From positions 224,001-288,000 of the forward strand of contig VMGC01000001.1 in assembly GCA_007376385.1 (NCBI GenBank): DNA of 64,000 nt, in the 5' to 3' direction. Within the stretch, counting starts at the first letter, position 1. Each line of letters begins with the position of its first letter. The notes under the pieces were generated by a model that had not been told where the DNA came from, did not search any database, and worked only from the letters and a program-made list of their open reading frames with translations. This DNA comes from Parcubacteria group bacterium Gr01-1014_8 (GTDB lineage Bacteria > Patescibacteriota > Minisyncoccia > Phycocordibacterales > UBA2100). Below, in pieces: positions 1-64,000 of this stretch. The translations under genes and the position numbers were made by a program.

Positions 1-333
1 GGTTGGCGAGTCGCAAAACACGTCAAATCTAACGCAATAGTCTATTCCGCGCCTGACCGCACGCTCGGCATCGGCGCGGGGCAAATGAGCCGCATCGATT
101 CCACAAAACTCGCTATCTGGAAGGCCAAGGAAGCCGGCCTCTCACTCCAGGGAAGTGCTCTCGCAAGCGACGCATTCTTTCCGTTTCCTGACGGTCTCAT
201 CGCTGCCGCCGAAGCCGGTGCTACCGCTATCATCCAACCTGGTGGCGCGCTCAAAGATGCCGATGTCATCGCCGCAGCTGATGCGCGAAACCTCGCCATG
301 GTGTTCACCGGCGTTCGGCATTTTAGGCACTAA
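1..333 (+). CDS. purH: Bifunctional AICAR transformylase/IMP cyclohydrolase PurH, C-terminal fragment (5' end lies upstream of the window)
   Basis: Frame 1 is open from nt 1. Translation ...[29 protein letters not shown]...[11 protein letters not shown]...[11 protein letters not shown] matches the conserved PurH C-terminus. Confidence 0.8.
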
Positions 334-337
334 TTCC

Positions 338-760
338 ATGAATGAAAAAGTGAGGATGGTTGAACTTGAGAAAGGAGAGCATGCTTCTGTTATTGGCGTA
401 TCTATTTTTAGAGATAACGCTGAAGGCAAAAAGGAGATTTTACTTGTTAAGGGTCCGTCAGGAAAATGGTATTTTCCGGGAGGGAAGATGCGTAAAGGTG
501 AGAGTATGGATCAATGCGTGAGAAGAGAACTCAAGGAAGAGTTAGGCATCAATTATTCCGGATCCTTCTCGGCTTTTAATATCGGTTCATACGCAATCGG
601 AGGCAAGTTACTCGCAATCGCGAATATAACAGCTCTTGATTCTCTCCCTTCGGAGCCACGCATACAAAAAAGTGATGTCATCCAGGATTTTGTATGGACC
701 ACGAGTCCTTTGGATTATGATTTGACGGAACAAGCTCGCTTCCTCTTGCAAATCAGATGA
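338..760 (+). CDS. NUDIX hydrolase
   Basis: Nudix box GGKMRKGESMDQCVRRELKEELGI (GX5EX7REUXEEXGU). The start is placed at ATG 338 (MNEKVRMVELEK). The longer listed ORF from 155 overlaps purH in another frame. Confidence 0.7.
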   Translation: MNEKVRMVELEKGEHASVIGVSIFRDNAEGKKEILLVKGPSGKWYFPGGKMRKGESMDQCVRRELKEELGINYSGSFSAFNIGSYAIGGKLLAIANITALDSLPSEPRIQKSDVIQDFVWTTSPLDYDLTEQARFLLQIR

Positions 761-849
761 GCAGTTCTCTCCTTATCGAGAAAAAGCAGACCAGGAGTTA
801 GCAGAAGGAGTGTTGATTTAAGCCTTCCCTAGAGGCATACTAAGCCGTC

Positions 850-2175
850 ATGTGGAAAACTAGGCTTATAGCATTGGGGCTTCTGGCTTTTGGCGCCCTT
901 GTTGGCTGGTACGTGTATAGCTCTGAAATCAGCGGCTCGCGGCCGTTCCGTCTTGGGCTCGATCTCTCAGGGGGTACCCAGCTTGTCTACAAGGCGGATC
1001 TCAGTGAAATAAACCCCACGAACACGAACGATTCGATGGCTTCGCTTCGCGACACCATCGAAAGACGAGTGAACCTTTTCGGTGTGGCTGAGCCTATAGT
1101 CCAGACTGAAAAAGGCGGTGCGCTTGCAGGAGAAACAGAGGAGCGGCTTATCGTTGAACTTCCGGGTGTCACCGACACAGAAGCGGCCATCGCGATGATA
1201 GGGCAAACGCCATCGCTTGAATTTCGCCTGTTGAAAAAGGATATGCAAAGTCCGCCAGAGGGAACTCCGCTCGAGCCAATAAAAGATCTTTTTGAACCTG
1301 CATCCGTTACGGGCAAGCATGTCGAACATGCGGAACTTCAATTCGGAAATGGGGGTGGCGGCCTCTCAAACGAGCCTGTCGTAGTCCTCAATTTCAACGA
1401 CGAGGGGAAGCAATTATTTGCTGATCTTACTCGCACAAACGTGGGTCGTCCGTTCGGCATCTTTCTCGACAACGTACTCATCTCTATTCCCGTGATCCGT
1501 GAAGCTATTCCGGATGGGACCGCTGTCATTTCCGGTAATTTCACGCCTGAATCAGCCCGCGAACTCGTTCGCAATTTGAATTTCGGCGCGCTCCCGGTTC
1601 CCATCGAACTCTTAACTACTGAAACTGTAGGCGGCACGCTCGGAGGAAAAGCAGTAGAGAGCGGCCTTATGGCAGGCCTTGGCGGCGTCATTGCGGTCAT
1701 CGTTTTCATGCTCCTCTGGTACCGGCTCCCTGGATTATTGGCGTCACTCGCGCTTACGCTCTATGTCCTCCTCTCGCTCGCAGTCTTTAAGCTCATTCCT
1801 GTTACGCTAACCGCCGCCGGCATCGCTGCTTTTATTCTATCTATCGGTATGGCGGTTGATGCGAACGTGCTCATCTTTGAGCGTATGAAAGAAGAGATGA
1901 AGAAAGGAAAGAACGCACACGATTCCATCAAAGATGGATTTGCGCGTGCATGGCTCTCCATTCGCGACTCGAATATCTCGAGCATCATTACCGCCATCAT
2001 TCTCTTCTGGTTCGGCACGTCGCTCGTGAAAGGCTTTGCGCTGGTGTTCGGACTCGGTGTCATAATTTCTATGCTTACAGCCATCTCCGTGTCACGCACA
2101 TTTTTGCTTGCCCTTGGCGTTTCAACTGAGAGCAGGCTTGGCCGCTGGTTTCTTAGCAGCGGCTTCTCTCGATAA
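850..2175 (+). CDS. secD: Protein translocase subunit SecD
   Basis: N-terminal TM, LDLSGGTQLVYKAD motif, periplasmic domain and C-terminal six-TM core typical of SecD. Confidence 0.9.
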   Translation: MWKTRLIALGLLAFGALVGWYVYSSEISGSRPFRLGLDLSGGTQLVYKADLSEINPTNTNDSMASLRDTIERRVNLFGVAEPIVQTEKGGALAGETEERLIVELPGVTDTEAAIAMIGQTPSLEFRLLKKDMQSPPEGTPLEPIKDLFEPASVTGKHVEHAELQFGNGGGGLSNEPVVVLNFNDEGKQLFADLTRTNVGRPFGIFLDNVLISIPVIREAIPDGTAVISGNFTPESARELVRNLNFGALPVPIELLTTETVGGTLGGKAVESGLMAGLGGVIAVIVFMLLWYRLPGLLASLALTLYVLLSLAVFKLIPVTLTAAGIAAFILSIGMAVDANVLIFERMKEEMKKGKNAHDSIKDGFARAWLSIRDSNISSIITAIILFWFGTSLVKGFALVFGLGVIISMLTAISVSRTFLLALGVSTESRLGRWFLSSGFSR

Positions 2176-2180
2176 AAGTT

Positions 2181-3089
2181 ATGCTGATTGTCACCTACAG
2201 AAATGTTTTCTTTGCAATAACGGGACTGTTCGTGGTTGTTTCGATTGCCGCGGTTCTCATTTTTGGATTGAAACTTGGTACAGATTTTACAGGGGGCGTC
2301 CTTGCGGAGGCTCGGTACGAGAACAGCCGCCCCTCTGTTGAAGAACTATCCGTATCGCTTCGCGAAGCAGGATACAGCGGCTTTGCGATTCGAGAAGCCA
2401 AAGACAACGGATACATTGTTCGCGCAGGAAACATTTCAAGCGAAATGCGCGCATCGCTTCCGCAAACGCTTTCCATAAACGGTGCGTATCCCGCGACAAT
2501 GGAGCGTTTTTCCGAGATAGGACCCACTATAGGGGTTGAACTTCGAAACAAATCTCTTATTGCCATATCGCTCGTTCTTCTTGCCATTCTGCTCTACATT
2601 GCCCTTGTCTTTCGAAAAGTCTCGAAGCCGGTGTCTTCGTGGATATATGGGCTTATCGCTCTTGTGACCTTAGTTCACGATGTCATCGTGCCTATAGGCT
2701 TTTTTGCGGTGCTCGGGTACGTGTTTGGGGCTCAAGTTGATACGTTGTTTGTAACTGCGGTCCTTACAATTCTCGGCTTTTCTGTTCACGATACGATAGT
2801 TGTATTCGACCGAGTGCGAGAGAATCTTCGTCTCAATCATGAAGCGAATCGGAGAGAAGATTTTGAGCTTACTGCTGGAAGGAGTTTGCAGCAGACATTT
2901 GTCCGTTCGGTGAATACGTCAGTGACGGTCTTGATTTCCCTCGGAGTTCTTTTCTTTGTGGGTCCAGAGAGCACGCAAGATTTTGCGCTAACTCTCATTG
3001 TCGGCATTATCGCAGGAACGTTCTCTTCTATCGCGCTTGCGACACCGCTTTTGGTTACGGTAGAAAAGTGGCGTCGTAAGGACAAATAA
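2181..3089 (+). CDS. secF: Protein translocase subunit SecF
   Basis: Lies immediately downstream of secD. SecF-type TM core (LGTDFTGG..., FDRVRENL). Confidence 0.9.
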   Translation: MLIVTYRNVFFAITGLFVVVSIAAVLIFGLKLGTDFTGGVLAEARYENSRPSVEELSVSLREAGYSGFAIREAKDNGYIVRAGNISSEMRASLPQTLSINGAYPATMERFSEIGPTIGVELRNKSLIAISLVLLAILLYIALVFRKVSKPVSSWIYGLIALVTLVHDVIVPIGFFAVLGYVFGAQVDTLFVTAVLTILGFSVHDTIVVFDRVRENLRLNHEANRREDFELTAGRSLQQTFVRSVNTSVTVLISLGVLFFVGPESTQDFALTLIVGIIAGTFSSIALATPLLVTVEKWRRKDK

Positions 3090-3092
3090 ACT

Positions 3093-3830
3093 ATGCGCGT
3101 TGGCTCGGTCGGTATCATTGGGTACGGTAATTTTGGCGCGTTTTTACACGTGCTATTGAAGCGTTTTGCGCCGCAGATCACCGTCCGCGTCTTCACGCCA
3201 GAAAAGAAACCAGATGGCGCCACATTCTTTTCGATGGAAGAAGCGGCTGTGTCAGACGTTGTTGTGCTTGCTGTTCCTATCAGCGAATTTGAGAACGTAT
3301 TGGAGGATGTATTGCCACACGTCAAAGAGACCAGTGTCATCGTGGATGTCGCCACCGTGAAAATGCATACCGCAGATGTGCTCAAGCGGCTCGCGCCACA
3401 TAGGTCATATATTGCAACTCATCCGATATTCGGGCCCGAGAGCTATGCAAAACGGGAGGGGAACGTATCCGGTTTCAGAGTCGTCATTACGGACCATACC
3501 CTGTCAAAAGATGTGTACAAGGCTACTGTATCGTTCTTAAGGAAAACAGGTTTTGCGGTCATTGAAGTGAGCGCGGATGAACATGATAAACGCTTGGCAC
3601 AAACGCTCTTCTTGACACATTTTATCGGGCAAACCATCACTGAAGCAGAATTTGACAGAACTGACATCGACTCGGTTTCATTCGGATTTCTGATGGATGC
3701 TGTAGAGAGCGTTAAGCACGACAAGCAATTATTTCAAGATGTCTATCGCTACAACCCGCACTGCAAGGCGACATTGGACCGGTTTGAAAAGGCAGAAGCA
3801 AACGTGCGCCGGATGCTCGATAAAAGCTAG
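3093..3830 (+). CDS. tyrA: Prephenate/arogenate dehydrogenase (TyrA family)
   Basis: N-terminal NAD-binding GIIGYGNFGAFL. Size and aromatic-pathway context fit the TyrA family. Confidence 0.6.
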   Translation: MRVGSVGIIGYGNFGAFLHVLLKRFAPQITVRVFTPEKKPDGATFFSMEEAAVSDVVVLAVPISEFENVLEDVLPHVKETSVIVDVATVKMHTADVLKRLAPHRSYIATHPIFGPESYAKREGNVSGFRVVITDHTLSKDVYKATVSFLRKTGFAVIEVSADEHDKRLAQTLFLTHFIGQTITEAEFDRTDIDSVSFGFLMDAVESVKHDKQLFQDVYRYNPHCKATLDRFEKAEANVRRMLDKS

Positions 3831-4969
3831 AGGTATTCGTCAATATTGTCTACGTTGATGCAAATACTGGCGCGCACATAGCGCTCACCGTTCGTCCCAT
3901 ATGCACTGCCAGGTGTAAAGAGCACTTGTTTTTCTTTGAGCAAGTCCATGCAAAAAGTCTCTGAATCTTTTGCCGAGTCAGGTATTTTCGCCCAAATATA
4001 GAGGCTTCCTTTCGGGATTTCCAAGATGAGCCCCAGTTTTTTCATTTTCTCAGCGATGACATCACGGCGTTTTTGATAGGAAGAAAGCATTGCCGCGTGC
4101 CACTTTTCGTCACGATTATTCAGGGCGTATGCGCCGAGGAGTTGCAAGGGAAGCGACATGCCGGAATCCATTTGCGACTTCACCTTCTGCATAGCCGCAA
4201 TGATGTCTTTATTTCCAACTATCCAGCCCATCCGGAAACCTGCAAACGAGAACGTCTTTGAAAATGATCCTATTTCGACGCAATGTTCTTTTGCGCCTGC
4301 AACCTGAAGAATACTCGGCGCGACGAACCCATCGAATGTTATTTCTGCGTATGCGTTGTCATAAATAATTGGGAGGTCGTGCTTTTTTGAGAACGCCGTG
4401 ATTTCTTTGAGCTCATCGAGCGATGCAACGGCTCCGGTCGGGTTTCCGGGGAAATTCACCCACATGTATTTTGTTTTGTTCGTGATTTGCCTTGCAACAG
4501 AATCAAACATCGGCTTGAAATCATGTTCTGGCAGCAAGTCGTAATAATTGGAAGTAACTCCGAACATTGGACCTGGTTCGCTGAAAGGGGGATATCCAGG
4601 GTTCGGCGCCAGTACGTTGTCGCCTTCGTCTGCCAAGGCAAGAGGTAAGTGGCTAATCCCATCTTTACCGCCCAGTAGCGGCAGCACTTCATCATCCTCG
4701 AGCACAACATCGAATCGTTTCTTGTACCATGCTCGCACTGCATCATTGAATTCTTTGACGCCTTTATATCCGGGGTAGAGATGCGCTTTTGGGTCCCGGA
4801 CAAACTCAAAGAATTTCTGGATATACTTCTCACTCGGTGGAAAATCTGGGCTTCCCGGACCGAAGTTCAAGACTTTTCTCGCAGTCGCTTTTTCAGTTTC
4901 TACTACAGCTCTATTTAGTCTCGAAAAGATGTATTCAGGAAACTTCTCGACACGGTTCGCGATTCTCAT
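3827..4969 (-). CDS. Class I/II PLP-dependent aminotransferase (candidate aromatic/aspartate aminotransferase)
   Basis: SFSKTFSFAGFRMGW PLP-lysine region and NPGNPTG-like motif (NFPGNPTG). It overlaps the chorismate mutase gene upstream on the same strand. Confidence 0.75.
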   Translation of the reverse strand: MRIANRVEKFPEYIFSRLNRAVVETEKATARKVLNFGPGSPDFPPSEKYIQKFFEFVRDPKAHLYPGYKGVKEFNDAVRAWYKKRFDVVLEDDEVLPLLGGKDGISHLPLALADEGDNVLAPNPGYPPFSEPGPMFGVTSNYYDLLPEHDFKPMFDSVARQITNKTKYMWVNFPGNPTGAVASLDELKEITAFSKKHDLPIIYDNAYAEITFDGFVAPSILQVAGAKEHCVEIGSFSKTFSFAGFRMGWIVGNKDIIAAMQKVKSQMDSGMSLPLQLLGAYALNNRDEKWHAAMLSSYQKRRDVIAEKMKKLGLILEIPKGSLYIWAKIPDSAKDSETFCMDLLKEKQVLFTPGSAYGTNGERYVRASICINVDNIDEYL

Positions 4970-5244
4970 AGTTTTATGTTCTTTTGGATTGCGACGGAGT
5001 TTTTGTGGATCCTAGAGAAGATCTCATTTGCGAGTTTTGTCGATATCTTCATCGCTTTCGCCATGGCGATCCGTGATTTTATGAGCTGCGTTTTTCGTGT
5101 CTTATCGAGCGCTCTCATTCCTTTCTCGAGCTTATATTTGCCTATCACTTTCGAGAGCTTAGCCCGCTTTGCGAGCGCAGAAAGGATAATGGTGTCCACG
5201 GTGTCTATCTCTTTTCTCAGGCTTTCCAGTTCTTTCTTCTGCAT
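4966..5244 (-). CDS. Chorismate mutase (AroQ class)
   Basis: 92 aa. LRKEIDTVDTIILSALAKRAKLSKVIGKYK is the AroQ helix-1 signature. Its stop overlaps the start of the aminotransferase. Confidence 0.7.
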   Translation of the reverse strand: MQKKELESLRKEIDTVDTIILSALAKRAKLSKVIGKYKLEKGMRALDKTRKTQLIKSRIAMAKAMKISTKLANEIFSRIHKNSVAIQKNIKL

Positions 5245-5284
5245 AGTTCAGAATGTAGCGTATTTGGGGGCTTTTGTCGCGCCT

Positions 5285-5570
5285 ACGTTGACAGAGGGAA
5301 GAAATGGGGTAGAGTCTGGTGAGTTAAAGCTGTTCAGGTCCCGTCCGCCAGTTGGCGGAGGGGGTTGGGCCTGGATTCCTTAAGTGGGAAAGTGGTCATT
5401 GCGTAAGTGGTGACTCGGACTCCTCCGTAATCAGGATAACTGATGTCCACCAGCTGGCGGAGTCAGCGAAAGTCCGCCTCTGGCGGAAAAGTAAGGTGGC
5501 ACCGTGTCGAGAGACGCCCTTACATCGTAACGAATAGTTGCGGCGTGAGGGCGTTTTTTATTAGAAACTG
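5285..5570 (+). promoter_or_regulatory. Candidate T-box leader (Trp-specific) upstream of trpE
   Basis: AAGUAAGGUGGCACCGUGU at about 5488-5507 matches the T-box core AGGGUGGNACCGCG with N=C (it would pair with the G73 discriminator of tRNA-Trp). UGG triplets occur in the putative stem I (GAAAUGGGG at about 5300). A terminator hairpin GACGCCC...GGGCGU plus a U6 run ends at 5569. The position in front of the trp operon fits. Confidence 0.45.
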
Positions 5571-5702
5571 TCCAAAAAAGTCCAATTGCGTCGTTGCGAG
5601 CTGTGGTACTCCCTCACAATACGTCATGTATTGTTCGGTTCGTTCCTCGCTCGCGCCTAGCATTCGGAGCTTTTTGAAACAGTTTCGGGGCATCAGAACA
5701 GC

Positions 5703-7049
5703 ATGAAAATTCCAAAAATAAAATTAGGGCAAAAACCGACTTACGTGAAGATCGCGGAGGATGTGGATTTCTTTGATTTGTTCAAAAAGGTGGAAGAGCA
5801 TTTTGAAACGTGCTTTATTTTCGAATCACTCGGAGAAGAGGGAAAATTCTCTCGCTATTCCATTATCGGTTTCGATCCAGCTCACGTGGTATCTGCCCGC
5901 GAGAAGATACTTACATTTGATGGCGAACGATACGATGTAGAAAATCCATACGCTGCTTTGAGGCAGATCATGCCGAGGCAAACCATTGCGCGGAATTACG
6001 CAGGGGGGCTCATCGGGTATTTAAGCTACGAGGCAGTGAACTATTTTGAGCCGAAGGTTTCGGTGAAGGTTCATGATTCATTCGAGCAATTCATGTTCGG
6101 CGTTTATTTAGACGGGCTCATACTGGACAAACTTACGAACGAGCTTTTTTACTTTTACTATGACAATGATAGAAGCGGCACTCTTAAGGAAGTAATGCAT
6201 AGAGTTCCCAATAAGAAATCGTTCACAGCGGAATTTATTAAGGATGGTCTCACCCAGAAAGAACATGCGACGATAGTAGAGCGCGTCAAAGAACATATTC
6301 GAGCGGGAAATACGTTCCAGTGCGAGGTCGGTTTCAAGAGCGCGTACAAGGTAGGTGGGGACGTTGTCGCTATTTACGAGAAGTTGCGGGATGTAAATCC
6401 TTCTCCTTTTATGTATCATCTCAAGTTCGGGGCAAAACACATCATCGGGGCAAGTCCCGAGCTTTTATTTTCTCTTCGAGACGGTGAAATGACGACGCGT
6501 CCTCTTGCGGGAACTATTCGTCGCGGAAGGGATGACAAAGAGGACCAGCTGCTCGCAAGAAAGCTTCTTAGCGATCCCAAAGAGCGAGCGGAGCATACGA
6601 TGCTCGTTGATATGCATCGGAATGACATCGGGCGTGTTGCGAGGTTTGGCACCGTCCGCGTCAAAGATCTGATGACAGTCAAGAAGTTTAGCCACGTACA
6701 GCACATGTCGAGCGAAGTCGTCGGCGTCATACGGCCGGGCGAGGACATGTTCTCGGGGCTCCAGAGCAATTTTCCAATGGGAACGATTTGCGGCACGCCG
6801 AAAGTGGAGACGCTGAAGATAATAGATGCAAATGAGCCTGAAGCGCGCGGACCGTATGGTGGAGGCGTTGGGCATTTTGGATTCAACGGTGACTGCACAT
6901 TCGCGCTTACACTTCGTTCAGTATTCATACACAACTCCAACGCATATACGCAGACATGCGGCGGAATCGTGTACGACTCGACACCGGAGAATGAATATGA
7001 GGAAATTCAAAGAAAATCAGCTGCGATGAAAAAAGTACTTGGCGTATGA
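5703..7049 (+). CDS. trpE: Anthranilate synthase component I
   Basis: 448 aa. Chorismate-binding domain (LAGTIRRGRD..., GTICGTPK, PYGGGVGHFGFNGD). Confidence 0.9.
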   Translation: MKIPKIKLGQKPTYVKIAEDVDFFDLFKKVEEHFETCFIFESLGEEGKFSRYSIIGFDPAHVVSAREKILTFDGERYDVENPYAALRQIMPRQTIARNYAGGLIGYLSYEAVNYFEPKVSVKVHDSFEQFMFGVYLDGLILDKLTNELFYFYYDNDRSGTLKEVMHRVPNKKSFTAEFIKDGLTQKEHATIVERVKEHIRAGNTFQCEVGFKSAYKVGGDVVAIYEKLRDVNPSPFMYHLKFGAKHIIGASPELLFSLRDGEMTTRPLAGTIRRGRDDKEDQLLARKLLSDPKERAEHTMLVDMHRNDIGRVARFGTVRVKDLMTVKKFSHVQHMSSEVVGVIRPGEDMFSGLQSNFPMGTICGTPKVETLKIIDANEPEARGPYGGGVGHFGFNGDCTFALTLRSVFIHNSNAYTQTCGGIVYDSTPENEYEEIQRKSAAMKKVLGV

Positions 7050-7642
7050 AAATACTTATCATAGATAATTACGATTCGTTCACCTACAACCTCTATCAAC
7101 TGGTGGGGGAAATTTTGAAAGCAGAACAAGGAGATTTCACTATTGATGTTGTGCGCAACGATGAGATAACCCTCGATGAAATACAAAGGCGCGCGTACGA
7201 CAGAATAATCATCTCCCCAGGGCCAGGTGACCCGAGTGACAAACACTATTTTGGTGTGTGTGCCGATGTCATCTTGCATGTTGGCAAAAAGACGCCAATT
7301 CTCGGTGTGTGCCTTGGAATGCAAGGAATTGCGCACTATTTTGGCGGGAAGGTTGTTCGCGCAAAAGTACCGATGCATGGCAAGACAAGTGAAATAGAGC
7401 ACGATGAAAAAGGTGTCTTTGCAGGACTTCCGCAGGGTCTCGAAGTCATGCGTTACCACTCGTTGGTGGCGGAAAAAGAATCACTGCCTAGTTCGCTTGT
7501 CGTCACATCAACGGCGAAAGATTCTGGTGAGATAATGGGACTTCGCCATGTGAAATATCCGATAGAAGGTATTCAATTCCATCCAGAGTCATTTGCAACA
7601 GAAGGAGGAAAAAGACTTCTGGAAAATTTCTTGAAGGTATGA
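7046..7642 (+). CDS. trpG: Anthranilate synthase component II (glutamine amidotransferase)
   Basis: Class I GATase (GVCLGMQ, HPES). Start overlaps the trpE stop. Confidence 0.85.
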   Translation: MKILIIDNYDSFTYNLYQLVGEILKAEQGDFTIDVVRNDEITLDEIQRRAYDRIIISPGPGDPSDKHYFGVCADVILHVGKKTPILGVCLGMQGIAHYFGGKVVRAKVPMHGKTSEIEHDEKGVFAGLPQGLEVMRYHSLVAEKESLPSSLVVTSTAKDSGEIMGLRHVKYPIEGIQFHPESFATEGGKRLLENFLKV

Positions 7643-8649
7643 TACTGGACTTATTAAAGAAACTCGTTGAGAAAAAAGACCTGACTGTTTCGGAGTCGGA
7701 GCAATTCCTATTGGAAGTGATGAAAGGGGGAGTGAGCCCGACATGTATCGCAAGTATTCTCGTTGCACTGCGAATGAAAGGCGAGTCAGTTGATGAGATA
7801 GTCGGATTCCTCCGCGCGATGCGCGCGAACATGCTGAAAGTGAATGCGCCGGACGCGATTGATATCGTAGGAACCGGTGGGGACGGAAGCGGCACGTTCA
7901 ATATCTCGACTACCGCGGCTTTTGTGGTTGCAGGGGTGGGAGTAAAAGTGGCAAAGCACGGTAACCGTGCGGCAAGCAGCAAGTGCGGAAGCGCGGATGT
8001 TTTGGAAGCACTTGGCGTGAATATTCAGCTTACGAAGGAACAGGCGGAAGAAGTGTTTAAAAATGTCGGGCTCGTCTTTATGATGGCGCCTCTGTATCAC
8101 CCCGCGATGAAAGAGGTTGCCGCCGTCAGAGAAGAATTAAAGATACGAACTGTTTTTAATGTCCTAGGTCCATTCGCGAACCCTGCTTCGACGCAAACAC
8201 AATTAACTGGTGTTCCGAATAAGGCCATCGCAAAGAAATTGGCGGAGGTCGGCAAGCGGCTTGGCTACAAACGACTTCTCGTTGTCTCGAGCAATGATGG
8301 GATGGACGAGATAAGTTTGTCGTCAAAGACACATATGTTCGATGTCTATCGCGGCAAAGTAAAGAAATCGCTTATCGACCCGAAAAGATATGGATTCAAG
8401 CGCTCATCCAAGAAAGATATTCTTGGTGGGGATGCAACCGAGAACGCAGCTATTATCCGAGCGATTTTGAGTGGTGGAAGCGGGGCACAGCGTGACGTCG
8501 TTGTCTTTAACAGCGCGTTCGCGCTCTATGCTGCTGGCGCAGCCGCTTCAATTCAAGAGGGAATAGAGAAAGCTAAGCAGTCTATTGATAGCGGCAGCGC
8601 GCTTCGCGTATTAGAGTCATTGATACGGGAGACACAGAACTTCGCGTAA
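7639..8649 (+). CDS. trpD: Anthranilate phosphoribosyltransferase
   Basis: GTGGDGSGTFNISTTAAFVVAG and KHGNRAASSKCGSADVLEALG motifs. Confidence 0.9.
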   Translation: MILDLLKKLVEKKDLTVSESEQFLLEVMKGGVSPTCIASILVALRMKGESVDEIVGFLRAMRANMLKVNAPDAIDIVGTGGDGSGTFNISTTAAFVVAGVGVKVAKHGNRAASSKCGSADVLEALGVNIQLTKEQAEEVFKNVGLVFMMAPLYHPAMKEVAAVREELKIRTVFNVLGPFANPASTQTQLTGVPNKAIAKKLAEVGKRLGYKRLLVVSSNDGMDEISLSSKTHMFDVYRGKVKKSLIDPKRYGFKRSSKKDILGGDATENAAIIRAILSGGSGAQRDVVVFNSAFALYAAGAAASIQEGIEKAKQSIDSGSALRVLESLIRETQNFA

Positions 8650-8656
8650 CTAACCT

Positions 8657-9937
8657 ATGATCAGTGTTCAACTACAGCCGCTAACTGGCCCCGCCAATAC
8701 GAGCGTCGATATACCCGGCTCTAAAAGCTATACAAACCGCGCACTCCTCATGGCGACGATGTGCCGTGAGGCTGTTCGGATCCTTAAACCGCTGGTGAGT
8801 GACGACACGAGGGCGATGCTCAACTGTTTAAAGACTCTTGGTATCAAGGTTGAGGAAAAGAGCGACGAGATAACGGTGATAGGGCATATAACGGACGTGA
8901 AGAATCAGGACTACGAACTTGATGCCGACCTCTCAGGCACAACGATTCGATTTATGCTCGCCCTTTCATGTGTTTTGCCCGGTGTTCAAACATTGGTTGG
9001 AAAAGAAGGTCTCAACAAGCGCCCTATCAAGGATCTCGTTGATGGTCTTAGACAGCTCGGTGCAAAGATAGAATACCTTGAAAAAGAAGGCTTTCCGCCT
9101 CTTCGAGTTTCTTCGTATGAATTGAATCCCGGGACTATCCGCCTGAAGGGAGGGGTAAGCAGTCAATTTTTGTCTGCCATTTTGATGATTGTTCCGCAGG
9201 TGGGGGATGTCACGCTCGAGGTCGAGGGTGAGCAAATATCAAAGCCCTACATAGACATGACAATAGATACTATGTCGCGCTTCGGTGTATCAGTTGCTAA
9301 TTTGAACTACCAGCGGTACCGCGTCTCGGTTGGACAGGTCTACCAAGGTACTGAATATACGGTCGAAGGGGACGTTTCGAGCGCTTCGTACTTCGCTGCG
9401 ATTGCCGCGCTCACGAAGTCTCGCATAACGCTCGCGAACATGAATCCGCAGTCCGTGCAGGCTGACATGCATTTTTTTCACATTCTTGAGGACATGGGCG
9501 CGTCTGTCAGCTATGAGAAAGACAGAATAGTCGTGGTGGGAAATGGCGTGATGCCAATGGAAGTAGATATGGAAAATTGTCCCGACCAGGCTCAAACAAT
9601 GGCGGTTCTCTCTGCGTTTGCTCCGGGCGTAACGAAACTTTCTGGGGTGCGCTCGCTTCGTCTGAAAGAGACAGAAAGGGTGAAAGCGCTTGAAGCGGAG
9701 CTTGCGAAGATGGGCATCAAGACCGAATCAACTGAAGATATGCTCACGATATACGGAGGTTCGCCAAAAGCCGCAGCAATAGACACCTACGGCGACCACA
9801 GGATGGCAATGTCTTTCGCGGTTGCGGGGGCAATGCTTGATGGCATGCAAATAAACGATTTCGGCGTTGTAGGAAAGACATTTCCTCAATTTTGGGAGAA
9901 ACTCGAATCAATTGGAGTCGGAGTAAAAAGGGTATGA
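8657..9937 (+). CDS. aroA: 3-phosphoshikimate 1-carboxyvinyltransferase (EPSP synthase)
   Basis: GSKSYTNRALLMA, LNKRPI and DHRMAMSFAVAG motifs. Embedded inside the trp gene string. Confidence 0.9.
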   Translation: MISVQLQPLTGPANTSVDIPGSKSYTNRALLMATMCREAVRILKPLVSDDTRAMLNCLKTLGIKVEEKSDEITVIGHITDVKNQDYELDADLSGTTIRFMLALSCVLPGVQTLVGKEGLNKRPIKDLVDGLRQLGAKIEYLEKEGFPPLRVSSYELNPGTIRLKGGVSSQFLSAILMIVPQVGDVTLEVEGEQISKPYIDMTIDTMSRFGVSVANLNYQRYRVSVGQVYQGTEYTVEGDVSSASYFAAIAALTKSRITLANMNPQSVQADMHFFHILEDMGASVSYEKDRIVVVGNGVMPMEVDMENCPDQAQTMAVLSAFAPGVTKLSGVRSLRLKETERVKALEAELAKMGIKTESTEDMLTIYGGSPKAAAIDTYGDHRMAMSFAVAGAMLDGMQINDFGVVGKTFPQFWEKLESIGVGVKRV

Positions 9938-10458
9938 ATATCGTACTCATCGGAATGCGCGGGAGCGGTAAATCGACTGTTGCAAAAATGCTTGCGAAGA
10001 AGCTTGGCCGGAAATATATGGAATTGGACGACGAGATAGCCAAAAAAGCCGGCGCGCGCATCTCTGAAGTCGTGGAGCAGCAGGGTTGGAATTATTTCCG
10101 CGTGAGAGAAGCGGAGGTAGTCGAAGAAGCTGCTGCAGTAGACAATACGGTCATCTCCACCGGGGGTGGTGTTGTCTTGCAGAGTAAAAACGTTCAAGCA
10201 TTGAAGAAAAACGGTATCTGTATCTTTTTAAGCGCGCCAATCGAGGAACTGCTTCCACGCATTGGTGAATCGTCTACCAGACCGCGGCTTACAGGTGCAA
10301 AGACGATGAAAGAGGAATTGGAGAAAGTATGGGAAGAGCGCAAGCCGTTGTACGAAAAAGCAGCGGACGAGACTATTGATACTACAGGCATGAAACCGAA
10401 AGATATTGCCGAGGAAATAGTGCAGAGACTTAAAAAGAAGCATATAGTGCAAATCTGA
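9934..10458 (+). CDS. aroK: Shikimate kinase
   Basis: MNIVLIGMRGSGKSTVAKMLAKKLG P-loop. ATG 9934 overlaps the aroA stop (ATGA). The listed ORF from 9892 is an in-frame upstream extension. Confidence 0.85.
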   Translation: MNIVLIGMRGSGKSTVAKMLAKKLGRKYMELDDEIAKKAGARISEVVEQQGWNYFRVREAEVVEEAAAVDNTVISTGGGVVLQSKNVQALKKNGICIFLSAPIEELLPRIGESSTRPRLTGAKTMKEELEKVWEERKPLYEKAADETIDTTGMKPKDIAEEIVQRLKKKHIVQI

Positions 10459-10459
10459 T

Positions 10460-11542
10460 ATGGCAGGAAATTCATTCGGACAACTTTTTAGAATAACGAC
10501 ATTTGGTGAATCGCACGGCGGGGCTGTTGGGGTTGTACTGGATGGATGTCCGCCGGGGATTCAAATAACCGAAGAAGAAATCCAAATTCAGCTCGACCGT
10601 CGGAAGCCGGGGCAAAGTCATATCACGACGTCTCGCAAAGAGGCAGATAAAATAAAGATACTTTCTGGCTACTATGAGGGAAAAACGACTGGGACACCGA
10701 TACTTCTTATCGCATACAACGAAGATGCTAAGTCGGGGGATTACAAGGAACTGATGAAAGCGTACCGCCCGTCGCATGCAGATTACACGTACGAAGCAAA
10801 ATACGGCTTCCGCGATTGGCGTGGAAGCGGCCGCGCTTCGGCGCGCGAGACGCTTGCGCGCGTAGCAGCCGCGGCGATTGCACAGAAATATCTACAAGAA
10901 AAAGAGGGAATTGAGTGCCTGAGTTTCGTTGAACAAGTCGGCGACATCAAGGCGGATGTTGATGTTGAGAAAGTGCAGATGAAAGACATAGAATCCAACA
11001 TCATTCGATGTCCCGACCAGAAAGTGGCGGAGAAGATGATCGCGCTTGTTGAGAAAACGAAAGCAGAGGGTGATTCCATCGGCGGTATCATTCAGGGTGT
11101 TATTCGTGGCGTGCCAGCGGGCCTAGGCGAGCCGGTATTCGATAAAATTCCTGCTGACCTTGCGAAAGCAATGTTAAGCATCAATGCAGTCAAGGGATTC
11201 GAAATGGGGCTTGGGTTTCGAAGCGTCGGCATGAAAGGAAGTCAGCACAACGACCCGATGGAAATCCGTGATGGGAAAATTCGGACGAAAAAGAATGACG
11301 CCGGAGGCACATATGGTGGCATTTCAAGCGGCGAAACGATTCATTTCCGCGTTGCGTTCAAACCTGTCTCAACTATTGCAAAAGAGCAGGACACTGTCAC
11401 AACTGAAAAGAAGGCAACAAAACTTGCAGCCGCCGGTCGCCACGACCCGTGCGTCCTCCCCCGCGCCGTCCCCATCGTCGACGCCATGTCCGCGCTCGTC
11501 ATCATGGATCACTATCTTCGCAACAAGGCGCAAAATAAGTAG
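10460..11542 (+). CDS. aroC: Chorismate synthase
   Basis: FGESHGGAVGVVLDGCPPG N-terminus and GRHDPCV motif. Confidence 0.9.
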   Translation: MAGNSFGQLFRITTFGESHGGAVGVVLDGCPPGIQITEEEIQIQLDRRKPGQSHITTSRKEADKIKILSGYYEGKTTGTPILLIAYNEDAKSGDYKELMKAYRPSHADYTYEAKYGFRDWRGSGRASARETLARVAAAAIAQKYLQEKEGIECLSFVEQVGDIKADVDVEKVQMKDIESNIIRCPDQKVAEKMIALVEKTKAEGDSIGGIIQGVIRGVPAGLGEPVFDKIPADLAKAMLSINAVKGFEMGLGFRSVGMKGSQHNDPMEIRDGKIRTKKNDAGGTYGGISSGETIHFRVAFKPVSTIAKEQDTVTTEKKATKLAAAGRHDPCVLPRAVPIVDAMSALVIMDHYLRNKAQNK

Positions 11543-11554
11543 TACAATTTCCGA

Positions 11555-12058
11555 ATGAGCATGGAAGGCGGACCAAAACCTAGGAAAGGAATTCTTTCTG
11601 GTTTACAGAGATGGCTTGAACAACGAAAAGAACGAATAACGCTTGAAGAGGTAAGAGATCACTTGAGCTTTAATCTGTGGAAAACAGCCGATGCGGTGTG
11701 CACAGAAATCTTGGAAAATCGATTAGCGCAAGGCCGCACAGCTCCTAAATACACGAAGCTTAATCTCGATCGATCAAATTACTCTGAGTGGCAGTCGTAT
11801 TTTGATATGCGTTCGAGAACATCGAACTTTTGCATCCGCTTGTTTTCGATGAGGGAAGCGGATGTTAAGCAAGAAAATGAACTTACAGATCAGGAAAGGC
11901 AATGGGCTCGAACAGGTCCATCAGATGACGATCGCAGAAAGACTTATTTTGCTAATACTGGACATCATATCCCGTATTTTCGGCTTGTTCGAGGAGGTAG
12001 TCGACGTCGTGTTGAACAAAGTGAAGGAGATTCGTCGCCGATTACGGTTAAATCTTAA
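11555..12058 (+). CDS. Hypothetical protein (167 aa) at the 3' end of the trp/aro gene string
   Basis: An ORF without recognisable motifs fills the gap between aroC and the convergent trpA. Confidence 0.35.
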   Translation: MSMEGGPKPRKGILSGLQRWLEQRKERITLEEVRDHLSFNLWKTADAVCTEILENRLAQGRTAPKYTKLNLDRSNYSEWQSYFDMRSRTSNFCIRLFSMREADVKQENELTDQERQWARTGPSDDDRRKTYFANTGHHIPYFRLVRGGSRRRVEQSEGDSSPITVKS

Positions 12059-12064
12059 TTTGAT

Positions 12065-12889
12065 CTATAATTTCAGTTGAGACATCGTTTTTTCCACCGC
12101 GGAAATCTTCTTGTTCTTCTTTAGGGCGACAACAAACACACTTCCTGCGATCACAATATCCGCTACTTTGGACAAATCTTTTACATCCTTTTTTGACTTA
12201 ACACCGAATCCAACGGCCACGGGAAGTTCAGAAGTGCTTCGCAGTGTTTTTATAAATGCGGGCAAATCGGACGCAAACACACTTGTTGCTCCGGTGATTC
12301 CTTGTCGCGTTGTGCAGTACCAGAACCCCGTTGCGTCTTTTGCGAGCGTTTCAAGGCGTTCCTTTGGAACGCCGGGGGATACAACAGGAATTAATGCAAT
12401 ACCAGCTGCCTTGCACGTCGCAAGCAGAGACCAGCCTTCCATCGTGTCGAACGGACAATCTGGAACAATTAATCCGACCGCCCCAGCGTTGGAGATGGTC
12501 TTGATGAATTTTGGGATGCCCATCCGGTAAATAGGGTTGGCGTAAGTCATCACAACGACCGGCTTCTTGAATTTCGCAACCTTTTTTACGACTTCTAGAG
12601 CTTTTTTGACTGTCGCGCCTTTCTTGAGCGCCTCTTCGCACGCGACCGCAATTGTTGGGCCATCAGCCATTGGGTCGGAGAAGGGGATTTGCACTTCGAT
12701 AATATCTGCTCCACCTTTGGCGAGTGCCTTTGCGACCTGGATGGATTCAGAAATCGTCGGAAGCCCCGCGATCATGTGCGCCATGAAAAGAGATTTTTTC
12801 CCTCTGTTTTCCAATAAAACCATCAAGGCGACGCCTTGATGGTTTTTCTCAATGGAAGTTGTCATTCTAGTCATAGCGGTTGTATTCAT
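12065..12889 (-). CDS. trpA: Tryptophan synthase alpha chain
   Basis: LIAGLPTISESIQVAKALAKGGADIIEVQIPFSDPMADGP matches the TrpA N-terminal region. The true start may be the internal Met at 12823, because the 12889 start overlaps trpB by 23 nt. Confidence 0.85.
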   Translation of the reverse strand: MNTTAMTRMTTSIEKNHQGVALMVLLENRGKKSLFMAHMIAGLPTISESIQVAKALAKGGADIIEVQIPFSDPMADGPTIAVACEEALKKGATVKKALEVVKKVAKFKKPVVVMTYANPIYRMGIPKFIKTISNAGAVGLIVPDCPFDTMEGWSLLATCKAAGIALIPVVSPGVPKERLETLAKDATGFWYCTTRQGITGATSVFASDLPAFIKTLRSTSELPVAVGFGVKSKKDVKDLSKVADIVIAGSVFVVALKKNKKISAVEKTMSQLKL

Positions 12890-14078
12890 CTTTGAGGAAG
12901 TCTCTGAAGCTTTTGTCTTTGAAGGCGCGGGCGAAGTTGAAAAGGTCTTTGTCGCCGCGGCCGGAGAGTGTAGCGACGATGATGTGATCCTTTTTCATTT
13001 TTGGGGCGATTTTTATCACATGTGCAAGTGCGTGCGCGCTCTCGAGCGCGGAAATTACTCCTTCGAGTTTCGCGAAGAAATCTACCGCCGCAACCGCTTC
13101 TGTATCCAGCGCATACGTAAGTTCCAAGCGCCCTTCTTGGTAGAGGTCTGCGAGTTCGGGACCAAGTCCTGGGTAATCGAGTCCGGCGGAAATAGAATGC
13201 GTGGGCGCAATTTGACCGTCGTCCGTCTGCAGAAAGAGAGATTTGTATCCCTGAAATATCCCCAACACTCCTGCTATTTTTCGGGATGCATGCTGTCCAA
13301 CCTTTTTTCCAATTCCTCCCGCCTCCACTCCTATCAATCGCACTGAAGATTCAGGCACAAAGTCATAAAAACTGCCGATGGCGTTTGAGCCTCCGCCGAC
13401 GCAGGCAACGACTACATCCGGGAGCTTGCCTTCGCGCTCCTGTAGTTCAGAACGAATTTCTCGTCCAATGATGGATTGGAAGTATCGGTTCATTTCGGGA
13501 TATGGTTTTGGGCCAAGCACGGAGCCGATGCAGTAATGCGCTTTCTCAAGATTTTCCATCCAGAATTTTAGCGCCTCGTTCACCGCGTCTTTCAGAGTCT
13601 TGCTTCCGTATTCAACGGGAATTACTTTCGCACCGAGTCGTTCCATCAAGAATACATTTGGTCTCTGGCGGCGTATGTCTTCGTTTCCCATGAATACTAC
13701 ACACTCAAGTCCTAGTTTTGCCGCTACCGTTGCTGTTGCGACGCCGTGTTGTCCTGCGCCAGTTTCTGCGATGAGCATCTTTTTGCCCAGTTTTTTCGCC
13801 AGGAGCCCTTGTCCGAGGCAGTGCGTTATCTTATGAGCACCAGTATGGTTTGCGCCCTCGTTCTTCAGATATATCTTCGCGCCGCCAAGTTTCTTCGTTG
13901 CCCGCTCTGCAAAAATGAGGGGAGTAGGACGGCCAGAAAAATTCTTTAAGAGGTCTCTGAATTCCTTTTGGAACTCGGGGTCTCTTTTTGCTTTCTCAAA
14001 TGCGGCGATAAGCTGCTGCAGGGTCTCCCATAGCATTTCGGGTATATATGCTCCGCCGAATGTCTCACGCTCTGTCAT
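12867..14078 (-). CDS. trpB: Tryptophan synthase beta chain
   Basis: HTGAHKITHCLGQ PLP-lysine motif and GGGSNAIG. Confidence 0.9.
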   Translation of the reverse strand: MTERETFGGAYIPEMLWETLQQLIAAFEKAKRDPEFQKEFRDLLKNFSGRPTPLIFAERATKKLGGAKIYLKNEGANHTGAHKITHCLGQGLLAKKLGKKMLIAETGAGQHGVATATVAAKLGLECVVFMGNEDIRRQRPNVFLMERLGAKVIPVEYGSKTLKDAVNEALKFWMENLEKAHYCIGSVLGPKPYPEMNRYFQSIIGREIRSELQEREGKLPDVVVACVGGGSNAIGSFYDFVPESSVRLIGVEAGGIGKKVGQHASRKIAGVLGIFQGYKSLFLQTDDGQIAPTHSISAGLDYPGLGPELADLYQEGRLELTYALDTEAVAAVDFFAKLEGVISALESAHALAHVIKIAPKMKKDHIIVATLSGRGDKDLFNFARAFKDKSFRDFLKDEYNRYD

Positions 14079-14863
14079 ATCATTGCTTTCTGAAGTTCTC
14101 GTATCTTCTCGAGGGGGTCATTAGACTCCAGAATCGCAGTTCCAACAAGGATTCCTCGGACGCCGGTTTTGCGAACACGAAGCACATCATCAGCCGTGTA
14201 AATTCCTGATTCACTCACGACGGGTATGTCTTTGGGGATGGAGTTCATCAGCGTTTCTGTTGTGCTGAGGTCTATTTCCATAGTTCGGAGGTTGCGGTTG
14301 TTGATGCCGATGAGTTTTGCATTCGCTTCTATCGCCTTTTTCACATCTTCTTCGTCGTGCACTTCAACGAGACTTCCGATGCCAAGCGATTCTCCAAGGG
14401 ATATGAGTTCAGCGAGCTTGTCTTTCTCAAGCACCGCTGCGATGAGAAGAAACGCATCGCCACCCCCGGCAAGTGTTTCGTAGACCTGGTATTCATCAAC
14501 GATAAAATCTTTTCTTAGAATTGCTTGCGGAACTTTTTCTCGCACGTGCTGCAACAATTCAAGACTCCCGCCGAAATATTTGTTGTCAGTAAGAACGGAA
14601 ATCGCGTCCGCTGCACTTTCGGCGTACAGTTCTGCAACTTTGAGCGGGGAATCGATGAGTTTACCGGCGGAAGGAGAGCGCGGCTTTATCTCTGCAATGA
14701 GAACGCTTGATCCGGGGTCGCTAAATCGCGAGCGAAATGGTCTCGCTTTTCGGTATTGTTTTTGCTCCGATATACGTGCTCGCAAGACCTCAAGCGGCAC
14801 TTTCTTCATCCTCTCTTCCAGTTCGGAGCGGGTATTAGATACTATTTCATCGAGTACTGTCAT
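14075..14863 (-). CDS. trpC: Indole-3-glycerol phosphate synthase
   Basis: IAEIKPRSPS motif and IGINNRNL. Its stop overlaps the trpB start. Confidence 0.85.
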   Translation of the reverse strand: MTVLDEIVSNTRSELEERMKKVPLEVLRARISEQKQYRKARPFRSRFSDPGSSVLIAEIKPRSPSAGKLIDSPLKVAELYAESAADAISVLTDNKYFGGSLELLQHVREKVPQAILRKDFIVDEYQVYETLAGGGDAFLLIAAVLEKDKLAELISLGESLGIGSLVEVHDEEDVKKAIEANAKLIGINNRNLRTMEIDLSTTETLMNSIPKDIPVVSESGIYTADDVLRVRKTGVRGILVGTAILESNDPLEKIRELQKAMI

Positions 14864-14935
14864 GCTCGGCTATTATAGTGATTATCACGAATTTACCTAG
14901 CGTTTTAGCCCTTTGCAGTCTACGATGGAGCATTC

Positions 14936-15574
14936 ATGGTTAAGGTGAAGATCTGCGGCAATACGAGCAAGGAAACTGCGCTTGCCGCGCTTTCGTATGG
15001 TGCAGATATGCTTGGATTCATTGTGAATGTTTCTGGATCAAAGACTTCCATAACGCCAGAGCAGGCGCGTGAAATTATTTCTGCGCTGCCGTCTGGCGAG
15101 ACTGTGGTGGTTACAACTGCAACAGATGCTCAGGAAATAAAAAGACTTGCACAGGAAACTGGCGTTTCAACAATTCAATACCATGGTGAAGTGTCACCGG
15201 AGACAATTGCAAAGATAAAAGATGAGCTACCGAATATCGCCGCGTGGAAAGTAATCCATGTGAAAGATGAGAGTGCGATTGATGAAGCAAGGAAATATGA
15301 AAGTATCGTAGACGCGATACTTTTGGACACAGCACAGGGCGGCCAAATCGGCGGAACTGGTACTACGCATGACTGGAATATTAGCCGCATAATTGCAGGT
15401 GATTATTCCAAACCGATCATCTTGGCCGGGGGACTGAATCCAGACAATGTGGAGGAAGCAATACGGGTCGTGAAGCCCTATGCGGTAGACGTGAACTCCG
15501 GTGTTACTAACTCGGATGGCTCAAAGGACCTTGAAAAAGTGAAGCTTTTCATAGAACGTGCAAAGGGCAAATGA
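14936..15574 (+). CDS. trpF: Phosphoribosylanthranilate isomerase
   Basis: MVKVKICGNTSKETALAALSYGADMLGFIV N-terminus, and AGGLNPDNV. Confidence 0.85.
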   Translation: MVKVKICGNTSKETALAALSYGADMLGFIVNVSGSKTSITPEQAREIISALPSGETVVVTTATDAQEIKRLAQETGVSTIQYHGEVSPETIAKIKDELPNIAAWKVIHVKDESAIDEARKYESIVDAILLDTAQGGQIGGTGTTHDWNISRIIAGDYSKPIILAGGLNPDNVEEAIRVVKPYAVDVNSGVTNSDGSKDLEKVKLFIERAKGK

Positions 15575-15591
15575 GGCCTTAAAATCGTCGC

Positions 15592-15619
15592 TTGACAGGG
15601 GTCGCAAGTCGACTATACT
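15592..15619 (+). promoter_or_regulatory. Sigma70-type promoter, probably driving the rRNA transcript
   Basis: TTGACA (15592-15597), 16-nt spacer, TATACT (15614-15619). It sits right after the trpF stop, about 440 nt upstream of the 16S 5' end. Confidence 0.45.
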
Positions 15620-16340
15620 GTCCTGAACTACCGACCTCGGTGGTTTTTTTGACCCTCCTGTGAGGAGGGACAGAAGGCTTGAACTTTGACAACTGAATAT
15701 GAAAAATTGTACGCAAAACCAAAAAAGAAATTGGTAAGTAAAATTGTTGCCGGCGCTCGCTCGGAATTGAAAATTTATTTTCATTTCGCTCGCTCGCATG
15801 GGCAATAAGAATTCTTGTTGTTCTCAAGTTAGGAACAATAAGACACACACAAAAGCAAGAAAACAGAAAATACATATTGAGGTTCCAGGAGGATCTCATG
15901 TGTAAGTAAACAGTAATAACGAGACAAAAGATCCCCCAAGGGGACTGCGACTTTCTACGATTCAAATGAATCGTGAAAGTCGGGAGATATACATTCTTTT
16001 GTTTCGTCCATCCTAGAGATATTGAAGCAATTCAAATTCTTGAAAGTGGTGTAAAAACCATTTTTACTTAGAGTTTGATCCTAGCTCAGGGTGAATGCTG
16101 GCGGTATGGATAAGGCATGCAAGTCGAATGGGTTAGACCCATGGCAGACGAGGTAGTAACAGGTAGGTACGTCCCCGGAAGTCGGGCATAACCAGCCGAA
16201 AGGTTGGATAATTCCCGATGGTCTCGCAAGAGTAAAGATTTATCGCTTCCGGAGCGGCCTGCTTTGTATCAGCTTGTTGGTGAGGTAACGGCTCACCAAG
16301 GCTATGACGCATAGGGGACCTGAGAGGGTGACCCCCACCG

Positions 16341-16377
<37 letters not shown>

Positions 16378-16891
16378 TGCAGCCGAGAATATTCGACAAT
16401 GGGCGAAAGCCTGATCGAGCGATACCGCGTGGTGGATGAAGCGCTTCGGCGCGTAAACACCTTTTATGAGGGAAGAAATTTTGACGGTACCTCATGAATA
16501 AGGGGCTCCTAACTCTGTGCCAGCAGGAGCGGTAATACAGAGGCCCCAAGCATTACCCGGAATTACTGGGCGTAAAGGGTGCGTAGGTGGTCATATTAGT
16601 CGCCTGTTAAAACCCACGGCTCAACTGTGGAACCGCGGGCGAAACGGTATGACTAGAGAGAGTGAGAGGTGAATGGAACTCATGGTGTAGGGGTGAAATC
16701 CGTTGATATCATGGGGAACACCGAAAGCGAAGGCAATTCACTGGCACTTTTCTGACACTCAAGCACGAAAGCGTGGGTAGCGAACGGGATTAGATACCCC
16801 GGTAGTCCACGCCCTAAACGATGATCGCTGGATTTGGGGAGTATCGACCCTCTCCGAGTCGAAGCTAACGCGTTAAGCGATCCGCCTGGGT

Positions 16892-16923
<32 letters not shown>

Positions 16924-17390
16924 AGACGGGGGCTTGCACAAGTGGTGGAGCGTGTGGCTCAATTCGTCGCTAAGCGAAGAACCTTACCAGGGCTAGAAAT
17001 CCAGCTGCATACTTTGGGAAACCTTAGTAGCCTTCGAGGGTGCTGGACAGGTGATGCATGGCTGTCGTCAGTTCGTGGTTTGAATCGTTCCCTTCAGTGG
17101 GGTAACGAACGCAACCCTCGTTGCCTGTTATATTTGTCAGGCGAGACTGCCCCCTCACGGGGGAGGAAGGTGAGGATGACGCCAAGTCAGCATGTCCCTC
17201 TGATGTCCTGGGCTGCACACGCGCTACAATCGCCGTTACAACGAGGCGCAACGTCGTAAGACCGAGCAAATCTTTCAAAAGCGGCGCCAGTTCGGATTGA
17301 GGTCTGCAACCCGACCTCATGAAGCCGGAATCACTAGTAATCGCGGGTCAGCCACACCGCGGTGAATACGTTCTCAAGCCTTGTACTCAC

Positions 17391-18234
17391 AATAAAAGCG
17401 CACAGCAGTGTACATATCTATGCGGTTAAAATCCGCACCTCTCTTTCGTACAGAGAGCGTAGCAGAAGGATAGTTGTTATCCGCGAGGATGATAATGGAG
17501 GATCCTAATGCAAAGAGCAGCCATTTCGCACAAAAGCCGACCGACCTGTCAATGGGTGGTGAGGATAGGGAAGGTCCTAGAAAGGCAAGAAAATGGATGC
17601 CTAGAACAGATACGCACATAACCTGTGGAGATCTGACGCTGTTATCCCAAAGATGGGATATGATGAATCTGACGCAGCGTCAGAAGTCAGCTGAGTCATA
17701 GTATTTGCAGATATGCAAAAAAGGACTCACTCAAAGCAAAATCTTAGTCCAGATTATGTTGTTGGACTCGTAGATGGTGAAGGAAGCTTTACTGTCTACG
17801 TAAGAAATCCAGACATAGAGAAAAAAGTCGCTCGAAGAGTGGTTGTAGAGCCAAAATTCTACATAAAACTAATCGAACGCGACAAAGATATTCTCTATGC
17901 ACTTCGAGATTTCTTCGGATGTGGAAGTATTTACTTCCAAAAAGATAATCGTCCGAATCATCAACATTGCTATCGTTACGAGGTCTTCCGGTGGGAAGAA
18001 CTTCAAACGATAATCATTCCGTTCTTCAAGCGGCACGTTCTCAAATTCGCGTCAAAACGGCACGACTTTGAAGTGTTTTGCATGATGATGGAGCTTCTCA
18101 AAAAAGAAGCACATCGAACGGAAAAAGGACTACGAGAGTTGTTTAAGTTGAAACAACGCATGCATTGAGCTCGCGTAGTGCGGGAAATCCGCTCGCTACG
18201 TGGGAACATCAATTCTTAGATTCAAGAAGATAAT
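17391..18234 (+). mobile_element. Intervening sequence (intron) in the 16S rRNA near E. coli position ~1390-1400, carrying a homing endonuclease gene
   Basis: The 16S collinearity breaks after CCTTGTACTCAC (17390) and resumes at CGCCCGTCAACTC (18235). The 844-nt insert contains the LAGLIDADG ORF. Confidence 0.6.
17713..18168 (+). CDS. LAGLIDADG homing endonuclease (single-motif type), intron-encoded
   Basis: 151 aa. VVGLVDGEGSF is a LAGLIDADG motif. The gene lies entirely inside the 16S insertion. Confidence 0.8.
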   Translation: MQKRTHSKQNLSPDYVVGLVDGEGSFTVYVRNPDIEKKVARRVVVEPKFYIKLIERDKDILYALRDFFGCGSIYFQKDNRPNHQHCYRYEVFRWEELQTIIIPFFKRHVLKFASKRHDFEVFCMMMELLKKEAHRTEKGLRELFKLKQRMH

Positions 18235-18488
18235 CGCCCGTCAACTCAGGGAAGCCGGGAGTGTCCGAAGCACATACTCGTTATGTACCAAGGCAAACTC
18301 GGTGACAAAGAGTAAGTCGTAACAAGGCACGGCTAGCGGAAGCTGGTCGTGGATTCATTCAAAATTGATTTCGATTTTCAGGTTCGCCTGATAATCGGAG
18401 CAGTCGATTTCTGTATCTCGATCGAGTACAGAAGAAGGTATGACATTGATCCTCAAACATGTCGGACAACTTGGAAAGACAAGTGGAT

Positions 18489-18600
18489 AATGGACGGAAC
18501 AAAAGAGTGTGTATATAGATCAGGTTATAGGTTACAGCTTGTAGCTTGTAGGAAATGCGAACAAACAAAAACGCCGACTCGATATGAGCACGGCGTTTTT
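18489..18600 (+). repeat. Intergenic repeat element copy A (22-mer AATGGACGGAACAAAAGAGTGT ... terminator hairpin CAAAAACGCCGACTCGATATGAGCACGGCGTTTTT)
   Basis: The 22-mer is identical at 20812-20833. The 35-nt hairpin/T-run module is near-identical at 20901-20937. The hairpin is followed by a U-run on both strands, so it may terminate in both directions. Confidence 0.6.
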
Positions 18601-18620
18601 GCGTGTGCTAGATTAATGCC

Positions 18621-18968
18621 ATGGGAGGCGTACCATTTGGAGTTTTTACACTGTGGGGGGTGCTCATGCTCCTTGTTGTGATTTTTCTTGAAAAGTTTGG
18701 GGAAATGTCTCCAATCGTCGCTTTTTTCGTGGTTCCTGTTTTAACTGTAATTATTGCGTTTCGAGTTGCAAAAATACTCGAAAGTATTATTCCTGAAAAT
18801 GTACCTCGCTATGAGAATGTATTGATGCGGCGTTGGTATGGAAGCCGTCTCGATGATTTTTTAATGTATATTGTTGGTGGACCGGTAAATTTTGCTCTGA
18901 TACTAGGGACCGCGATAGTTCTCGGTGTTTTTCTATTGATATATTTCACAACCGGGTCATTCTTTTAA
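18621..18968 (+). CDS. Hypothetical small membrane protein (115 aa, 3 predicted TM)
   Basis: Hydrophobic segments with no known motifs. Located inside the insert between the 16S and tRNA-Ile. Confidence 0.4.
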   Translation: MGGVPFGVFTLWGVLMLLVVIFLEKFGEMSPIVAFFVVPVLTVIIAFRVAKILESIIPENVPRYENVLMRRWYGSRLDDFLMYIVGGPVNFALILGTAIVLGVFLLIYFTTGSFF

Positions 18969-18974
18969 CTCGGC

Positions 18975-19070
18975 AGGGAAAAGAGTGTGTATGAAGAATA
19001 GCTGGTAGCTTGTAGCCAGCAGCTTGCAGCAAATACAAAACGCCCGAAAGGGTGGTTTTGTGTTGCAGCG
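18975..19070 (+). repeat. Intergenic repeat element copy C (AAAAGAGTGTGTAT...AGCTTGTAGC...AAAACGCC hairpin)
   Basis: Shares AAAAGAGTGTGTAT and the ...ACAGCTTGTAGC...AAATNCNAACA...AAAACGCC backbone with copy A. It follows the 115-aa ORF. Confidence 0.45.
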
Positions 19071-19113
19071 TTCACATGAGAGAAGTTGAAACCACTCCCG
19101 CTCTTGATACATC

Positions 19114-20778
19114 GTGATATGCTTTTTGTATATGACTGACGGGTTGAAAGAATGGAAGAAGCCGGAAGTAACAGACATTTCTTCTGAAGAGCCAGTAAAG
19201 GAGAAAGCGGAGCTGACAGAAGAATTAAAAGATCATATCAGGCAAGACTTGGAATTGGATACGTACGACACACCAGAGAAAGCGAAAAAACGCCGTACGC
19301 AATTGGCAATATTTTATGGTACGAACGTGCAGCAGATTGGGGCAGTTTCTGCGTATAAAAAGCGCGATGGTAAATTAAGCTTAGAGGCAAAATTTGAAAA
19401 ACTACCTCCCGCTCCACCGAAAATCGAAACAGAGTATGACAATTTTACAAAGCGTGCATGGCGGCAGAAAATCTTCAATGCTATAAAGAACGATTTTACT
19501 CAAGAGCAGCTGCAACGTGCTCGAGTCCTATGTTTTCCCGGACAAGCTTTACAAGAGGTGACCGAAGTTTATTTGCCACTAGGTATTCGACCAGAAAATA
19601 TTGTGTGTATTGAGAAGGATCCAGATGTTGTGAAAACCATGAGAAAAAACCTCAAGGCACTCATCCAAACGAAGGTGCTGAGCCAATCTGTCTCCATTTT
19701 CGAAGGAAGTGTCGAGGAATTTTTACAGAGCTCACATGAGCCCGTAACCATCGCTTCATTCGATCTTTTGGGGCCTATGTACGAGGGATTTTTGATGAGT
19801 ATTCCCAATCTCCGTGTCGCGGATAAATTCATGGTTATTACGAATTGTTTGCAGCGCAGGGAACAGAAAAATCAGCAAGATGCATTGAAGTCAATGACGT
19901 CAGCAACGCGTGCGGTAGGGAGCGCACTCGATGCGCTCCAGAATTATAAGCACATTCTCCCGGGTGTTGGCAGCACATCTTTCGACGTGAGTCACCTCAT
20001 GGCTCAAATTGCAAGGGCAAATCAACAACCGATAGACCTTTCAGAAGCGCGAGATGAAGGTGCGGCTATCACGATGATAGCTTTTCTCTTAGGAGGTCAA
20101 GCCAAACAGTCACTCGATGATCTCTACTCTGAAGCTAGCATCGTTCCACCGCGGTTCAAGTCAGATGACGACCGACAAGCTTTTGAAGATCACACGCTCG
20201 GAACACTGATACGTGGGATTGAACAATTAGTTATAAACTATTCTAGAGTGTATTCGCGATTGTCGCTGAAATCCGACGTAAACATATTGGAAAACACCCT
20301 TAGTAGAAGCGATACCGGAAAACATGGATTTTTATTGCACTTTCTCACCGTGGCGACGCATTGCATGAGCGATCTTACGATTTGCGATTTACAACGGTAT
20401 GAATATTCAAGCGAGAAATCCGGGTCTCCATATCAGACGGATGTGATCACGTTGTTTGATTGGAAGCGGAATTTCCGCGAGAAGCATCGGGAAGCATATC
20501 ATTTCATCCGAGATTGTTTTCGAGTGATCGGTCAACACTCGGTAGATCAGATTTCCTTCCAGTTTAAAAAAGGCATCACGGTTTTACCGAAAAACTATGC
20601 TGGCAGCAACGCAAAGATAGATTTAACGGTGAACGTAAACGGCAAGCAGTTTCTCAGTATATCGTTCAGCAAACTCCTTGAGCTAGTGGCTTACTTTAGG
20701 AAAACGGAGAAAATCGTTACAAAAGGAAAAATACCACAGGACTTTTTGGAACGGCCGCGAATCAAGATAGAAACATAG
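19114..20778 (+). CDS. Hypothetical protein (554 aa); N-terminal ~240 aa resemble a Rossmann-fold SAM methyltransferase
   Basis: VLCFPGQALQEVTEVYL (motif-I-like, compare Erm/KsgA hhEIGPGxGxLT), IVCIEKDPDVV (motif II hhhhExD) and FEGSVEEF (compare Erm/KsgA IHGDALKF). The C-terminal 300 aa are unrecognised. The gene lies in the AT-richer insert downstream of the 16S. Confidence 0.5.
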   Translation: MICFLYMTDGLKEWKKPEVTDISSEEPVKEKAELTEELKDHIRQDLELDTYDTPEKAKKRRTQLAIFYGTNVQQIGAVSAYKKRDGKLSLEAKFEKLPPAPPKIETEYDNFTKRAWRQKIFNAIKNDFTQEQLQRARVLCFPGQALQEVTEVYLPLGIRPENIVCIEKDPDVVKTMRKNLKALIQTKVLSQSVSIFEGSVEEFLQSSHEPVTIASFDLLGPMYEGFLMSIPNLRVADKFMVITNCLQRREQKNQQDALKSMTSATRAVGSALDALQNYKHILPGVGSTSFDVSHLMAQIARANQQPIDLSEARDEGAAITMIAFLLGGQAKQSLDDLYSEASIVPPRFKSDDDRQAFEDHTLGTLIRGIEQLVINYSRVYSRLSLKSDVNILENTLSRSDTGKHGFLLHFLTVATHCMSDLTICDLQRYEYSSEKSGSPYQTDVITLFDWKRNFREKHREAYHFIRDCFRVIGQHSVDQISFQFKKGITVLPKNYAGSNAKIDLTVNVNGKQFLSISFSKLLELVAYFRKTEKIVTKGKIPQDFLERPRIKIET

Positions 20779-20811
20779 TAAAGATATGTGTGACCTTAGG
20801 AAAGGCGGGGG

Positions 20812-20937
20812 AATGGACGGAACAAAAGAGTGTCCCGACGCGCGAGAGCGGTCGGGATCCCGACCGAAGCGTCGGGATGTATTGAAGAAAATGCTACAAC
20901 CAAAAACGCCGACTCAACATGAGCACGGCGTTTTTTT
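20812..20937 (+). repeat. Intergenic repeat element copy B (22-mer + GC hairpins + terminator CAAAAACGCCGACTCAACATGAGCACGGCGTTTTTTT)
   Basis: Direct repeat of copy A, separated from it by ~2.3 kb that contains the two unknown ORFs. Confidence 0.6.
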
Positions 20938-21657
20938 GATTTGGATTTGATATTCCTCCCGGCGGCAATGCAGGCACTGCCGCCAGGAAGACTTTCCCTC
21001 ACTGGGTTGGTCGTTTCTCAAAAGCCGTTGGCTTGGCTACGGTTTTTCGTGCCCACTGGCGTGACCGCCGGTTGGCTCCGTTGCTGGGCTTGCGCCCGCG
21101 CCTCTTCTTTCGAGTACTTGTCCTGTGCCCCATTCGGCACTCCCTATGTTCGAGTAAGCATTTGCAAAGAGCGGATTCCCTCTGCCACGTCGAACGTAGC
21201 ACGTATGTAGGTGCTTTGTCACGCTTTACTAAAGTAGAGTGGTGTATACGAACATAAAAAACACCGAGACAATTCTTAGGCACAGCAGCGCTTGAATGAA
21301 CGTGTCCCAACTAAGCACCGCCGACCCGGGAGGGTCGGCGGTGCTGGTTGTTGCCAGAGAGTGGGTATCCAGCGCGAGGGCTACTTACGTCCGTGCTTCT
21401 GTTTCTTCTTCCTCTTGCCGGCATTCTTCCCGCAACGAGGATTCCAATTGGAAGCCTGACGTGCTTTCGCCTCCGAATGGTTGTGACCGCGATGGCCCAT
21501 TTTCGTACCTCTCAACGTGGCATCATTGCCGCGGCTAAAGTAGCACATGAGCCATGGTTTTGCTACCATCGCGGGTACAAGCGCGTTTAGCTCCGGCGGA
21601 TGATACAGACACATCGGTCGCAGCGAGGCGCGGTTTGGAGTAGATTGGTTTGATAAC

Positions 21658-21729
21658 GCGCGTTTAGCTCAGTGGTAGAGCATCCCTCTGATAAGGGGAA
21701 GGCCGTAGGTTCAATCCCTACAACGCGCA
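21658..21729 (+). tRNA. tRNA-Ile (anticodon GAT)
   Basis: GCGCGTT acceptor, AGCTCAGTGGTAGAGC D-arm, anticodon loop CTGATAA (GAT), T-arm GGTTCAATCC, 3' acceptor AACGCGC plus A. CCA is not encoded. Confidence 0.85.
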
Positions 21730-21933
21730 CAAAAGACAGAAACACCTGCCGCAACGGCCAGGTTTTCTGCTTTTGTGGGAGCCGGAGCGATGTTGCGCGA
21801 GTACGCGCAACCGCGAGGCCGGGTCGGGAAAATTTGTTTGGGACGACAAACAAATTATTCCTGACCACAAGTCCATGTGTGACCACACTTCGACTCAAGA
21901 CGCACTCAGTGTACACTGAGTGCGACAATATCT

Positions 21934-23235
21934 ATGAACTATCACGTCATCGGCGGGAAAAAACTCTCTGGTTCTGTGCGGACCAATACTTCAAAGAACG
22001 CTGCAGTCGTACTGCTTGCGGCATCACTTTTGAATCGCGGAACTACAACGCTGAAGAGGATGCCGAAGATAGAGGAAGTGAACCGACTTATCGAGGTCAT
22101 GAAAAGTATCGGCGTGAAAATAGAGTGGACCGACAAGGAAATGACCATAATGCCTCCGAAAGAATTCGACCTGAAGAATGTAGACAAAGTCGCTGCGCAA
22201 AAAACCCGAAGCATAGCGCTTTTTATCGCCCCCCTTGCTCACGTGATGGATTCTTTTGACCTCCCCGCGCCAGCCGGATGCGATTTGGGCAAAAGAAGTC
22301 TCGGTGCGCACATTGACGCACTGGAGCGTCTCGGTATTTACATCAGCGGGGATGAAAAAAAGAATTCATATCACACTGAAGTTAAAGATAAGCAGCTGGC
22401 AGAAATAATCATGTATGAGGCGAGCGACACAGGCACAGAAAATGTGTTGATGGCTGCTGCTAAAATTCCCGGCAAGACGGTCATTAAATTCGCGAGTGCA
22501 AATTACATGGTTCAGGATCTATGTTTCTTTCTGGAAAAATGCGGTGTCAAAATTGAGGGCATCGGTACTTCAACGTTGGTTGTTCACGGAGTGAAAGACA
22601 TTGGTCTCGATGTTGTTGATGCGCCAAGCGAGGACCCGATTGAATCAATGTTTTTCATCTCCCTCGCCGCAACAACCGATTCGGAACTGACTATTGAAAG
22701 ATGCTCCATTGATTTTCTTGAGCTGGAGCTGCTTACTCTCGAACATATGGGCTTGAAATACAAAGTGGGAAAAAAATATCTGGCCGAAAATGGGCGCACG
22801 ACCTTATGCGATATCAAGATAAATAAATCAGAATTGCATGCACCGCCGGAGAAAATAGCTCCGCGTCCATATCCCGGCATCAACATCGATAACCTTCCGT
22901 ATTTCGTTTCTATTGCGACGCAAGCAAAAGGGGAGACGCTTATCCATGACTGGGTCTACGAGATACGCTCGTCCTACTATCTGGAAATGGCAAAGCTCGG
23001 CGCAGATGTAAAAAAACTAGACCAGCATCGCGTGTTAGTCAAAGGTCCCACGCCGTTACATGGCACAAATATCAAAGCGCCGCCTGCGTTTCGTCCTGCA
23101 TCTATCCTCCTCATCGGCATGCTCGCGGCCGAAGGCGAATCAACACTTTATGATGTGTATCCGATAAACCGCGGATATGAGAATTTGCACGAGCGATTGA
23201 AGTCGCTCGGTGCAAACATTGAAGCGATTGATTAA
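21934..23235 (+). CDS. murA: UDP-N-acetylglucosamine 1-carboxyvinyltransferase
   Basis: EPT-family fold. The GG[AG]K..G.V....SKNA motif is present as GGKKLSGSVRTNTSKNAAV, and there is a C-terminal INRGYENLHERLKSLGANI. Confidence 0.85.
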   Translation: MNYHVIGGKKLSGSVRTNTSKNAAVVLLAASLLNRGTTTLKRMPKIEEVNRLIEVMKSIGVKIEWTDKEMTIMPPKEFDLKNVDKVAAQKTRSIALFIAPLAHVMDSFDLPAPAGCDLGKRSLGAHIDALERLGIYISGDEKKNSYHTEVKDKQLAEIIMYEASDTGTENVLMAAAKIPGKTVIKFASANYMVQDLCFFLEKCGVKIEGIGTSTLVVHGVKDIGLDVVDAPSEDPIESMFFISLAATTDSELTIERCSIDFLELELLTLEHMGLKYKVGKKYLAENGRTTLCDIKINKSELHAPPEKIAPRPYPGINIDNLPYFVSIATQAKGETLIHDWVYEIRSSYYLEMAKLGADVKKLDQHRVLVKGPTPLHGTNIKAPPAFRPASILLIGMLAAEGESTLYDVYPINRGYENLHERLKSLGANIEAID

Positions 23236-23240
23236 GGTGT

Positions 23241-23735
23241 ATGGACAGAGACTTGAAGTTGCGGCAAGAGCCGAATTTTAGTATTCGTTTGCTTGGGAAA
23301 GAGGACGGCGCTCAACTTCTTGCGCTATATACAGCAAACCTCTCTCGGCTCCAAGAACTTGGTCTGCACGAAGCGCGCATTCCTGTCGAAGAGCAAATTG
23401 ACGACGTTCTCACGCCAAAAGAAGGCAGCGATCTGTTTGGAATTTTTGATCAACAGGAGTTGATTGGAGCCGTTTACATAACACGAGATTTTAGCGCGCC
23501 GCGAAGTGCCCAAATTGGTCGTTTAATAGATTCTCATTATCAGAATAAGGGAATCGGCGGTAGGGCGCTCACCAGGATTATGAACGAACTTTCAAATCGT
23601 TATGACCGTTTTTGGGCGATGACAAGGGAGGATAACGTTCTTGCAAGAAAATCACTTGAACGAGCGGGTTTTGCGGCGATGTCAGAACCGTCAGACGATA
23701 GCCCGAATGTACTGTATGTTTGGGGTCGGCAATAA
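23241..23735 (+). CDS. GNAT family N-acetyltransferase
   Basis: QNKGIGGRALTRIM (acetyl-CoA binding motif A) and NVLARKSLERAGF. Confidence 0.75.
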   Translation: MDRDLKLRQEPNFSIRLLGKEDGAQLLALYTANLSRLQELGLHEARIPVEEQIDDVLTPKEGSDLFGIFDQQELIGAVYITRDFSAPRSAQIGRLIDSHYQNKGIGGRALTRIMNELSNRYDRFWAMTREDNVLARKSLERAGFAAMSEPSDDSPNVLYVWGRQ

Positions 23736-23752
23736 AGGGGCGTCATTTAGGT

Positions 23753-25015
23753 TTACGTGACTCTTACAGCCTTAGCTGATTTCATCGCTTTTTCTCGCGC
23801 TTTTCTTACATCCTTTCCAATTGCAAGAGCAACTCCCATACGGCGGTGGTCAGGGGAAGACGGTTTTCCGAAAATGCGTACCCACGTGCCTGGGGTTTTG
23901 AGCGCTTTTTCGACGCCAATATATACGGGATTATCCGTTTTCATGTTCGCGAGAATTGCGACACTTGCGCCTGGACAGCACGGAATTTCAGCCTGCCTGC
24001 CGCGCCCGCGGCGCAGGCAGGGAATCGGCAGACCAAGAATTGCACGCACATGCAATTCCATCTCGCTCATATTCTGCGAGACCATCGTGACCATGCCGGT
24101 GTCATGCGGGCGAGGGGACACTTCCGAGAACCAAACCATATCGCCCTTGACGAATAGCTCTACGCCAAAAATGCCGCGGCCTGCTTTTCTGCCTGCCTGC
24201 CGCGACGCACGCGGCGCAGGCAGGCAAAGTTCGTTCACGACTTTTTTTGCAATGTGCTGCGCCCGGGCAAGCGCTTTTTTCGACATCGGATGCGGTTGCC
24301 AGCTTTCGCGATAATCACCATCGATCTGAATATGCCCGACAGGCGCACAGAAACTTATCCCGCCCGCATGGCGAACGGTAAGCAACGTAATCTCATAATC
24401 AAAATTTATCTTTCCCTCGACAATAACTTTTCCAGTTTTTCCGCGTCCTGCCTCCATCGCATGCTCCCACGCCTTCTTTAATCCCGATGGATTTTTGACT
24501 TGAGACTGTCCATGACCGGACGATGACATAGTCGGCTTGATAAAGCAGGGGAATCCAACAGCCTCGGCTCCCGCTTCAAGCTCTTCCAAACTTCCCGCAA
24601 ACCGATACGGCGACGTCGGCAACTTCAACGTCTCGGCTGCAAGTTGCCGAATGCCTTGTCTGTCCATCGTAAGACGCGTCGCGCGCGCCGTCGGGATTAC
24701 GGTCCAACCTTCTTTTTCCAGTTCGACGAGCGTATCCGTCGCGATTGCTTCGATCTCGGGGACGATAAAATCCGGCTTCTCTTGTTCGACTATTTTTCGG
24801 ATCATCGTCCCGTCTCGCATGTTAAACACGTGCGACCGATGCGCCACCTGCATCGCCGGCGCGTTCTCGTATCTATCGCACGCAATCACCTCCACCCCCA
24901 ACCGCATCGTCTCGATAACGACCTCCTTTCCAAGTTCACCGCTGCCGAGCAGGAGTATTCTGGTAGCTGATGGTTTCAGGGGTGTTCCGAATCTCGTCAT
25001 GACCCAGAATAACAT
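23753..25015 (-). CDS. purT: Formate-dependent phosphoribosylglycinamide formyltransferase (PurT, ATP-grasp)
   Basis: [17 protein letters not shown]...[17 protein letters not shown]...[15 protein letters not shown] is collinear with PurT. Two short Arg/Gly/Ala-rich insertions sit in otherwise conserved stretches (see the repeat features below). Confidence 0.85.
23991..24021. repeat. GC-rich palindromic mini-element inserted in-frame in purT (copy 1)
   Basis: GCCTGCCTGCCGCG-CC-CGCGGCGCAGGCAGG is a near-perfect inverted repeat. On the purT strand it encodes [10 protein letters not shown], which conserved PurT segments lack. Confidence 0.55.
24190..24226. repeat. GC-rich palindromic mini-element inserted in-frame in purT (copy 2)
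   Basis: TGCCTGCCTGCCGCG-ACGCA-CGCGGCGCAGGCAGGCA has the same arms as copy 1. It is read in a different frame and encodes [11 protein letters not shown] inside purT. Confidence 0.55.
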
Positions 25016-25033
25016 GGGCTGTATACTTTAGTC

Positions 25034-26080
25034 ATGGCAGAACGACTGACCTTGCGAGAAGAATTAGCGCAGCGTCACCCTGTACTTTTAAAGGACTGGT
25101 TACGTAACGAAGGGGTACCAATTGGGGATGATTTTTCATGCGAAATGGAGTTTAATCTTGGACGTCACTCGCTACGCAAGGATGCGCGTCGGTTTAGAGA
25201 GTACTCAAAAGAAGCTGATATTATTTTTTCTGAACGTTTGGACTGGACTCCACTACAAACCGATGTGTATCAGCAGGTAAGTGCGGGAACATTGGATGCT
25301 GTCGGCGCAGGTAAGACAATTACCAGCGACTATTCTAAATTTCAGCAGGGAGAACTAGAACAAATATTTGAAACCGGAGCGTCGATCTACCACCTCGATT
25401 TGCCTCTGGGTGAAGAGTCTGTGGCGTTACAAAAAGATATAATTGATAAAATAATGGAGCACATATTGCTCCACGAACCACCTTTGAGCCTCGAGGAAGC
25501 GCAAAAGACTTTTCTCAACAACCTAGATAAAGATGCGACTTTACACACCGCACGTGAAGAACATGCTGCAGCTGAATTTAGGTCACTTGTTAAAAAAGCG
25601 TTAACAGAACGACCGGAACTGCTAAACCGAAAGCCACTTAGGATTCTTGTGATTTACGGGTTGGCGCATACATCTTTAAAACATCGAATAACCACTACGT
25701 ATCCTGATGTATTGGCGAGACCGTCCACAGAATATAGTACATCGTACCGAGAAGAATATCTTCAGAACAGATTATGGGGCATTGAACCAACAGAGGAGTT
25801 GGAAAAGAAAGTCTTTTTCGAGGCATGGGCAGCTTCGTCTGTACCGAAGCGTTTGTTGTCGGTCTCCCAGGACGCGGCGCGTATTTGGGGGCGTAATGTC
25901 GTAGACGCGTTATCTATACAAGAATGGCAACGCATGTACGGGAGTTGGATGGAAGGAAGTGATAGAGGGGGCGTCACAAAATTCATAAAACATAAGTTAA
26001 AGGAAGCGGGTGTACCTGACTCACACACAGGGGCGATGAAGCTGAAGAAGTGGTATAAACAACAGACTGACAAAAAATGA
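25034..26080 (+). CDS. Hypothetical protein (348 aa) translationally coupled to purN
   Basis: No recognisable motifs. Its stop overlaps the purN start (ATGA). Confidence 0.5.
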   Translation: MAERLTLREELAQRHPVLLKDWLRNEGVPIGDDFSCEMEFNLGRHSLRKDARRFREYSKEADIIFSERLDWTPLQTDVYQQVSAGTLDAVGAGKTITSDYSKFQQGELEQIFETGASIYHLDLPLGEESVALQKDIIDKIMEHILLHEPPLSLEEAQKTFLNNLDKDATLHTAREEHAAAEFRSLVKKALTERPELLNRKPLRILVIYGLAHTSLKHRITTTYPDVLARPSTEYSTSYREEYLQNRLWGIEPTEELEKKVFFEAWAASSVPKRLLSVSQDAARIWGRNVVDALSIQEWQRMYGSWMEGSDRGGVTKFIKHKLKEAGVPDSHTGAMKLKKWYKQQTDKK

Positions 26081-26754
26081 GTAAACCGAAATTATTGATA
26101 TTCGCTTCCGGTACCAAAATCGGAGGAGGTTCGGGCTTCGAGAATTTGGTACAAGCAAGCAGGAGTGGCGCGCTTGGCACGGAAATCGTGGGTGTAGTTT
26201 CGAATCATGAGAACGGAGGGGTACGTGAGCGTGCGGACAGACTCGGAGTGCCATTCATATATTTTGGCGGACCATGGGAAGCAGAGCACTATCAGCGTGT
26301 GGTAAAAGATAGCGGTGCCGAGTGGGTCATGCTCTCTGGCTGGCTGAAATTTGTGAAAGGACTCGATCCGATGCGTACATTCAACATCCATCCCGCGCTC
26401 CTCTCATTCGATCATGGTCGTTTCGGGGGCCCCGGTATGTATGGCCACCATATTCACGAAGCAGTCGCTGAAGCGTTGGAAAAAGGGGAGATAACCAACT
26501 CAGGATGTTCAATGCATTTTACGACCGAAGAATATGACCGCGGACCGATATTTTTCGAATATCGCGTACCGCTCGAAAAAGGAATGACCGCCGAGACAAT
26601 AGCAAAAGTCGTGCAAGCGGCGGAACACGAATGGCAACCCAAGATCACAAACATGGTTGTGCACGAATTAATCCGTTGGGATGGGAAAGATGCAAATACA
26701 CTTGTTGTGCCGAAAGGCTACTCATTTCTTCCGAATCATGACGCCGTCGCATAG
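26077..26754 (+). CDS. purN: Phosphoribosylglycinamide formyltransferase-like (formyl transferase family, PurN-like)
   Basis: KLLIFASGTKIGGGSGFENL N-terminus and NIHPALLSFDHG (compare PurN NIHPSLLP). Confidence 0.7.
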   Translation: MSKPKLLIFASGTKIGGGSGFENLVQASRSGALGTEIVGVVSNHENGGVRERADRLGVPFIYFGGPWEAEHYQRVVKDSGAEWVMLSGWLKFVKGLDPMRTFNIHPALLSFDHGRFGGPGMYGHHIHEAVAEALEKGEITNSGCSMHFTTEEYDRGPIFFEYRVPLEKGMTAETIAKVVQAAEHEWQPKITNMVVHELIRWDGKDANTLVVPKGYSFLPNHDAVA

Positions 26755-27808
26755 ACTTGGTGCTGCTGTTGTCGCGCTGCTTGTATTCTCTGCGGGTGTT
26801 GCGCACATCTCCCAATTTCACAATAGCGTCGAAGGGTATGTATTTTCGGTAAAAGGTGAGAGTGATGTGATGGACATGATGCGGCGCGATTTGCCGGGCA
26901 TAGTTGATGAAAAAGGTGCGGCATTTGTTGTAAATGTTGTAGATTCTCTTATTAAAAAGAAGATGATCACTATAGATGATTGCCATTTGCTTCTGCACCT
27001 CGTGGGGCATAAGGCATATCAAGAGCACGGTTCTGATTTTGAGAGCATGCTTGGCGTGAATAAAAAGCGAATTTGCCTTAATGCATTTGTGCATGGCATC
27101 GAGGCAGAAATTGCGTCAAAGGGAGATAAAGCGGAAATATGGCGATTTTGCGCGTTCACGGAAAATGAACATATACAGAACGGTCCCTGTTATCACGGAG
27201 TCGGACATAGCATTTTTGAGCGCACAAAAGATATACACGGATCACTCACATACTGTGATTCTCTTACTGGAGGTCCTGAACAAGATCTGTCCAATTGCTA
27301 TCGAGGTGTTTTTAGTGAATTGGGGGCCCAAGTTGACGGGTATGATACGAATACCGGCCTTTCAATTCAGCCGCTCGATCTGGTGAGCCAAGGTTTCTAT
27401 GTCGACAAGCCCTATGCGTATTGCTCGAGACTCTCTGCACGGTATCAGGATTCGTGCTATTCTCAGCTATCGAAACTTTTATTTTCTTCAGATAACCCTC
27501 TCGGCAGTGTACAGAAATGCAATGTAGCGTCTACGGAACATGCGCGCAGTGAGTGTGTTAGTACGGTGACAGGCATGAGTGTCAGAATATTGCTTGATTC
27601 CGGCGGTGCGGAGGAGGCCGCAAATTTTTTGAATTCAATTGGGGTACGATCGCAAAAGAACGCCCTTCTTGGCGTACAGGACGGCTATATGTCACATTGC
27701 GATACAAAGGAAGACCTCTTTTCGTGGCGTTCTTTCTGCACATTGCTTACGAACGTGGATACGCGGCAGCAGTGTGGGGTGTTATCGCCGTGCTCGGGAA
27801 TCCATTAA
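26738..27808 (+). CDS. Hypothetical Cys-rich secreted/membrane-anchored protein
   Basis: N-terminal hydrophobic segment (MTPSHRLGAAVVALLVFSAGVA) followed by about 16 Cys and two HxVGH motifs (HLVGHKAY, HGVGHSIF). The listed ORF from 26681 is an upstream extension that overlaps purN. Confidence 0.45.
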   Translation: MTPSHRLGAAVVALLVFSAGVAHISQFHNSVEGYVFSVKGESDVMDMMRRDLPGIVDEKGAAFVVNVVDSLIKKKMITIDDCHLLLHLVGHKAYQEHGSDFESMLGVNKKRICLNAFVHGIEAEIASKGDKAEIWRFCAFTENEHIQNGPCYHGVGHSIFERTKDIHGSLTYCDSLTGGPEQDLSNCYRGVFSELGAQVDGYDTNTGLSIQPLDLVSQGFYVDKPYAYCSRLSARYQDSCYSQLSKLLFSSDNPLGSVQKCNVASTEHARSECVSTVTGMSVRILLDSGGAEEAANFLNSIGVRSQKNALLGVQDGYMSHCDTKEDLFSWRSFCTLLTNVDTRQQCGVLSPCSGIH

Positions 27809-27821
27809 AAAGCGTCCGGTA

Positions 27822-28202
27822 CTATTTTTTCTCGAAGTGACTGGCAACCATTTGGACTATCTCGCTTGGGTCGTGGTCAGCCTTTTGTACGAAAAGTGTA
27901 ATGTTCGCCTCCATTGCATCTGCAAGATTTTCCGCATTTATCGAGTTGGTTAAAATGACAAAGAATGTTTCAGGTGCGGATGCGCGAGTTTCTTTTACAA
28001 GCTCGATACCCGAGCGCTCAGGGAGCATTAGATCGACTATAGCGACGGCAGGAGAATCTTTCTTGATAGCTGTGAGACCTGCTTCGTATGAGATCGCTCC
28101 TTCAACTTCAGCACCCGCATCAGCGAATAATTTTGAGAGTACGTCAATAACACGCGGGTCGTCATCAACTATAAGCACCTTTTTTCCTTTCATTCGAGAC
28201 AT
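27822..28202 (-). CDS. Response regulator, receiver domain only (CheY-like)
   Basis: KKVLIVDDDPRVIDVL...AIVDLMLPERSGIEL. The start at 28202 overlaps the kinase stop (TAATG). The listed ORF extends to 28262. Confidence 0.75.
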   Translation of the reverse strand: MSRMKGKKVLIVDDDPRVIDVLSKLFADAGAEVEGAISYEAGLTAIKKDSPAVAIVDLMLPERSGIELVKETRASAPETFFVILTNSINAENLADAMEANITLFVQKADHDPSEIVQMVASHFEKK

Positions 28203-29569
28203 TATACATTGGCAGGAAGCGTGACAGTGAATGTCGTGCCGTTTGCTTCTGACGAATTGCACGTGATAGTGCCCCTGTGAAAATCAACTATTTTTTTGGA
28301 GATATACAAGCCGAATCCAGTCCCCATCGCGCCTGACTCTTCGGCATTGGTGCCTCGGAATCCCTTGAATATCGAGTCGAGGTCAGTTTTTGAAATACTG
28401 ATGCCGCGATTGTGCACTTGGAACATTCTGGATGTTTGATCGTCTACATAGGAGATTGAGACCACTGAACCGGGGGGAGAATATTTAACTGCATTGGATA
28501 GCAGATTATCGAATACAAGGCGCAGTTTCTCTGCGTCGCCCATAACCATCGCCGACGTGTCCGGCCCGATATCGGACTGAATGGTGATATTTTTGGCTTT
28601 TCCTAAGGAAAGCCCGTCGGCGATAGCACTTCTGAGGACACGGGCAACATTGACCGGCTTGAAATCAGCCCTACGCATGAGACCGTGGTCGGCTGACGTT
28701 GTCAGCAGGAACGTGGAGGTCAAGTCGATGAGCGAACATATGCGGAGGTAAATGTCGTTCAATGTGTCTCGCATTTCTGGTCTCAGCGAGGTGTCCAGCC
28801 TCAGTGTCGAAAGGCTCCATCGCAAAGAAGCGAGCGGTGAGCGCAGTTCGTGCGATGCGACGGCTACGAAGTCTTCTTTCATTTTGACGAGGTCTTGCTC
28901 TCTCTTATTAAAAACGTATAGCATGCTGACGAGCGAGAGCAGTGCGATGGTTGCTAGGAGTACAAGACCCGATTGCAGGTAGAAAACTAAGCGGTGGGTG
29001 TCTGCATTTTGATCAAATCCAATGAGTGCAACTGTTGTTCCGCTGGCATTCACGACAGGTGCCAGGGCAGATATCCAATTGCCCCAGCGGTCTGCGTATA
29101 TTTCTAGGACGAAGGGAACATTGGGGTTCCATCCATTTATCAGAGCCGGAGATGCCTCTACATACTCCTGCCCAGGAGGAGAGTAATCTTCGGACGAAGG
29201 GTCCTCCGAATCGAGCATGAAGTACACGCGGCCATTCCGCATTGCCATCAAGTACGCAAAACGCAGGTCTTTGTTGGCATCCTTTAGTGCGGTGATCTTT
29301 TTCTTCAGCAAGATGTATACGGGGTTGTCGAGGTCTGCTTCAGACAGTGTTAGTTGAGACATCTCCGCAGGCTCAAGAACAGTAGCAACAGACTGCACGC
29401 GCCTCACCAACTGCTCGTAGGTCTGGGTGTTTGTTGTGTGGCCGACATAAAAGAATGCGAGCGCACTTACTGCAAGTATCGCTACGCACGCGACGTAGTA
29501 GAGAATATCCTCTCTCTTCAAGCCCCGCTTGCCGAAAGGCATAGAGGAATTATACGGGACATTTAGCAT
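28202..29569 (-). CDS. Sensor histidine kinase
   Basis: N-terminal TM, extracytoplasmic domain and second TM. H-box ASHELRSPLASL. HATPase_c G-boxes (NAVKYS, GTGFGLYISKKIV). Confidence 0.85.
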   Translation of the reverse strand: MLNVPYNSSMPFGKRGLKREDILYYVACVAILAVSALAFFYVGHTTNTQTYEQLVRRVQSVATVLEPAEMSQLTLSEADLDNPVYILLKKKITALKDANKDLRFAYLMAMRNGRVYFMLDSEDPSSEDYSPPGQEYVEASPALINGWNPNVPFVLEIYADRWGNWISALAPVVNASGTTVALIGFDQNADTHRLVFYLQSGLVLLATIALLSLVSMLYVFNKREQDLVKMKEDFVAVASHELRSPLASLRWSLSTLRLDTSLRPEMRDTLNDIYLRICSLIDLTSTFLLTTSADHGLMRRADFKPVNVARVLRSAIADGLSLGKAKNITIQSDIGPDTSAMVMGDAEKLRLVFDNLLSNAVKYSPPGSVVSISYVDDQTSRMFQVHNRGISISKTDLDSIFKGFRGTNAEESGAMGTGFGLYISKKIVDFHRGTITCNSSEANGTTFTVTLPANV

Positions 29570-29582
29570 GGAGCTTTTACTG

Positions 29583-29618
29583 TGTGGATAAATTGGTAGA
29601 CGCTACTAGTCTCAGGAT
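29583..29618 (+). pseudogene. tRNA-Leu-like 5' fragment (D-arm plus anticodon loop CAG), truncated after the anticodon loop
   Basis: GTGGATAAATTGGTAGACGC matches the class-II tRNA D-arm consensus. It is followed by CTAGT CTCAGGA (U33, CAG, purine-37). There is no 3' half and no proper acceptor stem. Confidence 0.3.
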
Positions 29619-29630
29619 AAAATTGAGAAT

Positions 29631-30386
29631 GTGAAAAGAGGACCGAAACCGAAAGGGCAGGTAAGTACAAATTGGTCATCGGACTTTGCTTACGTCATTG
29701 GATTAATTACTGCCGATGGTTGTCTGCTTAATGATGGCCGACACATTGATTTTACTTCAAAAGATCGAGAGCAAGTTGCAACGTTCAAAAAATGCTTAAA
29801 GCTCAAAGCCAAGATCGGCATCAAACATTCTGGGATCGGAAACGAGTACTACCGCATACAATTTGGCGATGTTTTGTTTTATGCATTTCTTGTTAGCATC
29901 GGCTTATCTCCTGCAAAATCAAAAACAATCTCTCACGTGCTTGTTCCTGATGAATATTTTCTGGATTTTCTCAGAGGTTACTTCGATGGAGATGGCACAA
30001 GTTATTCTTTTTACGATTCAATCTTCCCAAAAAGTTACCGATTCTATATATCGTTTATGTCGGCAAGTCCCGTCTATATTCATTGGCTAAGAAAAAAGAT
30101 AAGTGATTTTTTACACATTCAGGGGCATCTCGACCGCAGTGGTAACAAGCCGTACATTCAACTCAAATTCTCAAAGAAAGAAGCAGTGATACTAGCCAAA
30201 GGTATGTACTATTCTAGCGGCATTCCGTGGTTAACGCGGAAGCATTTGAAGATTCAGCGATCTTTACGCATAATCGAGGCAGGCCGCGGTGGTGAAATTG
30301 GTAAACACGCTGCGTTCAGAACGCAGTTCTCGCAAGGGGTTGGGAGTTCGAGTCTCCCCCGCGGCACATCAAAATTTGCTCATTAA
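29631..30386 (+). CDS. LAGLIDADG homing endonuclease (double-motif type); reading frame runs through the downstream tRNA-Leu
   Basis: YVIGLITADGCLL and LRGYFDGDGTSY are two LAGLIDADG motifs. The frame is already open from 29610 inside the tRNA fragment. The last ~35 codons are tRNA-Leu sequence, and the stop at 30384 lies past the tRNA. Confidence 0.75.
   Translation: MKRGPKPKGQVSTNWSSDFAYVIGLITADGCLLNDGRHIDFTSKDREQVATFKKCLKLKAKIGIKHSGIGNEYYRIQFGDVLFYAFLVSIGLSPAKSKTISHVLVPDEYFLDFLRGYFDGDGTSYSFYDSIFPKSYRFYISFMSASPVYIHWLRKKISDFLHIQGHLDRSGNKPYIQLKFSKKEAVILAKGMYYSSGIPWLTRKHLKIQRSLRIIEAGRGGEIGKHAAFRTQFSQGVGSSSLPRGTSKFAH
30283..30366 (+). tRNA. tRNA-Leu (anticodon CAG), class II with long variable arm
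   Basis: GCCGCGG acceptor, GTGAAATTGGTAAACAC D-arm, CTGCG-TTCAGAA-CGCAG anticodon arm (CAG), ~15-nt variable arm, GGGAGTTCGAGTCTCCC T-arm, CCGCGGC-A 3' acceptor. Confidence 0.8.
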
Positions 30387-30792
30387 CTGGCGCGGAATTC
30401 CGAGATACACTCTGTTCGCCAGCGGATATTCTCCGAAGATGGCAAAGCCCTGAGGTCTTGGCACTCCCTTTTCTTGTATTGGCAGTTTGTATCCTGAAGG
30501 CGTTCCTGTCATGCCAGCATCTACTACGACGACCGGAGTTACCCCTCCTTTAAATATCACCACCCTCATTTTTTTTGTGATCGCCGCTGACTATCAAAAT
30601 TCTCACCGTAACATCCTCGCCTGCAAGTTGTAGTGGAAAAAGTTTCTCTTTGATGTGCTCAGTATCTGGGTAAACTTGAATTCCGTGTTGCAAAACGTGA
30701 GCGAAAAGTTCCTCAGCCAATTTCCGTCGCTCTTCCTGCGTGCCTTCGGTCGCCGCGACGAAGTCGACTATTTTGAAATACTTTTCGGGCAA
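30369..30792 (-). pseudogene. Hypothetical protein split by a frameshift at an A8/T8 homopolymer (30568-30576)
   Basis: ORFs 30550..30792 and 30369..30569 are adjacent and same-strand. Removing one A in the A8 run fuses them into a single ~146-aa ORF. Confidence 0.35.
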
Positions 30793-30977
30793 GGGAATTC
30801 CTTGCTAGACTGAAGGCTTCTCAATCAGCTCTTCTGCTCGTGGAGTTTCAGGAGCATCTTTTTCTCCTGCGCGTCCGCCGACCCAGCGAGAACCCCCCAC
30901 AATGCCTACTGCCCCGAGCGTTCTTCTTATCCCCCTGGCAAGGTCGTCTAATCCCATTGGCCCATTATACTGTCAGC

Positions 30978-31430
30978 ATGGACATCAAGGAGCACACACA
31001 GCCAGCGAAACTCGAGCGGTATAGCTTTCTCTGGTCCGAAGTTCGTCTCGTCATCGCTGCCGTGGCGCTTCTTCTGGGCGGGATCCCGCCAGCATTGTAT
31101 CTTCTGCCGATTCCCGCTCTGTACGGTCTTATCATAGTTCTTTTAAAACTTGCGTGGATTGTTTCAGGTGCGGCGTCTGCTTACTTGCTCTACCGATGGT
31201 ACATCGGGGGGCGGAAAGTATTCGGCGGTAATGACATGAAAGATAACGTTGCGTTCTTCGTGAGTGTCATTTCCGGCATTAATCTTGGCATCGTGGGGCT
31301 GCTCGGCACGAATATCGGCATGTCCATAACGAGCAACTATATCGTTTTTGTCATCGTCGCGCTCCTCTATCTTGCGGCAGCGTATCAACTCTACACGCGT
31401 TGGAAATCACACGGAGAGAAGATTTCCTAG
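30978..31430 (+). CDS. Hypothetical membrane protein (4 predicted TM)
   Basis: Start placed at ATG 30978 (MDIKEHTQ). Four hydrophobic helices. Confidence 0.45.
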   Translation: MDIKEHTQPAKLERYSFLWSEVRLVIAAVALLLGGIPPALYLLPIPALYGLIIVLLKLAWIVSGAASAYLLYRWYIGGRKVFGGNDMKDNVAFFVSVISGINLGIVGLLGTNIGMSITSNYIVFVIVALLYLAAAYQLYTRWKSHGEKIS

Positions 31431-31489
31431 ATAATCCGCGTTCCTCCTCTTTCCTTGCTCTCAACATATTACTCAGTTAGAGTCCGAGA

Positions 31490-32194
31490 ATGATTGCGTT
31501 CCTTAGAGTCATCGGGTTTTTGCTCGTGTGCCTACTTTTGCTTATCGCGGGAATCGCTGTATTTTTTGTAATTAAAGATTACCCAATAGTTCGCCAAGTG
31601 CCTGAACACGTTGAATGGATCGAGAATTTCTATACAGCGAATTCACGTTTTCCAAGTAAAGCAGAGTTTGAAAGTCAGTTTCCCGGCGTATTAAGTTCCA
31701 ATCCTCATTGGCATACTGGCACACATTACCGCATGTATGGAGACCAGGAATCAGCGCAGCATTACTATTATTCATACCCCATTTCGCATATAGGGAAATG
31801 GCTTGGAATTGCAGACCAAGGCTCTCCTTTCACGGGCGTTCTTGGATATGAGGGCTATTACACCGTTGATCCATGTCCTCGATGGGCAGATGTCGGGTTG
31901 GGTGACTCGTATCCTCACGATGCGTACGTGTATCCTCCTGAGGGCTTAATTCGAAGCAACTTCCATAAAGGCACCATTTATTTTTGGGATAGTAAGATAA
32001 ATACGGAAGACGACTGGGGAAGACTCCTTATGTCGGGGTTTGTACATCCTCGGGTTATGCAAAAAGACGGCTCGAACGTGATTATCACAAACGGACCTGA
32101 CGTTTTGTCCTATGCGTGGGACAGTGTTGCGATGAAATTAGTGAATCCTCAAAGGATTGGAGAAGTACCGACAGGATGTCCTGCGCGTGAATAA
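31490..32194 (+). CDS. Hypothetical N-terminally anchored protein (234 aa)
   Basis: Single N-terminal TM followed by a Tyr/His/Pro-rich domain. No known motifs. Confidence 0.45.
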   Translation: MIAFLRVIGFLLVCLLLLIAGIAVFFVIKDYPIVRQVPEHVEWIENFYTANSRFPSKAEFESQFPGVLSSNPHWHTGTHYRMYGDQESAQHYYYSYPISHIGKWLGIADQGSPFTGVLGYEGYYTVDPCPRWADVGLGDSYPHDAYVYPPEGLIRSNFHKGTIYFWDSKINTEDDWGRLLMSGFVHPRVMQKDGSNVIITNGPDVLSYAWDSVAMKLVNPQRIGEVPTGCPARE

Positions 32195-32279
32195 TAGATC
32201 AGTTAGGTATCCTCCTCACGAGACGGTAATCAGTGTCCCTTTTCTGCCCAATACTTCGCTGATATAGTGTGCCTTCTTT

Positions 32280-33173
32280 ATGGTTAAAAAGATTGGCACA
32301 TTTCGTGTTAAATCCGGCCTCGCGCAGATGCTAAAGGGCGGCGTCATTATGGATGTCGTGAATGCCGAACAGGCGAGAATCTCGGAAAAAGCAGGGGCGG
32401 TTGCGGTGATGGCACTGGAGCGTGTTCCTGCGGACATTCGTGCCACAGGCGGCGTCGCGCGTATGTCGGACCCACGAATGATAAAAGAGATCCAAAAAGC
32501 TGTGACAATCCCTGTGATGGCAAAATGCCGCATTGGGCACTTTGTTGAAGCGCAGATACTTGAGGCACTCGACGTCGACTACGTCGATGAAAGCGAAGTC
32601 CTAACCCCCGCAGATGAACAATTTCATATTGATAAAACAAAATTCACAGCGCCATTCGTGTGTGGTGCGAAAGACTTGGGCCAGGCATTGCGGAGGATCT
32701 CGGAGGGCGCGGCGATGATACGGACGAAGGGAGAAGCGGGGAGCGGAAATATCGTGGAAGCGGTGCGTCACATTCGTACTGTTCGGTCAGAGATCGACGA
32801 AATTCAGAAACTTCACAAGAGCGGCAACACGAAAAAACTACGAGAGAAGGCGGCAGAATATCGAGTCGCATACGATCTTGTTGTACAAACGGCGAAACTT
32901 GGACGATTACCTGTCGTGAATTTTGCTGCGGGCGGTATTGCGACACCTGCGGATGCAGCGCTTTGCATGCAGCTGGGCGTTGACGGCGTATTTGTCGGCT
33001 CAGGTATTTTCAAAAGTGCAGAGCCGAAAAAGCGTGCAAAAGCTATCGTGGATGCGGTCGCACATTTTAGAGATGCAAAAAAGATCGCGCAGGTAAGCGA
33101 AAATATGGGCGATGCAATGAAAGGACAGGAATTGTCGAAACTAGAAACTCGATACTCCCATAGGGGAATCTAG
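32280..33173 (+). CDS. pdxS: Pyridoxal 5'-phosphate synthase lyase subunit PdxS
   Basis: [47 protein letters not shown] is near-identical to the PdxS/Pdx1 consensus. Confidence 0.9.
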
Positions 33174-33174
33174 C

Positions 33175-33765
33175 ATGTTGCGAGTTGGTATCTTAGCATT
33201 TCATGGCGATGTCAGCGAGCACCTCCGTGCCTCAAAAGGGGCTGCTGAAAAGCTGAAACGAAAGATTATAGTATCTGAAGTGCGGACGAGATCAGATTTG
33301 AATGGATTGGATGCTCTTATTATCCCAGGAGGTGAAAGTACGACGCTTCAAAAACTCTGTGAGCGAGAAGGAATGTTTCCTGCGATGAAAAAAATCAAGA
33401 ATATATTTGGCACGTGCGCAGGTGCCATACTGCTCGCCAAAAAAGTAAGGAATAAAGCCACAAATCAGCGGACAATCGAATTGATGAATATTGAGGTCGA
33501 ACGAAATGCATACGGACGTCAGAACGAGTCATTCGAAAAAGAAATAGGAACGACGCTCGGAAAAATGGTCGCAACATTCATCCGCGCTCCGCACATTAAC
33601 AATGTAGGAAAAGGTGTCACTGTGCTTGCCAAAGATGGTGGCGAGATTCTTGCTTGCGAACAAAGGGTGGGCGACAAATACTACCTTGCGCTCTCATTTC
33701 ATCCCGAACTCACGACGACGAAATTCCACGAGTATTTTTTGAATCAAGTCGCAAGTGCGAGATAA
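33175..33765 (+). CDS. pdxT: Pyridoxal 5'-phosphate synthase glutaminase subunit PdxT
   Basis: LIIPGGESTT..FGTCAG catalytic Cys context. Lies immediately downstream of pdxS. Confidence 0.85.
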   Translation: MLRVGILAFHGDVSEHLRASKGAAEKLKRKIIVSEVRTRSDLNGLDALIIPGGESTTLQKLCEREGMFPAMKKIKNIFGTCAGAILLAKKVRNKATNQRTIELMNIEVERNAYGRQNESFEKEIGTTLGKMVATFIRAPHINNVGKGVTVLAKDGGEILACEQRVGDKYYLALSFHPELTTTKFHEYFLNQVASAR

Positions 33766-33774
33766 AATGAGTAC

Positions 33775-34362
33775 ATGGACTGGAATACATTCCTTATCGT
33801 TGTAGGAGTCAGTGTCTTCGCGGTGTATCCCGGCTTTGAATTTTTCCAGTATCTTGCGATCCGCAGAGGCCAAATACCGCGGCGAGGTGAGGTGGAGTGG
33901 AAGGGAAGATCATTCTTTCACTGGGATCGATACAAAACACTTTTGTTTGGCGACTTACTATTTGCCTCTCTCTTTAACGGATTTGCCATCTGCCTGTTTT
34001 CTTTGGAACGAAATCATCTCGGCACACTCTATTTTGTGGCAGCAGCTCTGATCGCGCTCGTCATCACGGGAGCATGGTTCGCGCAGGCCAAACGGCGTTT
34101 TGAAACCGGTGACATGCGAACTCTGCGATGGGACTGGGCATTTACAGCTTCCAACGGCCGTCCTCCGATCAGCGGTTTGTACCACCTCGTCTATTTTGCC
34201 TTTGAAGCGTTTCTTGTCTCCTTCACCCTGCTAATGTTGATTTCAGTACCTATCGAACGCTTCATACTGCTCGGCCTCATATGTTCTTCTGCAGGGTATA
34301 TCGCAACGCTTCTGTATGATATGTACGATATCGGCATGTTTCTCGGTCCCCGCACAGGCTGA
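33775..34362 (+). CDS. Hypothetical membrane protein (195 aa)
   Basis: Multiple hydrophobic helices. No known motifs. Confidence 0.45.
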   Translation: MDWNTFLIVVGVSVFAVYPGFEFFQYLAIRRGQIPRRGEVEWKGRSFFHWDRYKTLLFGDLLFASLFNGFAICLFSLERNHLGTLYFVAAALIALVITGAWFAQAKRRFETGDMRTLRWDWAFTASNGRPPISGLYHLVYFAFEAFLVSFTLLMLISVPIERFILLGLICSSAGYIATLLYDMYDIGMFLGPRTG

Positions 34363-34364
34363 AC

Positions 34365-37082
34365 TCAAAAGAGTAGGTTGTAGAAGAATGAACCAAGCTT
34401 TTTGAAGAAACCAAACACCTTTGATCCGAGCCCGGATGTTTCGACATTCCCTGCTGCTGCAACTTGAGCAGTATTGGATGGTGGAGGAAGAACGGCAAGG
34501 GGCGGGGGAACGGGCAACGTACTCGTTGCCATCTTTTGTTTCGGAGCATCCTTTTTGATTGTCGCTTTTTCGACGGTCGCTTTCTTTTCTACAACTGGTG
34601 GCATCAGTATGATCTCGGGTATTGCTTGCGGTGAGCTTGTCGAAACCGTTGATGTCGAAATGCCAAGCACGAGGGGCGTAGTCGATGCTTGCGAGTTCGT
34701 TGGGGGTGTTGAAGTTGCCGCAGACGTTGTAGAAGTCGTGGTTTGTCCTCCGCTTGCTTGAGTTGAACCCGAACCCGAAAGGGCTGAACTGGTACTTGGT
34801 TTTGTGAAATCCTGCAAGACGGAATCCCACGTTCTTCCAAGTGCCGCGGGAATCGCATACTCGGTGCTCCAGAGGCGTTGGTGAGGATCTGTGCTCATTG
34901 TTTCCAATCCTCCGTCAGTCTGTTGAAGAGACGCGAGATAATCCTCTGGCGTTTTTCCGTTGATAGTCCACGACGACATTGAGTCTCCCAATGCCGCAAT
35001 TGCTTGCAACGCCCAGCTTGTTGACTGGCCATTTTCAAACCCGCCACTTGTCTGTTGTTTTGAGTGCAGATACGTCCGTGCTCTTTCAAGGGCCTGAGCC
35101 ACGCCATCCAACGACGATACTTGTACGAGAGCCTGCATTGCTGCAGCGGTGAGGTCCACGCTTCCTTCCCACGAACCATCTGCGCGCTGCTTTGAAAGTA
35201 CGAATGCTGTCGTTTGCTGTATCGTTGCATCTCCTGCGCCGTACCCTGCACTTCGGAGGGGGAAGAGCGCGAAGATGTCATCGTTCACGAGAGAGATGTC
35301 ACCGAACTGTGTTCCGTCAAAGTATGTAAGAATTTTCTGAATGTAGTCAATCGACGCGCCTCTGTATGGGTTTACACCAAGTGCCATGAGCGCCATTGCG
35401 CGACGTTCATAATCGGTGACACTCGAGAGCCCTGTGGAATTAGTGCCCAGATATTGTCTTAAGATGTCTTTTGCGTTTTGCGAGGCGTTTCCCGCCATAA
35501 ATGCGATTGCTGCCCAATCAGAGAGGATGCTTGTCGAAAAAGATCCGCCTTCATTCTGCACCGCGACGAGAAATGCGAGCGCGCTTCCAACATTCACCTC
35601 CGCAGATGTTGGTGTGCCGGGGCCGCCTCCGCCAGGGGACTCGTCTGTCGAACCACCTCCGCTACTCGGCGGCGCGGCTGCTTCCGTAACAGCGAGCGCA
35701 GTGCTGGGGAAATAAAAATCTTCTTGTATTCCAACTGCGTAATTTCCGGCTATGCTCAGCGAGAACGTGGCTTGCCCGGATGCGTTCACCGACGACGTTG
35801 CTATCTCAAGCGGCGTGAATGGGTCATCGGGATTCGTTTCTGTAATACCTATCGTGTAGCTTTCTTCTACGGGCGCATATGAATTGCTCAAAGGGACGTA
35901 TCGCTCTGCAGTTGCAGTGAATGATTCATTGACCGCGACTTCATTGTCGCTGAGCGAGACACGGCGCGGATAGCCGAAGAAAAAGAAAACTTGTTCGCCG
36001 CCCGAAAGCGTGTACGAATCTGCTCCGACGCCGGGCGTGGAGCCGTTCACTGCATACTGCCAGTTGTCGCAAGCCTCTGCGGCAAGTGTGATGCAGCGAA
36101 TATAAAAGGAACCGTATGAATCGAAGTATTGAAGGTCCGAGATCGAGAATTTTTCGGACGCCTGGTCCGCATTCCAAAGCGCCGTGAGGGCGCTTGATCC
36201 CGAAACATCGTGGCTTGTGCCGAGCGTTGTTTGGATCGTGGTCGTGCCGGGCGCTATCGTCGTCACGCCTTGGTACGCGAGGTCATCGCCGTTTCTGATG
36301 CGCACGATCACCTCGCTCTCGGCAAGTTCGCGTACAACAAGTGGCGTTGTGGATGCATAGAAGTCTTCCGCAAGCCCGATGTTGTAGGTGTCGGCACTAT
36401 CCAGTTTGATGCTCGCGATGCCACTCTCATCGCTCGTTGCCGTTTTCACAACAGTGGGATTCCATGGCTCAGCACTGTTCGGAAGTGTTGCGCCGACAGT
36501 GGAGCCGGAAAGAGGATGCCAAGAGCCGTCGGTGTAATCATATTCTTCGACAGATACATGAACGGGAATCGTTGGAACGGTTTCTTCCGGCGCGACGGAA
36601 AATCTGCGCGGCGTACCGAAGTATAGGAATACGGTATCACCGTCCTGCAATAGGTAGTCGTCGGTACCGACTTGTGGATACGTGTCGTTCACAACGTACT
36701 GCCAGTTATGGCACTGCGGCTCTGCGGACACCGCAGGAGCCGTGATGCAATTAATGAGGAACGAGTCGAAGGAACTGAAATATGCGATGTCTGAGATAGC
36801 GAACTCATTCTCGGCGGCATCTGTAGCAACGAGAGCTGAAAGCAAACTTCGGGCCGGAGCAGAAACTGCGTCTCCTGATGTTGAAGAGATTGTTGTCGTT
36901 GCGTCAGAAAGGGGAAACGATGCCTCGCCAGTCCACACAATAGTGGTGCCATGACGGATCGTAATGGTTGCTTTTCCTGTTTCTGGTTCGGCCAGCGCTT
37001 CTTGTGCAATGCCGAATCCCATAGGAGAAAGGAGAGAAACCGTCACGAACCCTGCAATTATTTTTCGAATCATGAAAATCAT
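34365..37082 (-). CDS. Large secreted protein with two DUF4430-like domains plus a C-terminal alpha/alpha-toroid (prenyltransferase/terpene-cyclase-like) repeat domain (transcobalamin-like architecture)
   Basis: Signal peptide MIRKIIAGFVTVSLLSPMGFGIAQEALA. Tandem repeats ...CHNWQYVVNDTYPQVGTDDYLLQDGDTVFLYFG and ...CDNWQYAVNGSTPGVGADSYTLSGGEQVFFFFG follow the W.Y.VNG...GD.V..Y DUF4430 pattern. C-terminal repeats GGFENGQSTSWALQAIAALG, DGSWEGSVDLTAAAMQALVQV and EGGSFSTSILSDWAAIAFMAG follow. Then a Ser/Thr/Pro-rich linker and a hydrophobic tail. Start chosen at Met 37082 (MIFMIRK) to avoid overlap with the upstream gene. Confidence 0.65.
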   Translation of the reverse strand: MIFMIRKIIAGFVTVSLLSPMGFGIAQEALAEPETGKATITIRHGTTIVWTGEASFPLSDATTTISSTSGDAVSAPARSLLSALVATDAAENEFAISDIAYFSSFDSFLINCITAPAVSAEPQCHNWQYVVNDTYPQVGTDDYLLQDGDTVFLYFGTPRRFSVAPEETVPTIPVHVSVEEYDYTDGSWHPLSGSTVGATLPNSAEPWNPTVVKTATSDESGIASIKLDSADTYNIGLAEDFYASTTPLVVRELAESEVIVRIRNGDDLAYQGVTTIAPGTTTIQTTLGTSHDVSGSSALTALWNADQASEKFSISDLQYFDSYGSFYIRCITLAAEACDNWQYAVNGSTPGVGADSYTLSGGEQVFFFFGYPRRVSLSDNEVAVNESFTATAERYVPLSNSYAPVEESYTIGITETNPDDPFTPLEIATSSVNASGQATFSLSIAGNYAVGIQEDFYFPSTALAVTEAAAPPSSGGGSTDESPGGGGPGTPTSAEVNVGSALAFLVAVQNEGGSFSTSILSDWAAIAFMAGNASQNAKDILRQYLGTNSTGLSSVTDYERRAMALMALGVNPYRGASIDYIQKILTYFDGTQFGDISLVNDDIFALFPLRSAGYGAGDATIQQTTAFVLSKQRADGSWEGSVDLTAAAMQALVQVSSLDGVAQALERARTYLHSKQQTSGGFENGQSTSWALQAIAALGDSMSSWTINGKTPEDYLASLQQTDGGLETMSTDPHQRLWSTEYAIPAALGRTWDSVLQDFTKPSTSSALSGSGSTQASGGQTTTSTTSAATSTPPTNSQASTTPLVLGISTSTVSTSSPQAIPEIILMPPVVEKKATVEKATIKKDAPKQKMATSTLPVPPPLAVLPPPSNTAQVAAAGNVETSGLGSKVFGFFKKLGSFFYNLLF

Positions 37083-37098
37083 GTAATCTAGTAAATTA

Positions 37099-37644
37099 TT
37101 AATACCCCTTCTTGTATCTCCACTCGATTGAATCTCCCGAAGAAACTTTCGCCGTCGACGCCCCTGTATTTGCAGTTTTTCCATTTACGTAAAGAATCCA
37201 GTAATACCCGTTGTCGCTCCGTAGTCCGTTAATTTCTTCTACCATCACGCCGAGACCGGGGAACTCTTTCGTCTTGAATTCGAAATGTGACTTTTTCGCA
37301 AATTCTTCCATTGCTGCGAGCACTGTTCCTGATTCTTTTGCAGCGAATGTGTAGGACGTTTGGTCGTGTTGCGGGTCGGCAACAGTCGTTGCGGTCTCGA
37401 TTTTTTCAGGAGTTGAAGTAGGACGTACCTTGCTCGAACTCGTTTCGGCCATATCAACCTCGTAGGTCGAAATAGTCGTGGTTGCTGGATTGGGGATGTT
37501 TCTGGTGTCCGAGGTCGAACCTAGAGCATTGGAGTCCGATTTCGGGGAATAAATCGTATACGTCGTTGAGCCTGCGCCAAACGCAGTAAGAACCGTCACG
37601 ATCATCGCTACGAGTATTCCGGCGCTTAGATACATTTTTTTCAT
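37099..37644 (-). CDS. Small secreted DUF4430-like protein
   Basis: ATG at 37644 (MKKMYLSAGILVAMIVTVLTAFGAG signal/TM). The C-terminal domain YWILYVNGKTANTGASTAKVSSGDSIEWRY fits the DUF4430 pattern. Lies directly upstream of the large paralog on the same strand. Confidence 0.6.
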   Translation of the reverse strand: MKKMYLSAGILVAMIVTVLTAFGAGSTTYTIYSPKSDSNALGSTSDTRNIPNPATTTISTYEVDMAETSSSKVRPTSTPEKIETATTVADPQHDQTSYTFAAKESGTVLAAMEEFAKKSHFEFKTKEFPGLGVMVEEINGLRSDNGYYWILYVNGKTANTGASTAKVSSGDSIEWRYKKGY

Positions 37645-37799
37645 ATAAAAAAATCCGCGCCGAGCGGAGAAGGTGAGTAACATTGGTGTATGCACCAACT
37701 TCCTGCTCGGGATATGAGCGTGTCCGCAAACCTCATTCCCGCTGCGCTGCACTCAATCGGGCTACAACTCGTGTCTCGGACTCAATGTGCCACCGGCAC

Positions 37800-38010
37800 A
37801 CTTCGTCCTCCGACACTTCGTCTCGCCTCGATTGCGTGCCGCTCGCTTCAGGAAGCAGGTTTTCGGACCCACTCTTCAGTTGTTTGACGACCGGACTCGT
37901 TTCGCCAAACTGGCGAACATTACCGTTGCGGCACAGTGCGGGGATGTAACCCGACTTCCACAAACAACTGTAGAAAGGAGTGTACTCCAATGCGTGAACA
38001 GTGCAATGTG
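37800..38010 (-). promoter_or_regulatory. Cobalamin-riboswitch-like motifs in the 460-nt leader of the DUF4430 operon (tentative)
   Basis: The minus strand reads GGAAGUCGGGUUACAUCCCCGCACUGUGCCGCAACGGUAAUG. CGCAACGGUAA resembles the conserved CGCAGCGGUAAG core, and there is a GGAA..C.GGU.A.AUCC segment. A second GCGCAGCGGGAAUGAGG lies nearer the start codon. No clean B12-box GCCACUG is present. Confidence 0.25.
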
Positions 38011-38105
38011 GATAAATCGCCCTGCAACGCACTTTGATTCTCGTCAATCAGGTTATTGATACAGCCATGAACGAGAGAGACCATTCATCGGCTAGGCTAT
38101 CGACT

Positions 38106-38348
38106 TTAACGATGCTGCTTATTATTTCTTTTGAAGTGCCATATACCGTATCCAACCATTGGGACGCTGCTGAGTATAAAAAACCAACCTCCGATGAAAC
38201 CTGCCAGTGAAGGTACGAAGTGCAACATGACAATGCCGGCGCCACAGAGGGCGGCTCCTGTGCGGACATATGCAAGAAGCGTGCGTTCATTTGCAAGGCG
38301 TGTCCGCTCCGTTGCCAGGTCATCGCGCACGGTATGCGTCTTCGTCAT
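38106..38348 (-). CDS. DUF202 (YidH-like) small membrane protein
   Basis: ANERTLLAYVRT motif and two TM helices. Start placed at Met 38348 (MTKTHTV). Confidence 0.55.
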   Translation of the reverse strand: MTKTHTVRDDLATERTRLANERTLLAYVRTGAALCGAGIVMLHFVPSLAGFIGGWFFILSSVPMVGYGIWHFKRNNKQHR

Positions 38349-38379
38349 GAACGCATGATGCCTCACATCGTGTCTTCTT

Positions 38380-39210
38380 TCAACGTGACTTGTGCACCAG
38401 AGCATTCAGACGTGCCTGGGCGTCGGTTATCTTCCGAAAAGCATCATGGCTTTCGTGGTGGGAGTGGGTTTGCCAGATAGGTATCAACTCATTTAGTGTG
38501 GCAAGCATACCGGCAAGTTCAGCTTTACTTTCTTCGTGTTCAAGCCAGGAGATATCCGCATCGTTCATGATGTTCAACATACGGTTTATACGCGCAGTTG
38601 TGCGCTGGACGGCATCGAGAAGGAGTACTTCTCTGCCAGGGTCGATAACATACAGATCACTTATGACGTCGTAGAAATTCGGTATTTCTTTGAGAAGGCT
38701 TGAGATCTGTTGGTACGCGATGGTGAGCCTTTCCCACTCAGCGTCCGTGAGCGCATTGTTGTTCTCAACAAGTTGAATGACGTGATCAAAATCCTTGCGT
38801 GCAACATAAAAATCTTCTCGAATACTCCGGAACGTTAGTTCAAATGATAGCTGATGGACTTCTTTTATTGACTTGTCTTGCCGGTAAGATACGAGTTTTG
38901 CGATGAAGAGAGCGAAAAGAAACAGCTCAGTGACGCTTTGCAGAGCAGCAAAAAATCGTGAATATCCTAGAGGGACGATATCGCCGTACCCCGTGTTTGT
39001 TGCTGTTATGACACTGTAGTAAAGGCTATTGAGCATCCGGCCGAGGAAGGGAAGTTCACTTAGCCCGCTCGGTCCATTTCCTGGTACGTAACTCAAGGCG
39101 ATGTAGATAGCAGCATATATAAGTACGCTTGAGACCCAGAACAGGAAAATCACACTGTACGACAACTCGTTCACTCTATCGATGAATGTCAGTCTGTTTT
39201 TTGTTTCCAT
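38380..39210 (-). CDS. Two-TM potassium channel family protein with a cytoplasmic C-terminal domain
   Basis: Selectivity filter TATNTGYGDIVP (TxGYGD) between two TM helices. About 170 aa of soluble C-terminus. Confidence 0.7.
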   Translation of the reverse strand: METKNRLTFIDRVNELSYSVIFLFWVSSVLIYAAIYIALSYVPGNGPSGLSELPFLGRMLNSLYYSVITATNTGYGDIVPLGYSRFFAALQSVTELFLFALFIAKLVSYRQDKSIKEVHQLSFELTFRSIREDFYVARKDFDHVIQLVENNNALTDAEWERLTIAYQQISSLLKEIPNFYDVISDLYVIDPGREVLLLDAVQRTTARINRMLNIMNDADISWLEHEESKAELAGMLATLNELIPIWQTHSHHESHDAFRKITDAQARLNALVHKSR

Positions 39211-39240
39211 ACCGCTGGGCTATCGGGGGGCATTAAAGCA

Positions 39241-40563
39241 CTAAAATGTAGCATTTTCTAGAAATTCTATTCGTTCTTTCATTGTTGGATGAGTGCCGAA
39301 CCACCACTGTAAGAATCTTGGCGGGTCGGGATCAACAAAACTTTGGTACGTCATTTTCCTGAATGATGTGATAGCGGGCTTAGTCGCATGCGTTAATTCG
39401 AAACCGAACACATCTGCTTTATGCTCGATGTCGCGGCTGATAGCGGAATCGATAGGGGCAGCAAGCAGCGACATGGTCGAGAGAATAACGCCAAGGAACG
39501 GGTAGAGCACGATGTCGTTGACACGCGTGGAGCCAATGCGTTTACCCCATTTTTTCAGCACGTACCAAAGAATGAGTGCGAGGAGTCCTAACGATATGAA
39601 TGTCTCGATAGCATACTGCACGATACCTCTCCACATGTCGTGTTTTACATAGTGGCCAAGTTCATGTCCAAGGATTGCCAGGATTTCGTCGTCTGTGTAA
39701 TACGTGAGCAATGTGTCATCGAGTACGACGCGTTTCGTGCTCCACAATCCCGTCATGTATGCGTTGCTCTCGAGTGTGCGAGTACTTGCGTCCTCGACAA
39801 AGACGCGGTCGACAGATATTCCGGCAGAATCGGCGAGCGTAATTATCTTTTCCTTAAGAACGCTATCTTCAAGCGGGACATTTCTGCTGAAGAGCGGGTC
39901 TATCACGACGGGAGCGATGTACCCGGTGAAAATGCTAAACAAGGTTAGAAATGCCGCACCGAGTGCCCACCAGGCTCTTGGATATTTATCCATTATCCAG
40001 TAGAGAGGTATGAATGTCGCGATCGCGAATACGAATTCGAGAAAGAGGTTCAACACGAGATCCTCGACTGCGAGAAGGGGCGTTATGTTTGAAGTTCCTC
40101 GCAGAAGCTCAATGTAATAATCGGATACATACGTTGGGAGCGCGATGAACGTTGATAGCAGAACCATTCCTAATAGATAATAGGAACGTTGTGCATGCAC
40201 GTTTCTATAGAGGCGTTTAGCAAGATTCGCGAGTGCGCTGCTTACGCCCCCAAAAATGATCAACCACGCGATGAAAAACGAGAACAAGATACCGACGACA
40301 AGACTCACCTCATAGAATGCACTCTCGAATCGCGCGACTTTTGTCCACTCGCCGTTTTCAAGGTCAATAGATTCAACAGGAGGAAGTACGTTGTCTCGAA
40401 GGTCTTTTTCATGAGAGAGAAAGGCCTCCTTTAAGGGGCCAGTCGCAAAATAATGGTACGCAGCGAATGATGCCGACTCTACTATCGCGCTGATGACAAG
40501 AAGCAGCACTATTTTTTTAAGAATACTCATGAGAATAGCGGCTCCCTCTTTTTTGATATACAT
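39241..40563 (-). CDS. M48 family zinc metalloprotease (Ste24/HtpX-like) with multi-TM N-terminal region
   Basis: HELGHYVKHD (HExxH) zinc motif after several TM helices. Confidence 0.75.
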   Translation of the reverse strand: MYIKKEGAAILMSILKKIVLLLVISAIVESASFAAYHYFATGPLKEAFLSHEKDLRDNVLPPVESIDLENGEWTKVARFESAFYEVSLVVGILFSFFIAWLIIFGGVSSALANLAKRLYRNVHAQRSYYLLGMVLLSTFIALPTYVSDYYIELLRGTSNITPLLAVEDLVLNLFLEFVFAIATFIPLYWIMDKYPRAWWALGAAFLTLFSIFTGYIAPVVIDPLFSRNVPLEDSVLKEKIITLADSAGISVDRVFVEDASTRTLESNAYMTGLWSTKRVVLDDTLLTYYTDDEILAILGHELGHYVKHDMWRGIVQYAIETFISLGLLALILWYVLKKWGKRIGSTRVNDIVLYPFLGVILSTMSLLAAPIDSAISRDIEHKADVFGFELTHATKPAITSFRKMTYQSFVDPDPPRFLQWWFGTHPTMKERIEFLENATF

Positions 40564-40571
40564 TCTAACCT

Positions 40572-41318
40572 ATGATAGGGCTCTTTGATTCCGGTTCGGG
40601 CGGGCTCACAGTACTGGATGCACTTCGAAAAAAGGCGCCGAATGCAGATATTGTGTATTTCGGCGACATCAAGAATGCGCCCTACGGGACGCGGTCCAAG
40701 GAAGAGCTTGCGTCGCTAACAACTGCGGGCATTCGGATGCTGCAGAATTTTGGCACAGACGAACTCATCAGTGCCTGCAACAGTGCTGCTCTTTCCGTAC
40801 TCTTGGGCGCGGCGGGGCACGCGCGCATAATAGATATGACGCGCCCGACAGCGCGAGCAATGAGACAATATGCGGGAAAACGCGTACTGCTTCTTGCGAC
40901 CCCGGCAACAATCATTTCTCGTCTGTACTCAGACGCTCTTGAGACAATAGTGCTTTTGGATCCGCTCCCCATCGCAGAGCTCGCTGCCGCTATCGAATTC
41001 GGCGCTTCGAGATCCACGATACGAGACATTGTGAGAAGTTCTTTTCGAGAACGGAAAGGGAGGCAGTACGACCTGGTTCTTCTCGGGTGCACGCACTATC
41101 CACTCGCGCGCGACATTATTGAGAGAGAAGCGGAGAAGATGTTTGGAAAGGTAGAATACATAGATCCAGCAGAAGCAGTTGCTGAGGAGGCTGCGCAACG
41201 ATTTCACACGGAAGGTCGTGGAAAACTTGCGTTCAAAATCTCAAAGGACTCTGATCATTTTAGGAAGCGTGTCGCCGAACTTTGGCCGGACGCCAAATAC
41301 ACTATTCAAATAACATGA
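40572..41318 (+). CDS. murI: Glutamate racemase
   Basis: GLFDSGSGGLTVL N-terminus and second catalytic Cys context LLGCTHYPL. Confidence 0.85.
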   Translation: MIGLFDSGSGGLTVLDALRKKAPNADIVYFGDIKNAPYGTRSKEELASLTTAGIRMLQNFGTDELISACNSAALSVLLGAAGHARIIDMTRPTARAMRQYAGKRVLLLATPATIISRLYSDALETIVLLDPLPIAELAAAIEFGASRSTIRDIVRSSFRERKGRQYDLVLLGCTHYPLARDIIEREAEKMFGKVEYIDPAEAVAEEAAQRFHTEGRGKLAFKISKDSDHFRKRVAELWPDAKYTIQIT

Positions 41319-41424
41319 TTGCCCTGTCGCAGCCAGGGTGCCCGTGATTTAATGTGAGTACTTATGATTCGGACCGTTTCTTTTCGAGCGGACATTTTGA
41401 TTTTTCGGGACGCCCTTCTCTCAT

Positions 41425-42780
41425 ATGAGTGAACTACGGCAAGGACCGCCAGGAGGGCCACCGGAGGGTCCTGATGAAATCAAGGATCCAAGAGGAATTA
41501 TTCGAATGTGTCTTGGAATACTTGAGCCACTACGGTCAAAGCTTGAACTTTCAGAAGTGGAAACGAAAGCACTTGAACTCTTTTCTGCGGTGCAAGGATT
41601 AGTGCTTGCTGAATTTCTTAGCTCAACGAGAAATCCTGCTCCGTATCGGGTTATATATGATCTCATAGCACGGAATGAAGAGGGGCTCTCATTGCCTGCA
41701 AGACAGGTTGCAAACCGAATAAAATCTGCTCTAGAGCGGTTTGAGGCGAGAATGAGTCAAGCTCCCGGAACACAGAAAGCAGAGGGTTCTCCATGGCAGC
41801 CCAGAATATTGAATGACGAAGACATTAGAGTTTTTAAGGGGGATGGACTGCAAGTCTGGCGATCACTACGAACGGCAATGAGCAAAAGTCAAAAGAGCCT
41901 CGCAGATATCTCGAAAGAAACGCGAATACCATTCCCAAAAATATATAAAGCGTTTACAAGCACTTCCTTTAGGGATCCCAAAACTGGAACTCCTTTAGAC
42001 CACCCCCTCAGCGTGGGCGAGCTAACACTTGTTGGTATGGTTTGCGGTGTTCCCATTCGAACAGATGCACTTCCACCTGTTCGGGAAAGAGTGCGACGGT
42101 TGCTTTTACCTGAGAGAGCAGAAATAACTCCTTACGAAGATATTGCAGACGTTCCTCTAAAAGAAATTCCTCCGGAAAGGCTAAGCGTTGTCTCATTAGC
42201 CCAAGTAAAAAGAGATCGAGAAGCAATCTCGCAATTCATGAGTGAGGTGACCAGACTGCGATCCGCAGTTAAAAATATTCAGAAAGGGTGGGAGAAAGAA
42301 GCGGGGAGCGAAGAACATATCAGAGACTTTTTATTCAATGTTGGATCACTGACTAAGAATATGCAGGGTTTAGCGCGAGGTCAACTCGACGGAAAAAATA
42401 TGCGAACACTGGTTGAACTATACATACAACACGTAGTATTTGCGGTCATGAATATCGTAGGTCTCTATCATGTGGAACTGCGTACAAAGCTTAACCCCAT
42501 CGCGCTACGACTTTCGAAGATAACGACACCTGCAATTATTCGTGCACTTCTCGGGTCGGATTCCGATAGATCATTGACACACGAAGACTTGATTAAGGTA
42601 TTGGGTCACGTCGTCGCGCTCATGAATGTCTTGGAGCGAGAGCTTACAGCAGCTCTCGCTAGCGGGATTAAAACTAATTACGGACATGTTCGAGTTGCAG
42701 CCAGGCACCTCGTTGAAATGACGCAGGCGCTTCGTAACATTTTGCCAGAGGGAGAAATTTCTCAGCAGAAAGGCGACTGA
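41425..42780 (+). CDS. Hypothetical protein (451 aa), no recognisable domain
   Basis: Long ORF between murI and murD with an N-terminal Pro/Gly-rich segment (GPPGGPPEGP). Confidence 0.5.
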   Translation: MSELRQGPPGGPPEGPDEIKDPRGIIRMCLGILEPLRSKLELSEVETKALELFSAVQGLVLAEFLSSTRNPAPYRVIYDLIARNEEGLSLPARQVANRIKSALERFEARMSQAPGTQKAEGSPWQPRILNDEDIRVFKGDGLQVWRSLRTAMSKSQKSLADISKETRIPFPKIYKAFTSTSFRDPKTGTPLDHPLSVGELTLVGMVCGVPIRTDALPPVRERVRRLLLPERAEITPYEDIADVPLKEIPPERLSVVSLAQVKRDREAISQFMSEVTRLRSAVKNIQKGWEKEAGSEEHIRDFLFNVGSLTKNMQGLARGQLDGKNMRTLVELYIQHVVFAVMNIVGLYHVELRTKLNPIALRLSKITTPAIIRALLGSDSDRSLTHEDLIKVLGHVVALMNVLERELTAALASGIKTNYGHVRVAARHLVEMTQALRNILPEGEISQQKGD

Positions 42781-42791
42781 CACGCGCAAAT

Positions 42792-44138
42792 ATGACCAAC
42801 AAGTACCAGTCCTTTTTTGCTGGAAAACGCATAACCATGCTGGGTCTTGGTCTTTTGGGGCGCGGGGTGGGGGACGCTGAATTTATCACGCCTCTGTGCA
42901 AAGAATTGCTCATCACCGATCGAAAATCTGAAGACGAATTGCGAGGATCGGTGGCTCGTCTGAAAAAGCATCCGAATATAACTTTTAGATTGGGAGAGCA
43001 ACGAGAAGAAGATTTTACAAACTGCGACATGGTTATCAAAGCGGCTGGTGTACCACTGGACTCACCGTATATTGCAGCGGCAAAAAAAGCAGGTGTTCCA
43101 GTGTATATGTCGACTGCTCTCTTTGCGAAATTTGCGAAGGAAATGAGCGTTACCATTGTCGGCATCACCGGTACGCGGGGAAAATCTACGGTCGTGCATC
43201 TCATCTATCACGCGCTGCACGAGGCAGGGAAACGCGCTCATCTTGGCGGAAACATTCGAGGCGTGTCAACGCTCGCGCTGCTTCCGAAGATGCAAAAAGG
43301 CGATATAGCTATTCTTGAACTTGATTCGTGGCAGCTGCAGGGATTCGGTGACCTGCAGATAAGTCCTCATATTGCCGTGTTCACGAATTTGATGCCTGAT
43401 CATTTGAATTACTATCCGGACATGGAGACGTATTTCAATGATAAGGCGAATATTTTTAAATATCAGAAAAAAGGTGATGTCCTCATCGCCGGAGACCAGG
43501 TCGAACAAAAGATCTTGCGCGCTCAGCCGACAGTTGATCCTCTGTCGCCGTTGCTTTCCAAATCGATAAAGCTGAAAATTCTCGGAGAACACAACCGAGA
43601 AAATGCTGCACTCGCTGCAGCTGCGCTCGATACGCTTGGCCTCTCTGAAGAGGTCATTCATGAAAGTCTAGGATCTTTTCGGGGTATTGAAGGACGTCTG
43701 CAGTATCTGGGCGAAACACAGGGTGTAAAAATATACAATGACAACAATGCGACAACTCCCGAAGCGACAATTGCAGCCCTTCGTGCTCTGGGCGATGGGA
43801 AAAATATCGTGCTCATCATCGGGGGCGATGACAAAAACTTGGATATGTCCAAGCTTGTGGAAGAAATCCCGAAGTGGTGCAAGGGGGTGGTTATGTTCAA
43901 AGAGAGGGGGACCGATCGAATACGCGAACAGGTTCTTGCGATGAAGGGTCAAAAAATCGACGTCTACGAGGAAAAGGGATTGGAGGCTACGGTTAAGCGT
44001 GCTTTTTCAGTCGCGAAGGAGGGGGAGACTCTATTGTTCAGCCCCGCTTTTTCATCGTTCGGAAGATACTTCAAGAACGAGTTCGACAGGGGTGACCAGT
44101 TCGTTCAGTTGGTGGATGCACACGTGAAAGCCGGATAA
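42792..44138 (+). CDS. murD: UDP-N-acetylmuramoylalanine--D-glutamate ligase
   Basis: Mur ligase P-loop GITGTRGKST. MurD-type N-terminal Rossmann-like domain (ITMLGLGLLGRGVGD). Confidence 0.8.
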   Translation: MTNKYQSFFAGKRITMLGLGLLGRGVGDAEFITPLCKELLITDRKSEDELRGSVARLKKHPNITFRLGEQREEDFTNCDMVIKAAGVPLDSPYIAAAKKAGVPVYMSTALFAKFAKEMSVTIVGITGTRGKSTVVHLIYHALHEAGKRAHLGGNIRGVSTLALLPKMQKGDIAILELDSWQLQGFGDLQISPHIAVFTNLMPDHLNYYPDMETYFNDKANIFKYQKKGDVLIAGDQVEQKILRAQPTVDPLSPLLSKSIKLKILGEHNRENAALAAAALDTLGLSEEVIHESLGSFRGIEGRLQYLGETQGVKIYNDNNATTPEATIAALRALGDGKNIVLIIGGDDKNLDMSKLVEEIPKWCKGVVMFKERGTDRIREQVLAMKGQKIDVYEEKGLEATVKRAFSVAKEGETLLFSPAFSSFGRYFKNEFDRGDQFVQLVDAHVKAG

Positions 44139-44142
44139 AGTG

Positions 44143-44409
44143 CTAACGTGGAGATGAAAGTCTGCTCATCAGGATGGTGATCCCTTTTTGCATGTTGTCT
44201 GAGGTTTTCGAATCATTCGTGAGATCTTGGATGGTATCAAAAAGTAGTTTATCGATGCCCTGACTATTGTCGAACAGATAGGAGGGAAATTCTTCGAACC
44301 GCTCGAAGTATTCGATGAAGATATTTTTACGCACTGCAGGATCTTCGCTTGTCGCGTCCATCTTCAATTTCTGGAAATTGAATTTATCGACTTTCTTTAT
44401 AACGTTCAT
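44143..44409 (-). CDS. Hypothetical small protein (~88 aa)
   Basis: Start placed at Met 44409 (MNVIKKV). The longer listed ORF overlaps pit by 105 nt. Confidence 0.3.
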   Translation of the reverse strand: MNVIKKVDKFNFQKLKMDATSEDPAVRKNIFIEYFERFEEFPSYLFDNSQGIDKLLFDTIQDLTNDSKTSDNMQKGITILMSRLSSPR

Positions 44410-44465
44410 AAGGTTGATTGTATCTTGTTTCAACCCATCAAGATAGAAGATATCGTTCCCCTTTC

Positions 44466-45458
44466 TTAAATGAATAGCGCGTTCGCAACGAGCGCTGCGA
44501 AAAAAGCGAGCACTCCACAGCAGGGGAATGTGAATAGCCATCCTTGTATGACATTTCCAAGGACTCCCCATTTGACGTCGTTCACACGGCGAGACGAACT
44601 AGCTCCCGCTATCGATGTGGTTATTGTATGGGTGGTACTAAGAGGTACGCCAAATATGGATGCACTGATGATCGTCGCGGATGCGGCGCCCGTCGCTGCA
44701 AATCCTTGCCACGGTTTGATAGTGACCATTTTTTTGCCGATTGTTGCGATTATGCGCCATCCGCCAAGCGATGTACCAAGTCCCATGGTAAGACCGCAAA
44801 GGATGATGACCCACCACGGAATATTAAAACCCTGGACACTGCCGCCGAGAACAAGAACGAGCGTGAAAATTCCCACAAATTTCTGTCCGTCGTTCATTCC
44901 GTGTGCAAATGCCATGGCACTTGCGGTACATACATGAGCAACATCGAAAAACCGTGCAGCTTTTGTGGGGGAAGCATTCCCTGCAAACATAATGATGAGT
45001 CTGCCGATGATGAATGAAATTCCAAATCCAGCTATGACTGATAACAGCATCCCAATCAATATTTTCTCCCATCCACTCCAGAGAAGAGCATTAAAGCCGT
45101 TTCCCGCGACAGCTGCCCCCGCAAGTCCTGCTATGAGGGCATGCGATTTGCTTATTGGTAGTCCTTTGTAAGCGGCAAATCCGCCCCACAAAATTATGCT
45201 CACCATAGCCGCGGCTATCGCAGGAACGGTAACTGATTCCGTTGTGACGATGCCTTTGCCTATCGTTGCGGCTACCGCAGTCCCCGAGAGCGCGCCGGCA
45301 ATATTCAAAAACACTGCCATAGGCACTGCAAAATGGAGAGGAAGTGTTCCTGTCGAGACGACGGTGGCAATTGCGTTTGGTGCATCGGTCCAGCCGTTGA
45401 TGAACTCTGCGGAAAGGACCAAAGCAAGTGCAACAAACAACAGTATCAACTCCGTCAT
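44466..45458 (-). CDS. pit: Inorganic phosphate transporter, PiT family
   Basis: GWTDAPNAIATVVSTG signature in two repeats (also GMNDGQKFVG). Start at Met 45458 (MTELILL) so it does not overlap the DUF47 gene. Confidence 0.85.
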   Translation of the reverse strand: MTELILLFVALALVLSAEFINGWTDAPNAIATVVSTGTLPLHFAVPMAVFLNIAGALSGTAVAATIGKGIVTTESVTVPAIAAAMVSIILWGGFAAYKGLPISKSHALIAGLAGAAVAGNGFNALLWSGWEKILIGMLLSVIAGFGISFIIGRLIIMFAGNASPTKAARFFDVAHVCTASAMAFAHGMNDGQKFVGIFTLVLVLGGSVQGFNIPWWVIILCGLTMGLGTSLGGWRIIATIGKKMVTIKPWQGFAATGAASATIISASIFGVPLSTTHTITTSIAGASSSRRVNDVKWGVLGNVIQGWLFTFPCCGVLAFFAALVANALFI

Positions 45459-46108
45459 GTTTCCTTTCGGGCCATAGACAGGACAAGCCGTCCGCAATGA
45501 TCCGCGCTATCCGTAATGCCCTCCAGCAGTCTGAAAAGCTTGTCCCACGCAGAGAACTCTATGGCGCTTTTGCCGGGGATATTAAATTCGGCAATAAGCG
45601 CGATTGCCGCGTTCTCTAATGTACGATCGGCTATACTCTCTGAATGTGCTAGTCGCTTGACGCATTCTTTTATGCGAGATTGGGATAATCTTTTTTCCGA
45701 AAGCATCTTGACGAGATCTCGCACGGCTGTCGTCATGGAAGCGATAATATCCAAAAATTCCAACGCCTGCGGTTTTAGCGGCGATAAGACTTTCCCATAC
45801 ATGTGTACATGCTTAGCAACGCGACGCATGCCATCGAGCATGTCGTCGAGTTCCGCTGCAAGATGAGTCACGTCGGATTTGTCGAATCGGAGAATGAATG
45901 AGTTGTCGAGGATCTCGTGTATTTGAGCCTCCGTTTCGTCACCAGTGTGTTCAAATTCTGTAATACGCTCAAGATCTGAACATTTCGTCTCACGCAAACG
46001 CTTAGCGGACAGAGCGGCTGCGTCGGAGAGCCTGAACAACATCTCAGCGAGGGGAGTGTTCTGTGATTTGCCAAACATTCGCTCGAGCGCGTTTGTAATG
46101 AGTGGCAT
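45455..46108 (-). CDS. DUF47 / PhoU-like phosphate transport regulator (Pit accessory protein)
   Basis: Helical PhoU-like protein directly upstream of pit on the same strand, the usual arrangement. Confidence 0.7.
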   Translation of the reverse strand: MPLITNALERMFGKSQNTPLAEMLFRLSDAAALSAKRLRETKCSDLERITEFEHTGDETEAQIHEILDNSFILRFDKSDVTHLAAELDDMLDGMRRVAKHVHMYGKVLSPLKPQALEFLDIIASMTTAVRDLVKMLSEKRLSQSRIKECVKRLAHSESIADRTLENAAIALIAEFNIPGKSAIEFSAWDKLFRLLEGITDSADHCGRLVLSMARKET

Positions 46109-46166
46109 AATCAGTTTTGTATCTCAATCGTACCACGTTGTCCTGTAAGGTCGTATACTGCGCTTC

Positions 46167-47465
46167 ATGACGACATCAAACAATATTTACATGGTGGGCA
46201 TGGGGGGAATCGGCATGTCAGCCCTTGCGCAACTGTTGGTCCACCAAGGCAAGAACGTAAGCGGGTCCGACAGGGAAGAGTCGCCAACGACCGCGATGCT
46301 GGGAGATAGAGGAATACAGGTTACGGTGGGCCACGACCAATGCAACATTCCTGCCGATACTGGACTTCTTATTTATAGCGACGCGGTGAATGCGGATAAC
46401 ACGGAGCGCGTGCGAGCGAGGGAGATGGGCATCAAGCAGATATCGTACTTTGAGATGTTGGGGAAAATCAGCGAGCCCGGGACAACCATTGCTGTTGCAG
46501 GAACTCACGGAAAAACAACGACTACCGGCATGCTTGCATCAATTCTTAGAGCGGCAGGCAAGGAGCCAACGGCTATAGTCGGCTCTATTGTCCGTGATTT
46601 TCCCGGCCGGACAGGGGGTTCGAATTTTCTTGCCGGACGGTCGGATCTCTATGTCATCGAAGCGTGCGAATACCGGGACCACCTTCTGGAACTGAAACCA
46701 GAAATACTCGTCATTACTAACATAGAGCTTGATCACACAGATTTCTTTCCATCGCTTTCCGCTATGCAAAATACATTTCACTCTGCAGTGGAACGTGTCC
46801 CAAAGCATGGAACAATCGTGACGGATCCCGAGAATTCGAATATTGCGCCGATACTTTCCCATATCAGCGCGCGAGTTGTCGATTACACGAAAAAGGCAGT
46901 CGGTGAATTGAAACTTATCGGTGAATTTAATCGTGAGAATGCGCGCGCCGCTCTTGCTGGTGCTCTTGCTGCCGAACCATCTCTTTCGCAAGAAGCTGCC
47001 ATACACACACTGTCTGAATTTAAAGGTTCCTGGCGCAGATTTGAATACAAAGGCGAGACACCGCATGGGGCGCTCGTCTACGATGATTATGCGCATCACC
47101 CGACGGCAGTCCGGAAGACCATTGAAGCAGCGCGTGAGAAATACCCTAACAAGCGGATCGTCGTTGCATTTCATCCGCATTTATATTCACGAACGAAATC
47201 GTTCCTTGCAGAGTTTGCTGATGCGCTTGCAACAGCCGACGATGCGATAATCGCTCCCATTTATGCGGCGCGTGAGGCGCATGATGGAAGCATTTCAAGC
47301 GATGTTCTTGCAGAGGAAATTCGAATGCGAAAAGGCAATGCACGAGCCCTGCAATCATTCGAGGCGATCCGACAGGCGCTTTCGCTTGAGCCGGGAAATA
47401 CGGTGATTATCACTATGGGTGCCGGAGATATTTATAAAGTTTCGGAACAAATTATTGTTCAATAA
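46167..47465 (+). CDS. murC: UDP-N-acetylmuramate--L-alanine ligase
   Basis: IYMVGMGGIGMSALAQLL N-terminus and AVAGTHGKTTTTGMLASIL P-loop. Confidence 0.85.
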   Translation: MTTSNNIYMVGMGGIGMSALAQLLVHQGKNVSGSDREESPTTAMLGDRGIQVTVGHDQCNIPADTGLLIYSDAVNADNTERVRAREMGIKQISYFEMLGKISEPGTTIAVAGTHGKTTTTGMLASILRAAGKEPTAIVGSIVRDFPGRTGGSNFLAGRSDLYVIEACEYRDHLLELKPEILVITNIELDHTDFFPSLSAMQNTFHSAVERVPKHGTIVTDPENSNIAPILSHISARVVDYTKKAVGELKLIGEFNRENARAALAGALAAEPSLSQEAAIHTLSEFKGSWRRFEYKGETPHGALVYDDYAHHPTAVRKTIEAAREKYPNKRIVVAFHPHLYSRTKSFLAEFADALATADDAIIAPIYAAREAHDGSISSDVLAEEIRMRKGNARALQSFEAIRQALSLEPGNTVIITMGAGDIYKVSEQIIVQ

Positions 47466-47895
47466 GTTTTCCATATTTAATTTCGAGATCGTGGAGAGCA
47501 TCTTCAGCTGAAGTAATCTGATCCAGAAACCACGGTTCGTCCTTCCAGATTTGCCCGTCCATCCTTTTGTCGACCAAAAATCCTTTTAGTCCATCACGCC
47601 ACATCGTGAGCCGTTGTTTTGTTGTTCTGTATGCTGCTTCTCTAATGACGAGATGTTTTTTCGTTTGTCCTACAGCAGCTAAAAAGAGCGCGTATCCCCG
47701 AAGAATTTTCGCGCCCTGATTTAGAACTTGAGATTTCAATACTTGAGGGGGTGTTCTTTCCAAAGGGCCGCCCGCATTCTCAACCACCCATTCTGCTATC
47801 CTGTCCCAGTATTGAACGACCGTACGCACTCTTTCTTCAAAAGTTCCATTCGGCAAATCAAAATCTTTAAATGAACGCGACTCGGGACGGTTCAT
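47452..47895 (-). CDS. Hypothetical protein (147 aa)
   Basis: ORF without motifs, convergent with murC. Confidence 0.4.
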   Translation of the reverse strand: MNRPESRSFKDFDLPNGTFEERVRTVVQYWDRIAEWVVENAGGPLERTPPQVLKSQVLNQGAKILRGYALFLAAVGQTKKHLVIREAAYRTTKQRLTMWRDGLKGFLVDKRMDGQIWKDEPWFLDQITSAEDALHDLEIKYGKLIEQ

Positions 47896-47956
47896 AGATA
47901 CATCTTACAGAACAGAACGATTTCCGCCACGATCTCATATATGTTACAAAGCTCGC

Positions 47957-48640
47957 ATGGGAAAACTCTCAATTGTCGCGACCTCTATTGGCAATCTCGA
48001 AGACATCACGCTCCGAGCTCTACGGATACTCAAGGAGTGTAACGTCATCTACTGCGAAGATACACGTGTTACATCAAAACTTCTCGCTCGGTATGAGATA
48101 CAGAAACCACTGTTCCGGCTTGATGTGGTTACCGAACGAGAAAAAACGCCGGAAGTTATCAATCGTTTGGAGAGGGGAGAAAAGGTAGTCTATGTCTCTG
48201 ATGCGGGAACGCCGGGCGGACTTTCTGACCCGGGCTCTTACCTTGTGGCTCACGTTCGAAAAGAACTGCCAGAGGTGAAGATCGAAGCAATTCCAGGCGC
48301 TTCACCCCTGACTGCTGCGATATCAATCGGAGGTGTTCTTATGAACGAATTCCTCTTTCGCGGATTTTTGCCGCACAAGAAAGGAAGACAGACTGCACTT
48401 AAAGAAATCGCTTCAAGCGAGAGACCCGTTGTTCTTTTTGAGTCTCCGCATCGTATCCTGAAATTGCTTGCTGAATTGGAGAAGTTGATCCCCGAAGCTC
48501 ATGTTGTCATCGCGAGGGAACTCACTAAAATTCACGAGGAAATTGTGACCGGAACGGCACGCGAAGTGGCAGCCTCACTGCAGGAGCGCGATGCCGTACG
48601 CGGCGAGTTTGTTGTTCTTGTAGAGCCTACTAGAGAGTAA
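47957..48640 (+). CDS. rsmI: 16S rRNA (cytidine1402-2'-O)-methyltransferase RsmI (tetrapyrrole-methylase fold)
   Basis: LSIVATSIGNLEDITLRALRILKECNVIYCEDTRVTSKLL and DAGTPGGLSDPG are RsmI signatures. Confidence 0.85.
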   Translation: MGKLSIVATSIGNLEDITLRALRILKECNVIYCEDTRVTSKLLARYEIQKPLFRLDVVTEREKTPEVINRLERGEKVVYVSDAGTPGGLSDPGSYLVAHVRKELPEVKIEAIPGASPLTAAISIGGVLMNEFLFRGFLPHKKGRQTALKEIASSERPVVLFESPHRILKLLAELEKLIPEAHVVIARELTKIHEEIVTGTAREVAASLQERDAVRGEFVVLVEPTRE

Positions 48641-48666
48641 CGCCAGGAGGCGATATACTACCGGAC

Positions 48667-48918
48667 ATGACACTAGATGCTCTCATAATGCTTCTTGGTA
48701 CATTCGTTGCGATCCTGCCTTTTTTGGGGTTTCCGAACAGTTGGGACACTATCATGTTGTTAGTTGCCGGTATTCTGCTTGTAGTTCTTGGTATCGTCGT
48801 GCGCAGAAGACTTGCTCGAAAGAATGGCGGCTCCCTAGCCGGGCAGGCCGGTCCGCATGCGCACGCCTCAGCAGAAAAATCATCTCTGGATCCTTCTCGG
48901 CATGAACCCATGCACTAA
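48667..48918 (+). CDS. Hypothetical small membrane protein (83 aa)
   Basis: Two hydrophobic helices. Confidence 0.3.
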   Translation: MTLDALIMLLGTFVAILPFLGFPNSWDTIMLLVAGILLVVLGIVVRRRLARKNGGSLAGQAGPHAHASAEKSSLDPSRHEPMH

Positions 48919-49009
48919 ATTTTGGCATGGCTTTCGCCTTGCTTTCAGCGCGTGAGACAATGGCGTGTGACGCTTAGAATCGTACTACGTCTTCTACATA
49001 TCAATTCGC

Positions 49010-50314
49010 ATGGGAAATAATGCCAAAATTAGTGACCGGGCAGGCAGCCGTAGGCCAAAGCCCCGCCGATACGGGCTTATGCTCGCATGTGCGGCAGCTT
49101 TTCTTGCTGTTGGCCTGTATTTTAGCGGATGGAGTACCAGCATCGCCATAGCTCTATCGGGCGCATACGATACTCTGGTTCCACCGACGGTTTCATTCGA
49201 TAGAGCTGATCCGGATCCCGAAAGTGAGCCGCTTCTTCCCCCAAAACCTGTAGTCGAGCACGCTCCGACTCCTAAAGAAGTAAAGGCAGTGTACATGACA
49301 CAGTGCTACGGAGGCACGCCGTCGCTCCGCTCCGGCCTTATCAAGCTCGTTAATAACACCGAGCTGAATTCTATTGTTCTCGACCTCAAGGATTACAGCG
49401 GTACCGTATCGTTCCCATCGAAAGTTGCGCTAGAAGGAGGTGGTTGCACAATATCTGATTTTCGAGATTTAATTAAGCAAATGCACGACAACAACATTTA
49501 TGTCATCGGCAGGCTCACCGTATTCCAAGATCCCGTATATACAAAAGCACACCCTGAAGAAGCGGTACAAAGCGTTTCAAGGAACGGGCCATGGAAAGAT
49601 AGAAAAGGCCTCTCGTTCGTGGATGTCGGCTCTAGTGCATTTCACTCGTACATCATTGCACTTGCCCGCGAAGGGCATGACCTTGGCGTCGATGAGATAA
49701 ATTTTGATTACGTTCGATATCCATCGGACGGGGACATGAAGGATGCGGAGTATGCGCATTCAGAGGGGAGTCATCCGGAAATGCTCGAGAAATTCTTCAA
49801 GAAACTTAGCGAAGCAGTTCGTGCTGACCAGCCTGACCACATGCCGGTACTTTCCGCTGACCTTTTCGGGATGACGACGACCAATACGGATGATCTGAAT
49901 ATTGGGCAGGTCTTAGAACGTACTCTTCCGTATTTCGACTACATCGCGCCGATGGTGTATCCATCTCACTATCCAACGGGTTTTCATGGGTACAAGAATG
50001 TGAATGCGAACTCATATGGCATCGTACACTTTTCAATGAGCGAATCAGTGCGACGTACAGTCGCATCGACAACGCCAGTTGAAGCGCTTGCGTACGAACG
50101 TATGGGAACCTCGACACCTGCCGTCTATAAAAAACCAGTGTATGACAAGCAAAAAATGCGCCCTTGGCTCCAAGATTTTGACTACCCCGTTGCGTATACT
50201 CCAGCGATGGTGCAGGAACAGATAAAAGCGACCCACGATTCAGGACTCAACTCATGGATGTTCTGGGATCCTGCGAATAGATACGATAGCTTGCGCCAAG
50301 TGCTGTCGCAGTAG
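49010..50314 (+). CDS. Putative membrane-anchored glycoside-hydrolase-like TIM-barrel protein (GHL/DUF4015-like)
   Basis: N-terminal TM. Motifs VLDLKDYSG, GRLTVFQDP, INFDYVRYPSDG and MVYPSHY are typical of glycoside-hydrolase-like families. Confidence 0.5.
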   Translation: MGNNAKISDRAGSRRPKPRRYGLMLACAAAFLAVGLYFSGWSTSIAIALSGAYDTLVPPTVSFDRADPDPESEPLLPPKPVVEHAPTPKEVKAVYMTQCYGGTPSLRSGLIKLVNNTELNSIVLDLKDYSGTVSFPSKVALEGGGCTISDFRDLIKQMHDNNIYVIGRLTVFQDPVYTKAHPEEAVQSVSRNGPWKDRKGLSFVDVGSSAFHSYIIALAREGHDLGVDEINFDYVRYPSDGDMKDAEYAHSEGSHPEMLEKFFKKLSEAVRADQPDHMPVLSADLFGMTTTNTDDLNIGQVLERTLPYFDYIAPMVYPSHYPTGFHGYKNVNANSYGIVHFSMSESVRRTVASTTPVEALAYERMGTSTPAVYKKPVYDKQKMRPWLQDFDYPVAYTPAMVQEQIKATHDSGLNSWMFWDPANRYDSLRQVLSQ

Positions 50315-50316
50315 GT

Positions 50317-51162
50317 ATGGGATTATTTGACTGGGCCAGAGGAAAATCCAACGAAAAATTGCGAGCGGGCCGGCGGGCTCGCGAGCAAATTATGTCTGCT
50401 GCACATGCAAAAGCGATTGCTGCAGCACAAAGCGAGACCATCCATGATGACTGGGCGTATATCGATTCTCCATTAGAGCTGCCTCCGGCACATATTGGGT
50501 CGTTCGATGAGACGTTCAAGAGAGTTCTTCCGGTAGAGACCTTGCCGCACGAGAGGAATTTGCGACGATATATCGAGCGCACATTTGAGCATAAGAAAGG
50601 CGGCGTTATAGGCATCGAATTTGGCGGCCCTGCGTCAAGGCTTTTTGCCGGCTTCACTCCCGGTTTTTTTAAAAAGTCGCTTGGCGTATCAATCAGGGAT
50701 TATAGAAAAGAAGAAGTGCGGCAATCTGACGCCAAACGGCACCATGCTGTCATAACTGGGAATATGTTGTGGGAAGAGACGGAAGAACGTGTGGACGAAT
50801 GGTTAGGGGGGGAAAAAGTGGATGTAGGATTTCAACGGCTTTTGGACGGGTTCGAGTTCATTCCTATAGAGCCGTATACGCTCGGTGCATGGATACAGCG
50901 GCGATACCGGCAGTTAAGCGACGTCGGCCTGCTCGTTCTGCAGGTTCCGCTTACTATGCAACCGTTCCTTAAGCCATGGTCCGAAGCAATACAAGCGAAG
51001 TGTGGTGATAGGATACAATTTCAATTCGTCGAAGGAACGAACGATCGATCAACGTTCGAAACAGGAGCGCTGCGAATTCAAAAAATGAAAGGAGCGCCCG
51101 AAGAATTGCCACCCTTAGATGCACGTACGATTCGAAATATAACTGAAATTTCTCGGAAATGA
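50317..51162 (+). CDS. Hypothetical protein (281 aa)
   Basis: No recognisable motifs. Start is 3 nt after the previous stop. Confidence 0.45.
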   Translation: MGLFDWARGKSNEKLRAGRRAREQIMSAAHAKAIAAAQSETIHDDWAYIDSPLELPPAHIGSFDETFKRVLPVETLPHERNLRRYIERTFEHKKGGVIGIEFGGPASRLFAGFTPGFFKKSLGVSIRDYRKEEVRQSDAKRHHAVITGNMLWEETEERVDEWLGGEKVDVGFQRLLDGFEFIPIEPYTLGAWIQRRYRQLSDVGLLVLQVPLTMQPFLKPWSEAIQAKCGDRIQFQFVEGTNDRSTFETGALRIQKMKGAPEELPPLDARTIRNITEISRK

Positions 51163-51191
51163 GCAATGTGAAGCGGTGATATACTTCGGAG

Positions 51192-52820
51192 ATGCACGTC
51201 GATCAGAATAATCCGGACCGTCGTGTCACCTATTTTGCGTCCACCCATACGCGCGGCCAGCGCGAGCTTTTTGGCATTCGTGGGGAGGATCGAGGCAAGC
51301 ATATATACCTCATTGGAAAGACCGGTATGGGCAAGTCGACCCTGATGGAGAATATGGCAATTCAGGACATACAGAATGGCGAGGGCATCTGTTTTATCGA
51401 CCCGCACGGAGCAACAGCAGAAAAACTTCTCGACTTTGTACCCTACGAGCGCATCAAGGATGTCGTGTATTTTGCGCCATTTGATACCGATTACCCGTTC
51501 GGCTTTAACGTGATGGAGGACGTAGGGTATGACAAACGCCATCTTGTCGTTTCAGGACTCATCGGTGCGTTCAAGCGTATCTGGGTAGATATGTGGAGTG
51601 CTCGGATGGAATACATCCTCCAGAATACTCTCCTTGCACTTCTTGAATACCCCGACGCAACGCTCCTCGACGTGAATCGGATGCTCTCGAACAAAGAATT
51701 TCGGAAAGCGGTGATCGAGAAGATCTCGGACCCTATCGTCAAAACATTCTGGAAAGAAGAATTTGCGACCTACACCGACCGTTATACGCAAGAGGCGACG
51801 CCCGCGATACAAAACAAGGTCGGTCAATTCACTGCGAACCCGTTGGTGCGCAATATTGTGGGACAGCCAAAATCATCATTTGACCTGCGAAAGATGATGG
51901 ATGAGAAAAAGATATTCATTATCAACCTCTCGAAAGGAAGAATGGGCGAGTCGAACGCGTCGCTTCTGGGCAGCATGCTTACGGTAAAGATCTATCTCGC
52001 TGCCATGTCGCGCGCAGACGAACCCGCCTCGCGTCTCGCACAATTGCCGCGCGTCTATTTCTATGTTGATGAGTTCCAATCGATGATGAATGAGGCTTTT
52101 GCCGACATCCTTTCCGAGTCGCGAAAATATAAACTTGCGCTCACTCTCGCGAACCAATACATCGAACAGATGGAAGAAAATGTGCGTAACGCGGTTTTTG
52201 GCAACGTGGGAACGTTGATAGCGTTCCGTGTCGGCCCGTTTGACGCGGAAGTGTTAAAGACGATTTTCGAGCCGACATTCACGCCAGAGGATCTTGTGGG
52301 ATTAGGCGTTGGCCACATCTATTTGACGCTCATGATAGATGGAGTCGGTTCACAGCCTTTTTCTGCGGAGACGATACCTCCCATAGACTTGCCTTCTGTC
52401 TCGTATCGGCAAGATGTCGTGCATTATTCGCGGGCAACATACGGGCGTCCTCGGGCGGAAATGGAGACGCTTGTATTGAAGCGGCAGGAGGATTTTGCGC
52501 CGCTTTCCAAACAGGACAGGAAGAAGGCGCAAGCGGCAAAAAGGCCGGATGAGGCGGAGATGCCACATAGAGAGGAGGGTTCGAGTGCGGATCGCGCCGC
52601 CTTGCGTGCGGCATTAAGTGCGGCCAAGACAGAGGCGCCGAACATGAATGGCAAGACGCCAATTGAGATCCTTCGCGCACGCAAGGCGGCGAAGGAAGCG
52701 CGCTCATCGCACGGCGCTGATGCACAATCGCCTCCAAAGGCGGCGCAGCAGGAACAGCGAGAAGGAGAAATATCACCGGAAGTGCTGCAAAGGATCCTTC
52801 GCGGCAACGATCCAGTATGA
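51192..52820 (+). CDS. Soluble TraD/VirD4-like P-loop ATPase (FtsK/HerA superfamily, DUF87/TraG-D_C-type) with a low-complexity Lys/Ala-rich tail
   Basis: Walker A YLIGKTGMGKST...FIDPHG and Walker B VYFYVDEFQ. There are no N-terminal TM helices. The C-terminal ~120 aa are K/A/E-rich. Confidence 0.55.
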   Translation: MHVDQNNPDRRVTYFASTHTRGQRELFGIRGEDRGKHIYLIGKTGMGKSTLMENMAIQDIQNGEGICFIDPHGATAEKLLDFVPYERIKDVVYFAPFDTDYPFGFNVMEDVGYDKRHLVVSGLIGAFKRIWVDMWSARMEYILQNTLLALLEYPDATLLDVNRMLSNKEFRKAVIEKISDPIVKTFWKEEFATYTDRYTQEATPAIQNKVGQFTANPLVRNIVGQPKSSFDLRKMMDEKKIFIINLSKGRMGESNASLLGSMLTVKIYLAAMSRADEPASRLAQLPRVYFYVDEFQSMMNEAFADILSESRKYKLALTLANQYIEQMEENVRNAVFGNVGTLIAFRVGPFDAEVLKTIFEPTFTPEDLVGLGVGHIYLTLMIDGVGSQPFSAETIPPIDLPSVSYRQDVVHYSRATYGRPRAEMETLVLKRQEDFAPLSKQDRKKAQAAKRPDEAEMPHREEGSSADRAALRAALSAAKTEAPNMNGKTPIEILRARKAAKEARSSHGADAQSPPKAAQQEQREGEISPEVLQRILRGNDPV

Positions 52821-53764
52821 TTCCGCAGAGAACTCTGTTGTTATCAATAGCAGCGTTGTTTGTTCCGGGTGCTGTGTCCGCGCAAGTCGTCATTACCGAA
52901 TTGATGTACGACCTTTCTGAGGGCTCTGATACAGGGCGCGAATGGATAGAAGTATGGAATAGCGGAACAGAGCCCATAGAGCTTACAAACTGGAAGTTGT
53001 TAGAAGCGAATACGAACCATGGCATAAACGCAGTAGGAACTGAAACGCTGGCCCCCGGCGAGTATGCAGTTATCGCTGACAATCCGGCAAAATTTAAAAA
53101 CGATTGGCCTTCTTTTTCGGGAATATTATTTGATTCTTCTTTTTCTCTGAATAATGCCGGTGAACAGTTGATTCTGCGTTGCTGTGGAAAAGAGCTAAGC
53201 GATAAGGATTCGGTGACGTATTCGAGCGAGTGGGGAGGTGCGGGAGACGGCGCGTCGCTCGCGAAAAGCGGTTCATCGTTCATTGCGGCGCAGCCTTCGC
53301 CGGGCTCGGGCTCAGTTGTTGCATTTGCTGTTCCTGAACCTGAATTGCGGTCAGAACCGCCACCTCAACAAAAAGCAGTACAGCAAGAAATTGCAAAGAA
53401 ATCGGAACCGGACAATAAAGAGAGTCCCGCACAAGATCCGAGCGCGGATGTTGCTTCGCAAGTTACAACAGCTCCATCTGTGCAAAAACAAGATGAGGCT
53501 CCAAAAAAGATAGCAAAGAAAACCACCCCTTCTGCTCAAAAAGACCCCGTGCAGAATTCTGAAGAGGAGGTCATTGTTGAGGCCACCGATACAAAGGGCG
53601 TAATAAGCGATAGCAATCAGGCCGCTGCGGTAGCGAGCACGGAAACGAATAACGTGATGTGGTGGGGAGGAGCAGTCACGCTTACAGCCCTCGGGGCAGG
53701 GGCAGTAGTCTTTCTACAGCGAAGCAGAAAAAAGGAATGGGATATTGTTGAGGAAAAAGAGTAG
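52817..53764 (+). CDS. Lamin-tail-domain (LTD) surface protein with signal peptide and C-terminal TM anchor
   Basis: Signal peptide, VVITELMYDLSEGSDTGREWIEVWNSGTEPIELTNWKL...APGEYAVIA (LTD signature), an acidic/low-complexity linker and a C-terminal hydrophobic helix. The start overlaps the ATPase stop. Confidence 0.7.
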   Translation: MIPQRTLLLSIAALFVPGAVSAQVVITELMYDLSEGSDTGREWIEVWNSGTEPIELTNWKLLEANTNHGINAVGTETLAPGEYAVIADNPAKFKNDWPSFSGILFDSSFSLNNAGEQLILRCCGKELSDKDSVTYSSEWGGAGDGASLAKSGSSFIAAQPSPGSGSVVAFAVPEPELRSEPPPQQKAVQQEIAKKSEPDNKESPAQDPSADVASQVTTAPSVQKQDEAPKKIAKKTTPSAQKDPVQNSEEEVIVEATDTKGVISDSNQAAAVASTETNNVMWWGGAVTLTALGAGAVVFLQRSRKKEWDIVEEKE

Positions 53765-53908
53765 TGTATGCGAAACTCTTTTTTGGCGCAGGTGTTTTGC
53801 CGTCGCTATCTGGCACTGTTGTGCCAGCGCTCAGGCTCGTCCTCGTCAGGCCTGCGCAAACGGCAAAATACCTACGCCTTCGACGAGTTTTGCGGTGTGG
53901 TGTAAGGT

Positions 53909-54784
53909 ATGGAAATGCGAAATACAGAGAGGAAAACGATCCTCGTTACGGGAGGCGCGGGATTTGTCGGCTCGCATTTGTGCCGTAGGCTTGTGAGAGA
54001 TGGTCACAAAGTCATTTCGCTCGACAACTACTTCACTGGCTCGAAAGAAAATCATGTCGAGGGCGTTGAGTATCGAGAAGGACACACGAAGGATATCGAG
54101 GAGCACGTTACAGAAACACCCGACCTCATCTATCATCTCGGCGAATATTCCCGTGTTGAGATAAGTTTGAATGAGCCTGCGCTCGTGTGGGATCTGAACA
54201 AAGCCGGCACCTTCGGCGTTCTTGAGTTTTGGCGCAAGAAAGGCTGCAAGCTGGTGTATGCAGGCTCGTCGACGAAATTCGGCGACGGCGGGATGGGTCG
54301 CGACCAAAGTCCGTATGCATGGACGAAGGCGTCGAATACTGAACTTACAAGAAACTACGGTGCTTGGTACAAGCTGCCGTATGCCATCACATATTTCTAC
54401 AATGTGTATGGCCCCGGAGAGAGGGCGGGGGCGTATGGAACTCTTATCGAGATATTCAGACAAAAATTCTTGAAGAAAGAACCATTGACCGTGGTTGCAC
54501 CGGGAACGCAAAAAAGGAACTTCACGTATATCGACGATATTATCGAGGGATTAGTCCTGGTCGGCGAAAAAGGAGAAGGAGATGATTTTGGGCTTGGCGA
54601 TGTGCGGGAATATTCGGTGCTTGAGATCGCAAAGATGTTCGGCGGCCCTGTCGAAATGCTCCCGACCAGGGCCGGGAATCGCATGAGCTCTTCTGTTGAT
54701 ACGTCAAAAGCATCAGCCATCGGATGGAGCGTCAAGCACAGCGTCGAGGACTACATCAAGAACATTATCTCTGCGGGAACATGA
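53909..54784 (+). CDS. NAD-dependent epimerase/dehydratase, UDP-glucuronate decarboxylase (UXS)-like
   Basis: ILVTGGAGFVGSHL Rossmann motif, and SLDNYFTGSKENH typical of UXS/ArnA-type decarboxylases. Confidence 0.7.
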   Translation: MEMRNTERKTILVTGGAGFVGSHLCRRLVRDGHKVISLDNYFTGSKENHVEGVEYREGHTKDIEEHVTETPDLIYHLGEYSRVEISLNEPALVWDLNKAGTFGVLEFWRKKGCKLVYAGSSTKFGDGGMGRDQSPYAWTKASNTELTRNYGAWYKLPYAITYFYNVYGPGERAGAYGTLIEIFRQKFLKKEPLTVVAPGTQKRNFTYIDDIIEGLVLVGEKGEGDDFGLGDVREYSVLEIAKMFGGPVEMLPTRAGNRMSSSVDTSKASAIGWSVKHSVEDYIKNIISAGT

Positions 54785-54825
54785 ACCCCGTGAGATAAAC
54801 TATTTGACCGTGAAGAAACGCTGAT

Positions 54826-56094
54826 ATGGAGAAAGAAAATGAAGCTCATTCCTCTGAATCGAAGGGTATATCTCATGGGGTGAAGCGCGTTTTAATTTTC
54901 TCCCTAGGATATTTTCCGAATGCCGTCGGGGGCGCAGAAGTCGCTATCAAAGAGATAACGCAGCGCATTCCAGATATCGAGTTCCACATGGTGACGAATC
55001 GCTACGATTCGACACTGCCGAAGGTAGAGAAAATCGGCAGCATACTCGTACACCGCATCGGCATCAGTTCGAAGAGGCCTTCGATAGCTGATCTGCGCCG
55101 GTGGCCGCTGCACCTCAACAAATTTTTGTATCAATTTCTTGCAGCGTGGAAAGCGATCAAGCTCCATCGAACATATAAGTACGATGCACTGTGGGCGATG
55201 ATGGCGCATTCATGCGGCGTGCCAGCCGCGATATTCAAAATGAGGAATATGGATGTGCCCTACGTGCTAACGCTCCAAGAAGGTGATCCGCCTGCCTATA
55301 TTGAGAGAAAGATGTGGCTTCTGTGGCCCTTCTTCAAACGAGCGTTTACCTCGGCCGATATCGTTCAGGCGATCTCGACGTTTCTTGGAAAATGGGCGAC
55401 GCACCGCGGCTTCAAAGGACCCTTGGAAATAATTCCAAATGCAGTTGATATTCAGCATTTTTCCGAAGAACCGCCGCTGTATTTGGTGAATGAAATAAAA
55501 GATGGACTCAGTAAGAGAATGGGGGACGTATTTGTGATAACAACGTCGCGTTTGGTACATAAGAATGCCGTGGACGATGTCATTCGAGCGCTTCCGAAAC
55601 TCCAAGAGAATGTGAAGTTCATTATTCTCGGCGTCGGACCGGACGAAGCTAAACTAAAAAAACTGGCGAAAGATCTGAATGTCGCGAAGCGGGTTCAATT
55701 TGTGGGGCAAGTGAGCCATGCCGATTTGCCTAAATATTTGAAGGCGTGCGATATTTTTATCCGTCCGTCGCGCTCTGAAGGCATGGGCAACTCCTTTGTT
55801 GAAGCGATGGCGGTGGGGCTACCGGTCGTCGCAACACAAGAAGGCGGCATTGCCGATTTTCTATTCGACGAGCGTAGGGATCCCGATAAGCCAGTGACGG
55901 GGTGGGCAGTGGACAAGGATTCGCCGGAACAAATAGTGCTTACGATAAAGGAGATCATCTCGCGGCCGGAAAAAGTGCGCGCGGTAGTCGCGACGGCGCG
56001 GGAGACGGTGAAAGAGAAGTATGATTGGGATATTATCGCGGGCGATATGTGGGAGAAAGTGTTTGCGAGATTGTTTGAAGTTCGCTCGAAATGA
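54826..56094 (+). CDS. Glycosyltransferase family 4 (GT-B)
   Basis: C-terminal GT4 signature EGMGNSFVEAMAVGLPVVAT. Confidence 0.8.
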   Translation: MEKENEAHSSESKGISHGVKRVLIFSLGYFPNAVGGAEVAIKEITQRIPDIEFHMVTNRYDSTLPKVEKIGSILVHRIGISSKRPSIADLRRWPLHLNKFLYQFLAAWKAIKLHRTYKYDALWAMMAHSCGVPAAIFKMRNMDVPYVLTLQEGDPPAYIERKMWLLWPFFKRAFTSADIVQAISTFLGKWATHRGFKGPLEIIPNAVDIQHFSEEPPLYLVNEIKDGLSKRMGDVFVITTSRLVHKNAVDDVIRALPKLQENVKFIILGVGPDEAKLKKLAKDLNVAKRVQFVGQVSHADLPKYLKACDIFIRPSRSEGMGNSFVEAMAVGLPVVATQEGGIADFLFDERRDPDKPVTGWAVDKDSPEQIVLTIKEIISRPEKVRAVVATARETVKEKYDWDIIAGDMWEKVFARLFEVRSK

Positions 56095-56363
56095 AGAGAG
56101 CCGCACTGCTGCAGCTCCCTTCTCCTGTGGTTACCTAAGCCACAGGAGGATTAGAAGAATCGAGAGCGCCGTCATTCCCTGCACGGTCATCAAGTACGTA
56201 AGTGCGACAATTGCCCAGAGGCGAGCCTGGTGTAGCCCGAACCGGGCAAAGAACTTCGCTATAACGTACCAGATGCATACCTTGAGAACAATTCTGCCCA
56301 TGGTCTCCTCCTCTACCCGCGAGGAATATAGCGCCATTTATAGCAGTGCGCTAGAGTATTCAA

Positions 56364-57503
56364 ATGCGCATTCTTATCGCGACAGGAATTTTTGAACCTG
56401 AAGCGGGCGGGCCAGCGACATACACGCCCAAAATAGCGGCAAAACTGGTCCAAGCGGGCAATGAAGTTACAGTTATTACTTATTCTGATAAGAAAAAACA
56501 CGATCTTGACTCAAGATATCCCTTTCGGTTGATACGAGTCGTTCGAGGAAAATACAAGCTCGCGAATTATTATTCTTTCTTTCGAGCAGTCTCGCCGGAA
56601 TTGGTTGGAGTAGATGTCACGTATAGCCTGGATTGGATAGCTGCGGGCCTCCCTCTCACTCTTGCAGCGATGATAAAGAATATCCCTGTCGTCATCCGCG
56701 TGGGCGGGGATTACATTTGGGAAAAATATCTGCAGTCCGGCGGGTCTCCGATGCCTCTTGCCGAGTTCAATGAACGCGGCCTGTATAAACATCAAAGAAT
56801 ACTTTTTTGGATAATTATCGTCGTATTGAGGCGCGCGTTCGTCGTGTTCAACAGCGATGCGGAGCGGGATATGTACCGCCGCTTGTATGGTCTACGAGAG
56901 GAGAGGACCGGCGTCATACACAATCCTATGCCGGAGAAGGGTTGGCTAGGAGTTGTGCGTGAGAAACCGAACAATGAACTGGTGTTTGCGGGGCGATTCA
57001 TAGCGATGAAAAACATCACGTCGCTCCTTGCGGCATATGCGACGGCGCGCACTCCATTTCGTCTTGTGCTGATGGGAGAAGGTCCGGAAGAACAGAGGAT
57101 ACGAGGGGCTATCAAAGCGCTAAAGCTCGAAGAAAAGGTATCTATATATCCGCCCATGAGGCAGCAAGAACTTTTTGAAAGGATAAAGAATTCTCGTGCG
57201 CTTGTGTTGCCGAGCTGGACTGATATTGCCCCGAACCAAGTCAGTGAAGCCATCGCGCTCGGCATTCCGATCCTTGTTACCAAAGAGAATTTTCTCGTCT
57301 TTAGAGACCAATTGCCAGACATGCTCGACCCGGCATCCGTCGAAGACATCCGCCAAAAACTGGAAATGCTTGCTGACGAGATGAGGTACCAGAGTTTTGC
57401 CGAGAAGTGCCGTCGCATTGAATTTAAGAATAGTTGGGACGATGTCGTTACGAAGCATCTTGGTGTTTTTGGGCACGTACTTTCGAAGGGCACGCGTCAT
57501 TGA
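56364..57503 (+). CDS. Glycosyltransferase family 4 (GT-B)
   Basis: MRILIATGIFEPEAGGPAT N-terminus typical of GT4. Confidence 0.8.
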   Translation: MRILIATGIFEPEAGGPATYTPKIAAKLVQAGNEVTVITYSDKKKHDLDSRYPFRLIRVVRGKYKLANYYSFFRAVSPELVGVDVTYSLDWIAAGLPLTLAAMIKNIPVVIRVGGDYIWEKYLQSGGSPMPLAEFNERGLYKHQRILFWIIIVVLRRAFVVFNSDAERDMYRRLYGLREERTGVIHNPMPEKGWLGVVREKPNNELVFAGRFIAMKNITSLLAAYATARTPFRLVLMGEGPEEQRIRGAIKALKLEEKVSIYPPMRQQELFERIKNSRALVLPSWTDIAPNQVSEAIALGIPILVTKENFLVFRDQLPDMLDPASVEDIRQKLEMLADEMRYQSFAEKCRRIEFKNSWDDVVTKHLGVFGHVLSKGTRH

Positions 57504-57542
57504 AAAACGGCTCAAAAACACGTAGAGTGAGCCAAACGCACT

Positions 57543-59513
57543 ATGCGCATCTTAAGTATTTCCAGTGATTGGAACGTCTTTAGTGAAGACAGTGCCGTCG
57601 CGAGACGCCAGCGTCTGCAGGCTTCAACCGTAGAGCGGTTCGATGTGTTCATGCCGCATGGGCCCGACGAGACCATTCATATCGCAGGAAACGGGACCAT
57701 GCGCGGGTTTGGTCCCGGCAAATTGCGAGGCATGTTTCGCATGTTATGGTCCGCATTCAGGATGCAAAGACCGGATATCGTTTCTTCACAAGACCCATTC
57801 TTTCTAGGACTTCTTGCCTGGAAGATCGCAAAAGTGCGGGGAGCAAAACTGCATATACAGATACACACCGATCTTTTTGACCCGCATTTTGCAGCGCATT
57901 CTTTCACCAATCGAATTCGATTGCTGCTCGCGCGTTTCGTTCTCTCGCAAGCAGATTGCGTTCGCGTCGTGTCGGAGCGCATTAAGCGCTCATTGGATAA
58001 ATTGCATCTTCGTGTCCCGGTTTCTGTTCTTCCGGTTTTTATTGATGCGGAGGTCATTGACGCGGCGCAACCTTTGCAGAAACGCAGCGTATATCCCGAT
58101 TTCGAGAAAATAATTCTAGTCGTCAGCAGACTCGAGCCGGAAAAGAATGTTACTGCCGCCCTTCGCGCTCTGCCGGACATATTGAAAGCGCAGCCGGGCA
58201 CCGGGCTCGTCATCGTCGGCGATGGCTCTTTGCGCGAGCAGCTCGAACGTCTTGCGAAAGAGCTCGGCATTGAGAAACGCGTTGCTTTTGCAGGCTCTAC
58301 AAAGCCATATCCATACTACAAAGCTTCAGATCTATTACTTTCGACCTCTGATTACGAAGGATATGGGATGGTGGTGGTAGAAGCGCTCTATGCAGGATGT
58401 CCTGTCATCTCGTTCGATACTGGCGTCGCTCGCGAAGCAGGTGCCATAATCGTGACTCCAGAGGTTCTTGCGAGCACTGCGGCTGCCACGTTATCAGAAG
58501 GCCGCCGTGGGAAACTCGCTTTTACTTTGCCGAGCGAACAGGAATATCGTGACCTATGGCACTCACAGATCGCGCTTACGCTGGCACTGAAGAGTTCTGC
58601 CTCCGCGCCAAAAGCGGCATCGAGAAAGGCGTTGAAAATAGGTTTTATCGGGCAAGGCTTCATCGGCAAGAATTACGCGGATGACCTCGAGCGACGCGGT
58701 ATCTCGGTCACACGGTATGCTCTCGAAGAACCGTATCGGCAAAATAAAGACAAGATAAAAGATCGCAACATCGTTTTCATTGCCGTTCCAACACCGACCA
58801 CACCGAAAGGGTTCGACTATTCGATTGTGCGAGAGGCTGTCGGTCTTGTCGGGAAGGGAAGTGTTGCCGTCATCAAATCCACGCTTGCCCCGGGCACGAC
58901 AGAAAAGATACAGAAAGAATTCCCGGGCGTCATCGTGATGCACTCTCCCGAATTTCTGCGGGAAGCAACGGCGGCGTTTGATGCTGCGAGACCGGATAGG
59001 AATGTCATCGGGCTTGCCATCGATTCGCCCGAGAACAGAGAGCGTGCAAAGGACGTTCTTTCCATTCTGCCGTCTGCTCCGTTCGAGCTCATTTCAACGT
59101 CGAGAGAAGCGGAACTTATTAAGTACGCGGGGAATGCGTGGCTGTATATGAAAGTCGTATACGCGAATATGCTGTACGACCTTTCAGAGCGTTTGCATAT
59201 CAATTATCAAAGCGTGCGAGAGGGTCTTGCCGCGGACCCGCGCGTTGGAAGGTCGCACCTAGATCCGATCCACGCCAGCGGGCATCCTGGAGCTAATCCG
59301 GGTCGTGGGGCGGGAGGTCACTGTTTCATCAAAGATTTTGCCGCACTTCGCATGGAGTATGAGCAAGCTTTGCCGGATGATACTGCCGGAATCGCAGCCT
59401 TCCGTAAACTCGAGGAGAAAAATGTGCAGCTGCTTCTTGAGAGCGACAAAGACCTCGAACTCCTGCGCGGTGTATACGGAGATGAACTAGAGAATTTCCG
59501 AAGGAAGAAATAA
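57543..59513 (+). CDS. Fusion protein: N-terminal GT4 glycosyltransferase plus C-terminal UDP-glucose/GDP-mannose dehydrogenase-like domain
   Basis: Residues 1-330: GT4 (EGYGMVVVEALYAGCPVIS). Residues ~345-656: KIGFIGQGFIGKNYADDL NAD-binding, IVFIAVPTP, STLAPGTT, and catalytic-Cys motif GAGGHCFIKD (compare UGDH GGSCFxKD). Only ~65 aa follow the Cys, so the C-terminal UDP-binding domain looks truncated. Confidence 0.65.
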   Translation: MRILSISSDWNVFSEDSAVARRQRLQASTVERFDVFMPHGPDETIHIAGNGTMRGFGPGKLRGMFRMLWSAFRMQRPDIVSSQDPFFLGLLAWKIAKVRGAKLHIQIHTDLFDPHFAAHSFTNRIRLLLARFVLSQADCVRVVSERIKRSLDKLHLRVPVSVLPVFIDAEVIDAAQPLQKRSVYPDFEKIILVVSRLEPEKNVTAALRALPDILKAQPGTGLVIVGDGSLREQLERLAKELGIEKRVAFAGSTKPYPYYKASDLLLSTSDYEGYGMVVVEALYAGCPVISFDTGVAREAGAIIVTPEVLASTAAATLSEGRRGKLAFTLPSEQEYRDLWHSQIALTLALKSSASAPKAASRKALKIGFIGQGFIGKNYADDLERRGISVTRYALEEPYRQNKDKIKDRNIVFIAVPTPTTPKGFDYSIVREAVGLVGKGSVAVIKSTLAPGTTEKIQKEFPGVIVMHSPEFLREATAAFDAARPDRNVIGLAIDSPENRERAKDVLSILPSAPFELISTSREAELIKYAGNAWLYMKVVYANMLYDLSERLHINYQSVREGLAADPRVGRSHLDPIHASGHPGANPGRGAGGHCFIKDFAALRMEYEQALPDDTAGIAAFRKLEEKNVQLLLESDKDLELLRGVYGDELENFRRKK

Positions 59514-59517
59514 GTAC

Positions 59518-60669
59518 TTGCCCCGTGAGATAACTCACTCAGCGATGAATTCTAAATCTAGTATGAGTCATGATACGTCGAATGAGGAGGGAATGCGGAC
59601 CGGACTATCTCATGGGGTAAACCTACTCGTATGCGCGCAGACGGTAGATATTAAAGATCCGTTCAATGGCTTTTTTGTCGAATGGCTCCGAGAAATGTCG
59701 AGTCATTTTTCCAGCGTCCACGTCATCAGCCTCTCTGCCGGCGAATATTATCTTCCTTCAAATGTCCGAGTTCTCTCTCTTGGAAAGGAATCGGTGAGAG
59801 GTCCGCGCTTTGTCGTACGGTTCCGCTACATCTGGCTCTTACTTCAATACAGCTGGTCTCTGCGCCGTGAATACGATTCAGTGTTCGTGCATCAAAGTCA
59901 GGAGTTTATATTAAGCGCAGGATTTCTGTGGGCGCTTCTTCGAAAGCCTGTGTACCTGTGGCGCAATCACTATGCAGGAAATATCCTCACCGATATCGCC
60001 GCATACTTTTCGCGAAAGGTTTTCTATACCTCACATTTTTCCTATACCGCAAAATACAAGCATTCGGTTGCCATGCCTGTCGGTGTCGATGTTGAACAAT
60101 TCGCCCCAGGAGGGGATGTTGAGCGTAGAGCGCGTTCTATTCTTTTCCTTGGTCGCATCACACCTTCCAAGCGTCCGCATATGTTGCTTGAAGCGTTGTC
60201 GATAGTGCAGAAAAAGTCGATTTCTTTCAAAGCATCTCTCTACGGCTCATACCTTCCTTCCGATAGTACATATCGCGAGGAGCTTATTCAGAAAGTGAAT
60301 ACATCTGCTTTGAAAGACAGTGTCACATTTCATGAGGGGATACCGCACAAAGATGTGCCGCGTGTTTTCAATCAGTTCGAGCTGTACGTGAATCTTGCGC
60401 AAAGCGGGATGCTCGATAAGACGATATTTGAAGCCGCGGCATGCGGCGCGGTTCCGTTAACTGCGAGCAAGGACTATGCAGACATGGCAGGGGAACAATT
60501 TCTTTTTGAGAATGCAGAGGACCTCGCGAAGAAACTTGAACAATTCTTGGGAATGCCAGAAAACAAAAAAGACGAACTTCGTTCGCGCATTCGCGCTCTT
60601 GTCGTGCAAAAACACTCGCTCAAAGAATTGGGTCGTCTGCTCTCTGTTCAGATGGTTGCGTTGAATTGA
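59518..60669 (+). CDS. Glycosyltransferase family 4-like
   Basis: FLGRITPSKRPHML... and FEAAACGAVPLTAS (E-x7-E-like GT4 C-terminal motif). Confidence 0.6.
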   Translation: MPREITHSAMNSKSSMSHDTSNEEGMRTGLSHGVNLLVCAQTVDIKDPFNGFFVEWLREMSSHFSSVHVISLSAGEYYLPSNVRVLSLGKESVRGPRFVVRFRYIWLLLQYSWSLRREYDSVFVHQSQEFILSAGFLWALLRKPVYLWRNHYAGNILTDIAAYFSRKVFYTSHFSYTAKYKHSVAMPVGVDVEQFAPGGDVERRARSILFLGRITPSKRPHMLLEALSIVQKKSISFKASLYGSYLPSDSTYREELIQKVNTSALKDSVTFHEGIPHKDVPRVFNQFELYVNLAQSGMLDKTIFEAAACGAVPLTASKDYADMAGEQFLFENAEDLAKKLEQFLGMPENKKDELRSRIRALVVQKHSLKELGRLLSVQMVALN

Positions 60670-60803
60670 TTTTAGGCAGCTATTTGCCTACACTGACGAA
60701 GCATGTCATCTCTAGCGGAAAGAAACATAGTCGTAACCCCGATACCACAGCGCTTTGCGCTGGCTACGGGGCAGGCCGGCTCATTTCACGCCGTACTTTA
60801 AAT

Positions 60804-61793
60804 ATGTTGGACAAAAAAACTATCGTCGTAACTGGAGGTTTAGGGCATATTGGCTCGCGCCTTATCCGTTCGTTCGGCTCCACTGTGAATGAGATACGGA
60901 TAGTTGATAACCTCGCAACACAGCGATACCCCTCACTCTTTGATTTGCCCGAAACACCGCGAGTCCGATTTTATGAGGAGGATATTCTGACGGCGAATCT
61001 CGGAGAGATTTTCAAAGGTGCTGATGTAGTGGTGCATCTCGCGGCGATTACGAATGCTGAAGCGACTGTCGGGAAAGAGGAAGAAACAGAGGCGGTGAAT
61101 TTTGAAGGCTTGAAACGCGTTGCTGACGCGTGCGAAAAGACAGGAGCCAAGCTCATTTTTCCCTCGACGACCAGTGTGTACGGCAGTCAGGAAGCAGTTG
61201 TCGACGAGACGTGCGCAGACCTTCAGCCTCAAAGCCCATATGCTGTCTCAAAATTGAAGGCAGAGGAATACCTGACGGGGAAGCGCGGAACGGGCTTAAA
61301 GTTCGTCACTCTCCGACTCGGTACAATATTCGGCTGGTCAGTGGGAATTCGTTTTCATACGGCAGTCAATAAATTTATCTGGCAGGCGGTGAACGGGAAG
61401 GAGATAACGGTCTGGAAGACAGCGTGGGAACAGAAGCGCCCATATCTCGATCTTGGTGACTGTGTCCGCGTATTTAATCATGTCATCGAGAGTGACCGAG
61501 CGTCGAGCGAGGAAATACTGAGCGCAGCAGCGCGAACGTACGATTTGTTCGACGGAGAGATATACAATGTCGTCACGAAGAATTTTACCGTGCGCGACGT
61601 TGTCGAAGGCATTCAGAAATTTGTTCCCTCGCTTCGCGTCAAATACGTTGATTCAAAGATAATGAACCAGCTGTCTTATGATGTAGTCGCCGACAAAATT
61701 GCAAGCAAAGGGTTTGTGCCAAAAGGAGACCTTAGTGTTGCGATAGGAGAGACAATCGATAAATTAAAAACGATTGTACGCACTTCAAATTAA
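60804..61793 (+). CDS. NAD-dependent sugar epimerase/dehydratase
   Basis: Start at ATG 60804 (MLDKKTIVVTGGLGHIGSRL). Has the YAVSK catalytic YxxxK. The listed ORF from 60666 is an upstream extension. Confidence 0.7.
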   Translation: MLDKKTIVVTGGLGHIGSRLIRSFGSTVNEIRIVDNLATQRYPSLFDLPETPRVRFYEEDILTANLGEIFKGADVVVHLAAITNAEATVGKEEETEAVNFEGLKRVADACEKTGAKLIFPSTTSVYGSQEAVVDETCADLQPQSPYAVSKLKAEEYLTGKRGTGLKFVTLRLGTIFGWSVGIRFHTAVNKFIWQAVNGKEITVWKTAWEQKRPYLDLGDCVRVFNHVIESDRASSEEILSAAARTYDLFDGEIYNVVTKNFTVRDVVEGIQKFVPSLRVKYVDSKIMNQLSYDVVADKIASKGFVPKGDLSVAIGETIDKLKTIVRTSN

Positions 61794-61796
61794 CGT

Positions 61797-62972
61797 ATGC
61801 GAATACCTCTCAAACCAGTCATCGATTTTGGGAGAATGCCAATCGCAAATGCTTTTCTTGCCCCTGGACAATTCGAGGGTGAATATTTTTTCGATATGGT
61901 GGTCGGGTACGATGCCGAAACCGATGCCATCGGATTAGTGAACACCGTTCCGCCGGAGAAAATGTTCCACGAGAACTACGCGTTCTTTTCATCCACTTCA
62001 AAAGGAATGCAAAAGCATTTTTGCGAGACTGCGGAAAAACTGAAACCTCTTGCCGGGAGCGGAATTGTGGTTGAGATGGGGAGTAACGATGGCATCATGT
62101 TGGATGCATGGAAAGATCTAGGCGTGCGGGCGATAGGGGTCGAGCCTTCTAAGAATGTTGCCGCGGCGGCGCGAGCGCGCGGCCACAAGGTCATAACAGA
62201 GTTCATGAGCGAAAAGGTGGCAGACGAAATACTTTCGAGTGGAGAAGTGTCGTTCGTGTTTGGCGCGAATGTCTCGTGCCATATCGAGGATATAGAAACG
62301 TATTTCAAAAGCATTGCGAAGCTCATAGGAAAAAAGGGCGTGTTCGTTTTTGAAGACCCGTATTTTCTCGATATCGTCGAAAAGACATCCTACGACCAAG
62401 TCTACGATGAGCACGTTTGGTATTTCACGATCTCGTTCATCAACAAAATGTTTGCACCTCTTGGATATCATGTTTTTGACTGCGAGCATGTTCTTGTGCA
62501 TGGGGGAGAGTTGCGCATGTATGTGGGGCACAAAGACACACATACCGTGAAGTCAGTCGTTGAGGAATGGCAGAAGAAAGAAACCGACCTCCCTCAAAAA
62601 CTTGAACTCCTAAAGGCGAATATTCTTCTATCGAAGAGTCGTATGCGGGAGCTCCTCGTTGGTCTCAAGAAAGACGGGAAGAGAATGTGCGGGTTTGGCG
62701 CATCCTCAAAAGGAGTCATCGTATGTAATTTTTGCGAGATAGGTCCTGATTTAATTCCTTTCATCACGGATAACACGCCCGCAAAGCAGGGAAAATACTA
62801 CCCAGGGGTTCATATACCGGTTCGTCCGCAGGAAGAATTCAAAGATGTTGATGTTGCGGTGCTTTTTGCGTGGAACCATCTTGTCGAGATAGAAAAACTG
62901 CCTCTTATTCAGGAATTTCGTAAGGCAGGAGGGAAATTGGTCACGCACGTACCTGAGCCACATCTTTTCTAG
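61797..62972 (+). CDS. NDP-sugar C-methyltransferase (TylCIII/NovU-like class I SAM methyltransferase with C-terminal C-methyltransferase domain)
   Basis: The N-terminal LKPVIDFGRMPIANAF element resembles the substrate-binding N-terminus of sugar 3-C-methyltransferases. SAM motif VVEMGSNDGIML. C-terminal domain as in that family. Confidence 0.65.
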   Translation: MRIPLKPVIDFGRMPIANAFLAPGQFEGEYFFDMVVGYDAETDAIGLVNTVPPEKMFHENYAFFSSTSKGMQKHFCETAEKLKPLAGSGIVVEMGSNDGIMLDAWKDLGVRAIGVEPSKNVAAAARARGHKVITEFMSEKVADEILSSGEVSFVFGANVSCHIEDIETYFKSIAKLIGKKGVFVFEDPYFLDIVEKTSYDQVYDEHVWYFTISFINKMFAPLGYHVFDCEHVLVHGGELRMYVGHKDTHTVKSVVEEWQKKETDLPQKLELLKANILLSKSRMRELLVGLKKDGKRMCGFGASSKGVIVCNFCEIGPDLIPFITDNTPAKQGKYYPGVHIPVRPQEEFKDVDVAVLFAWNHLVEIEKLPLIQEFRKAGGKLVTHVPEPHLF

Positions 62973-62992
62973 AGGTACGCTATCATGGCTCT

Positions 62993-63721
62993 ATGACGAA
63001 GATTCTGGTTACGGGTGGTTCCGGTCTGCTCGGCGGACATATTCTCGCCCTCGAGTCTTCGCTCATTTCGCCATCTCATTCGGAGATGGATATCACTGAT
63101 AAGGCGAGCGTCGAAATGGCTTTTGATAAATATCAGCCTGATACAGTGCTTCATCTTGCCGCCGCGACGAAGCCCCCAGAACATGAGAAAACACCCGCGA
63201 TCGGTATTGAGAACAACATCATAGGGACAGCGAATGTCGCGCTCGCGGCACTGAAAAGAAACGTCCGAATGGTCTACACCTCAACCGACTACTTATATAG
63301 CGGGAAAGGACCGCATACAGAGAACGAGCCTATGCTCCCGCCGTATAAATTTGCGTGGTCAAAGCTTGGAGGAGAATCTTGTGTTGCGCTTTTGCCAAAC
63401 AGTTTGATCCTTCGTCTGTCGTTCGGTCCTAGGCCTTTTCCATGGGAGAAAGTGTACAAAGACCAATTGAATTCGAAATTGTATGTGGATGAGATAGCGC
63501 CGCTCGTGCTTGCTCTAGCTCAAGGCAGTGAAGTGGGTATTATGAACGTCGGCGGTCCCCGAAATACGCTCGAGGAATATGCGCGGCGTACCAAGCCCAA
63601 TATCGAAACGATTGAAAAGCCTGAATGGGTGCCAGCGGATACGAGCCTCGATATTTCACGTATGTGCGATGTTCTCGGCATTACAGATGCGCACACGCTT
63701 TTGAAACATTACATACTATGA
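62993..63721 (+). CDS. dTDP-4-dehydrorhamnose reductase (RmlD)-like NAD(P)-dependent reductase
   Basis: ILVTGGSGLLGG N-terminus. Fits the RmlD substrate-binding-domain family in size and pattern. Confidence 0.65.
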   Translation: MTKILVTGGSGLLGGHILALESSLISPSHSEMDITDKASVEMAFDKYQPDTVLHLAAATKPPEHEKTPAIGIENNIIGTANVALAALKRNVRMVYTSTDYLYSGKGPHTENEPMLPPYKFAWSKLGGESCVALLPNSLILRLSFGPRPFPWEKVYKDQLNSKLYVDEIAPLVLALAQGSEVGIMNVGGPRNTLEEYARRTKPNIETIEKPEWVPADTSLDISRMCDVLGITDAHTLLKHYIL

Positions 63722-64000
63722 TAGATGGCGTACACATAAAAAATATAGTTCGGCACAACGACGAGCGCGGCTATTTTGCGGAGCTGATGAAAAAAGGGGA
63801 GCCGGGTTACCACGAGATAGCGCAGACAAGTTACGCTCTGACACTGCCAGGAGTTATCAAAGCATTCCACTTTCATGATTACTCTGAAACGTGGGTCGTT
63901 GTTCGAGGGAGCGCGCAAATTGTTATGTACGATGGAAGGGAAAACTCCAAGACTAAGGGAGAGACACAGGTCATCGAAGCGGGGGAAGAAAACCCTATCG
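63718..64000 (+). CDS. dTDP-4-dehydrorhamnose 3,5-epimerase (RmlC, cupin)-like, N-terminal part (continues past window end)
   Basis: ATG at 63718 overlaps the rmlD-like stop (ATGA). Translation MIDGVHIKNIVRHNDERGYFAELMK... carries the RmlC D-x-RG-x-F-x-E motif. The gene is not in the ORF track because it is truncated by the window edge. Confidence 0.55.
   Translation, partial: MIDGVHIKNIVRHNDERGYFAELMKKGEPGYHEIAQTSYALTLPGVIKAFHFHDYSETWVVVRGSAQIVMYDGRENSKTKGETQVIEAGEENPI

Follow-up and report, generated by a model that had tools for sequence, protein, structure and literature searches.

The window analysed here is a 64-kb stretch of the chromosome of Parcubacteria bacterium Gr01-1014_8, a member of the Parcubacteria (CPR). 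It holds a pair of forward-strand genes encoding a P-loop ATPase and, downstream of it, a surface protein (here called the partner). Both open reading frames lie where the sequence-only reading had placed them, and the end of the ATPase gene overlaps the start of the partner gene, as that reading had also described. The features of the two genes are as follows.

51192..52820, + strand: ATPase of the T4CP family (VirD4/TrwB-like), P-loop, 542 aa, without a transmembrane domain
51315..51338, + strand: Walker A motif GKTGMGKS, aa 42-49 (regex on the translation; invariant in alignments A1 and A4)
51528..51902, + strand: all-alpha insertion in the nucleotide-binding domain, aa 113-237, corresponding to the T4CP all-alpha domain (AF2 model)
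52056..52073, + strand: Walker B motif YFYVDE, aa 289-294 (D293, E294 and F295 invariant in the alignments)
52479..52817, + strand: C-terminal tail of the ATPase, variable and of low complexity, aa 430-542
52656..52685, + strand: TPIEILRARK, short conserved tail motif (consensus SPxxILRxRK; P490 and R495 invariant in A1)
52764..52805, + strand: GEISPEVLQRILRG, conserved amphipathic motif near the C-terminus, aa 525-538 (E526 and L532 at least 90% conserved)
52817..52820, + strand: ATGA, shared by the ATPase stop (TGA, 52818-52820) and the partner start (ATG, 52817-52819), which overlap
52817..53764, + strand: partner, type-I single-pass surface protein, 315 aa (ORF; LTD match of 54.1 bits; ortholog downstream in 69/70 loci)
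52817..52882, + strand: predicted Sec signal peptide of the partner, aa 1-22, cleaved behind VSA (aa 8-26 reach a hydropathy of 2.11)
52874..53221, + strand: Lamin-tail domain (LTD), extracellular, aa 20-135 (PF00932, 54.1 bits against a cutoff of 34.3, E=2.3e-14)
53261..53656, + strand: low-complexity stalk rich in Ala, Ser, Pro, Lys, Gln and Glu, aa 149-280 (composition)
53660..53716, + strand: Gly/Ala-rich C-terminal TM helix preceded by WW, aa 282-300 (consensus over 65 partners)
53717..53761, + strand: conserved cytoplasmic tail QRSRKKEWDIVEEKE (consensus RRxGKxEWDI(I/V)EE)

The sequence-only reading had taken the first product for a 542-residue P-loop ATPase of VirD4/TraD-like type. Both Walker motifs were indeed located in the translation, and Pfam and fold place the protein among the coupling proteins (T4CPs), not in an unrelated AAA family. 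The Pfam models that matched above their gathering scores were TrwB_AAD_bind (42 bits, cutoff 20.5, aligned over aa 36-346), T4SS-DNA_transf (30.4 bits, cutoff 20.1), DUF87 (25.6 bits) and TraG-D_C (25.3 bits, cutoff 22). An AF2 model built on a diversified MSA reached a pLDDT of 90, compared with 46.5 when close homologs only were used, and it was the former that entered the fold search, where the best Foldseek match was TrwB. In this model the helices of aa 113-237 sit between strands 91-94 and 241-245, giving the RecA-like nucleotide-binding domain (NBD) with an inserted all-alpha domain that is seen in TrwB. A family profile run against PDB sequences returned nothing at E<=0.01, and its best weak match, confined to the P-loop, was TrwB (E=0.019). 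By Pfam and fold, the ATPase is a VirD4/TrwB-type coupling protein, sharing with VirD4, TrwB, TraD, TraG and PcfC the Walker A/B NBD, the all-alpha insertion, the Pfam models and the TrwB fold.

Several other assignments of the ATPase were tried and rejected. The VirB4_CagE model TIGR00929 scored 18.7 bits against a cutoff of 643, and the N-terminal domain of VirB4/TraC proteins is absent because the ATPase begins 41 residues before Walker A. None of the motor model, the polytopic N-terminal domain and the gamma domain of FtsK/SpoIIIE translocases was found, and the match to the NCBIfam CedD model (23 bits, cutoff 600) covers the P-loop only. Matches to mad8 (58.5 bits) and HerA (26.5 bits) came without system genes of HerA, MADS or Dnd defence or of phage nearby, and PADLOC gave no matches for the partner or the upstream gene.

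Beside these shared traits, the ATPase departs from T4CPs in several respects. It has no N-terminal transmembrane domain, which most, though not all, T4CPs possess (PMC7431656). The highest hydropathy value (1.47, 19-residue Kyte-Doolittle) lies within a core beta-strand, so the protein contains no TM segment, in line with the earlier description of it as lacking a membrane anchor. Walker A is likewise found at residues 40-60 in most of 74 homologs, and the larger positions in some of them most likely reflect over-extended ORF calls. Moreover, no relaxase or T4SS gene (virB4 etc.) accompanies it among the checked ORFs of the window or in about 85 related loci. Unlike T4CPs, it also occupies a fixed, housekeeping-like chromosomal context with an unusually conserved core, carries a long disordered tail bearing two short conserved motifs, and is paired with a putative surface receptor.

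The missing N-terminal part is present in relatives. The ATPase domain is homologous to that of long-form T4CPs of monoderms and CPR, encoded on pLS20-size Bacillus plasmids and in many CPR genomes, with which it also shares a C-terminal amphipathic motif. It is 44-50% identical to the CPR long forms, which bear one or two N-terminal TM helices and a DUF8128 domain, and about 28% identical to the Bacillus plasmid protein, whose gene lies immediately upstream of the TcpD/TcpE genes. In the long forms the TM helices and DUF8128 are either fused to the ATPase or encoded by a separate upstream gene, and there is no LTD partner, whereas the ATPase of the window shows the opposite on both counts. 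The partner was found with 0/6 of the DUF8128-bearing forms, fused or split; partner and DUF8128 module are mutually exclusive, and the ATPase no longer has the N-terminal TM helices and DUF8128 that these relatives keep as their membrane module. An apparent 'short form beside long form' at locus L089 proved to be a long form that had been mis-called.

The tail of the ATPase had been called Lys/Ala-rich, which is roughly right: alanine does lead the composition of aa 430-542 (19%), followed by Arg (11%) and Glu (11%), with Lys at 9%. In the homolog alignment, column identity drops here to 13-44%, with gaps, and the tail differs in length among homologs, whose full proteins span 542-821 aa. A similar amphipathic motif near the C-terminus is seen in partner-less relatives with DUF8128 as well and is therefore not partner-specific; for this reason the motif was rejected as a specific docking site for the partner tail. 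Inspection of partner-tail variants against this motif revealed no covariation, in a test that phylogeny confounds.

The second product had been described as an LTD protein with a signal peptide and a C-terminal anchor, and the PF00932 match, the signal-like N-terminus and the TM segment at aa 282-300 bear this out. From the N-terminus, it consists of a signal peptide, the LTD, a low-complexity stalk, a TM helix and, in the cytoplasm, a short tail. The N-terminus, MIPQRTLLLSIAALFVPGAVSA, resembles a signal peptide, and hydropathy and the junction point to cleavage before QV; the junction A-x-A/Q-V-V-I-[ST]-E (slash at the cleavage site) recurs among partner orthologs. Our own iterated HMM on the partner covers aa 17-148 (E=5.8e-57). 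The stalk presumably crosses the wall; in longer orthologs this region includes a PKD and a further LTD-like domain.

Among orthologous partners the N-terminal ectodomain is swapped, while the TM helix and tail stay constant in the close clade. PF00932 is found in 52/65 of them, a ComEA-type HhH DNA-binding domain (HHH_3) in 7/65, and an Ig-like N-terminal domain, instead of LTD or HhH, in about 13/65; PKD occurs in 43/65. Five of the six HhH partners tested passed the cutoff of TIGR00426, the curated ComEA-HhH model, and the HhH-type partners occupy four separate places in the ATPase tree. The partner of the window itself has no HhH match (TIGR00426/PF12836). Since HhH is present in some orthologs only, ComEA is a functional analogy for the window's partner and a matter of domain membership for those orthologs. 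For the window's LTD, we infer DNA binding. LTD-type partners also show a weak match to the N-terminus of the extracellular nuclease ExeM, and PKD and LTD domains are typical of adhesins too.

The TM helix of the 65 partners follows the consensus WWLGAxxLAxxxxGAxxxA, with the first W in 58/65 and the second in 48/65, and the tail is well kept at E(-1) (57/65), I(+2) (63/65) and E(+4) (60/65). The tail motif occurs a single time in the 64-kb window. A metagenome scan for KEWDIIEE gave nine matches, of which four were real tails and two evaluable, and both of these came after an ATPase (2/2, an underpowered count). A profile of the 45-residue C-terminal module, which is too short and compositionally biased, retrieved three fragments from a database of 5.8 billion proteins. 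The EWDIIEE tail is confined to the close clade and is missing in loci L087 and L102, so if the tail is a docking site, it is not a universal one. A sortase/exosortase C-terminal sorting signal was rejected: the LAETG match was sub-threshold (14.3 bits against 30, E=0.026), and the conserved motif follows the TM helix and faces the cytoplasm, unlike curated CTERM/LPXTG signals.

The association of the two genes goes far beyond what chance would give. In 69/70 evaluable species-level genomes the ATPase gene is immediately followed by that of the partner, and the pair recurs in four more distant relatives (ATPase identity 59, 55, 50 and 46%), three of them in unrelated neighbourhoods. It therefore spans four genomic contexts, the conserved block and three others, and the earlier proposal stands on the point that the pairing would be conserved in relatives. 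Close operonic adjacency is the general rule, as 55/64 partners overlap the ATPase gene or start within 100 nt of it (by rough estimates of the starts). The translational coupling claimed in the sequence-only reading is plausible in the window, with its ATGA overlap, but does not extend to a general rule, clear ATGA overlaps being found in only four loci besides the window. Promoter and terminator scans performed no better than shuffled controls and are thus uninformative on operon boundaries.

The chromosomal position and synteny of the pair are fixed, with murD, murC, rsmI, a DUF4015 glycoside-hydrolase-like gene, an epimerase and glycosyltransferase genes as conserved neighbours. The ATPase is present in 285 GTDB species. 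Its core is 81-93% identical across species, and the core's median identity of 84.5% compares with 58-65% for MurD, MurC and RsmI in the same genomes. Such strong conservation suggests a housekeeping role, e.g., nucleotide scavenging, and not a mobile-element function. No relaxase or integrase lies next to the pair, unlike in the alphaproteobacterial relatives, and no other defence, phage or mobility gene adjoins it. The sequence-only reading had also proposed looking for comEC and type IV pilus genes nearby; none of these, and no comF, dprA or T4SS gene, was found among the checked ORFs of the 64-kb window or in the +/-6 kb flanks.

The explanation that we tentatively favour, although we would put it at somewhat less than probable, is that the two proteins form one envelope machine for DNA uptake, in which a surface DNA receptor keeps a T4CP-derived motor at the membrane. 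In place of the lost anchor, the partner would bring the soluble and presumably hexameric ATPase to the membrane through its cytoplasmic tail, its Gly/Ala-rich TM helix or both; deletion of the TMD is known to inactivate TrwB, PcfC and MobB (PMC7431656). The ectodomain would capture extracellular double-stranded DNA at the cell surface, and the ATPase would power the passage of this DNA through the membrane, most probably into the cell, by way of a channel encoded apart from the pair, for which ComEC is a candidate. As no comEC was seen in the checked ORFs or flanks, this link to ComEC is purely inferential. The pair might then stand in for ComEA as receptor and ComFA as motor, both of which fall outside the conserved com core listed for CPR (ComEC, DprA and ComFC; PMC10633639). 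The sequence-only reading had left the choice between a DNA-uptake or DNA-translocation module and a cell-cell interaction module, and this hedged view gains support from the orthologs in which a ComEA-type HhH replaces the LTD.

Known systems offer partial parallels to such an arrangement. ComEA is anchored at its N-terminus and ComFA is a DEAD-box protein. The ComEA/ComFA/ComEC system has in common with the pair a membrane-tethered extracellular DNA receptor and a cytoplasmic ATPase, and HhH itself in the 7/65 orthologs. The window's partner differs from ComEA in having an LTD instead of HhH and a signal peptide plus C-terminal anchor, and its motor, unlike ComFA, is a T4CP of the FtsK/HerA superfamily, with no comEC nearby. 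The archaeal Ced and H. pylori ComB systems are precedents for T4SS-family components that import DNA; Ced comprises the VirB4/HerA-like CedB and the polytopic CedA, and ComB has no VirD4 homolog. Neither has a single-pass LTD/HhH partner as the window's pair does. Known T4CPs drive export, and to our knowledge import by a VirD4-type protein is without precedent. For the anchoring step, TraI of pIP501 has been proposed as the membrane anchor of the T4CP TraJ, which itself has no TMD (PMC12857230). By analogy, the window's pair may likewise consist of a TMD-less T4CP recruited by a separately encoded membrane protein; TraI, however, is a small protein with two TM segments and no large ectodomain from a plasmid conjugation operon, whereas the window's candidate anchor spans the membrane once in type-I topology, has ectodomains of DNA-binding type and is encoded on the chromosome with no T4SS genes nearby.

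That same precedent also serves the main rival to DNA uptake, namely that the pair is the coupling-protein arm of a Patescibacteria T4SS encoded elsewhere, typically near dnaA. Here the partner would be the membrane anchor, its ectodomain helping to contact the host cell or eDNA, and the ATPase would feed protein or DNA to the VirB4/VirB6 channel for host interaction. T4CPs recognise C-terminal signals, and the acidic C-terminal tail of the partner may be likened to these. In favour of this, the ATPase is a genuine homolog of T4CPs and belongs to the lineage found in monoderm conjugation, with the Bacillus plasmid homolog placed just upstream of TcpD/TcpE. T4CP genes often lie far from virB4, and a chromosomal T4SS is present in most Patescibacteria (PMC12102498). 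On the other hand, just 148 of 5,713 Patescibacteria T4CP homologues are near virB4, and in the one genetic study S. epibionticum could do without its t4cp but not without other T4SS genes (PMC12102498). No T4SS gene was seen in any of the approximately 85 loci, a pure anchor role leaves the ComEA-HhH swap unexplained, and the ATPase core is conserved beyond what would be expected of a component adapting to host range. Taken together, we consider service to a T4SS possible but rather unlikely.

That the pair serves the envelope or adhesion in a role that has nothing to do with DNA appears improbable. The partner, with its LTD, PKD and Ig domains, would in that case be an adhesin or wall protein binding host surfaces or cell-wall polymers, and the ATPase would remodel, secrete or signal from the cytoplasmic side. 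The PKD domains and Ig-like N-termini counted above agree with this, as does the dominance of cell-cell interaction functions among CPR-enriched families (PMC6744442). The conserved synteny with murD, murC, the DUF4015 gene, the epimerase and the glycosyltransferases could point to an envelope function as well, but the pair stays together in L087, L099 and L102, where the mur/GT neighbourhood has been lost. In addition, ComEA-type HhH domains bind DNA and are not adhesins, and T4CP-family ATPases are known as translocation motors for DNA or protein (PMC7431656). It is very improbable that the ATPase is part of HerA, MADS or Dnd-like defence or of what is left of a mobile element, and that it neighbours the partner without joint function, given the absence of other defence, phage or mobility genes beside it, the fixed position and conserved core, and the retention of the partner in 69/70 loci and across four genomic contexts.

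A large part of bacterial diversity belongs to the CPR/Patescibacteria, which are unable to make nucleotides and are believed to subsist on DNA that they scavenge. ComEA is annotated in just about one-third of CPR genomes (PMC6744442), and thousands of VirD4-type genes in Patescibacteria count as 'orphans' to which no role has been assigned (PMC12102498). While orphan CPR T4CPs have thus been reported already, we found no description of the partner architecture in the literature. Part of this orphan family now gains a concrete, testable architecture, an anchor-less motor with an obligatory downstream partner, in which interchangeable DNA-binding-type ectodomains are joined to a fixed cytoplasmic tail and the core of the ATPase has a slower rate of evolution than MurC. 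Should the pair be a DNA receptor and motor, it would account for how CPR lineages poor in ComEA bind DNA and would represent a coupling protein at work outside conjugation and secretion; should it serve a T4SS, the missing membrane and surface adaptor of the Patescibacteria coupling protein would be identified. On either reading, pull-downs with the tail peptide (RSRKKEWDIVEEKE) and DNA binding by the ectodomain are defined first biochemical targets. A bolder proposal, which we regard as doubtful, is that Paceibacteria and Kaiserbacteria took a T4CP motor from a T4SS and rebuilt it as a T4SS-independent DNA importer, in which the LTD or ComEA-HhH receptor would bind environmental DNA and its tail would hold a VirD4-type hexamer that pulls the DNA in, replacing ComEA and ComFA. 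If true, this would be the first importer of the VirD4 family, would provide CPR competence with the receptor and motor that it lacks, and would supply nucleotides to organisms that are unable to make them.

The sequence-only reading had described two coupled genes here, and both ORFs were confirmed on the window with their coordinates, strand and lengths:

51192-52820, + strand, ATPase ORF, 542 aa
52817-53764, + strand, partner ORF (single-pass surface protein), 315 aa

The ATPase carries Walker A (GKTGMGKS, from residue 42) and Walker B (YFYVDE, from residue 289) motifs as well as a tail (aa 430-542) in which Ala, Arg, Glu and Lys are abundant. It exceeded the gathering cutoffs of four Pfam models (TrwB_AAD_bind, T4SS-DNA_transf, DUF87 and TraG-D_C); its NCBIfam matches, TraD and VirD4-like, were all sub-threshold, and the family profile found nothing significant among PDB sequences, the best weak match being TrwB. 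An AlphaFold model based on close homologs only reached a pLDDT of 46.5. When the alignment was enriched with a 40%-identical alphaproteobacterial clade, the core (aa 1-440) was modelled at pLDDT 90 and pTM 0.89; it is a RecA-like domain into which an all-alpha stretch, aa 113-237, is inserted. This predicted fold assigns the ATPase to the VirB4/VirD4 clade, and the sequence models group it with VirD4-type coupling proteins. Most type IV coupling proteins (T4CPs) have an N-terminal transmembrane domain, whose deletion inactivates TrwB, PcfC and MobB (PMC7431656). In contrast, the window ATPase belongs to the T4CP family but has no anchor: no membrane-spanning hydrophobic segment was found, the top 19-residue hydropathy being 1.47, within a core beta-strand.

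The partner begins at an ATG that overlaps the ATPase stop TGA as ATGA. Its signal-peptide-like N-terminus leads into a lamin-tail domain (LTD), which scores 54.1 bits for PF00932 (cutoff 34.3). Then come a low-complexity stalk, WW, a TM helix rich in Gly and Ala, and the cytoplasmic tail QRSRKKEWDIVEEKE. Having such a partner directly downstream is obligatory for this ATPase. Among 73 related loci in which the ATPase ORF is intact, the downstream partner ORF was complete in 64, while in five it was cut by a contig end or separated from the ATPase by one or two small insertions of genes; with the three loci that have no downstream sequence to judge set aside, this amounts to 69 of 70 evaluable loci. 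The only one of the 73 truly without a partner is L052, in which the 1.7 kb gap between ATPase and epimerase (7866-9547) holds just one ORF, of 368 aa on the reverse strand. Spacing was short or overlapping in 55/64 loci (start positions roughly estimated), with clear ATGA overlaps in the window and four relatives. The pair was also kept at ATPase identities of 59%, 55%, 50% and 46% (related loci L086, L099, L087 and L102, respectively). Since the genes surrounding the last three are unrelated (Peptidase_M23/SecA, GT2/capsule genes and MS channel/sigma factor), the linkage is independent of the surrounding syntenic block.

The Pfam census of 65 partners returned LTD in 52, PKD in 43 and HHH_3 in seven. 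At the N-terminal end, the ectodomain is of the LTD, ComEA-type HhH or Ig-like kind (Big_1 matches being weak); next there is usually a PKD domain and then another LTD, weakly matched. Five of the six HhH-type partners exceeded the curated cutoff of TIGR00426 (ComEA HhH DNA-binding region); as ectodomains, the LTD and a true ComEA DNA-binding domain are interchangeable among partners. The HhH types fall at four separate positions of the ATPase neighbour-joining tree (without bootstrap support), which suggests that the swap occurred repeatedly. The TM helix and the cytoplasmic tail are conserved. The C-terminus is constant in the close clade (WW(L)GA, Gly/Ala-rich helix, RRxGKxEWDI(I/V)EE), also at positions not imposed by the search pattern (of 65 partners, 57 have E(-1), 60 have E(+4) and 58 have the first W). 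This tail motif has a single occurrence in the 64 kb, and scanning metagenome contigs with back-translated KEWDIIEE yielded four real tails, of which both evaluable ones (2/2) were downstream of the ATPase. Among the more distantly related pairs, the tail reads 'DEYAIISDIIEE' in the L086 partner and 'EFEDWQFDE' in the L099 partner, and the acidic motif is absent from the L087 and L102 partners. GEVSxExLxxVLxG, an amphipathic motif close to the C-terminus of the ATPase, was ruled out as a specific receptor for the partner tail, as it is family-wide and also found in forms with DUF8128.

Many relatives in the Patescibacteria group (CPR; 44-50% identity) are 750-1,130 aa long and comprise one or two N-terminal TM helices, DUF8128 (PF26449) and then the ATPase. 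Their layouts include one polypeptide, two adjacent genes (TM+DUF8128 directly upstream of the ATPase, as at L100 and L101) and tandem paralogs:

L100, 2260-5282, long-form T4CP locus
L101, 2-2514, long-form T4CP locus
L089, 468-5689, long-form T4CP locus

At L089, the DUF8128 reading frame continues straight into database protein P0190, which marks this entry as a mis-called long form. The C-terminal half of phrog_5156 (an 824-position phage-protein family of unassigned function) matches the ATPase at E=7.5e-59, as does PADLOC mad8 (MADS defence) at E=1.9e-16, suggesting that collections annotated as phage or defence harbour long-form relatives. An LTD-type partner was found beside none of the six DUF8128-bearing genes examined, versus 73/74 anchor-less forms (69/70 related loci plus four more distant pairs); therefore, partner and DUF8128 module look mutually exclusive, on counts that are not phylogenetically independent. 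A 913-aa homolog (28% identical) on a Bacillus plasmid of pLS20 size has the same N-terminal extension and TcpD/TcpE conjugation genes downstream, which ties the whole family to monoderm conjugation T4CPs. An origin of this kind was put forward earlier for the T4SS of Patescibacteria (PMC12102498).

In the databases, over 8,000 proteins share 64% identity or more with the ATPase, the source-named ones coming from Parcubacteria, Kaiserbacteria and Paceibacterota. With an E-value limit of 1e-3, an exhaustive search of 1.84 billion representatives gave 21,040 relatives; tightening the limit to 1e-30 left 5,666. Across 80 species-level genome loci, the gene order murD, murC, rsmI, DUF4015, ATPase, partner, epimerase and glycosyltransferases is kept. 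For the ATPase core (aa 20-420), identity was 84.5% at the median and 81% at the lowest, compared within the same genomes with 64.6% for MurC, 62.8% for RsmI and 58% for MurD. Although these loci were picked by ATPase similarity, the results show that the ATPase evolves much slower than essential wall enzymes. An inserted 281-aa ORF (50317-51162) separates DUF4015 from the ATPase; Pfam, NCBIfam, PADLOC and PHROGs gave no match for it, and it is shared with only one of the 80 loci (L050). The conserved downstream glycosyltransferase block includes a 656-aa fusion of a GT4 glycosyltransferase and a UDP-glucose/GDP-mannose dehydrogenase (57543-59513).

Elsewhere in the window, a chorismate/tryptophan cluster (5703-15574; TrpE, TrpG, TrpD, AroA, AroK, AroC, TrpA, TrpB, TrpC, TrpF) was read, six genes being Pfam-confirmed and the rest taken from translations. 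This is unusual in Parcubacteria, because amino-acid biosynthesis is usually missing in CPR bacteria. The 16S rRNA match (16063-17422) covers the full Rfam model within just 1,360 nt, and 3' of it positions 17639-17726 match group II intron D1-D4 and an ORF at 17713-18168 encodes a LAGLIDADG_1 endonuclease; no 23S rRNA was detected in the 64 kb. The 3' end of a second LAGLIDADG-type ORF (29631-30386; LAGLIDADG_3, E=6e-8) overlaps an 84-nt tRNA gene (30283-30366).

We propose that the partner acts as a membrane tether for the ATPase, that the partner ectodomain would bind extracellular DNA and that the ATPase motor would move this DNA, probably inward via ComEC. Such receptor-motor DNA uptake fits the literature: ComEC, DprA and ComFC form the conserved CPR com core (PMC10633639), and in S. 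epibionticum t4cp and comEC are dispensable for growth, other T4SS genes being essential (PMC12102498, PMC10633639). In the main rival reading, for which pIP501 TraI-TraJ (PMC12857230) offers an analogy, the pair may serve the chromosomally encoded T4SS of Patescibacteria as its coupling arm, the partner being an anchor or adaptor. An adhesion or envelope module without a DNA role is less likely, because ComEA-type HhH domains are swapped in among partners and the mur/GT synteny is lost in distant pairs. A defence or mobile-element component is disfavoured. The Rhodobacterales (Alphaproteobacteria) have a large clade of T4CP-like ATPases that are short (~385-415 aa), lack an anchor and share ~40% identity with the CPR protein. 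They adjoin DUF3768, resolvase/recombinase and integrase genes (L083, 8986-10173; L085, 6001-7251, additionally with a Replic_Relax relaxase) and look like mobilisable-element coupling proteins. In contrast to these mobile elements, no relaxase or integrase, nor any T4SS, com or pilus gene, was found in the flanks of the related CPR loci or among the checked window ORFs.

Orphan VirD4-type genes in Patescibacteria, and their possible exaptation, have already been published (PMC12102498). In open-access papers and bioRxiv, we found no prior description of the single-pass LTD/ComEA-HhH partner, its cytoplasmic tail or the exclusivity with DUF8128, and no mention of 'lamin tail domain' together with CPR terms. 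With the function presumed here, the role of the orphan CPR T4CP and DNA binding by ComEA-poor CPR become directly testable questions.

Follow-up and report, generated by a model that had tools for sequence, protein, structure and literature searches.

The locus described here poses the question of whether one open reading frame truly encodes two enzymes of glycan synthesis and, if so, whether the second of them, a UDP-glucose dehydrogenase-like module that ends early, could still be an enzyme and what it would act on. UDP-glucose dehydrogenase is the textbook example of an enzyme with three domains, of which the C-terminal one is regarded as essential for holding the nucleotide sugar. The window that we analysed, a 64,000-nt stretch of contig VMGC01000001.1 from Parcubacteria group bacterium Gr01-1014_8, encodes in a single ORF of 656 aa a GT4 glycosyltransferase followed by a short dehydrogenase (Table 1). 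The NCBI entry for the identical protein reads 'MAG: UDPglucose 6-dehydrogenase [Parcubacteria group bacterium Gr01-1014_8]'.

Table 1. Features of the fusion gene and its neighbours (positions in the window; L001 and L003 are two related loci)
Feature	Position	Strand	Basis
SDR, nucleotide-sugar epimerase/dehydratase type, 291 aa, head of the cassette	53909..54784	+	Pfam; same position in L001, L003
GT4, 422 aa, cassette member	54826..56094	+	Pfam
GT4, 379 aa, cassette member, immediately upstream of the fusion gene	56364..57503	+	Pfam
Whole ORF, GT4 plus short UGDH-like dehydrogenase	57543..59513	+	ORF listing, Pfam, homologues
GT4 domain (GT-B fold, retaining-type), residues 1-345	57543..58577	+	PF13439, PF13579, PF00534, PF13692
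RLEPEK (R196/K201)	58128-58145		coordinates checked by translation
EX7E motif (E272...E280)	58356-58382		coordinates checked by translation
Inter-domain linker, residues 346-362, TLALKSSASAPKAASRK	58578..58628	+	AF2 pLDDT, pairwise identity
NAD-binding Rossmann domain, residues 363-519	58629..59099	+	PF03721, profile-PDB alignment, invariant residues
GFIGQGFIGK	58641-58670		verified by translation
Rossmann motif AVPTP	58782-58796		coordinates checked
Rossmann motif KST	58875-58883		coordinates checked
Rossmann motif PEFLRE	58947-58964		coordinates checked
Central helical (dimerisation/catalytic) domain, residues 520-656	59100..59510	+	
EAELIKYAGN (K527, N531), central domain	59106-59135		
RGAGGHCFIKD (C594, D598)	59304-59336		verified by translation
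Family-specific conserved tail KDLELLRGVYG, residues 636-646	59448-59480		
GT4-like, only the C-terminal Glycos_transf_1 half recognised	59518..60669	+	Pfam
SDR	60666-61793	+	Pfam
Sugar C-methyltransferase	61797-62972	+	Pfam
RmlD-like reductase	62993-63721	+	Pfam

The fusion is a genuine, conserved two-enzyme protein of Parcubacteria. A sequence-only reading had proposed that one ORF joins a GT4 to a UDP-sugar-dehydrogenase-like domain, which both the Pfam matches and the homologues bear out, and had raised the concern that a sequencing error near 58570 might have merged two genes. In many relatives the two parts are indeed separate genes merely 4-150 bp apart, so that one indel could merge them. 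However, the fusion recurs at the same length and with a comparable linker in more than 115 clusters (90% identity clustering) from independent projects and assemblers (NCBI, JGI, ENA and Logan assemblies), at 45-79% identity; it is present in 17 of the best 80 species-representative loci, and the window shows no break in frame. Together, the clusters and the species-representative loci exclude a local frameshift or merge, and we see practically no chance that an assembly or sequencing artefact joined two neighbouring genes here. The protein has 943 homologues at E<=1e-10, and among the 120 listed all but three are full-length fusions with 45-100% identity, the exceptions being two shorter, partial proteins (P0104, P0110) and a dehydrogenase-dehydrogenase tandem without a GT4 (P0111). 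The junction in question falls in a linker of 17 residues, of which residues 350-361 have an AF2 pLDDT below 50. Mean pairwise identity across the fusion family is 15% in the linker, 56% in the GT4 half and 66% in the dehydrogenase half, the latter being under stronger conservation than the GT4 half.

Judged by its sequence, the GT4 half carries the hallmarks of a retaining, GT-B-fold enzyme, with two Rossmann-like domains, an EX7E motif and basic residues for the donor diphosphate. Pfam matches it to Glyco_transf_4 / Glyco_trans_4_4 at residues 32-170 and to Glycos_transf_1 at residues 185-298 (E 1e-29), with PF13439 at 49.4 bits, PF13579 at 45.9 and PF00534 at 103.7, each over its cut-off. 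R196, E198, K201 and E280 are each present in 77/77 fusions, and E272 in 76/77. The AF2 model is confident over residues 1-330, in agreement with the complete GT4 fold first read from the sequence over about that range. The closest matches, in sequence and in structure, are BshA, MshA and PimB' (Foldseek matched BshA and MshA with a target-normalised TM of ~0.7), which have in common with the fusion's GT4 the GT-B fold, the EX7E motif and an R/K phosphate-binding motif; identity to them is only 15-20%, however, and of these proteins the fusion's GT4 is the only one joined to a dehydrogenase. It shows no evident N-terminal Gly-rich loop, a feature typical of many GT4s, and its best NCBIfam equivalog, BshA, scores 81.6 bits against a cut-off of 273.7, with all others also far below theirs.

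The dehydrogenase half matches UDPG_MGDP_dh_N (PF03721) at residues 402-495 (E 1.4e-14, 54.5 bits against a cut-off of 27), though over profile positions 71-179 only, and the UDPG_MGDP_dh central domain (PF00984) at residues 521-608 (E 4e-16, 59.3 bits against 25.4). The NAD-binding Rossmann motif and the catalytic-Cys motif GAGGHCFIKD that had been claimed for it were both located by translation. Eighteen residues are invariant across 229 nucleotide-sugar dehydrogenases (PMC4794789), and by alignment to 1dli and 3gg2 the module retains 17 of them: G370, G372, G375, S446, T447, P469, E470, K527, N531, N542, C594, D598 and N627, each kept in 50-52 of 52 diverse short members of the family, and the less strict T417 (49/52), G592 (47/52), G591 (44/52) and E524 (40/52). 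All 17 are found in 77/77 of the fusion family. In the 1dli alignment, Thr118, Glu141, Lys204, Asn208, Cys260 and Asp264 of the Streptococcus pyogenes enzyme correspond to T447, E470, K527, N531, C594 and D598, so the comparison with UGDH structures, proposed as a check on whether the catalytic residues had been lost, found them in place. Modelled alone, the module reaches an AF2 pLDDT of 95.9 and a pTM of 0.92; the whole protein has a pTM of 0.61. We infer from its residues that the module represents a minimal form of the UDP-glucose/GDP-mannose dehydrogenase superfamily that has retained catalytic competence.

Canonical three-domain nucleotide-sugar 6-dehydrogenases (PF03721+PF00984+PF03720; TIGR03026), such as S. 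pyogenes UGDH (1dli), C. jejuni Cj1441 (7kws), S. elodea UgdG (4a7p) and human UGDH, have these 17 residues in common with the module and, like it, are found in polysaccharide gene clusters, but they are 390-490 aa long, whereas the short family measures ~290 aa. Alignments to PDB entries end at about residue 310 of the canonical chains, and the protein stops at the boundary between the central and C-domains. Where the sequence-only reading had counted ~65 residues after the Cys (62 by translation, from Cys594 to the protein end) and described an incomplete UDP-sugar-binding domain, the domain is missing as claimed, but wholly absent rather than incomplete, since Pfam finds no UDPG_MGDP_dh_C (PF03720) match in the protein. 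The module is hence without Lys320, Arg327, Asn325 and Ser329. Lys320, the sole family-invariant residue that is missing, coordinates the UDP diphosphate from the C-domain, and Arg327, in the same domain, binds the NAD pyrophosphate (PMC4794789). The Rossmann domain in turn lacks ~30 residues after beta2, corresponding to the canonical alpha2-beta3 segment with Asn39 (Pfam, profile-PDB alignment), and in place of Tyr10, conserved to 98% among canonical enzymes, Phe or Trp is found here. The protein reaches 123.9 bits with TIGR03026, the NCBIfam model for nucleotide-sugar dehydrogenases, whose cut-off is 189.8, and the UGDH equivalog models all fall far below theirs. Features of the short family's own are a longer loop before the Cys in the central domain, here carrying H577 and R588, with an invariant Arg at Cys-6, a position that Phe, Val or Pro occupies in canonical enzymes, and a family-specific tail, KD.DLL..VYG.

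We know of no canonical member that works without its UDP-binding domain. With a canonical UGDH C-domain as the query, phmmer found no separately encoded C-domain among the ORFs in all six frames of the window and 80 related loci, in a single-sequence search of limited sensitivity; nucleotide binding would therefore need a new site. A split enzyme with its UDP-binding domain encoded nearby was rejected on this result. We likewise rejected a rigid replacement of the UDP domain by the C-terminal Rossmann domain of the GT4, given a linker that is disordered and variable, the pTM of 0.61 and the standalone state of most members.

The truncation is the defining trait of a large, self-contained family and no defect of one ORF. 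The short form (~270-300 aa) occurs in at least 584 Patescibacteria loci from species-representative genomes; most of the top 150 representatives are standalone, as are 60 of the best 80 loci. One standalone member (L029) is carried by the complete Patescibacteria genome OY969413.1. The family, which belongs to the candidate phyla radiation (CPR), is apparently unstudied: a full-text search found no literature on a UGDH without a C-domain, on a GT4-dehydrogenase fusion or on UGDH in CPR bacteria, and we know of no characterised protein in which a GT4 and a dehydrogenase are covalently joined. The names that databases give these proteins are inconsistent, ranging over 'UDP-glucose 6-dehydrogenase', 'glycosyltransferase' and, for some members at JGI, '3-hydroxyisobutyrate dehydrogenase-like'.

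Of the 60 standalone loci, 22 have a fusion-type GT4 immediately upstream of the dehydrogenase and 35 have one within 7 kb, so the fusion joins what is elsewhere a conserved gene pair. This Rosetta-stone evidence strongly backs the functional link between the halves that had been suspected from the fusion itself. The uronic-acid donor could hypothetically be channelled from one half to the other; no confident interface between GT4 and dehydrogenase is predicted, and the tether between them is variable and disordered.

Other fusion partners bear on the substrate. Full-length SDRs that most resemble the UDP-sugar 4-epimerases TviC, WbpP, WbgU and GalE are joined to the dehydrogenase both in members of the same subfamily (L038, L052, L069, P0162) and in a sister subfamily (P0278-P0292, at least 16 clusters), and the same SDR type is present in 35/80 loci. 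These SDRs score under the curated cut-offs of the NCBIfam equivalogs, so that their own substrate is likewise a prediction; the fusions to TviC/WbpP-like 4-epimerases nevertheless favour a UDP-sugar. In the Vi antigen (TviB-TviC) and P. aeruginosa O6 (WbpO-WbpP) pathways a dehydrogenase is likewise teamed with a 4-epimerase, and the short dehydrogenases fused to or beside TviC-, WbpP- or WbgU-like SDRs suggest by analogy the same logic, in which C6 of a UDP-sugar is oxidised and C4 then epimerised. There, however, the dehydrogenase has all three domains and is a protein separate from the epimerase, whereas the partner in the window is a GT4 and no epimerase. A Ddl-type ATP-grasp ligase fused to a short dehydrogenase (P0126) and AsnB-like amidotransferases in 10/80 loci may hint at a carboxylate product. 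Further partners are APS kinase and, in the sister subfamily, XRE-type HTH domains.

The gene neighbourhood is that of a glycan cassette, whose synteny is kept at 46% identity (L001, L003). For the SDR at its head, PDB matches to UDP-glucose 4-epimerase and UDP-glucuronate decarboxylase are tied (E ~4e-30) and no obvious 'STSEVYG' motif of UXS was found, so that this gene is unusable as evidence for UDP-GlcA. The 422-aa GT4 has ~402-aa homologues in 41/80 related loci, and the 379-aa GT4 has ~367-aa homologues in 45/80, mostly at -2 or -1. The GT4-like ORF downstream opens 4 nt past the stop codon of the fusion, its true start probably being further in, near 59593; in 13/17 fused and 9/60 standalone loci a homologue comes right after the dehydrogenase, in many cases overlapping its stop, and homologues are found at +1 or +2 in 39 loci, as well as in L001 and L003. 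The pair of methyltransferase and SDR also adjoins the cassette in L003. Specific functional names for the neighbouring enzymes were dropped, as their NCBIfam matches are sub-threshold only. A scan of 53.5-64 kb for promoters and terminators gave sites no more often than chance. Operons for teichuronic acid and capsule (B. subtilis tuaD with tuaC/tuaH; streptococcal hasB with hasA) similarly combine a uronic-acid-forming dehydrogenase with the transferases that consume the product, but as separate, full-length enzymes; the top NCBIfam match of the 422-aa GT4 is TuaC, weak and far under the curated cut-off.

We propose, with about even confidence, that the protein is bifunctional and belongs to a conserved Patescibacteria cassette for cell-envelope glycan, comprising several GT4 transferases, a dehydrogenase and nucleotide-sugar SDRs, in which a UDP-hexose would be oxidised and the GT4 would use the product or share the assembly line. 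The analysis shows the architecture, its conservation, the fold, the kept catalytic residues, the pairing of the genes and the spread of the family; what the enzyme does, the kind of substrate it takes, the mode of nucleotide binding and the sugar moved by the GT4 are what we infer in this scheme. NAD+ would be held by the GxGxxG motif and E395, and the hexose C6 hydroxyl would be converted to a carboxylate by two-step oxidation via a thiohemiacetal/thioester on Cys594, with T447, E470, K527, N531 and D598 assisting. The enzyme would most likely be a dimer formed through the central helices, in favour of which we count the tandem protein P0111. We commit to a substrate that is still a UDP-hexose (UDP-Glc or UDP-HexNAc), with the lost contacts of Lys320 and other C-domain residues putatively replaced by the pre-Cys loop (H577 and the invariant R588) and the tail (K636, D637 and Y645); the roles of R588, H577, K636 and Y645 are proposed from conservation. 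The GT4, flexibly tethered, would use the UDP-uronic acid or work in the same assembly line with the neighbouring GT4s.

Against this proposal stand the loss of the C-domain with Lys320 and Arg327, the TIGR03026 score under its cut-off, the replacement of Tyr10 and the pTM of 0.61. The main rival, which we consider rather unlikely, is that oxidation follows transfer: the module would oxidise C6 of a hexose already placed, at the membrane surface, on an acceptor that is lipid-linked or of another kind, making the uronic acid in situ, with the GT4 providing proximity to the substrate and the module dispensing with nucleotide recognition. Exactly the nucleotide-binding domain and the only invariant contact to the UDP diphosphate have been lost, while all residues for the sugar C6 and NAD are kept, and the coupling to one GT4 type, fused or adjacent, is tight and recurrent. 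Several related loci also carry GtrA-like, polyprenyl-phosphate GT2-like and PMT_2/ArnT-like genes, which shows that lipid-linked sugars are handled there. However, most members are standalone and 25/60 standalone loci have no such GT4 within 7 kb, and the recurrent fusions to soluble UDP-sugar 4-epimerase-like SDRs suit a nucleotide-sugar pool. In canonical enzymes the Gly equivalent to G591 bonds the UMP ribose and the Glu equivalent to E474 lies near the diphosphate (PMC4794789). G591 is kept in 77/77 fusions and 44/52 diverse members, and E474 in 75/77 fusions, though in just 32/52 diverse members, which also speaks against a module that has abandoned the nucleotide. Nor do we know of any precedent, or find one in the literature, for a member of the UGDH superfamily that oxidises C6 with NAD once the sugar has been transferred. 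The wider form of this idea, in which the short dehydrogenases would be a Patescibacteria-wide class that has given up nucleotide recognition and oxidises lipid- or glycan-attached hexoses with a dedicated GT4, seems to us unlikely.

It is quite improbable that the module acts as a dehydrogenase on a non-nucleotide small molecule (a sugar phosphate, polyol or hydroxy-acid), its shape having converged on that of two-domain beta-hydroxyacid dehydrogenases. The weak match of its profile to HIBADH (E 3e-6), the '3-hydroxyisobutyrate dehydrogenase-like' label that JGI gives some members and the mixed partners (Ddl, APS kinase, HTH) would fit such a role, but the sequence resemblance and all the signatures of catalysis (the Cys nucleophile, K..N and GGxCxxKD) are those of UGDH and not of HIBADH, Pfam NAD_binding_2 (PF03446) reaches 15 bits on the module, under its cut-off of 21, and the gene context is overwhelmingly that of glycan biosynthesis. 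HIBADH, tartronate semialdehyde reductase and short 6PGDH-like proteins have 14-18% identity to the module and lack both the Cys nucleophile and GGxCxxKD. The alternative offered by the sequence-only reading, a repurposed binding module, here a non-catalytic NAD(H)- or sugar-binding domain for regulation or scaffolding, could draw on the loss of the substrate-binding domain, the unconserved Tyr10 equivalent and the XRE-type HTH fusions of the sister subfamily, as expected for ligand sensors. We consider it very improbable, since the nucleophile Cys, the general-base Asp, the Lys/Asn pair, Thr and Glu are invariant over 45-100% identity in both subfamilies, the HTH-fused members included (77/77 in fusions and nearly so in the 52 diverse members), and a binding-only role would not require them; the dehydrogenase is, moreover, the more conserved half.

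A whole family, with hundreds of species-level representatives across Patescibacteria, thus dispenses with the C-domain and part of the Rossmann fold while its catalytic residues are still strongly constrained. If, as we prefer, the short enzymes bind UDP-sugars, they would do so in a new way and thereby mark out the smallest catalytic unit of the family; alternatively they act on a different substrate class, and either outcome would be new enzymology. Should oxidation instead follow transfer, it would constitute a post-glycosylation route to acidic envelope glycans that needs no pool of UDP-uronic acid. The GT4 fusion, with two activities in one polypeptide, offers a ready handle on the biochemistry of the pathway, which is relevant to envelope construction in the ultra-small, host-dependent CPR bacteria, the gene being part of one of their most conserved glycan cassettes.

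The ORF encodes a complete GT4 glycosyltransferase and, after it, the NAD-binding and central domains of the three-domain UDP-glucose/GDP-mannose dehydrogenase family (Pfam), and the sequence-only reading, which had described a single GT4-dehydrogenase ORF with NAD-binding and catalytic-Cys motifs, was accurate on this point (ORF call, Pfam, translation). That reading also took the dehydrogenase to be truncated, with an incomplete UDP-binding domain. The truncation is borne out, with 62 residues following Cys594 in the translation, but the C-terminal UDP-binding domain is missing altogether, having no Pfam match in the 656-aa protein. The Rossmann domain is shortened as well, and its start (residues 365-396) gives a weak Pfam match to NAD_binding_2 alone. 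Unlike UGDH family members, the module lacks the UDP-binding domain and scores below the curated cut-off of the NCBIfam nucleotide-sugar dehydrogenase model (123.9 versus 189.8 bits). The GT4 half shows the fold, EX7E motif and R/K of retaining GT4 enzymes and is nearest to BshA and MshA (15-20% identity).

Features of the fusion ORF and of other parts of the window (res, residues of the fusion protein)
Feature	Position	Strand	Basis or remark
GT4-dehydrogenase fusion ORF	57543..59513	+	uninterrupted, 656 aa (ORF listing)
Glyco_transf_4 / Glyco_trans_4_4	res 32-170		Pfam
Glycos_transf_1	res 185-298		Pfam, E 1e-29
Dehydrogenase NAD-binding domain	res 402-495		Pfam, profile positions 71-179 only
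Dehydrogenase central domain	res 521-608		Pfam
GFIGQGFIGK	58641-58670	+	exact-coordinate translation
RGAGGHCFIKD	59304-59336	+	exact-coordinate translation
Terminal KDLELLRGVYG	59448-59480	+	exact-coordinate translation
AVPTP, KST, PEFLRE, EAELIKYAGN	within fusion ORF	+	exact-coordinate translation
TrwB/VirD4-like ATPase and lamin-tail-domain (LTD) protein	51192-53764		
Aromatic gene run	3093-14863 and 21934-23235		prephenate dehydrogenase-like, aminotransferase, anthranilate synthase I and II, TrpD, EPSP synthase, chorismate synthase, TrpB-like, TrpC, second EPSP-synthase-family (MurA-like)
16S rRNA gene	16063-17422		1360 nt suffice to span the whole Rfam model (positions 1-1533)
Group II intron domains D1-D4	17639-17726		42 bits, E 3e-4
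ORF	17713-18168		
ORF	19114-20778		no Pfam match
ORF	29631-30386		weak LAGLIDADG-like match
tRNA gene	30283-30366		same strand as ORF 29631-30386

An identical protein is deposited at NCBI as 'MAG: UDPglucose 6-dehydrogenase [Parcubacteria group bacterium Gr01-1014_8]' (contig of 407,897 bp). Its domain content recurs, at ~645-660 aa, in more than 115 further clusters (90% identity), which are 79% down to 45% identical to the window protein and carry the names Kaiserbacteria, Paceibacterota, Parcubacteria or Patescibacteria. Since these clusters come from NCBI, JGI, ENA and Logan assemblies, we rejected the reading of the fusion as an artefact, to which we give practically no chance. Across 77 aligned fusions, mean pairwise identity is 15% in the linker (residues 346-362), 56% in the GT4 half and 66% in the dehydrogenase half, a sequence profile typical of two constrained domains on a free tether. 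The AF2 model agrees with this picture: both halves are confidently predicted, residues 350-361 are disordered, and the pTM rises from 0.61 for the full-length protein to 0.92 for the dehydrogenase module alone (module pLDDT 95.9).

An exhaustive phmmer search of 1.84 billion cluster representatives, with residues 341-656 as query, gave 136 matches at E<1e-30, mostly standalone proteins of 270-300 aa matching end-to-end; judged from these matches, the 'truncated' dehydrogenase is a family rather than the oddity of one ORF. With 52 aligned diverse short dehydrogenases as query, at least 584 loci were found in a genome set with one representative for each species. The best 80 of these comprise records without an informative name and, where informatively named, belong to Patescibacteria MAGs (Kaiser-, Nomura-, Falkow-, Adler-, Taylor-, Buchanan-, Portnoy- and Staskawiczbacteria, and Paceibacterota), and include several TPA records labelled Saccharibacteria or Gammaproteobacteria; their dehydrogenase ORFs comprise 60 standalone genes, 17 GT4-dehydrogenase fusions and five of other architecture. 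Two copies occur in locus L025 (4920-5780 and 5912-7876), where the standalone copy immediately precedes a GT4-dehydrogenase fusion, and in locus L075 (5109-6047 and 7001-7779). Further fusion partners in the family are a GT4 in reverse order and full-length nucleotide-sugar SDRs. Proteins P0126, P0188, P0194, P0111 and P0133 add a GT2, APS kinase, a D-Ala-D-Ala-ligase-type ATP-grasp, a second copy of the module (tandem, 606 aa) and an unrecognised 380-aa C-terminal extension.

Members of a sister subfamily of ~275 aa (motif RGYGGKCLPKD), Uhrbacteria included, share these features; some stand alone, others carry a WbpP-like SDR (at least 16 clusters) or an XRE-type HTH as fusion partner. In the last group (P0311, P0317, P0320, P0324, P0338 and P0214; 361-372 aa) the HTH is N-terminal and all catalytic residues are intact in the subfamily alignment; such proteins could be metabolite-sensing regulators built on an enzyme, or moonlighting enzymes. 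Some standalone members (P0191, P0202) have Trp where Gly is invariant (GTWFIGW, GRWANGHC), which suggests that UGA was rendered as Trp though it stands for Gly in these organisms (genetic code 25). In that case the family would also occur in Gracilibacteria/Absconditabacteria-type lineages.

Alignments to 4a7p, 3vtf, 3phl, 1dli and 3gg2 cover canonical residues ~1-35 and ~65-310 and end at the boundary of the UDP-binding domain. Eighteen residues are invariant among 229 nucleotide-sugar dehydrogenases (PMC4794789), and 17 of them, counted out residue by residue along the alignments to 1dli and 3gg2, lie in the module: G370, G372, G375, T417, S446, T447, P469 and E470 in the NAD-binding part, and E524, K527, N531, N542, G591, G592, C594, D598 and N627 in the central part. 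Each is present in 77/77 fusions, and most are near-invariant among the 52 diverse members (C594, K527, T447, E470, N542 and N627 in all 52; the weakest are G591, 44/52, and E524, 40/52). The eighteenth, Lys320, which coordinates the UDP diphosphate (PMC4794789), belongs to the absent domain, as do Arg327 (NAD pyrophosphate), Asn325 and Ser329; Asn39 is lost with the alpha2-beta3 segment, and Phe or Trp takes the place of Tyr10. The loop before the Cys is longer than in canonical UGDH, and six residues before the Cys the short family has Arg (R588; 77/77 fusions, 50/52 diverse members, invariant in the sister subfamily too), a position taken by Phe, Val or Pro in canonical enzymes. Other marks of the family are H577 and, in the tail, K636 (50/52), D637, Y645 and G646. 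We infer that some of these residues may stand in for the lost nucleotide contacts.

The complete catalytic set, the higher conservation of the dehydrogenase half and its self-contained predicted fold argue for an active enzyme, likely comparable to UGDH in its working; that the module serves as a binding domain is highly improbable. It would oxidise a primary alcohol to an acid with NAD+, passing through a thiohemiacetal and a thioester on the Cys, chemistry established for UGDH (PMC3265891, PMC4794789).

As to the substrate, full-length SDRs are fusion partners of the module both in its own subfamily (L038, L052, L069, P0162) and in the sister subfamily. The best matches of these partners are T. 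maritima GalE (5e-57), capsule protein 10ke, WbpP (1e-51) and WbgU, and TviC and GalE are their best NCBIfam models, with similar scores that are both under cut-off. TviB-TviC and WbpO-WbpP are known to follow the logic of a dehydrogenase paired with a 4-epimerase. This logic, the resemblance of the fused SDRs to TviC, WbpP and GalE, and the retention of G591, the equivalent of the Gly bonding the UMP ribose, point to a UDP-sugar; E474, the equivalent of a Glu near the diphosphate, is present in 75/77 fusions and 32/52 diverse members. Against a UDP-sugar stands the loss of the nucleotide-holding domain, for which any replacement is putative. The sugar might instead be oxidised after transfer, which we consider rather unlikely, or the substrate might be a different small molecule, which is less probable again. 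Conversion of a UDP-hexose to a UDP-hexuronate, consumed by the tethered GT4 or by the cassette, has in our judgement about an even chance. The ATP-grasp fusion and AsnB-like amidotransferases hint at a carboxylate product. The ATP-grasp partner is similar to the ligases that form glucuronamide for the C. jejuni capsule. Glucuronamide is found in that capsule (PMC12096443).

An HMM built from the GT4 half was run on the best 80 of the at least 584 loci. Directly upstream of the dehydrogenase, on the same strand (-36 to +146 bp), it found full-length GT4s of this type (scores 180-364) in 22 of the 60 standalone loci, and within 7 kb in 13 more. The fusion thus joins a conserved gene pair, from which simple loss of a stop codon would be enough to make it. 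Clustering of neighbour genes across the same 80 loci brought out a recurring cassette: the ~402-aa GT4 (window 54826) in 41, the ~367-aa GT4 (window 56364) in 45, the fusion-type GT4 at position -1 in 28, a homologue of the GT4-like gene at window 59518 in 39 (position +1 or +2) and a GalE/WbpP-type SDR in 35. Loci L001 and L003 share the window order (TrwB-like ATPase, LTD protein, SDR, GT4(s), fusion, GT4-like) at 46-58% identity. In the window, the cassette genes share a strand and are spaced by -4 to 41 bp, bar one gap of 269 bp, and the coupling-protein ATPase and LTD genes lie directly upstream. The TTG start of the downstream GT4-like gene at 59518 was called mechanically and is probably too early, homologues starting at ~Met26 (~59593); from there, the gap after the fusion gene would be ~80 nt, not 4 nt. 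Among loci L007-L086, GtrA-like small membrane proteins lie directly downstream of the dehydrogenase in 11, AsnB-like amidotransferases (~614 aa) nearby in 10, and PMT_2/ArnT-like proteins occur as GtrA+PMT_2 fusions in eight; such neighbours suggest that some forms of the cassette include polyprenyl-phosphate-sugar steps and amidated uronic acids.

Elsewhere in the window, the group II intron match begins ~200 nt downstream of the 16S rRNA gene and is followed by two ORFs; no 23S rRNA was found within the window. To our knowledge, Parcubacteria genomes typically lack amino-acid biosynthesis, and the shikimate/tryptophan/aromatic-amino-acid gene run is unusual there. The 3' end of the LAGLIDADG-like ORF runs into a tRNA gene, and the call or extent of this ORF is doubtful.

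Full-text literature searches returned nothing on a UGDH without its C-domain, a GT4-dehydrogenase fusion or UGDH in CPR bacteria; the sequences themselves are already in databases, under inconsistent automatic names. For the specialist, the surprise lies in a family that sheds its substrate-holding domain yet stays strongly constrained.

Follow-up and report, generated by a model that had tools for sequence, protein, structure and literature searches.

The Fdt and Qdt enzyme sets (rmlA, rmlB, fdtA/qdtA, fdtB/qdtB, fdtC/qdtC) produce dTDP-Fuc3NAc and dTDP-Qui3NAc for S-layer and O-antigen glycans. FdtA belongs to the family of dTDP-4-keto-6-deoxyhexose isomerases. Methyl-branched sugars are made by the EvaA-E enzymes, whose route to the dTDP-L-epivancosamine of chloroeremomycin has been summarised (PMC8987122), and by the systems that contain KijD1 (kijanose) and TcaB9 (tetronitrose). 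The pathway to virenose (6-deoxy-3-C-methylgulose) in the lipopolysaccharide of Coxiella burnetii, with the TylCIII-like CBU_0691, is predicted only (PMC3539893). In Campylobacter jejuni, Cj1427 is documented as a C4-dehydrogenase (PMC10680097).

The locus described here lies in a 64,000-nt stretch of DNA (the window) from Parcubacteria bacterium Gr01-1014_8, of the candidate phyla radiation (CPR). Four genes near its end are the first four of eight in a conserved pathway starting from dTDP-glucose. Its product is most likely a rare 6-deoxysugar with a methyl branch, probably an amino sugar, destined for a surface glycan. The sugar may be chemically rare, as the first-pass annotation had it, but the module of genes is a common one: CPR bacteria, DPANN archaea and about ten further phyla have it.

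Organization of the locus

Open reading frames for a short-chain dehydrogenase-like protein (extended SDR, here SDR329), a C-methyltransferase, an RmlD-like protein and an RmlC-like cupin were confirmed (Table 1), with Pfam and PDB E-values well outside the range of chance. The genes had been described as tightly coupled by ATGA overlaps; this is true of the RmlD-like/cupin junction (63718-63721), but SDR329 and the methyltransferase are separated by a 3-nt gap, and the methyltransferase and the RmlD-like gene by 20 nt. No terminator-like site was found on the + strand of the window beyond 60358, so that a single transcription unit is plausible for the four genes.

Table 1. Coordinates and family matches of the genes in the window
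Feature	Coordinates	Strand	Family match
Extended SDR, 291 aa, first gene of the glycan cluster	53909..54784	+	PF01370 E=9e-44
GT4 glycosyltransferase (context)	54826..56094	+	PF00534 E=3e-37
GT4 glycosyltransferase (context)	56364..57503	+	PF00534, PF13439
GT4 glycosyltransferase fused to truncated UDP-glucose-dehydrogenase-like module (context)	57543..59513	+	PF00534, PF03721, PF00984
GT4 glycosyltransferase immediately upstream of SDR329, same cluster	59545..60669	+	PF00534 E=7e-13
SDR329, extended SDR, 329 aa	60804..61793	+	PF01370 E=7e-36
NDP-hexose C-methyltransferase, TcaB9/KijD1/EvaC type, zinc-less variant, 391 aa	61797..62972	+	PF08484 E=4e-35, partial PF08421
Short RmlD-like SDR, 242 aa	62993..63721	+	PF04321 E=4e-24
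RmlC-like cupin, first 94 of 148 codons in the window	63718..64000	+	PF00908, PF14667

Upstream, a UXS-like decarboxylase and four GT4 genes had been noted. The SDR and the four GT4-domain genes are present, but GalE (4zrm) and human UXS1 (2b69) tie at about 5e-30 in the PDB search with this SDR, so UXS-like is just one possible reading of what appears to be a UXS/GalE-like protein. The two halves of the fused GT4 gene are separate genes in relatives. The start of the last GT4 gene was taken from the gene call on an identical contig.

The cupin gene ends 164 nt beyond the window. The full protein (148 aa) was read from positions 10726-11172 of contig L001, which is 100% identical to the window (0 mismatches over 11,008 nt). 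The gene order past the cupin, taken from an overlapping same-sample contig and from five syntenic relatives, is an FdtA-type 3,4-ketoisomerase, a C3-type DegT aminotransferase, and then convergent rmlB and rmlA, which lie about 2-4 kb beyond the window. Both genes for which a search had been suggested are thus present. The same-sample Logan contig carries FdtA (PF05523), DegT, RmlB and an RmlA-like gene, and the start of its reverse complement is identical over 28 nt to the end of the window-identical contig. The two source contigs would be adjacent, a placement made by this overlap and synteny and not by read-through sequence. RmlB (P0249) is encoded on the 407,897-bp contig of the same MAG that carries the methyltransferase, and it adjoins an RmlA-like nucleotidyltransferase; it scores 413 bits against the dTDP-glucose 4,6-dehydratase model TIGR01181 (NCBIfam equivalog cut-off 365) and has the motif HISTDEVYG. 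The eight-gene order is repeated in loci L003, L004, L083 and L085/86, and partly in L084. A scan of the window and of neighbouring genes revealed no 2,3-dehydratase.

The four proteins

The methyltransferase matches solved sugar 3-C-methyltransferases over its full length: KijD1 (5t64) at E=2e-91 and TcaB9 (3ndi) at E=3e-85. The MtmC-type enzyme 4rv9 (mycarose-type) is a weaker match (E=2.5e-57) than these amino-sugar enzymes, although the closeness to KijD1 and TcaB9 may just mirror which family members have solved structures. Y61, H162, Y203, E205 and H206 are the counterparts of the TcaB9 active site; all residues checked are kept, and they are invariant. Judged by its sequence, the protein truly belongs to the NDP-hexose C-methyltransferase family, in agreement with its earlier assignment as TylCIII/NovU-type, and it does not fall in with non-sugar methyltransferases. 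All four zinc cysteines have been lost in this clade: they are missing from the CPR orthologues (30/30) and present in the others (44/44). With rmlB and rmlA nearby, the family membership makes a dTDP-linked, C-methyl-branched 6-deoxyhexose a sound prediction, and the branched 6-deoxyhexose proposed earlier is supported.

Counted from ATG 60804, the Rossmann motif of SDR329 starts at residue 7, and the identical Logan contig has its gene call at this same ATG, although the mechanical reading frame opens at TTG 60666. GxxGxxG and YxxxK are present. The protein had been called an NAD-dependent epimerase/dehydratase; it is an extended SDR, but a dehydratase is ruled out, as STTSVYG stands where 4,6-dehydratases have TDE. 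Its scores are far under every NCBIfam equivalog cut-off. The closest solved protein is 6vo6 (E=9e-25), which we take to be Cj1427, a C4-dehydrogenase forming a 4-keto sugar with no 6-deoxygenation; C4-epimerases come next. Matches to RmlD-type proteins are at about 1e-9, compared to 1e-25 for the C4-oxidising enzymes. In related loci this subfamily (53 members, 45-75% identity) nearly always adjoins the methyltransferase. We propose a dehydrogenase/epimerase-like role, supplying the keto group for the methyltransferase, with 4-ketoreductase as the alternative; SDR329 may just as well be a simple 4-ketoreductase or 4-epimerase.

The RmlD-like reductase of the first-pass annotation has the fold but not the complete catalytic site. 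The PF04321 match is confined to the N-terminal half (profile positions 2-149 of 287), and TIGR01214 gives 82.9 bits where the cut-off is 224. The protein retains the Rossmann motif, Ser/Thr and Lys, but the catalytic Tyr is replaced by Phe120, which is invariant in all 21 sequences compared and stands opposite the Tyr in each of three independent alignments. The C-terminal domain has a deletion of about 45 residues. The final reduction would therefore be without a clearly competent enzyme, unless this step falls to SDR329.

The cupin was previously called an RmlC-like 3,5-epimerase. The cupin family is borne out (PF00908 E=2e-8 on the fragment in the window), but the full-length protein scores 44.6 bits with TIGR01221 (E=1e-11), far under the RmlC equivalog threshold of 155.75. 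The His of the HxH motif and the Tyr are kept; the RmlC Lys and C-terminal Asp region are not.

Linkage to the aminotransferase

The nearest solved relatives of the DegT aminotransferase are all C3-aminotransferases. With the enzyme of the close relative L003 as proxy for the source enzyme, the aminotransferases of L003, other CPR loci and non-CPR loci all place 7b0d, DesV (2oga), QdtB (3frk) and 5u1z at the top, and C4-aminotransferases are 30-60 orders of magnitude worse. The C3-type family occurs in 62 of 79 methyltransferase-related loci; in most non-CPR loci the two genes are adjacent and often overlap. Within 10 kb, most non-CPR loci lack a TDE-type dehydratase. Many CPR loci keep the SDR, methyltransferase, RmlD-like protein and aminotransferase, with no FdtA within reach; these would need a different route to the C3 keto group.

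Proposed pathway and alternatives

An amino sugar is favoured because the methyltransferase, the C3-type aminotransferase and SDR329 co-occur across many phyla. With FdtA also in the block, the neutral, mycarose/virenose-like chemistry suggested earlier is less likely than a 3-amino-3,6-dideoxy-3-C-methylhexose. We infer the following order of reactions. RmlA and RmlB, as assigned by family, would make dTDP-4-keto-6-deoxy-D-glucose, FdtA would shift the keto group to C3, where the DegT enzyme would install an amino group. SDR329 would then regenerate the 4-keto group, a role for which its C4-oxidising relatives speak; to our knowledge, no enzyme oxidises C4 of an NDP-3-amino-3,6-dideoxyhexose, and this counts against the route. 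Via an enolate, the methyltransferase would add a methyl group at C3, the reaction that TcaB9, KijD1 and EvaC carry out with 3-amino-4-keto sugars; the cupin would epimerise a neighbouring centre, and an SDR would reduce C4. The adjacent GT4 enzymes would transfer the sugar from dTDP-3-amino-3,6-dideoxy-3-C-methylhexose to a cell-surface glycan. This is the epivancosamine (EvaA-E) logic minus 2-deoxygenation. We give the whole route a tentative probability of about 0.45. All eight genes have a place in it, with no spare function and no N-acyltransferase left over.

Nearer to the first-pass annotation, two sugars might be drawn from one shared intermediate. dTDP-4-keto-6-deoxyglucose would be methylated at C3 (or C5), epimerised by the cupin and reduced at C4 by SDR329 or the RmlD-like protein, giving a neutral dTDP-6-deoxy-3-C-methylhexose of the nogalose-precursor or virenose type; separately, FdtA and the aminotransferase would give dTDP-3-amino-3,6-dideoxy-galactose or -glucose. 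Every characterised C-methyl sugar pathway that we know of pairs the methyltransferase with a dedicated 4-ketoreductase, and such pairing would account for SDR329 as an almost constant partner, with no new chemistry needed. rmlA, rmlB, fdtA and the aminotransferase are the standard Fuc3N/Qui3N set, and in locus L031, which has the methyltransferase, RmlD-like protein and cupin, no aminotransferase follows within 8 kb downstream. For a TylCIII-type enzyme serving the cell envelope, Coxiella virenose offers a precedent (PMC3539893). We nevertheless consider two sugars somewhat unlikely: one SDR would have no role, no N-acyltransferase for a 3-amino sugar was found in about 23 kb, SDR329 is nearer to C4-oxidising enzymes than to RmlD-type ketoreductases, the aminotransferase would be left without substrate in loci that lack FdtA, and its retention with the methyltransferase across about ten phyla would be hard to explain.

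A single amino sugar of other regiochemistry would account for the methyltransferase-aminotransferase linkage without an extra oxidation. If the 4-keto sugar were methylated at C3 and then transaminated at C4, a route with natural-product and mycobacterial precedents, the product would be a 4-amino-4,6-dideoxy-3-C-methylhexose (kansosamine/sibirosamine type), but FdtA and both SDRs would be left unused. Methylation at C4 or C2, beside the 3-keto group made by FdtA, followed by C3 amination would use FdtA directly; both SDRs would again be idle, and the binding register would have to shift in a site that is residue-for-residue like that of TcaB9. As all three aminotransferase classes rank C3- far above C4-aminotransferases, we regard either variant as improbable. 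Least probable is a substrate other than a dTDP-6-deoxyhexose, with the UDP-glucose-dehydrogenase-like module and the UXS/GalE-like SDR supplying the methyltransferase with a UDP-4-keto-pentose or -uronate, to yield a branched pentose, or SDR329 oxidising a 6-hydroxy sugar like Cj1427. The presence of both genes in the cluster, the 6vo6 match and the scarcity of TDE-type dehydratases in non-CPR loci fit such a substrate, but the dehydrogenase-like module has no C-terminal UDP-binding domain, and a bona fide RmlB, RmlA-like protein and FdtA share the methyltransferase block here and in the five closest syntenic relatives.

Comparison with known systems

The RmlD-like protein and the cupin share folds and Pfam families with RmlD and RmlC of dTDP-L-rhamnose synthesis, but differ in their sub-threshold scores and, as described above, in catalytic residues and the truncated C-terminal domain. 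The C. jejuni GDP-heptose set follows the same logic of an SDR-made 4-keto group (Cj1427), a cupin epimerase (Cj1430) and an SDR reductase (Cj1428, at C4), but it acts on a GDP-linked heptose, has no methyltransferase or aminotransferase, and its match to SDR329 is distant. The predicted Coxiella virenose pathway likewise uses a TylCIII-family C-methyltransferase for an envelope glycan, alongside a nucleotidyltransferase, 4,6-dehydratase and reductase/epimerase (PMC3539893); it differs in its neutral, maybe GDP-based sugar and has no isomerase or aminotransferase.

With the Fdt/Qdt systems the cassette shares, in one block, the RmlA-like protein, RmlB and an FdtA-domain cupin with RGxHxH, and its aminotransferase is nearest to QdtB and DesV. 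It differs in having no N-acetyltransferase and four additional genes, those of the SDR, C-methyltransferase, RmlD-like protein and RmlC-like cupin. The EvaA-E pathway, with the related KijD1 and TcaB9 steps, resembles the cassette in the start from dTDP-4-keto-6-deoxy-D-glucose and in joint genes for an aminotransferase acting at C3, a C-methyltransferase acting at the same carbon (one family with that of the cassette, E=1e-85 to 1e-91, with a conserved active site), an epimerase of the cupin type and a reductase of the SDR type; the cassette methyltransferase, however, is zinc-less, and the reductase candidate has no catalytic Tyr. In place of the 2,3-dehydratase of EvaA-E, the cassette would reach the 3-amino-4-keto intermediate through FdtA and an oxidising SDR, so its sugar should keep the 2-OH, unlike the EvaA-E product. 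The cassette is also part of a CPR glycosyltransferase/exporter glycan cluster rather than an antibiotic cluster.

The cluster and its gene products

Genes of the glycan cluster within the window and on its reconstructed continuation (window coordinates unless stated)
Feature	Position	Strand	Family or other evidence
VirD4/TraD-like coupling ATPase (542 aa) and lamin-tail-domain protein (315 aa)	51192-53764	+	directly 5' of the glycan cluster
Extended SDR, upstream of the four genes	53909-54784		
GT4 glycosyltransferase fused to a UDP-glucose-dehydrogenase-like (UGDH-like) module, 656 aa	57543-59513	+	single ORF
Extended SDR (SDR329), 329 aa	60804-61793	+	PF01370, E=7e-36
C-methyltransferase, 391 aa	61797-62972	+	PF08484, E=4e-35; partial N-terminal PF08421
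RmlD-like protein, 242 aa	62993-63721	+	PF04321, E=4e-24
RmlC-like cupin	from 63718, cut by window end	+	PF00908
Spacer, 145 nt	~164-312 nt past window end (L001 11173-11202 and L087 12778-12925)		
FdtA, 143 aa	after the 145-nt spacer		PF05523, RGDHAH motif; similarity only
GIY-YIG ORF, 88 aa	~0.75-1.0 kb past window end (L087 12076-12342)	-	weak match to group I intron endonucleases
DegT aminotransferase, 366 aa	after the GIY-YIG ORF		
rmlB and rmlA	~2.1-3.8 kb beyond window end	opposite to cupin	

The predicted methyltransferase has a three-part architecture: a PF08421 N-terminal domain, a class I SAM fold and a PF08484 C-terminal domain. It scores 121 bits with PF08484, 48 bits with PF13489 and 32.3 bits with PF08421, the last just above the cut-off of 31.3 bits and spanning profile positions 9-62 only. 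Residues 7-390 match all three characterised relatives compared, each of them a PDB enzyme: KijD1 (5t64, E=2e-91), TcaB9 (3ndi, E=3e-85) and the MtmC-type D-mycarose enzyme (4rv9, E=2.5e-57). The active site of TcaB9, which we take to be Tyr76, His181, Tyr222, Glu224 and His225 (chain index offset +2), has its counterparts in Y61, H162, Y203, E205 and H206. Four of these five positions are conserved in 30/30 orthologues from the candidate phyla radiation (CPR) and in 43-44 of 44 other homologues; at the fifth, that of H162, His is found in 26/30 and 35/44, respectively (61/74 overall). This full-length match to solved 3-C-methyltransferases, with the active-site residues kept, bears out the first-pass annotation of a TylCIII-type sugar C-methyltransferase. 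All four zinc-site cysteines of the N-terminal domain, kept in 44/44 non-CPR homologues, are gone in 30/30 CPR orthologues; the window protein begins after the first CxxC, and the second is replaced by D39...T42. By every criterion testable on its sequence, the protein is predicted to be a sugar C-methyltransferase without the defining zinc site. Identities within the zinc-less CPR clade (the window and loci L003-L035) are 59-81%.

SDR329, the product of the first gene, has a normal YxxxK motif and carries STTSVYG in place of the TDE of 4,6-dehydratases; it scores 73 bits against TIGR01181 (dTDP-glucose 4,6-dehydratase, cut-off 365). A 4,6-dehydratase role was rejected, as the TDE motif is missing and a genuine RmlB is encoded close by. 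The best solved relative is 6vo6 (E=9e-25), presumably Cj1427, a GDP-heptose C4-dehydrogenase; C4-epimerases follow, and ketoreductases such as RmlD match at ~1e-9. The GDP-heptose C4-dehydrogenase function of Cj1427 has been described (PMC10680097).

The RmlD-like protein reaches 82.9 bits against the TIGR01214 equivalog, for which the cut-off is 224.05. Its Pfam match is confined to profile positions 2-149 of 287, and the C-terminal substrate-binding domain is incomplete, with ~45 residues missing relative to E. coli RfbD. The Rossmann motif (TGGSGLLG), STD and K124 are all conserved. The YxxxK site reads F120-A-W-S-K124, with Phe instead of the catalytic Tyr. Three independent alignments agree in placing F120 at the Tyr of E. 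coli RfbD, 9gpi and 3sc6, and the residue is present in 21/21 sequences of one comparison and invariant in 16/16 of another. With a profile of the orthologues, the matches to solved RmlD enzymes have E=2e-26 and those to MAT2B ~4e-18. The protein is thus assigned, from sequence, to the RmlD family, while departing from canonical RmlD in score, C-terminus and catalytic Tyr; of the label "RmlD-like reductase", the family name stands and the enzymatic term is called into question. Residue Y102 is invariant, and E. coli RfbD has Phe there; speculatively, it might compensate for the missing Tyr. MAT2B is the regulatory subunit of methionine adenosyltransferase, a curious match for a gene that adjoins a SAM-dependent methyltransferase gene.

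A Logan contig of run SRR8863434, identical to the window along 11,008 nt, completes the cupin, which is 148 aa long and has its stop 164 nt past the window end. The full protein scores 44.6 bits against TIGR01221 (RmlC, cut-off 155.75). It keeps the fold and the RmlC His (in an HxH motif, as in FdtA) and Tyr, but Thr, Ser, Val or Trp stands in place of the Lys and the C-terminal region with the Asp is absent, so that an "RmlC-like 3,5-epimerase" is recognizable in fold and only partly in catalytic residues. The RmlD-like protein and the cupin are probably Rml-like in fold only. The cupin also weakly matches the C-terminal region of CapF/WbcJ. A split CapF-type enzyme made up of the two proteins was rejected because the RmlD-like family profile finds only RmlD and MAT2B, not CapF; the likeness is kept only as an analogy.

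At the first two junctions of the four genes there are gaps of 3 and 20 nt, and at the third an ATGA overlap. The genes had been described as coupled by ATGA overlaps throughout, which is therefore incorrect for two of the three junctions. On the + strand the run is free of terminator-like sites. The four GT4-domain genes reported upstream of 60804 were found. The SDR encoded further upstream had been called a UXS-like decarboxylase; human UXS1 is among its best PDB matches, but a GalE matches equally well, so that this label is not established.

Two other features of the upstream region were observed. The UGDH-like module fused to a GT4 domain has N-terminal and central domains and a GGHCFIKD cysteine motif, without the C-terminal UDP-binding domain; the two parts are separate genes in the syntenic relatives L003, L083 and L085 (~354 aa and 297-303 aa). 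The lamin-tail-domain protein adjoins the cluster in L003 too.

Continuation past the window end

No homologues of E. coli K-12 RmlA, ManC or GalF were found in the window by tblastn, and the same search with RmlB and Gmd gave nothing closer than 28% identity. The closest relatives have the upstream glycosyltransferase genes in common, and their methyltransferases are 73-81% identical. In these relatives the cupin is followed by an FdtA-domain protein (PF05523, 2.7e-32 in L003), a DegT/DnrJ/EryC1 aminotransferase (4e-108) and convergent rmlB and rmlA. The same order is seen in the Pfam-annotated contigs L083 and L085/86, and partly in L084.

The source genome has its own dTDP-glucose 4,6-dehydratase, P0249, recovered by searching with the RmlB of a relative. 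It is encoded outside the window, on the same 407,897-bp contig as a protein 100% identical to the window's methyltransferase. It scores 413.4 bits against TIGR01181 (cut-off 365.1) and has the dehydratase motif HISTDEVYG. The Logan contig that carries it (L087) comes from the same sequencing run as the window-matching contig (L001) and contains rmlA, rmlB, DegT, the GIY-YIG ORF and FdtA; the first 28 nt of its reverse complement repeat the end of L001 exactly. No metagenome contig matched the junction sequence in an exact-match scan. From this overlap, the common run, the common genomic contig and the relatives' synteny, the most parsimonious order in the source is cupin, spacer, FdtA, GIY-YIG ORF and DegT, with rmlB and rmlA on the opposite strand. 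The RmlA-like product, a 255-aa PF00483 protein encoded next to rmlB, has TIGR01207 (rmlA) as its best family at 237.7 bits, against a cut-off of 360.65. The search for rmlA and rmlB past the window end that had been proposed thus yields an RmlB above the equivalog cut-off and an adjoining RmlA-like nucleotidyltransferase in the same genome; the absence of such genes, which would have counted against the prediction, is not observed. No FdtC/QdtC-type N-acyltransferase was found in any gene between 53909 and the window end or on the 12.9-kb continuation.

Downstream of rmlA (L087 1-9242) lie a Methyltransf_24 gene, a GT4 gene, an ABC exporter and a CTP_transf_3 cytidylyltransferase gene, and further on a GFO-family oxidoreductase and a Capsule_synth (PF05159) gene. 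Such a gene set is like that of ABC-transporter-dependent capsule loci, an unexpected likeness for a CPR bacterium.

The spacer between cupin and FdtA is bounded by an imperfect 21-nt inverted repeat and folds at -57.6 kcal/mol (z = -5.8). Both Logan contigs end within it; the cupin and FdtA genes of relatives directly adjoin or overlap each other. A repeated mobile element was considered for the hairpin and rejected, with no second copy in the DNA compared and no Rfam match. The GIY-YIG ORF occurs in the source organism only and is absent from the syntenic relatives.

Comparison across loci

The methyltransferase neighbourhood was compared in 79 loci from GTDB species representatives. A DegT family aminotransferase is encoded in 62/79 and the cupin family in 38/79; RmlA (12/79) and FdtA (10/79) are less frequent. 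By best BLAST match, 57 proteins are of the SDR329 type; a stricter subfamily has 53. SDR329 orthologues (45-75% identity) are encoded beside the methyltransferase at 53 loci that range from CPR bacteria to DPANN archaea, and SDR329 is the methyltransferase's most constant partner. The aminotransferase gene lies directly 3' of the methyltransferase gene in most non-CPR loci, often overlapping it. Three aminotransferase types were checked, from L003, other CPR loci and non-CPR loci. C3-aminotransferases (7b0d, DesV, QdtB, 5u1z) rank at the top for all three and C4-aminotransferases far lower; the L003 enzyme, a proxy for that of the source, is nearest to DesV (1e-93) and QdtB (3e-88). The window, the continuation and the recurrent neighbour families scanned across the 79 loci yielded no NDP-hexose 2,3-dehydratase. 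Large families among these neighbours are MurJ-like flippases, asparagine synthase-like proteins, ABC/Wzt proteins and methyltransferases. The other SDRs of the non-CPR operons do not have the TDE motif.

A compact operon recurs in non-CPR bacteria (L032-L081; e.g., L043 9965-15626). It encodes the methyltransferase, a C3-type aminotransferase, an HxH cupin, an SDR329 orthologue and two further non-dehydratase SDRs, usually with no RmlB-type dehydratase or FdtA within 10 kb. This suggests that the combination of methyltransferase, aminotransferase and SDR329 can begin from another starting compound.

Proposed pathway and alternatives

Enzymes of the TcaB9 type place a methyl group on the carbon beside a 4-keto group, and a C3-aminotransferase requires a 3-keto group. 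In the antibiotic pathways (EvaA-E) both carbonyls come from a 2,3-dehydratase (PMC8987122). In the cluster described here, FdtA and the C3-aminotransferase would yield a 3-amino-3,6-dideoxyhexose. This product would bear a 4-OH, so that methylation at C3 would need C4 to be re-oxidised. The natural candidate for this step is the conserved, C4-oxidiser-like SDR329. The methyltransferase would then place a methyl group at C3, and the cupin and an SDR, the latter presumably reducing C4, would complete the sugar. A single route through all eight genes to a dTDP-3-amino-3,6-dideoxy-3-C-methylhexose is given a probability of about 0.45. It would explain the linkage of methyltransferase, aminotransferase and SDR across phyla. 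Gene identities, conserved catalytic residues, synteny and the presence of RmlB and an RmlA-like protein are observed, while the order of substrates, the oxidising role of SDR329, the methylated position and the choice of C4 reductase are inferred.

The same genes could make two sugars, the neutral 6-deoxy-3-C-methylhexose of mycarose or virenose type proposed in the first-pass annotation and an independent Fuc3N or Qui3N. No new chemistry would be required, but one SDR would be idle, the N-acyltransferase is missing and the linkage in loci that have no FdtA would go unexplained; a pair of sugars is considered rather unlikely. A different regiochemistry, with a 4-amino-3-C-methyl product or methylation adjacent to a 3-keto group, is less probable again, being at odds with the aminotransferase type and leaving the SDRs idle. 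The substrate might even be something other than a dTDP-6-deoxyhexose, supplied by the UGDH-like and UXS-like genes; this conflicts with the adjacent RmlB, RmlA and FdtA and is considered very unlikely.

Beyond this cluster, the methyltransferase, the C3-type aminotransferase and SDR329 may, tentatively and with the odds somewhat against it, constitute a widespread undescribed module for non-2-deoxy 3-amino-3-C-methyl-6-deoxyhexoses of surface glycans, in which an epimerase-like SDR replaces the 2,3-dehydratase. That SDR would supply the second carbonyl, either by oxidising C3 or, once FdtA has acted and the amino group is in place, by re-oxidising C4. The CPR version of the module would be a remodelled one, in which the methyltransferase has no zinc site and the RmlD-like partner, coupled to a cupin, has Phe for Tyr. 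The genes concerned occur together in CPR bacteria, DPANN archaea, Planctomycetota, Nitrospirota, Elusimicrobia, Bdellovibrionota and others, including a Verrucomicrobiota MAG labelled Akkermansia muciniphila.

Significance and relation to known systems

CPR bacteria are thought to live attached to host cells, and surface sugars are therefore likely to be important for attachment and recognition. To our knowledge, there is no chemical knowledge of CPR surface glycans. The cluster predicts an unusual and specific building block, a C-methyl, probably amino, 6-deoxyhexose, and offers a complete enzyme set testable in vitro. If the single route to the 3-amino-3-C-methyl sugar is correct, it would represent a new way to a 3-amino-4-keto intermediate for sugar C-methylation, and "antibiotic-type" branched amino sugars would be common in the envelopes of uncultured bacteria and archaea. 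It would also provide enzymologists with two natural variants, a methyltransferase of the TcaB9 type that is free of zinc and an SDR in which Phe occupies the catalytic Tyr position. If two sugars are made, the cluster is an ordinary, though rare, deoxysugar cluster.

Synthesis of branched-chain deoxysugars from dTDP-glucose is a well-known type of pathway. Virenose of Coxiella is a proposed example of a branched deoxysugar in the cell envelope (PMC3539893). What is new here is the combination of genes without a 2,3-dehydratase, its wide spread in uncultured lineages and the two clade-specific enzyme variants; in a literature search pairing C-methyltransferase with CPR, the term C-methyltransferase was absent from the ranked results. 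The EvaA-E pathway to 3-amino-3-C-methyl sugars differs in having the 2,3-dehydratase. The Fdt/Qdt pathway differs in its N-acyltransferase, but its FdtA-type 3,4-ketoisomerase and C3-aminotransferase are both matched in this cluster, by similarity only.
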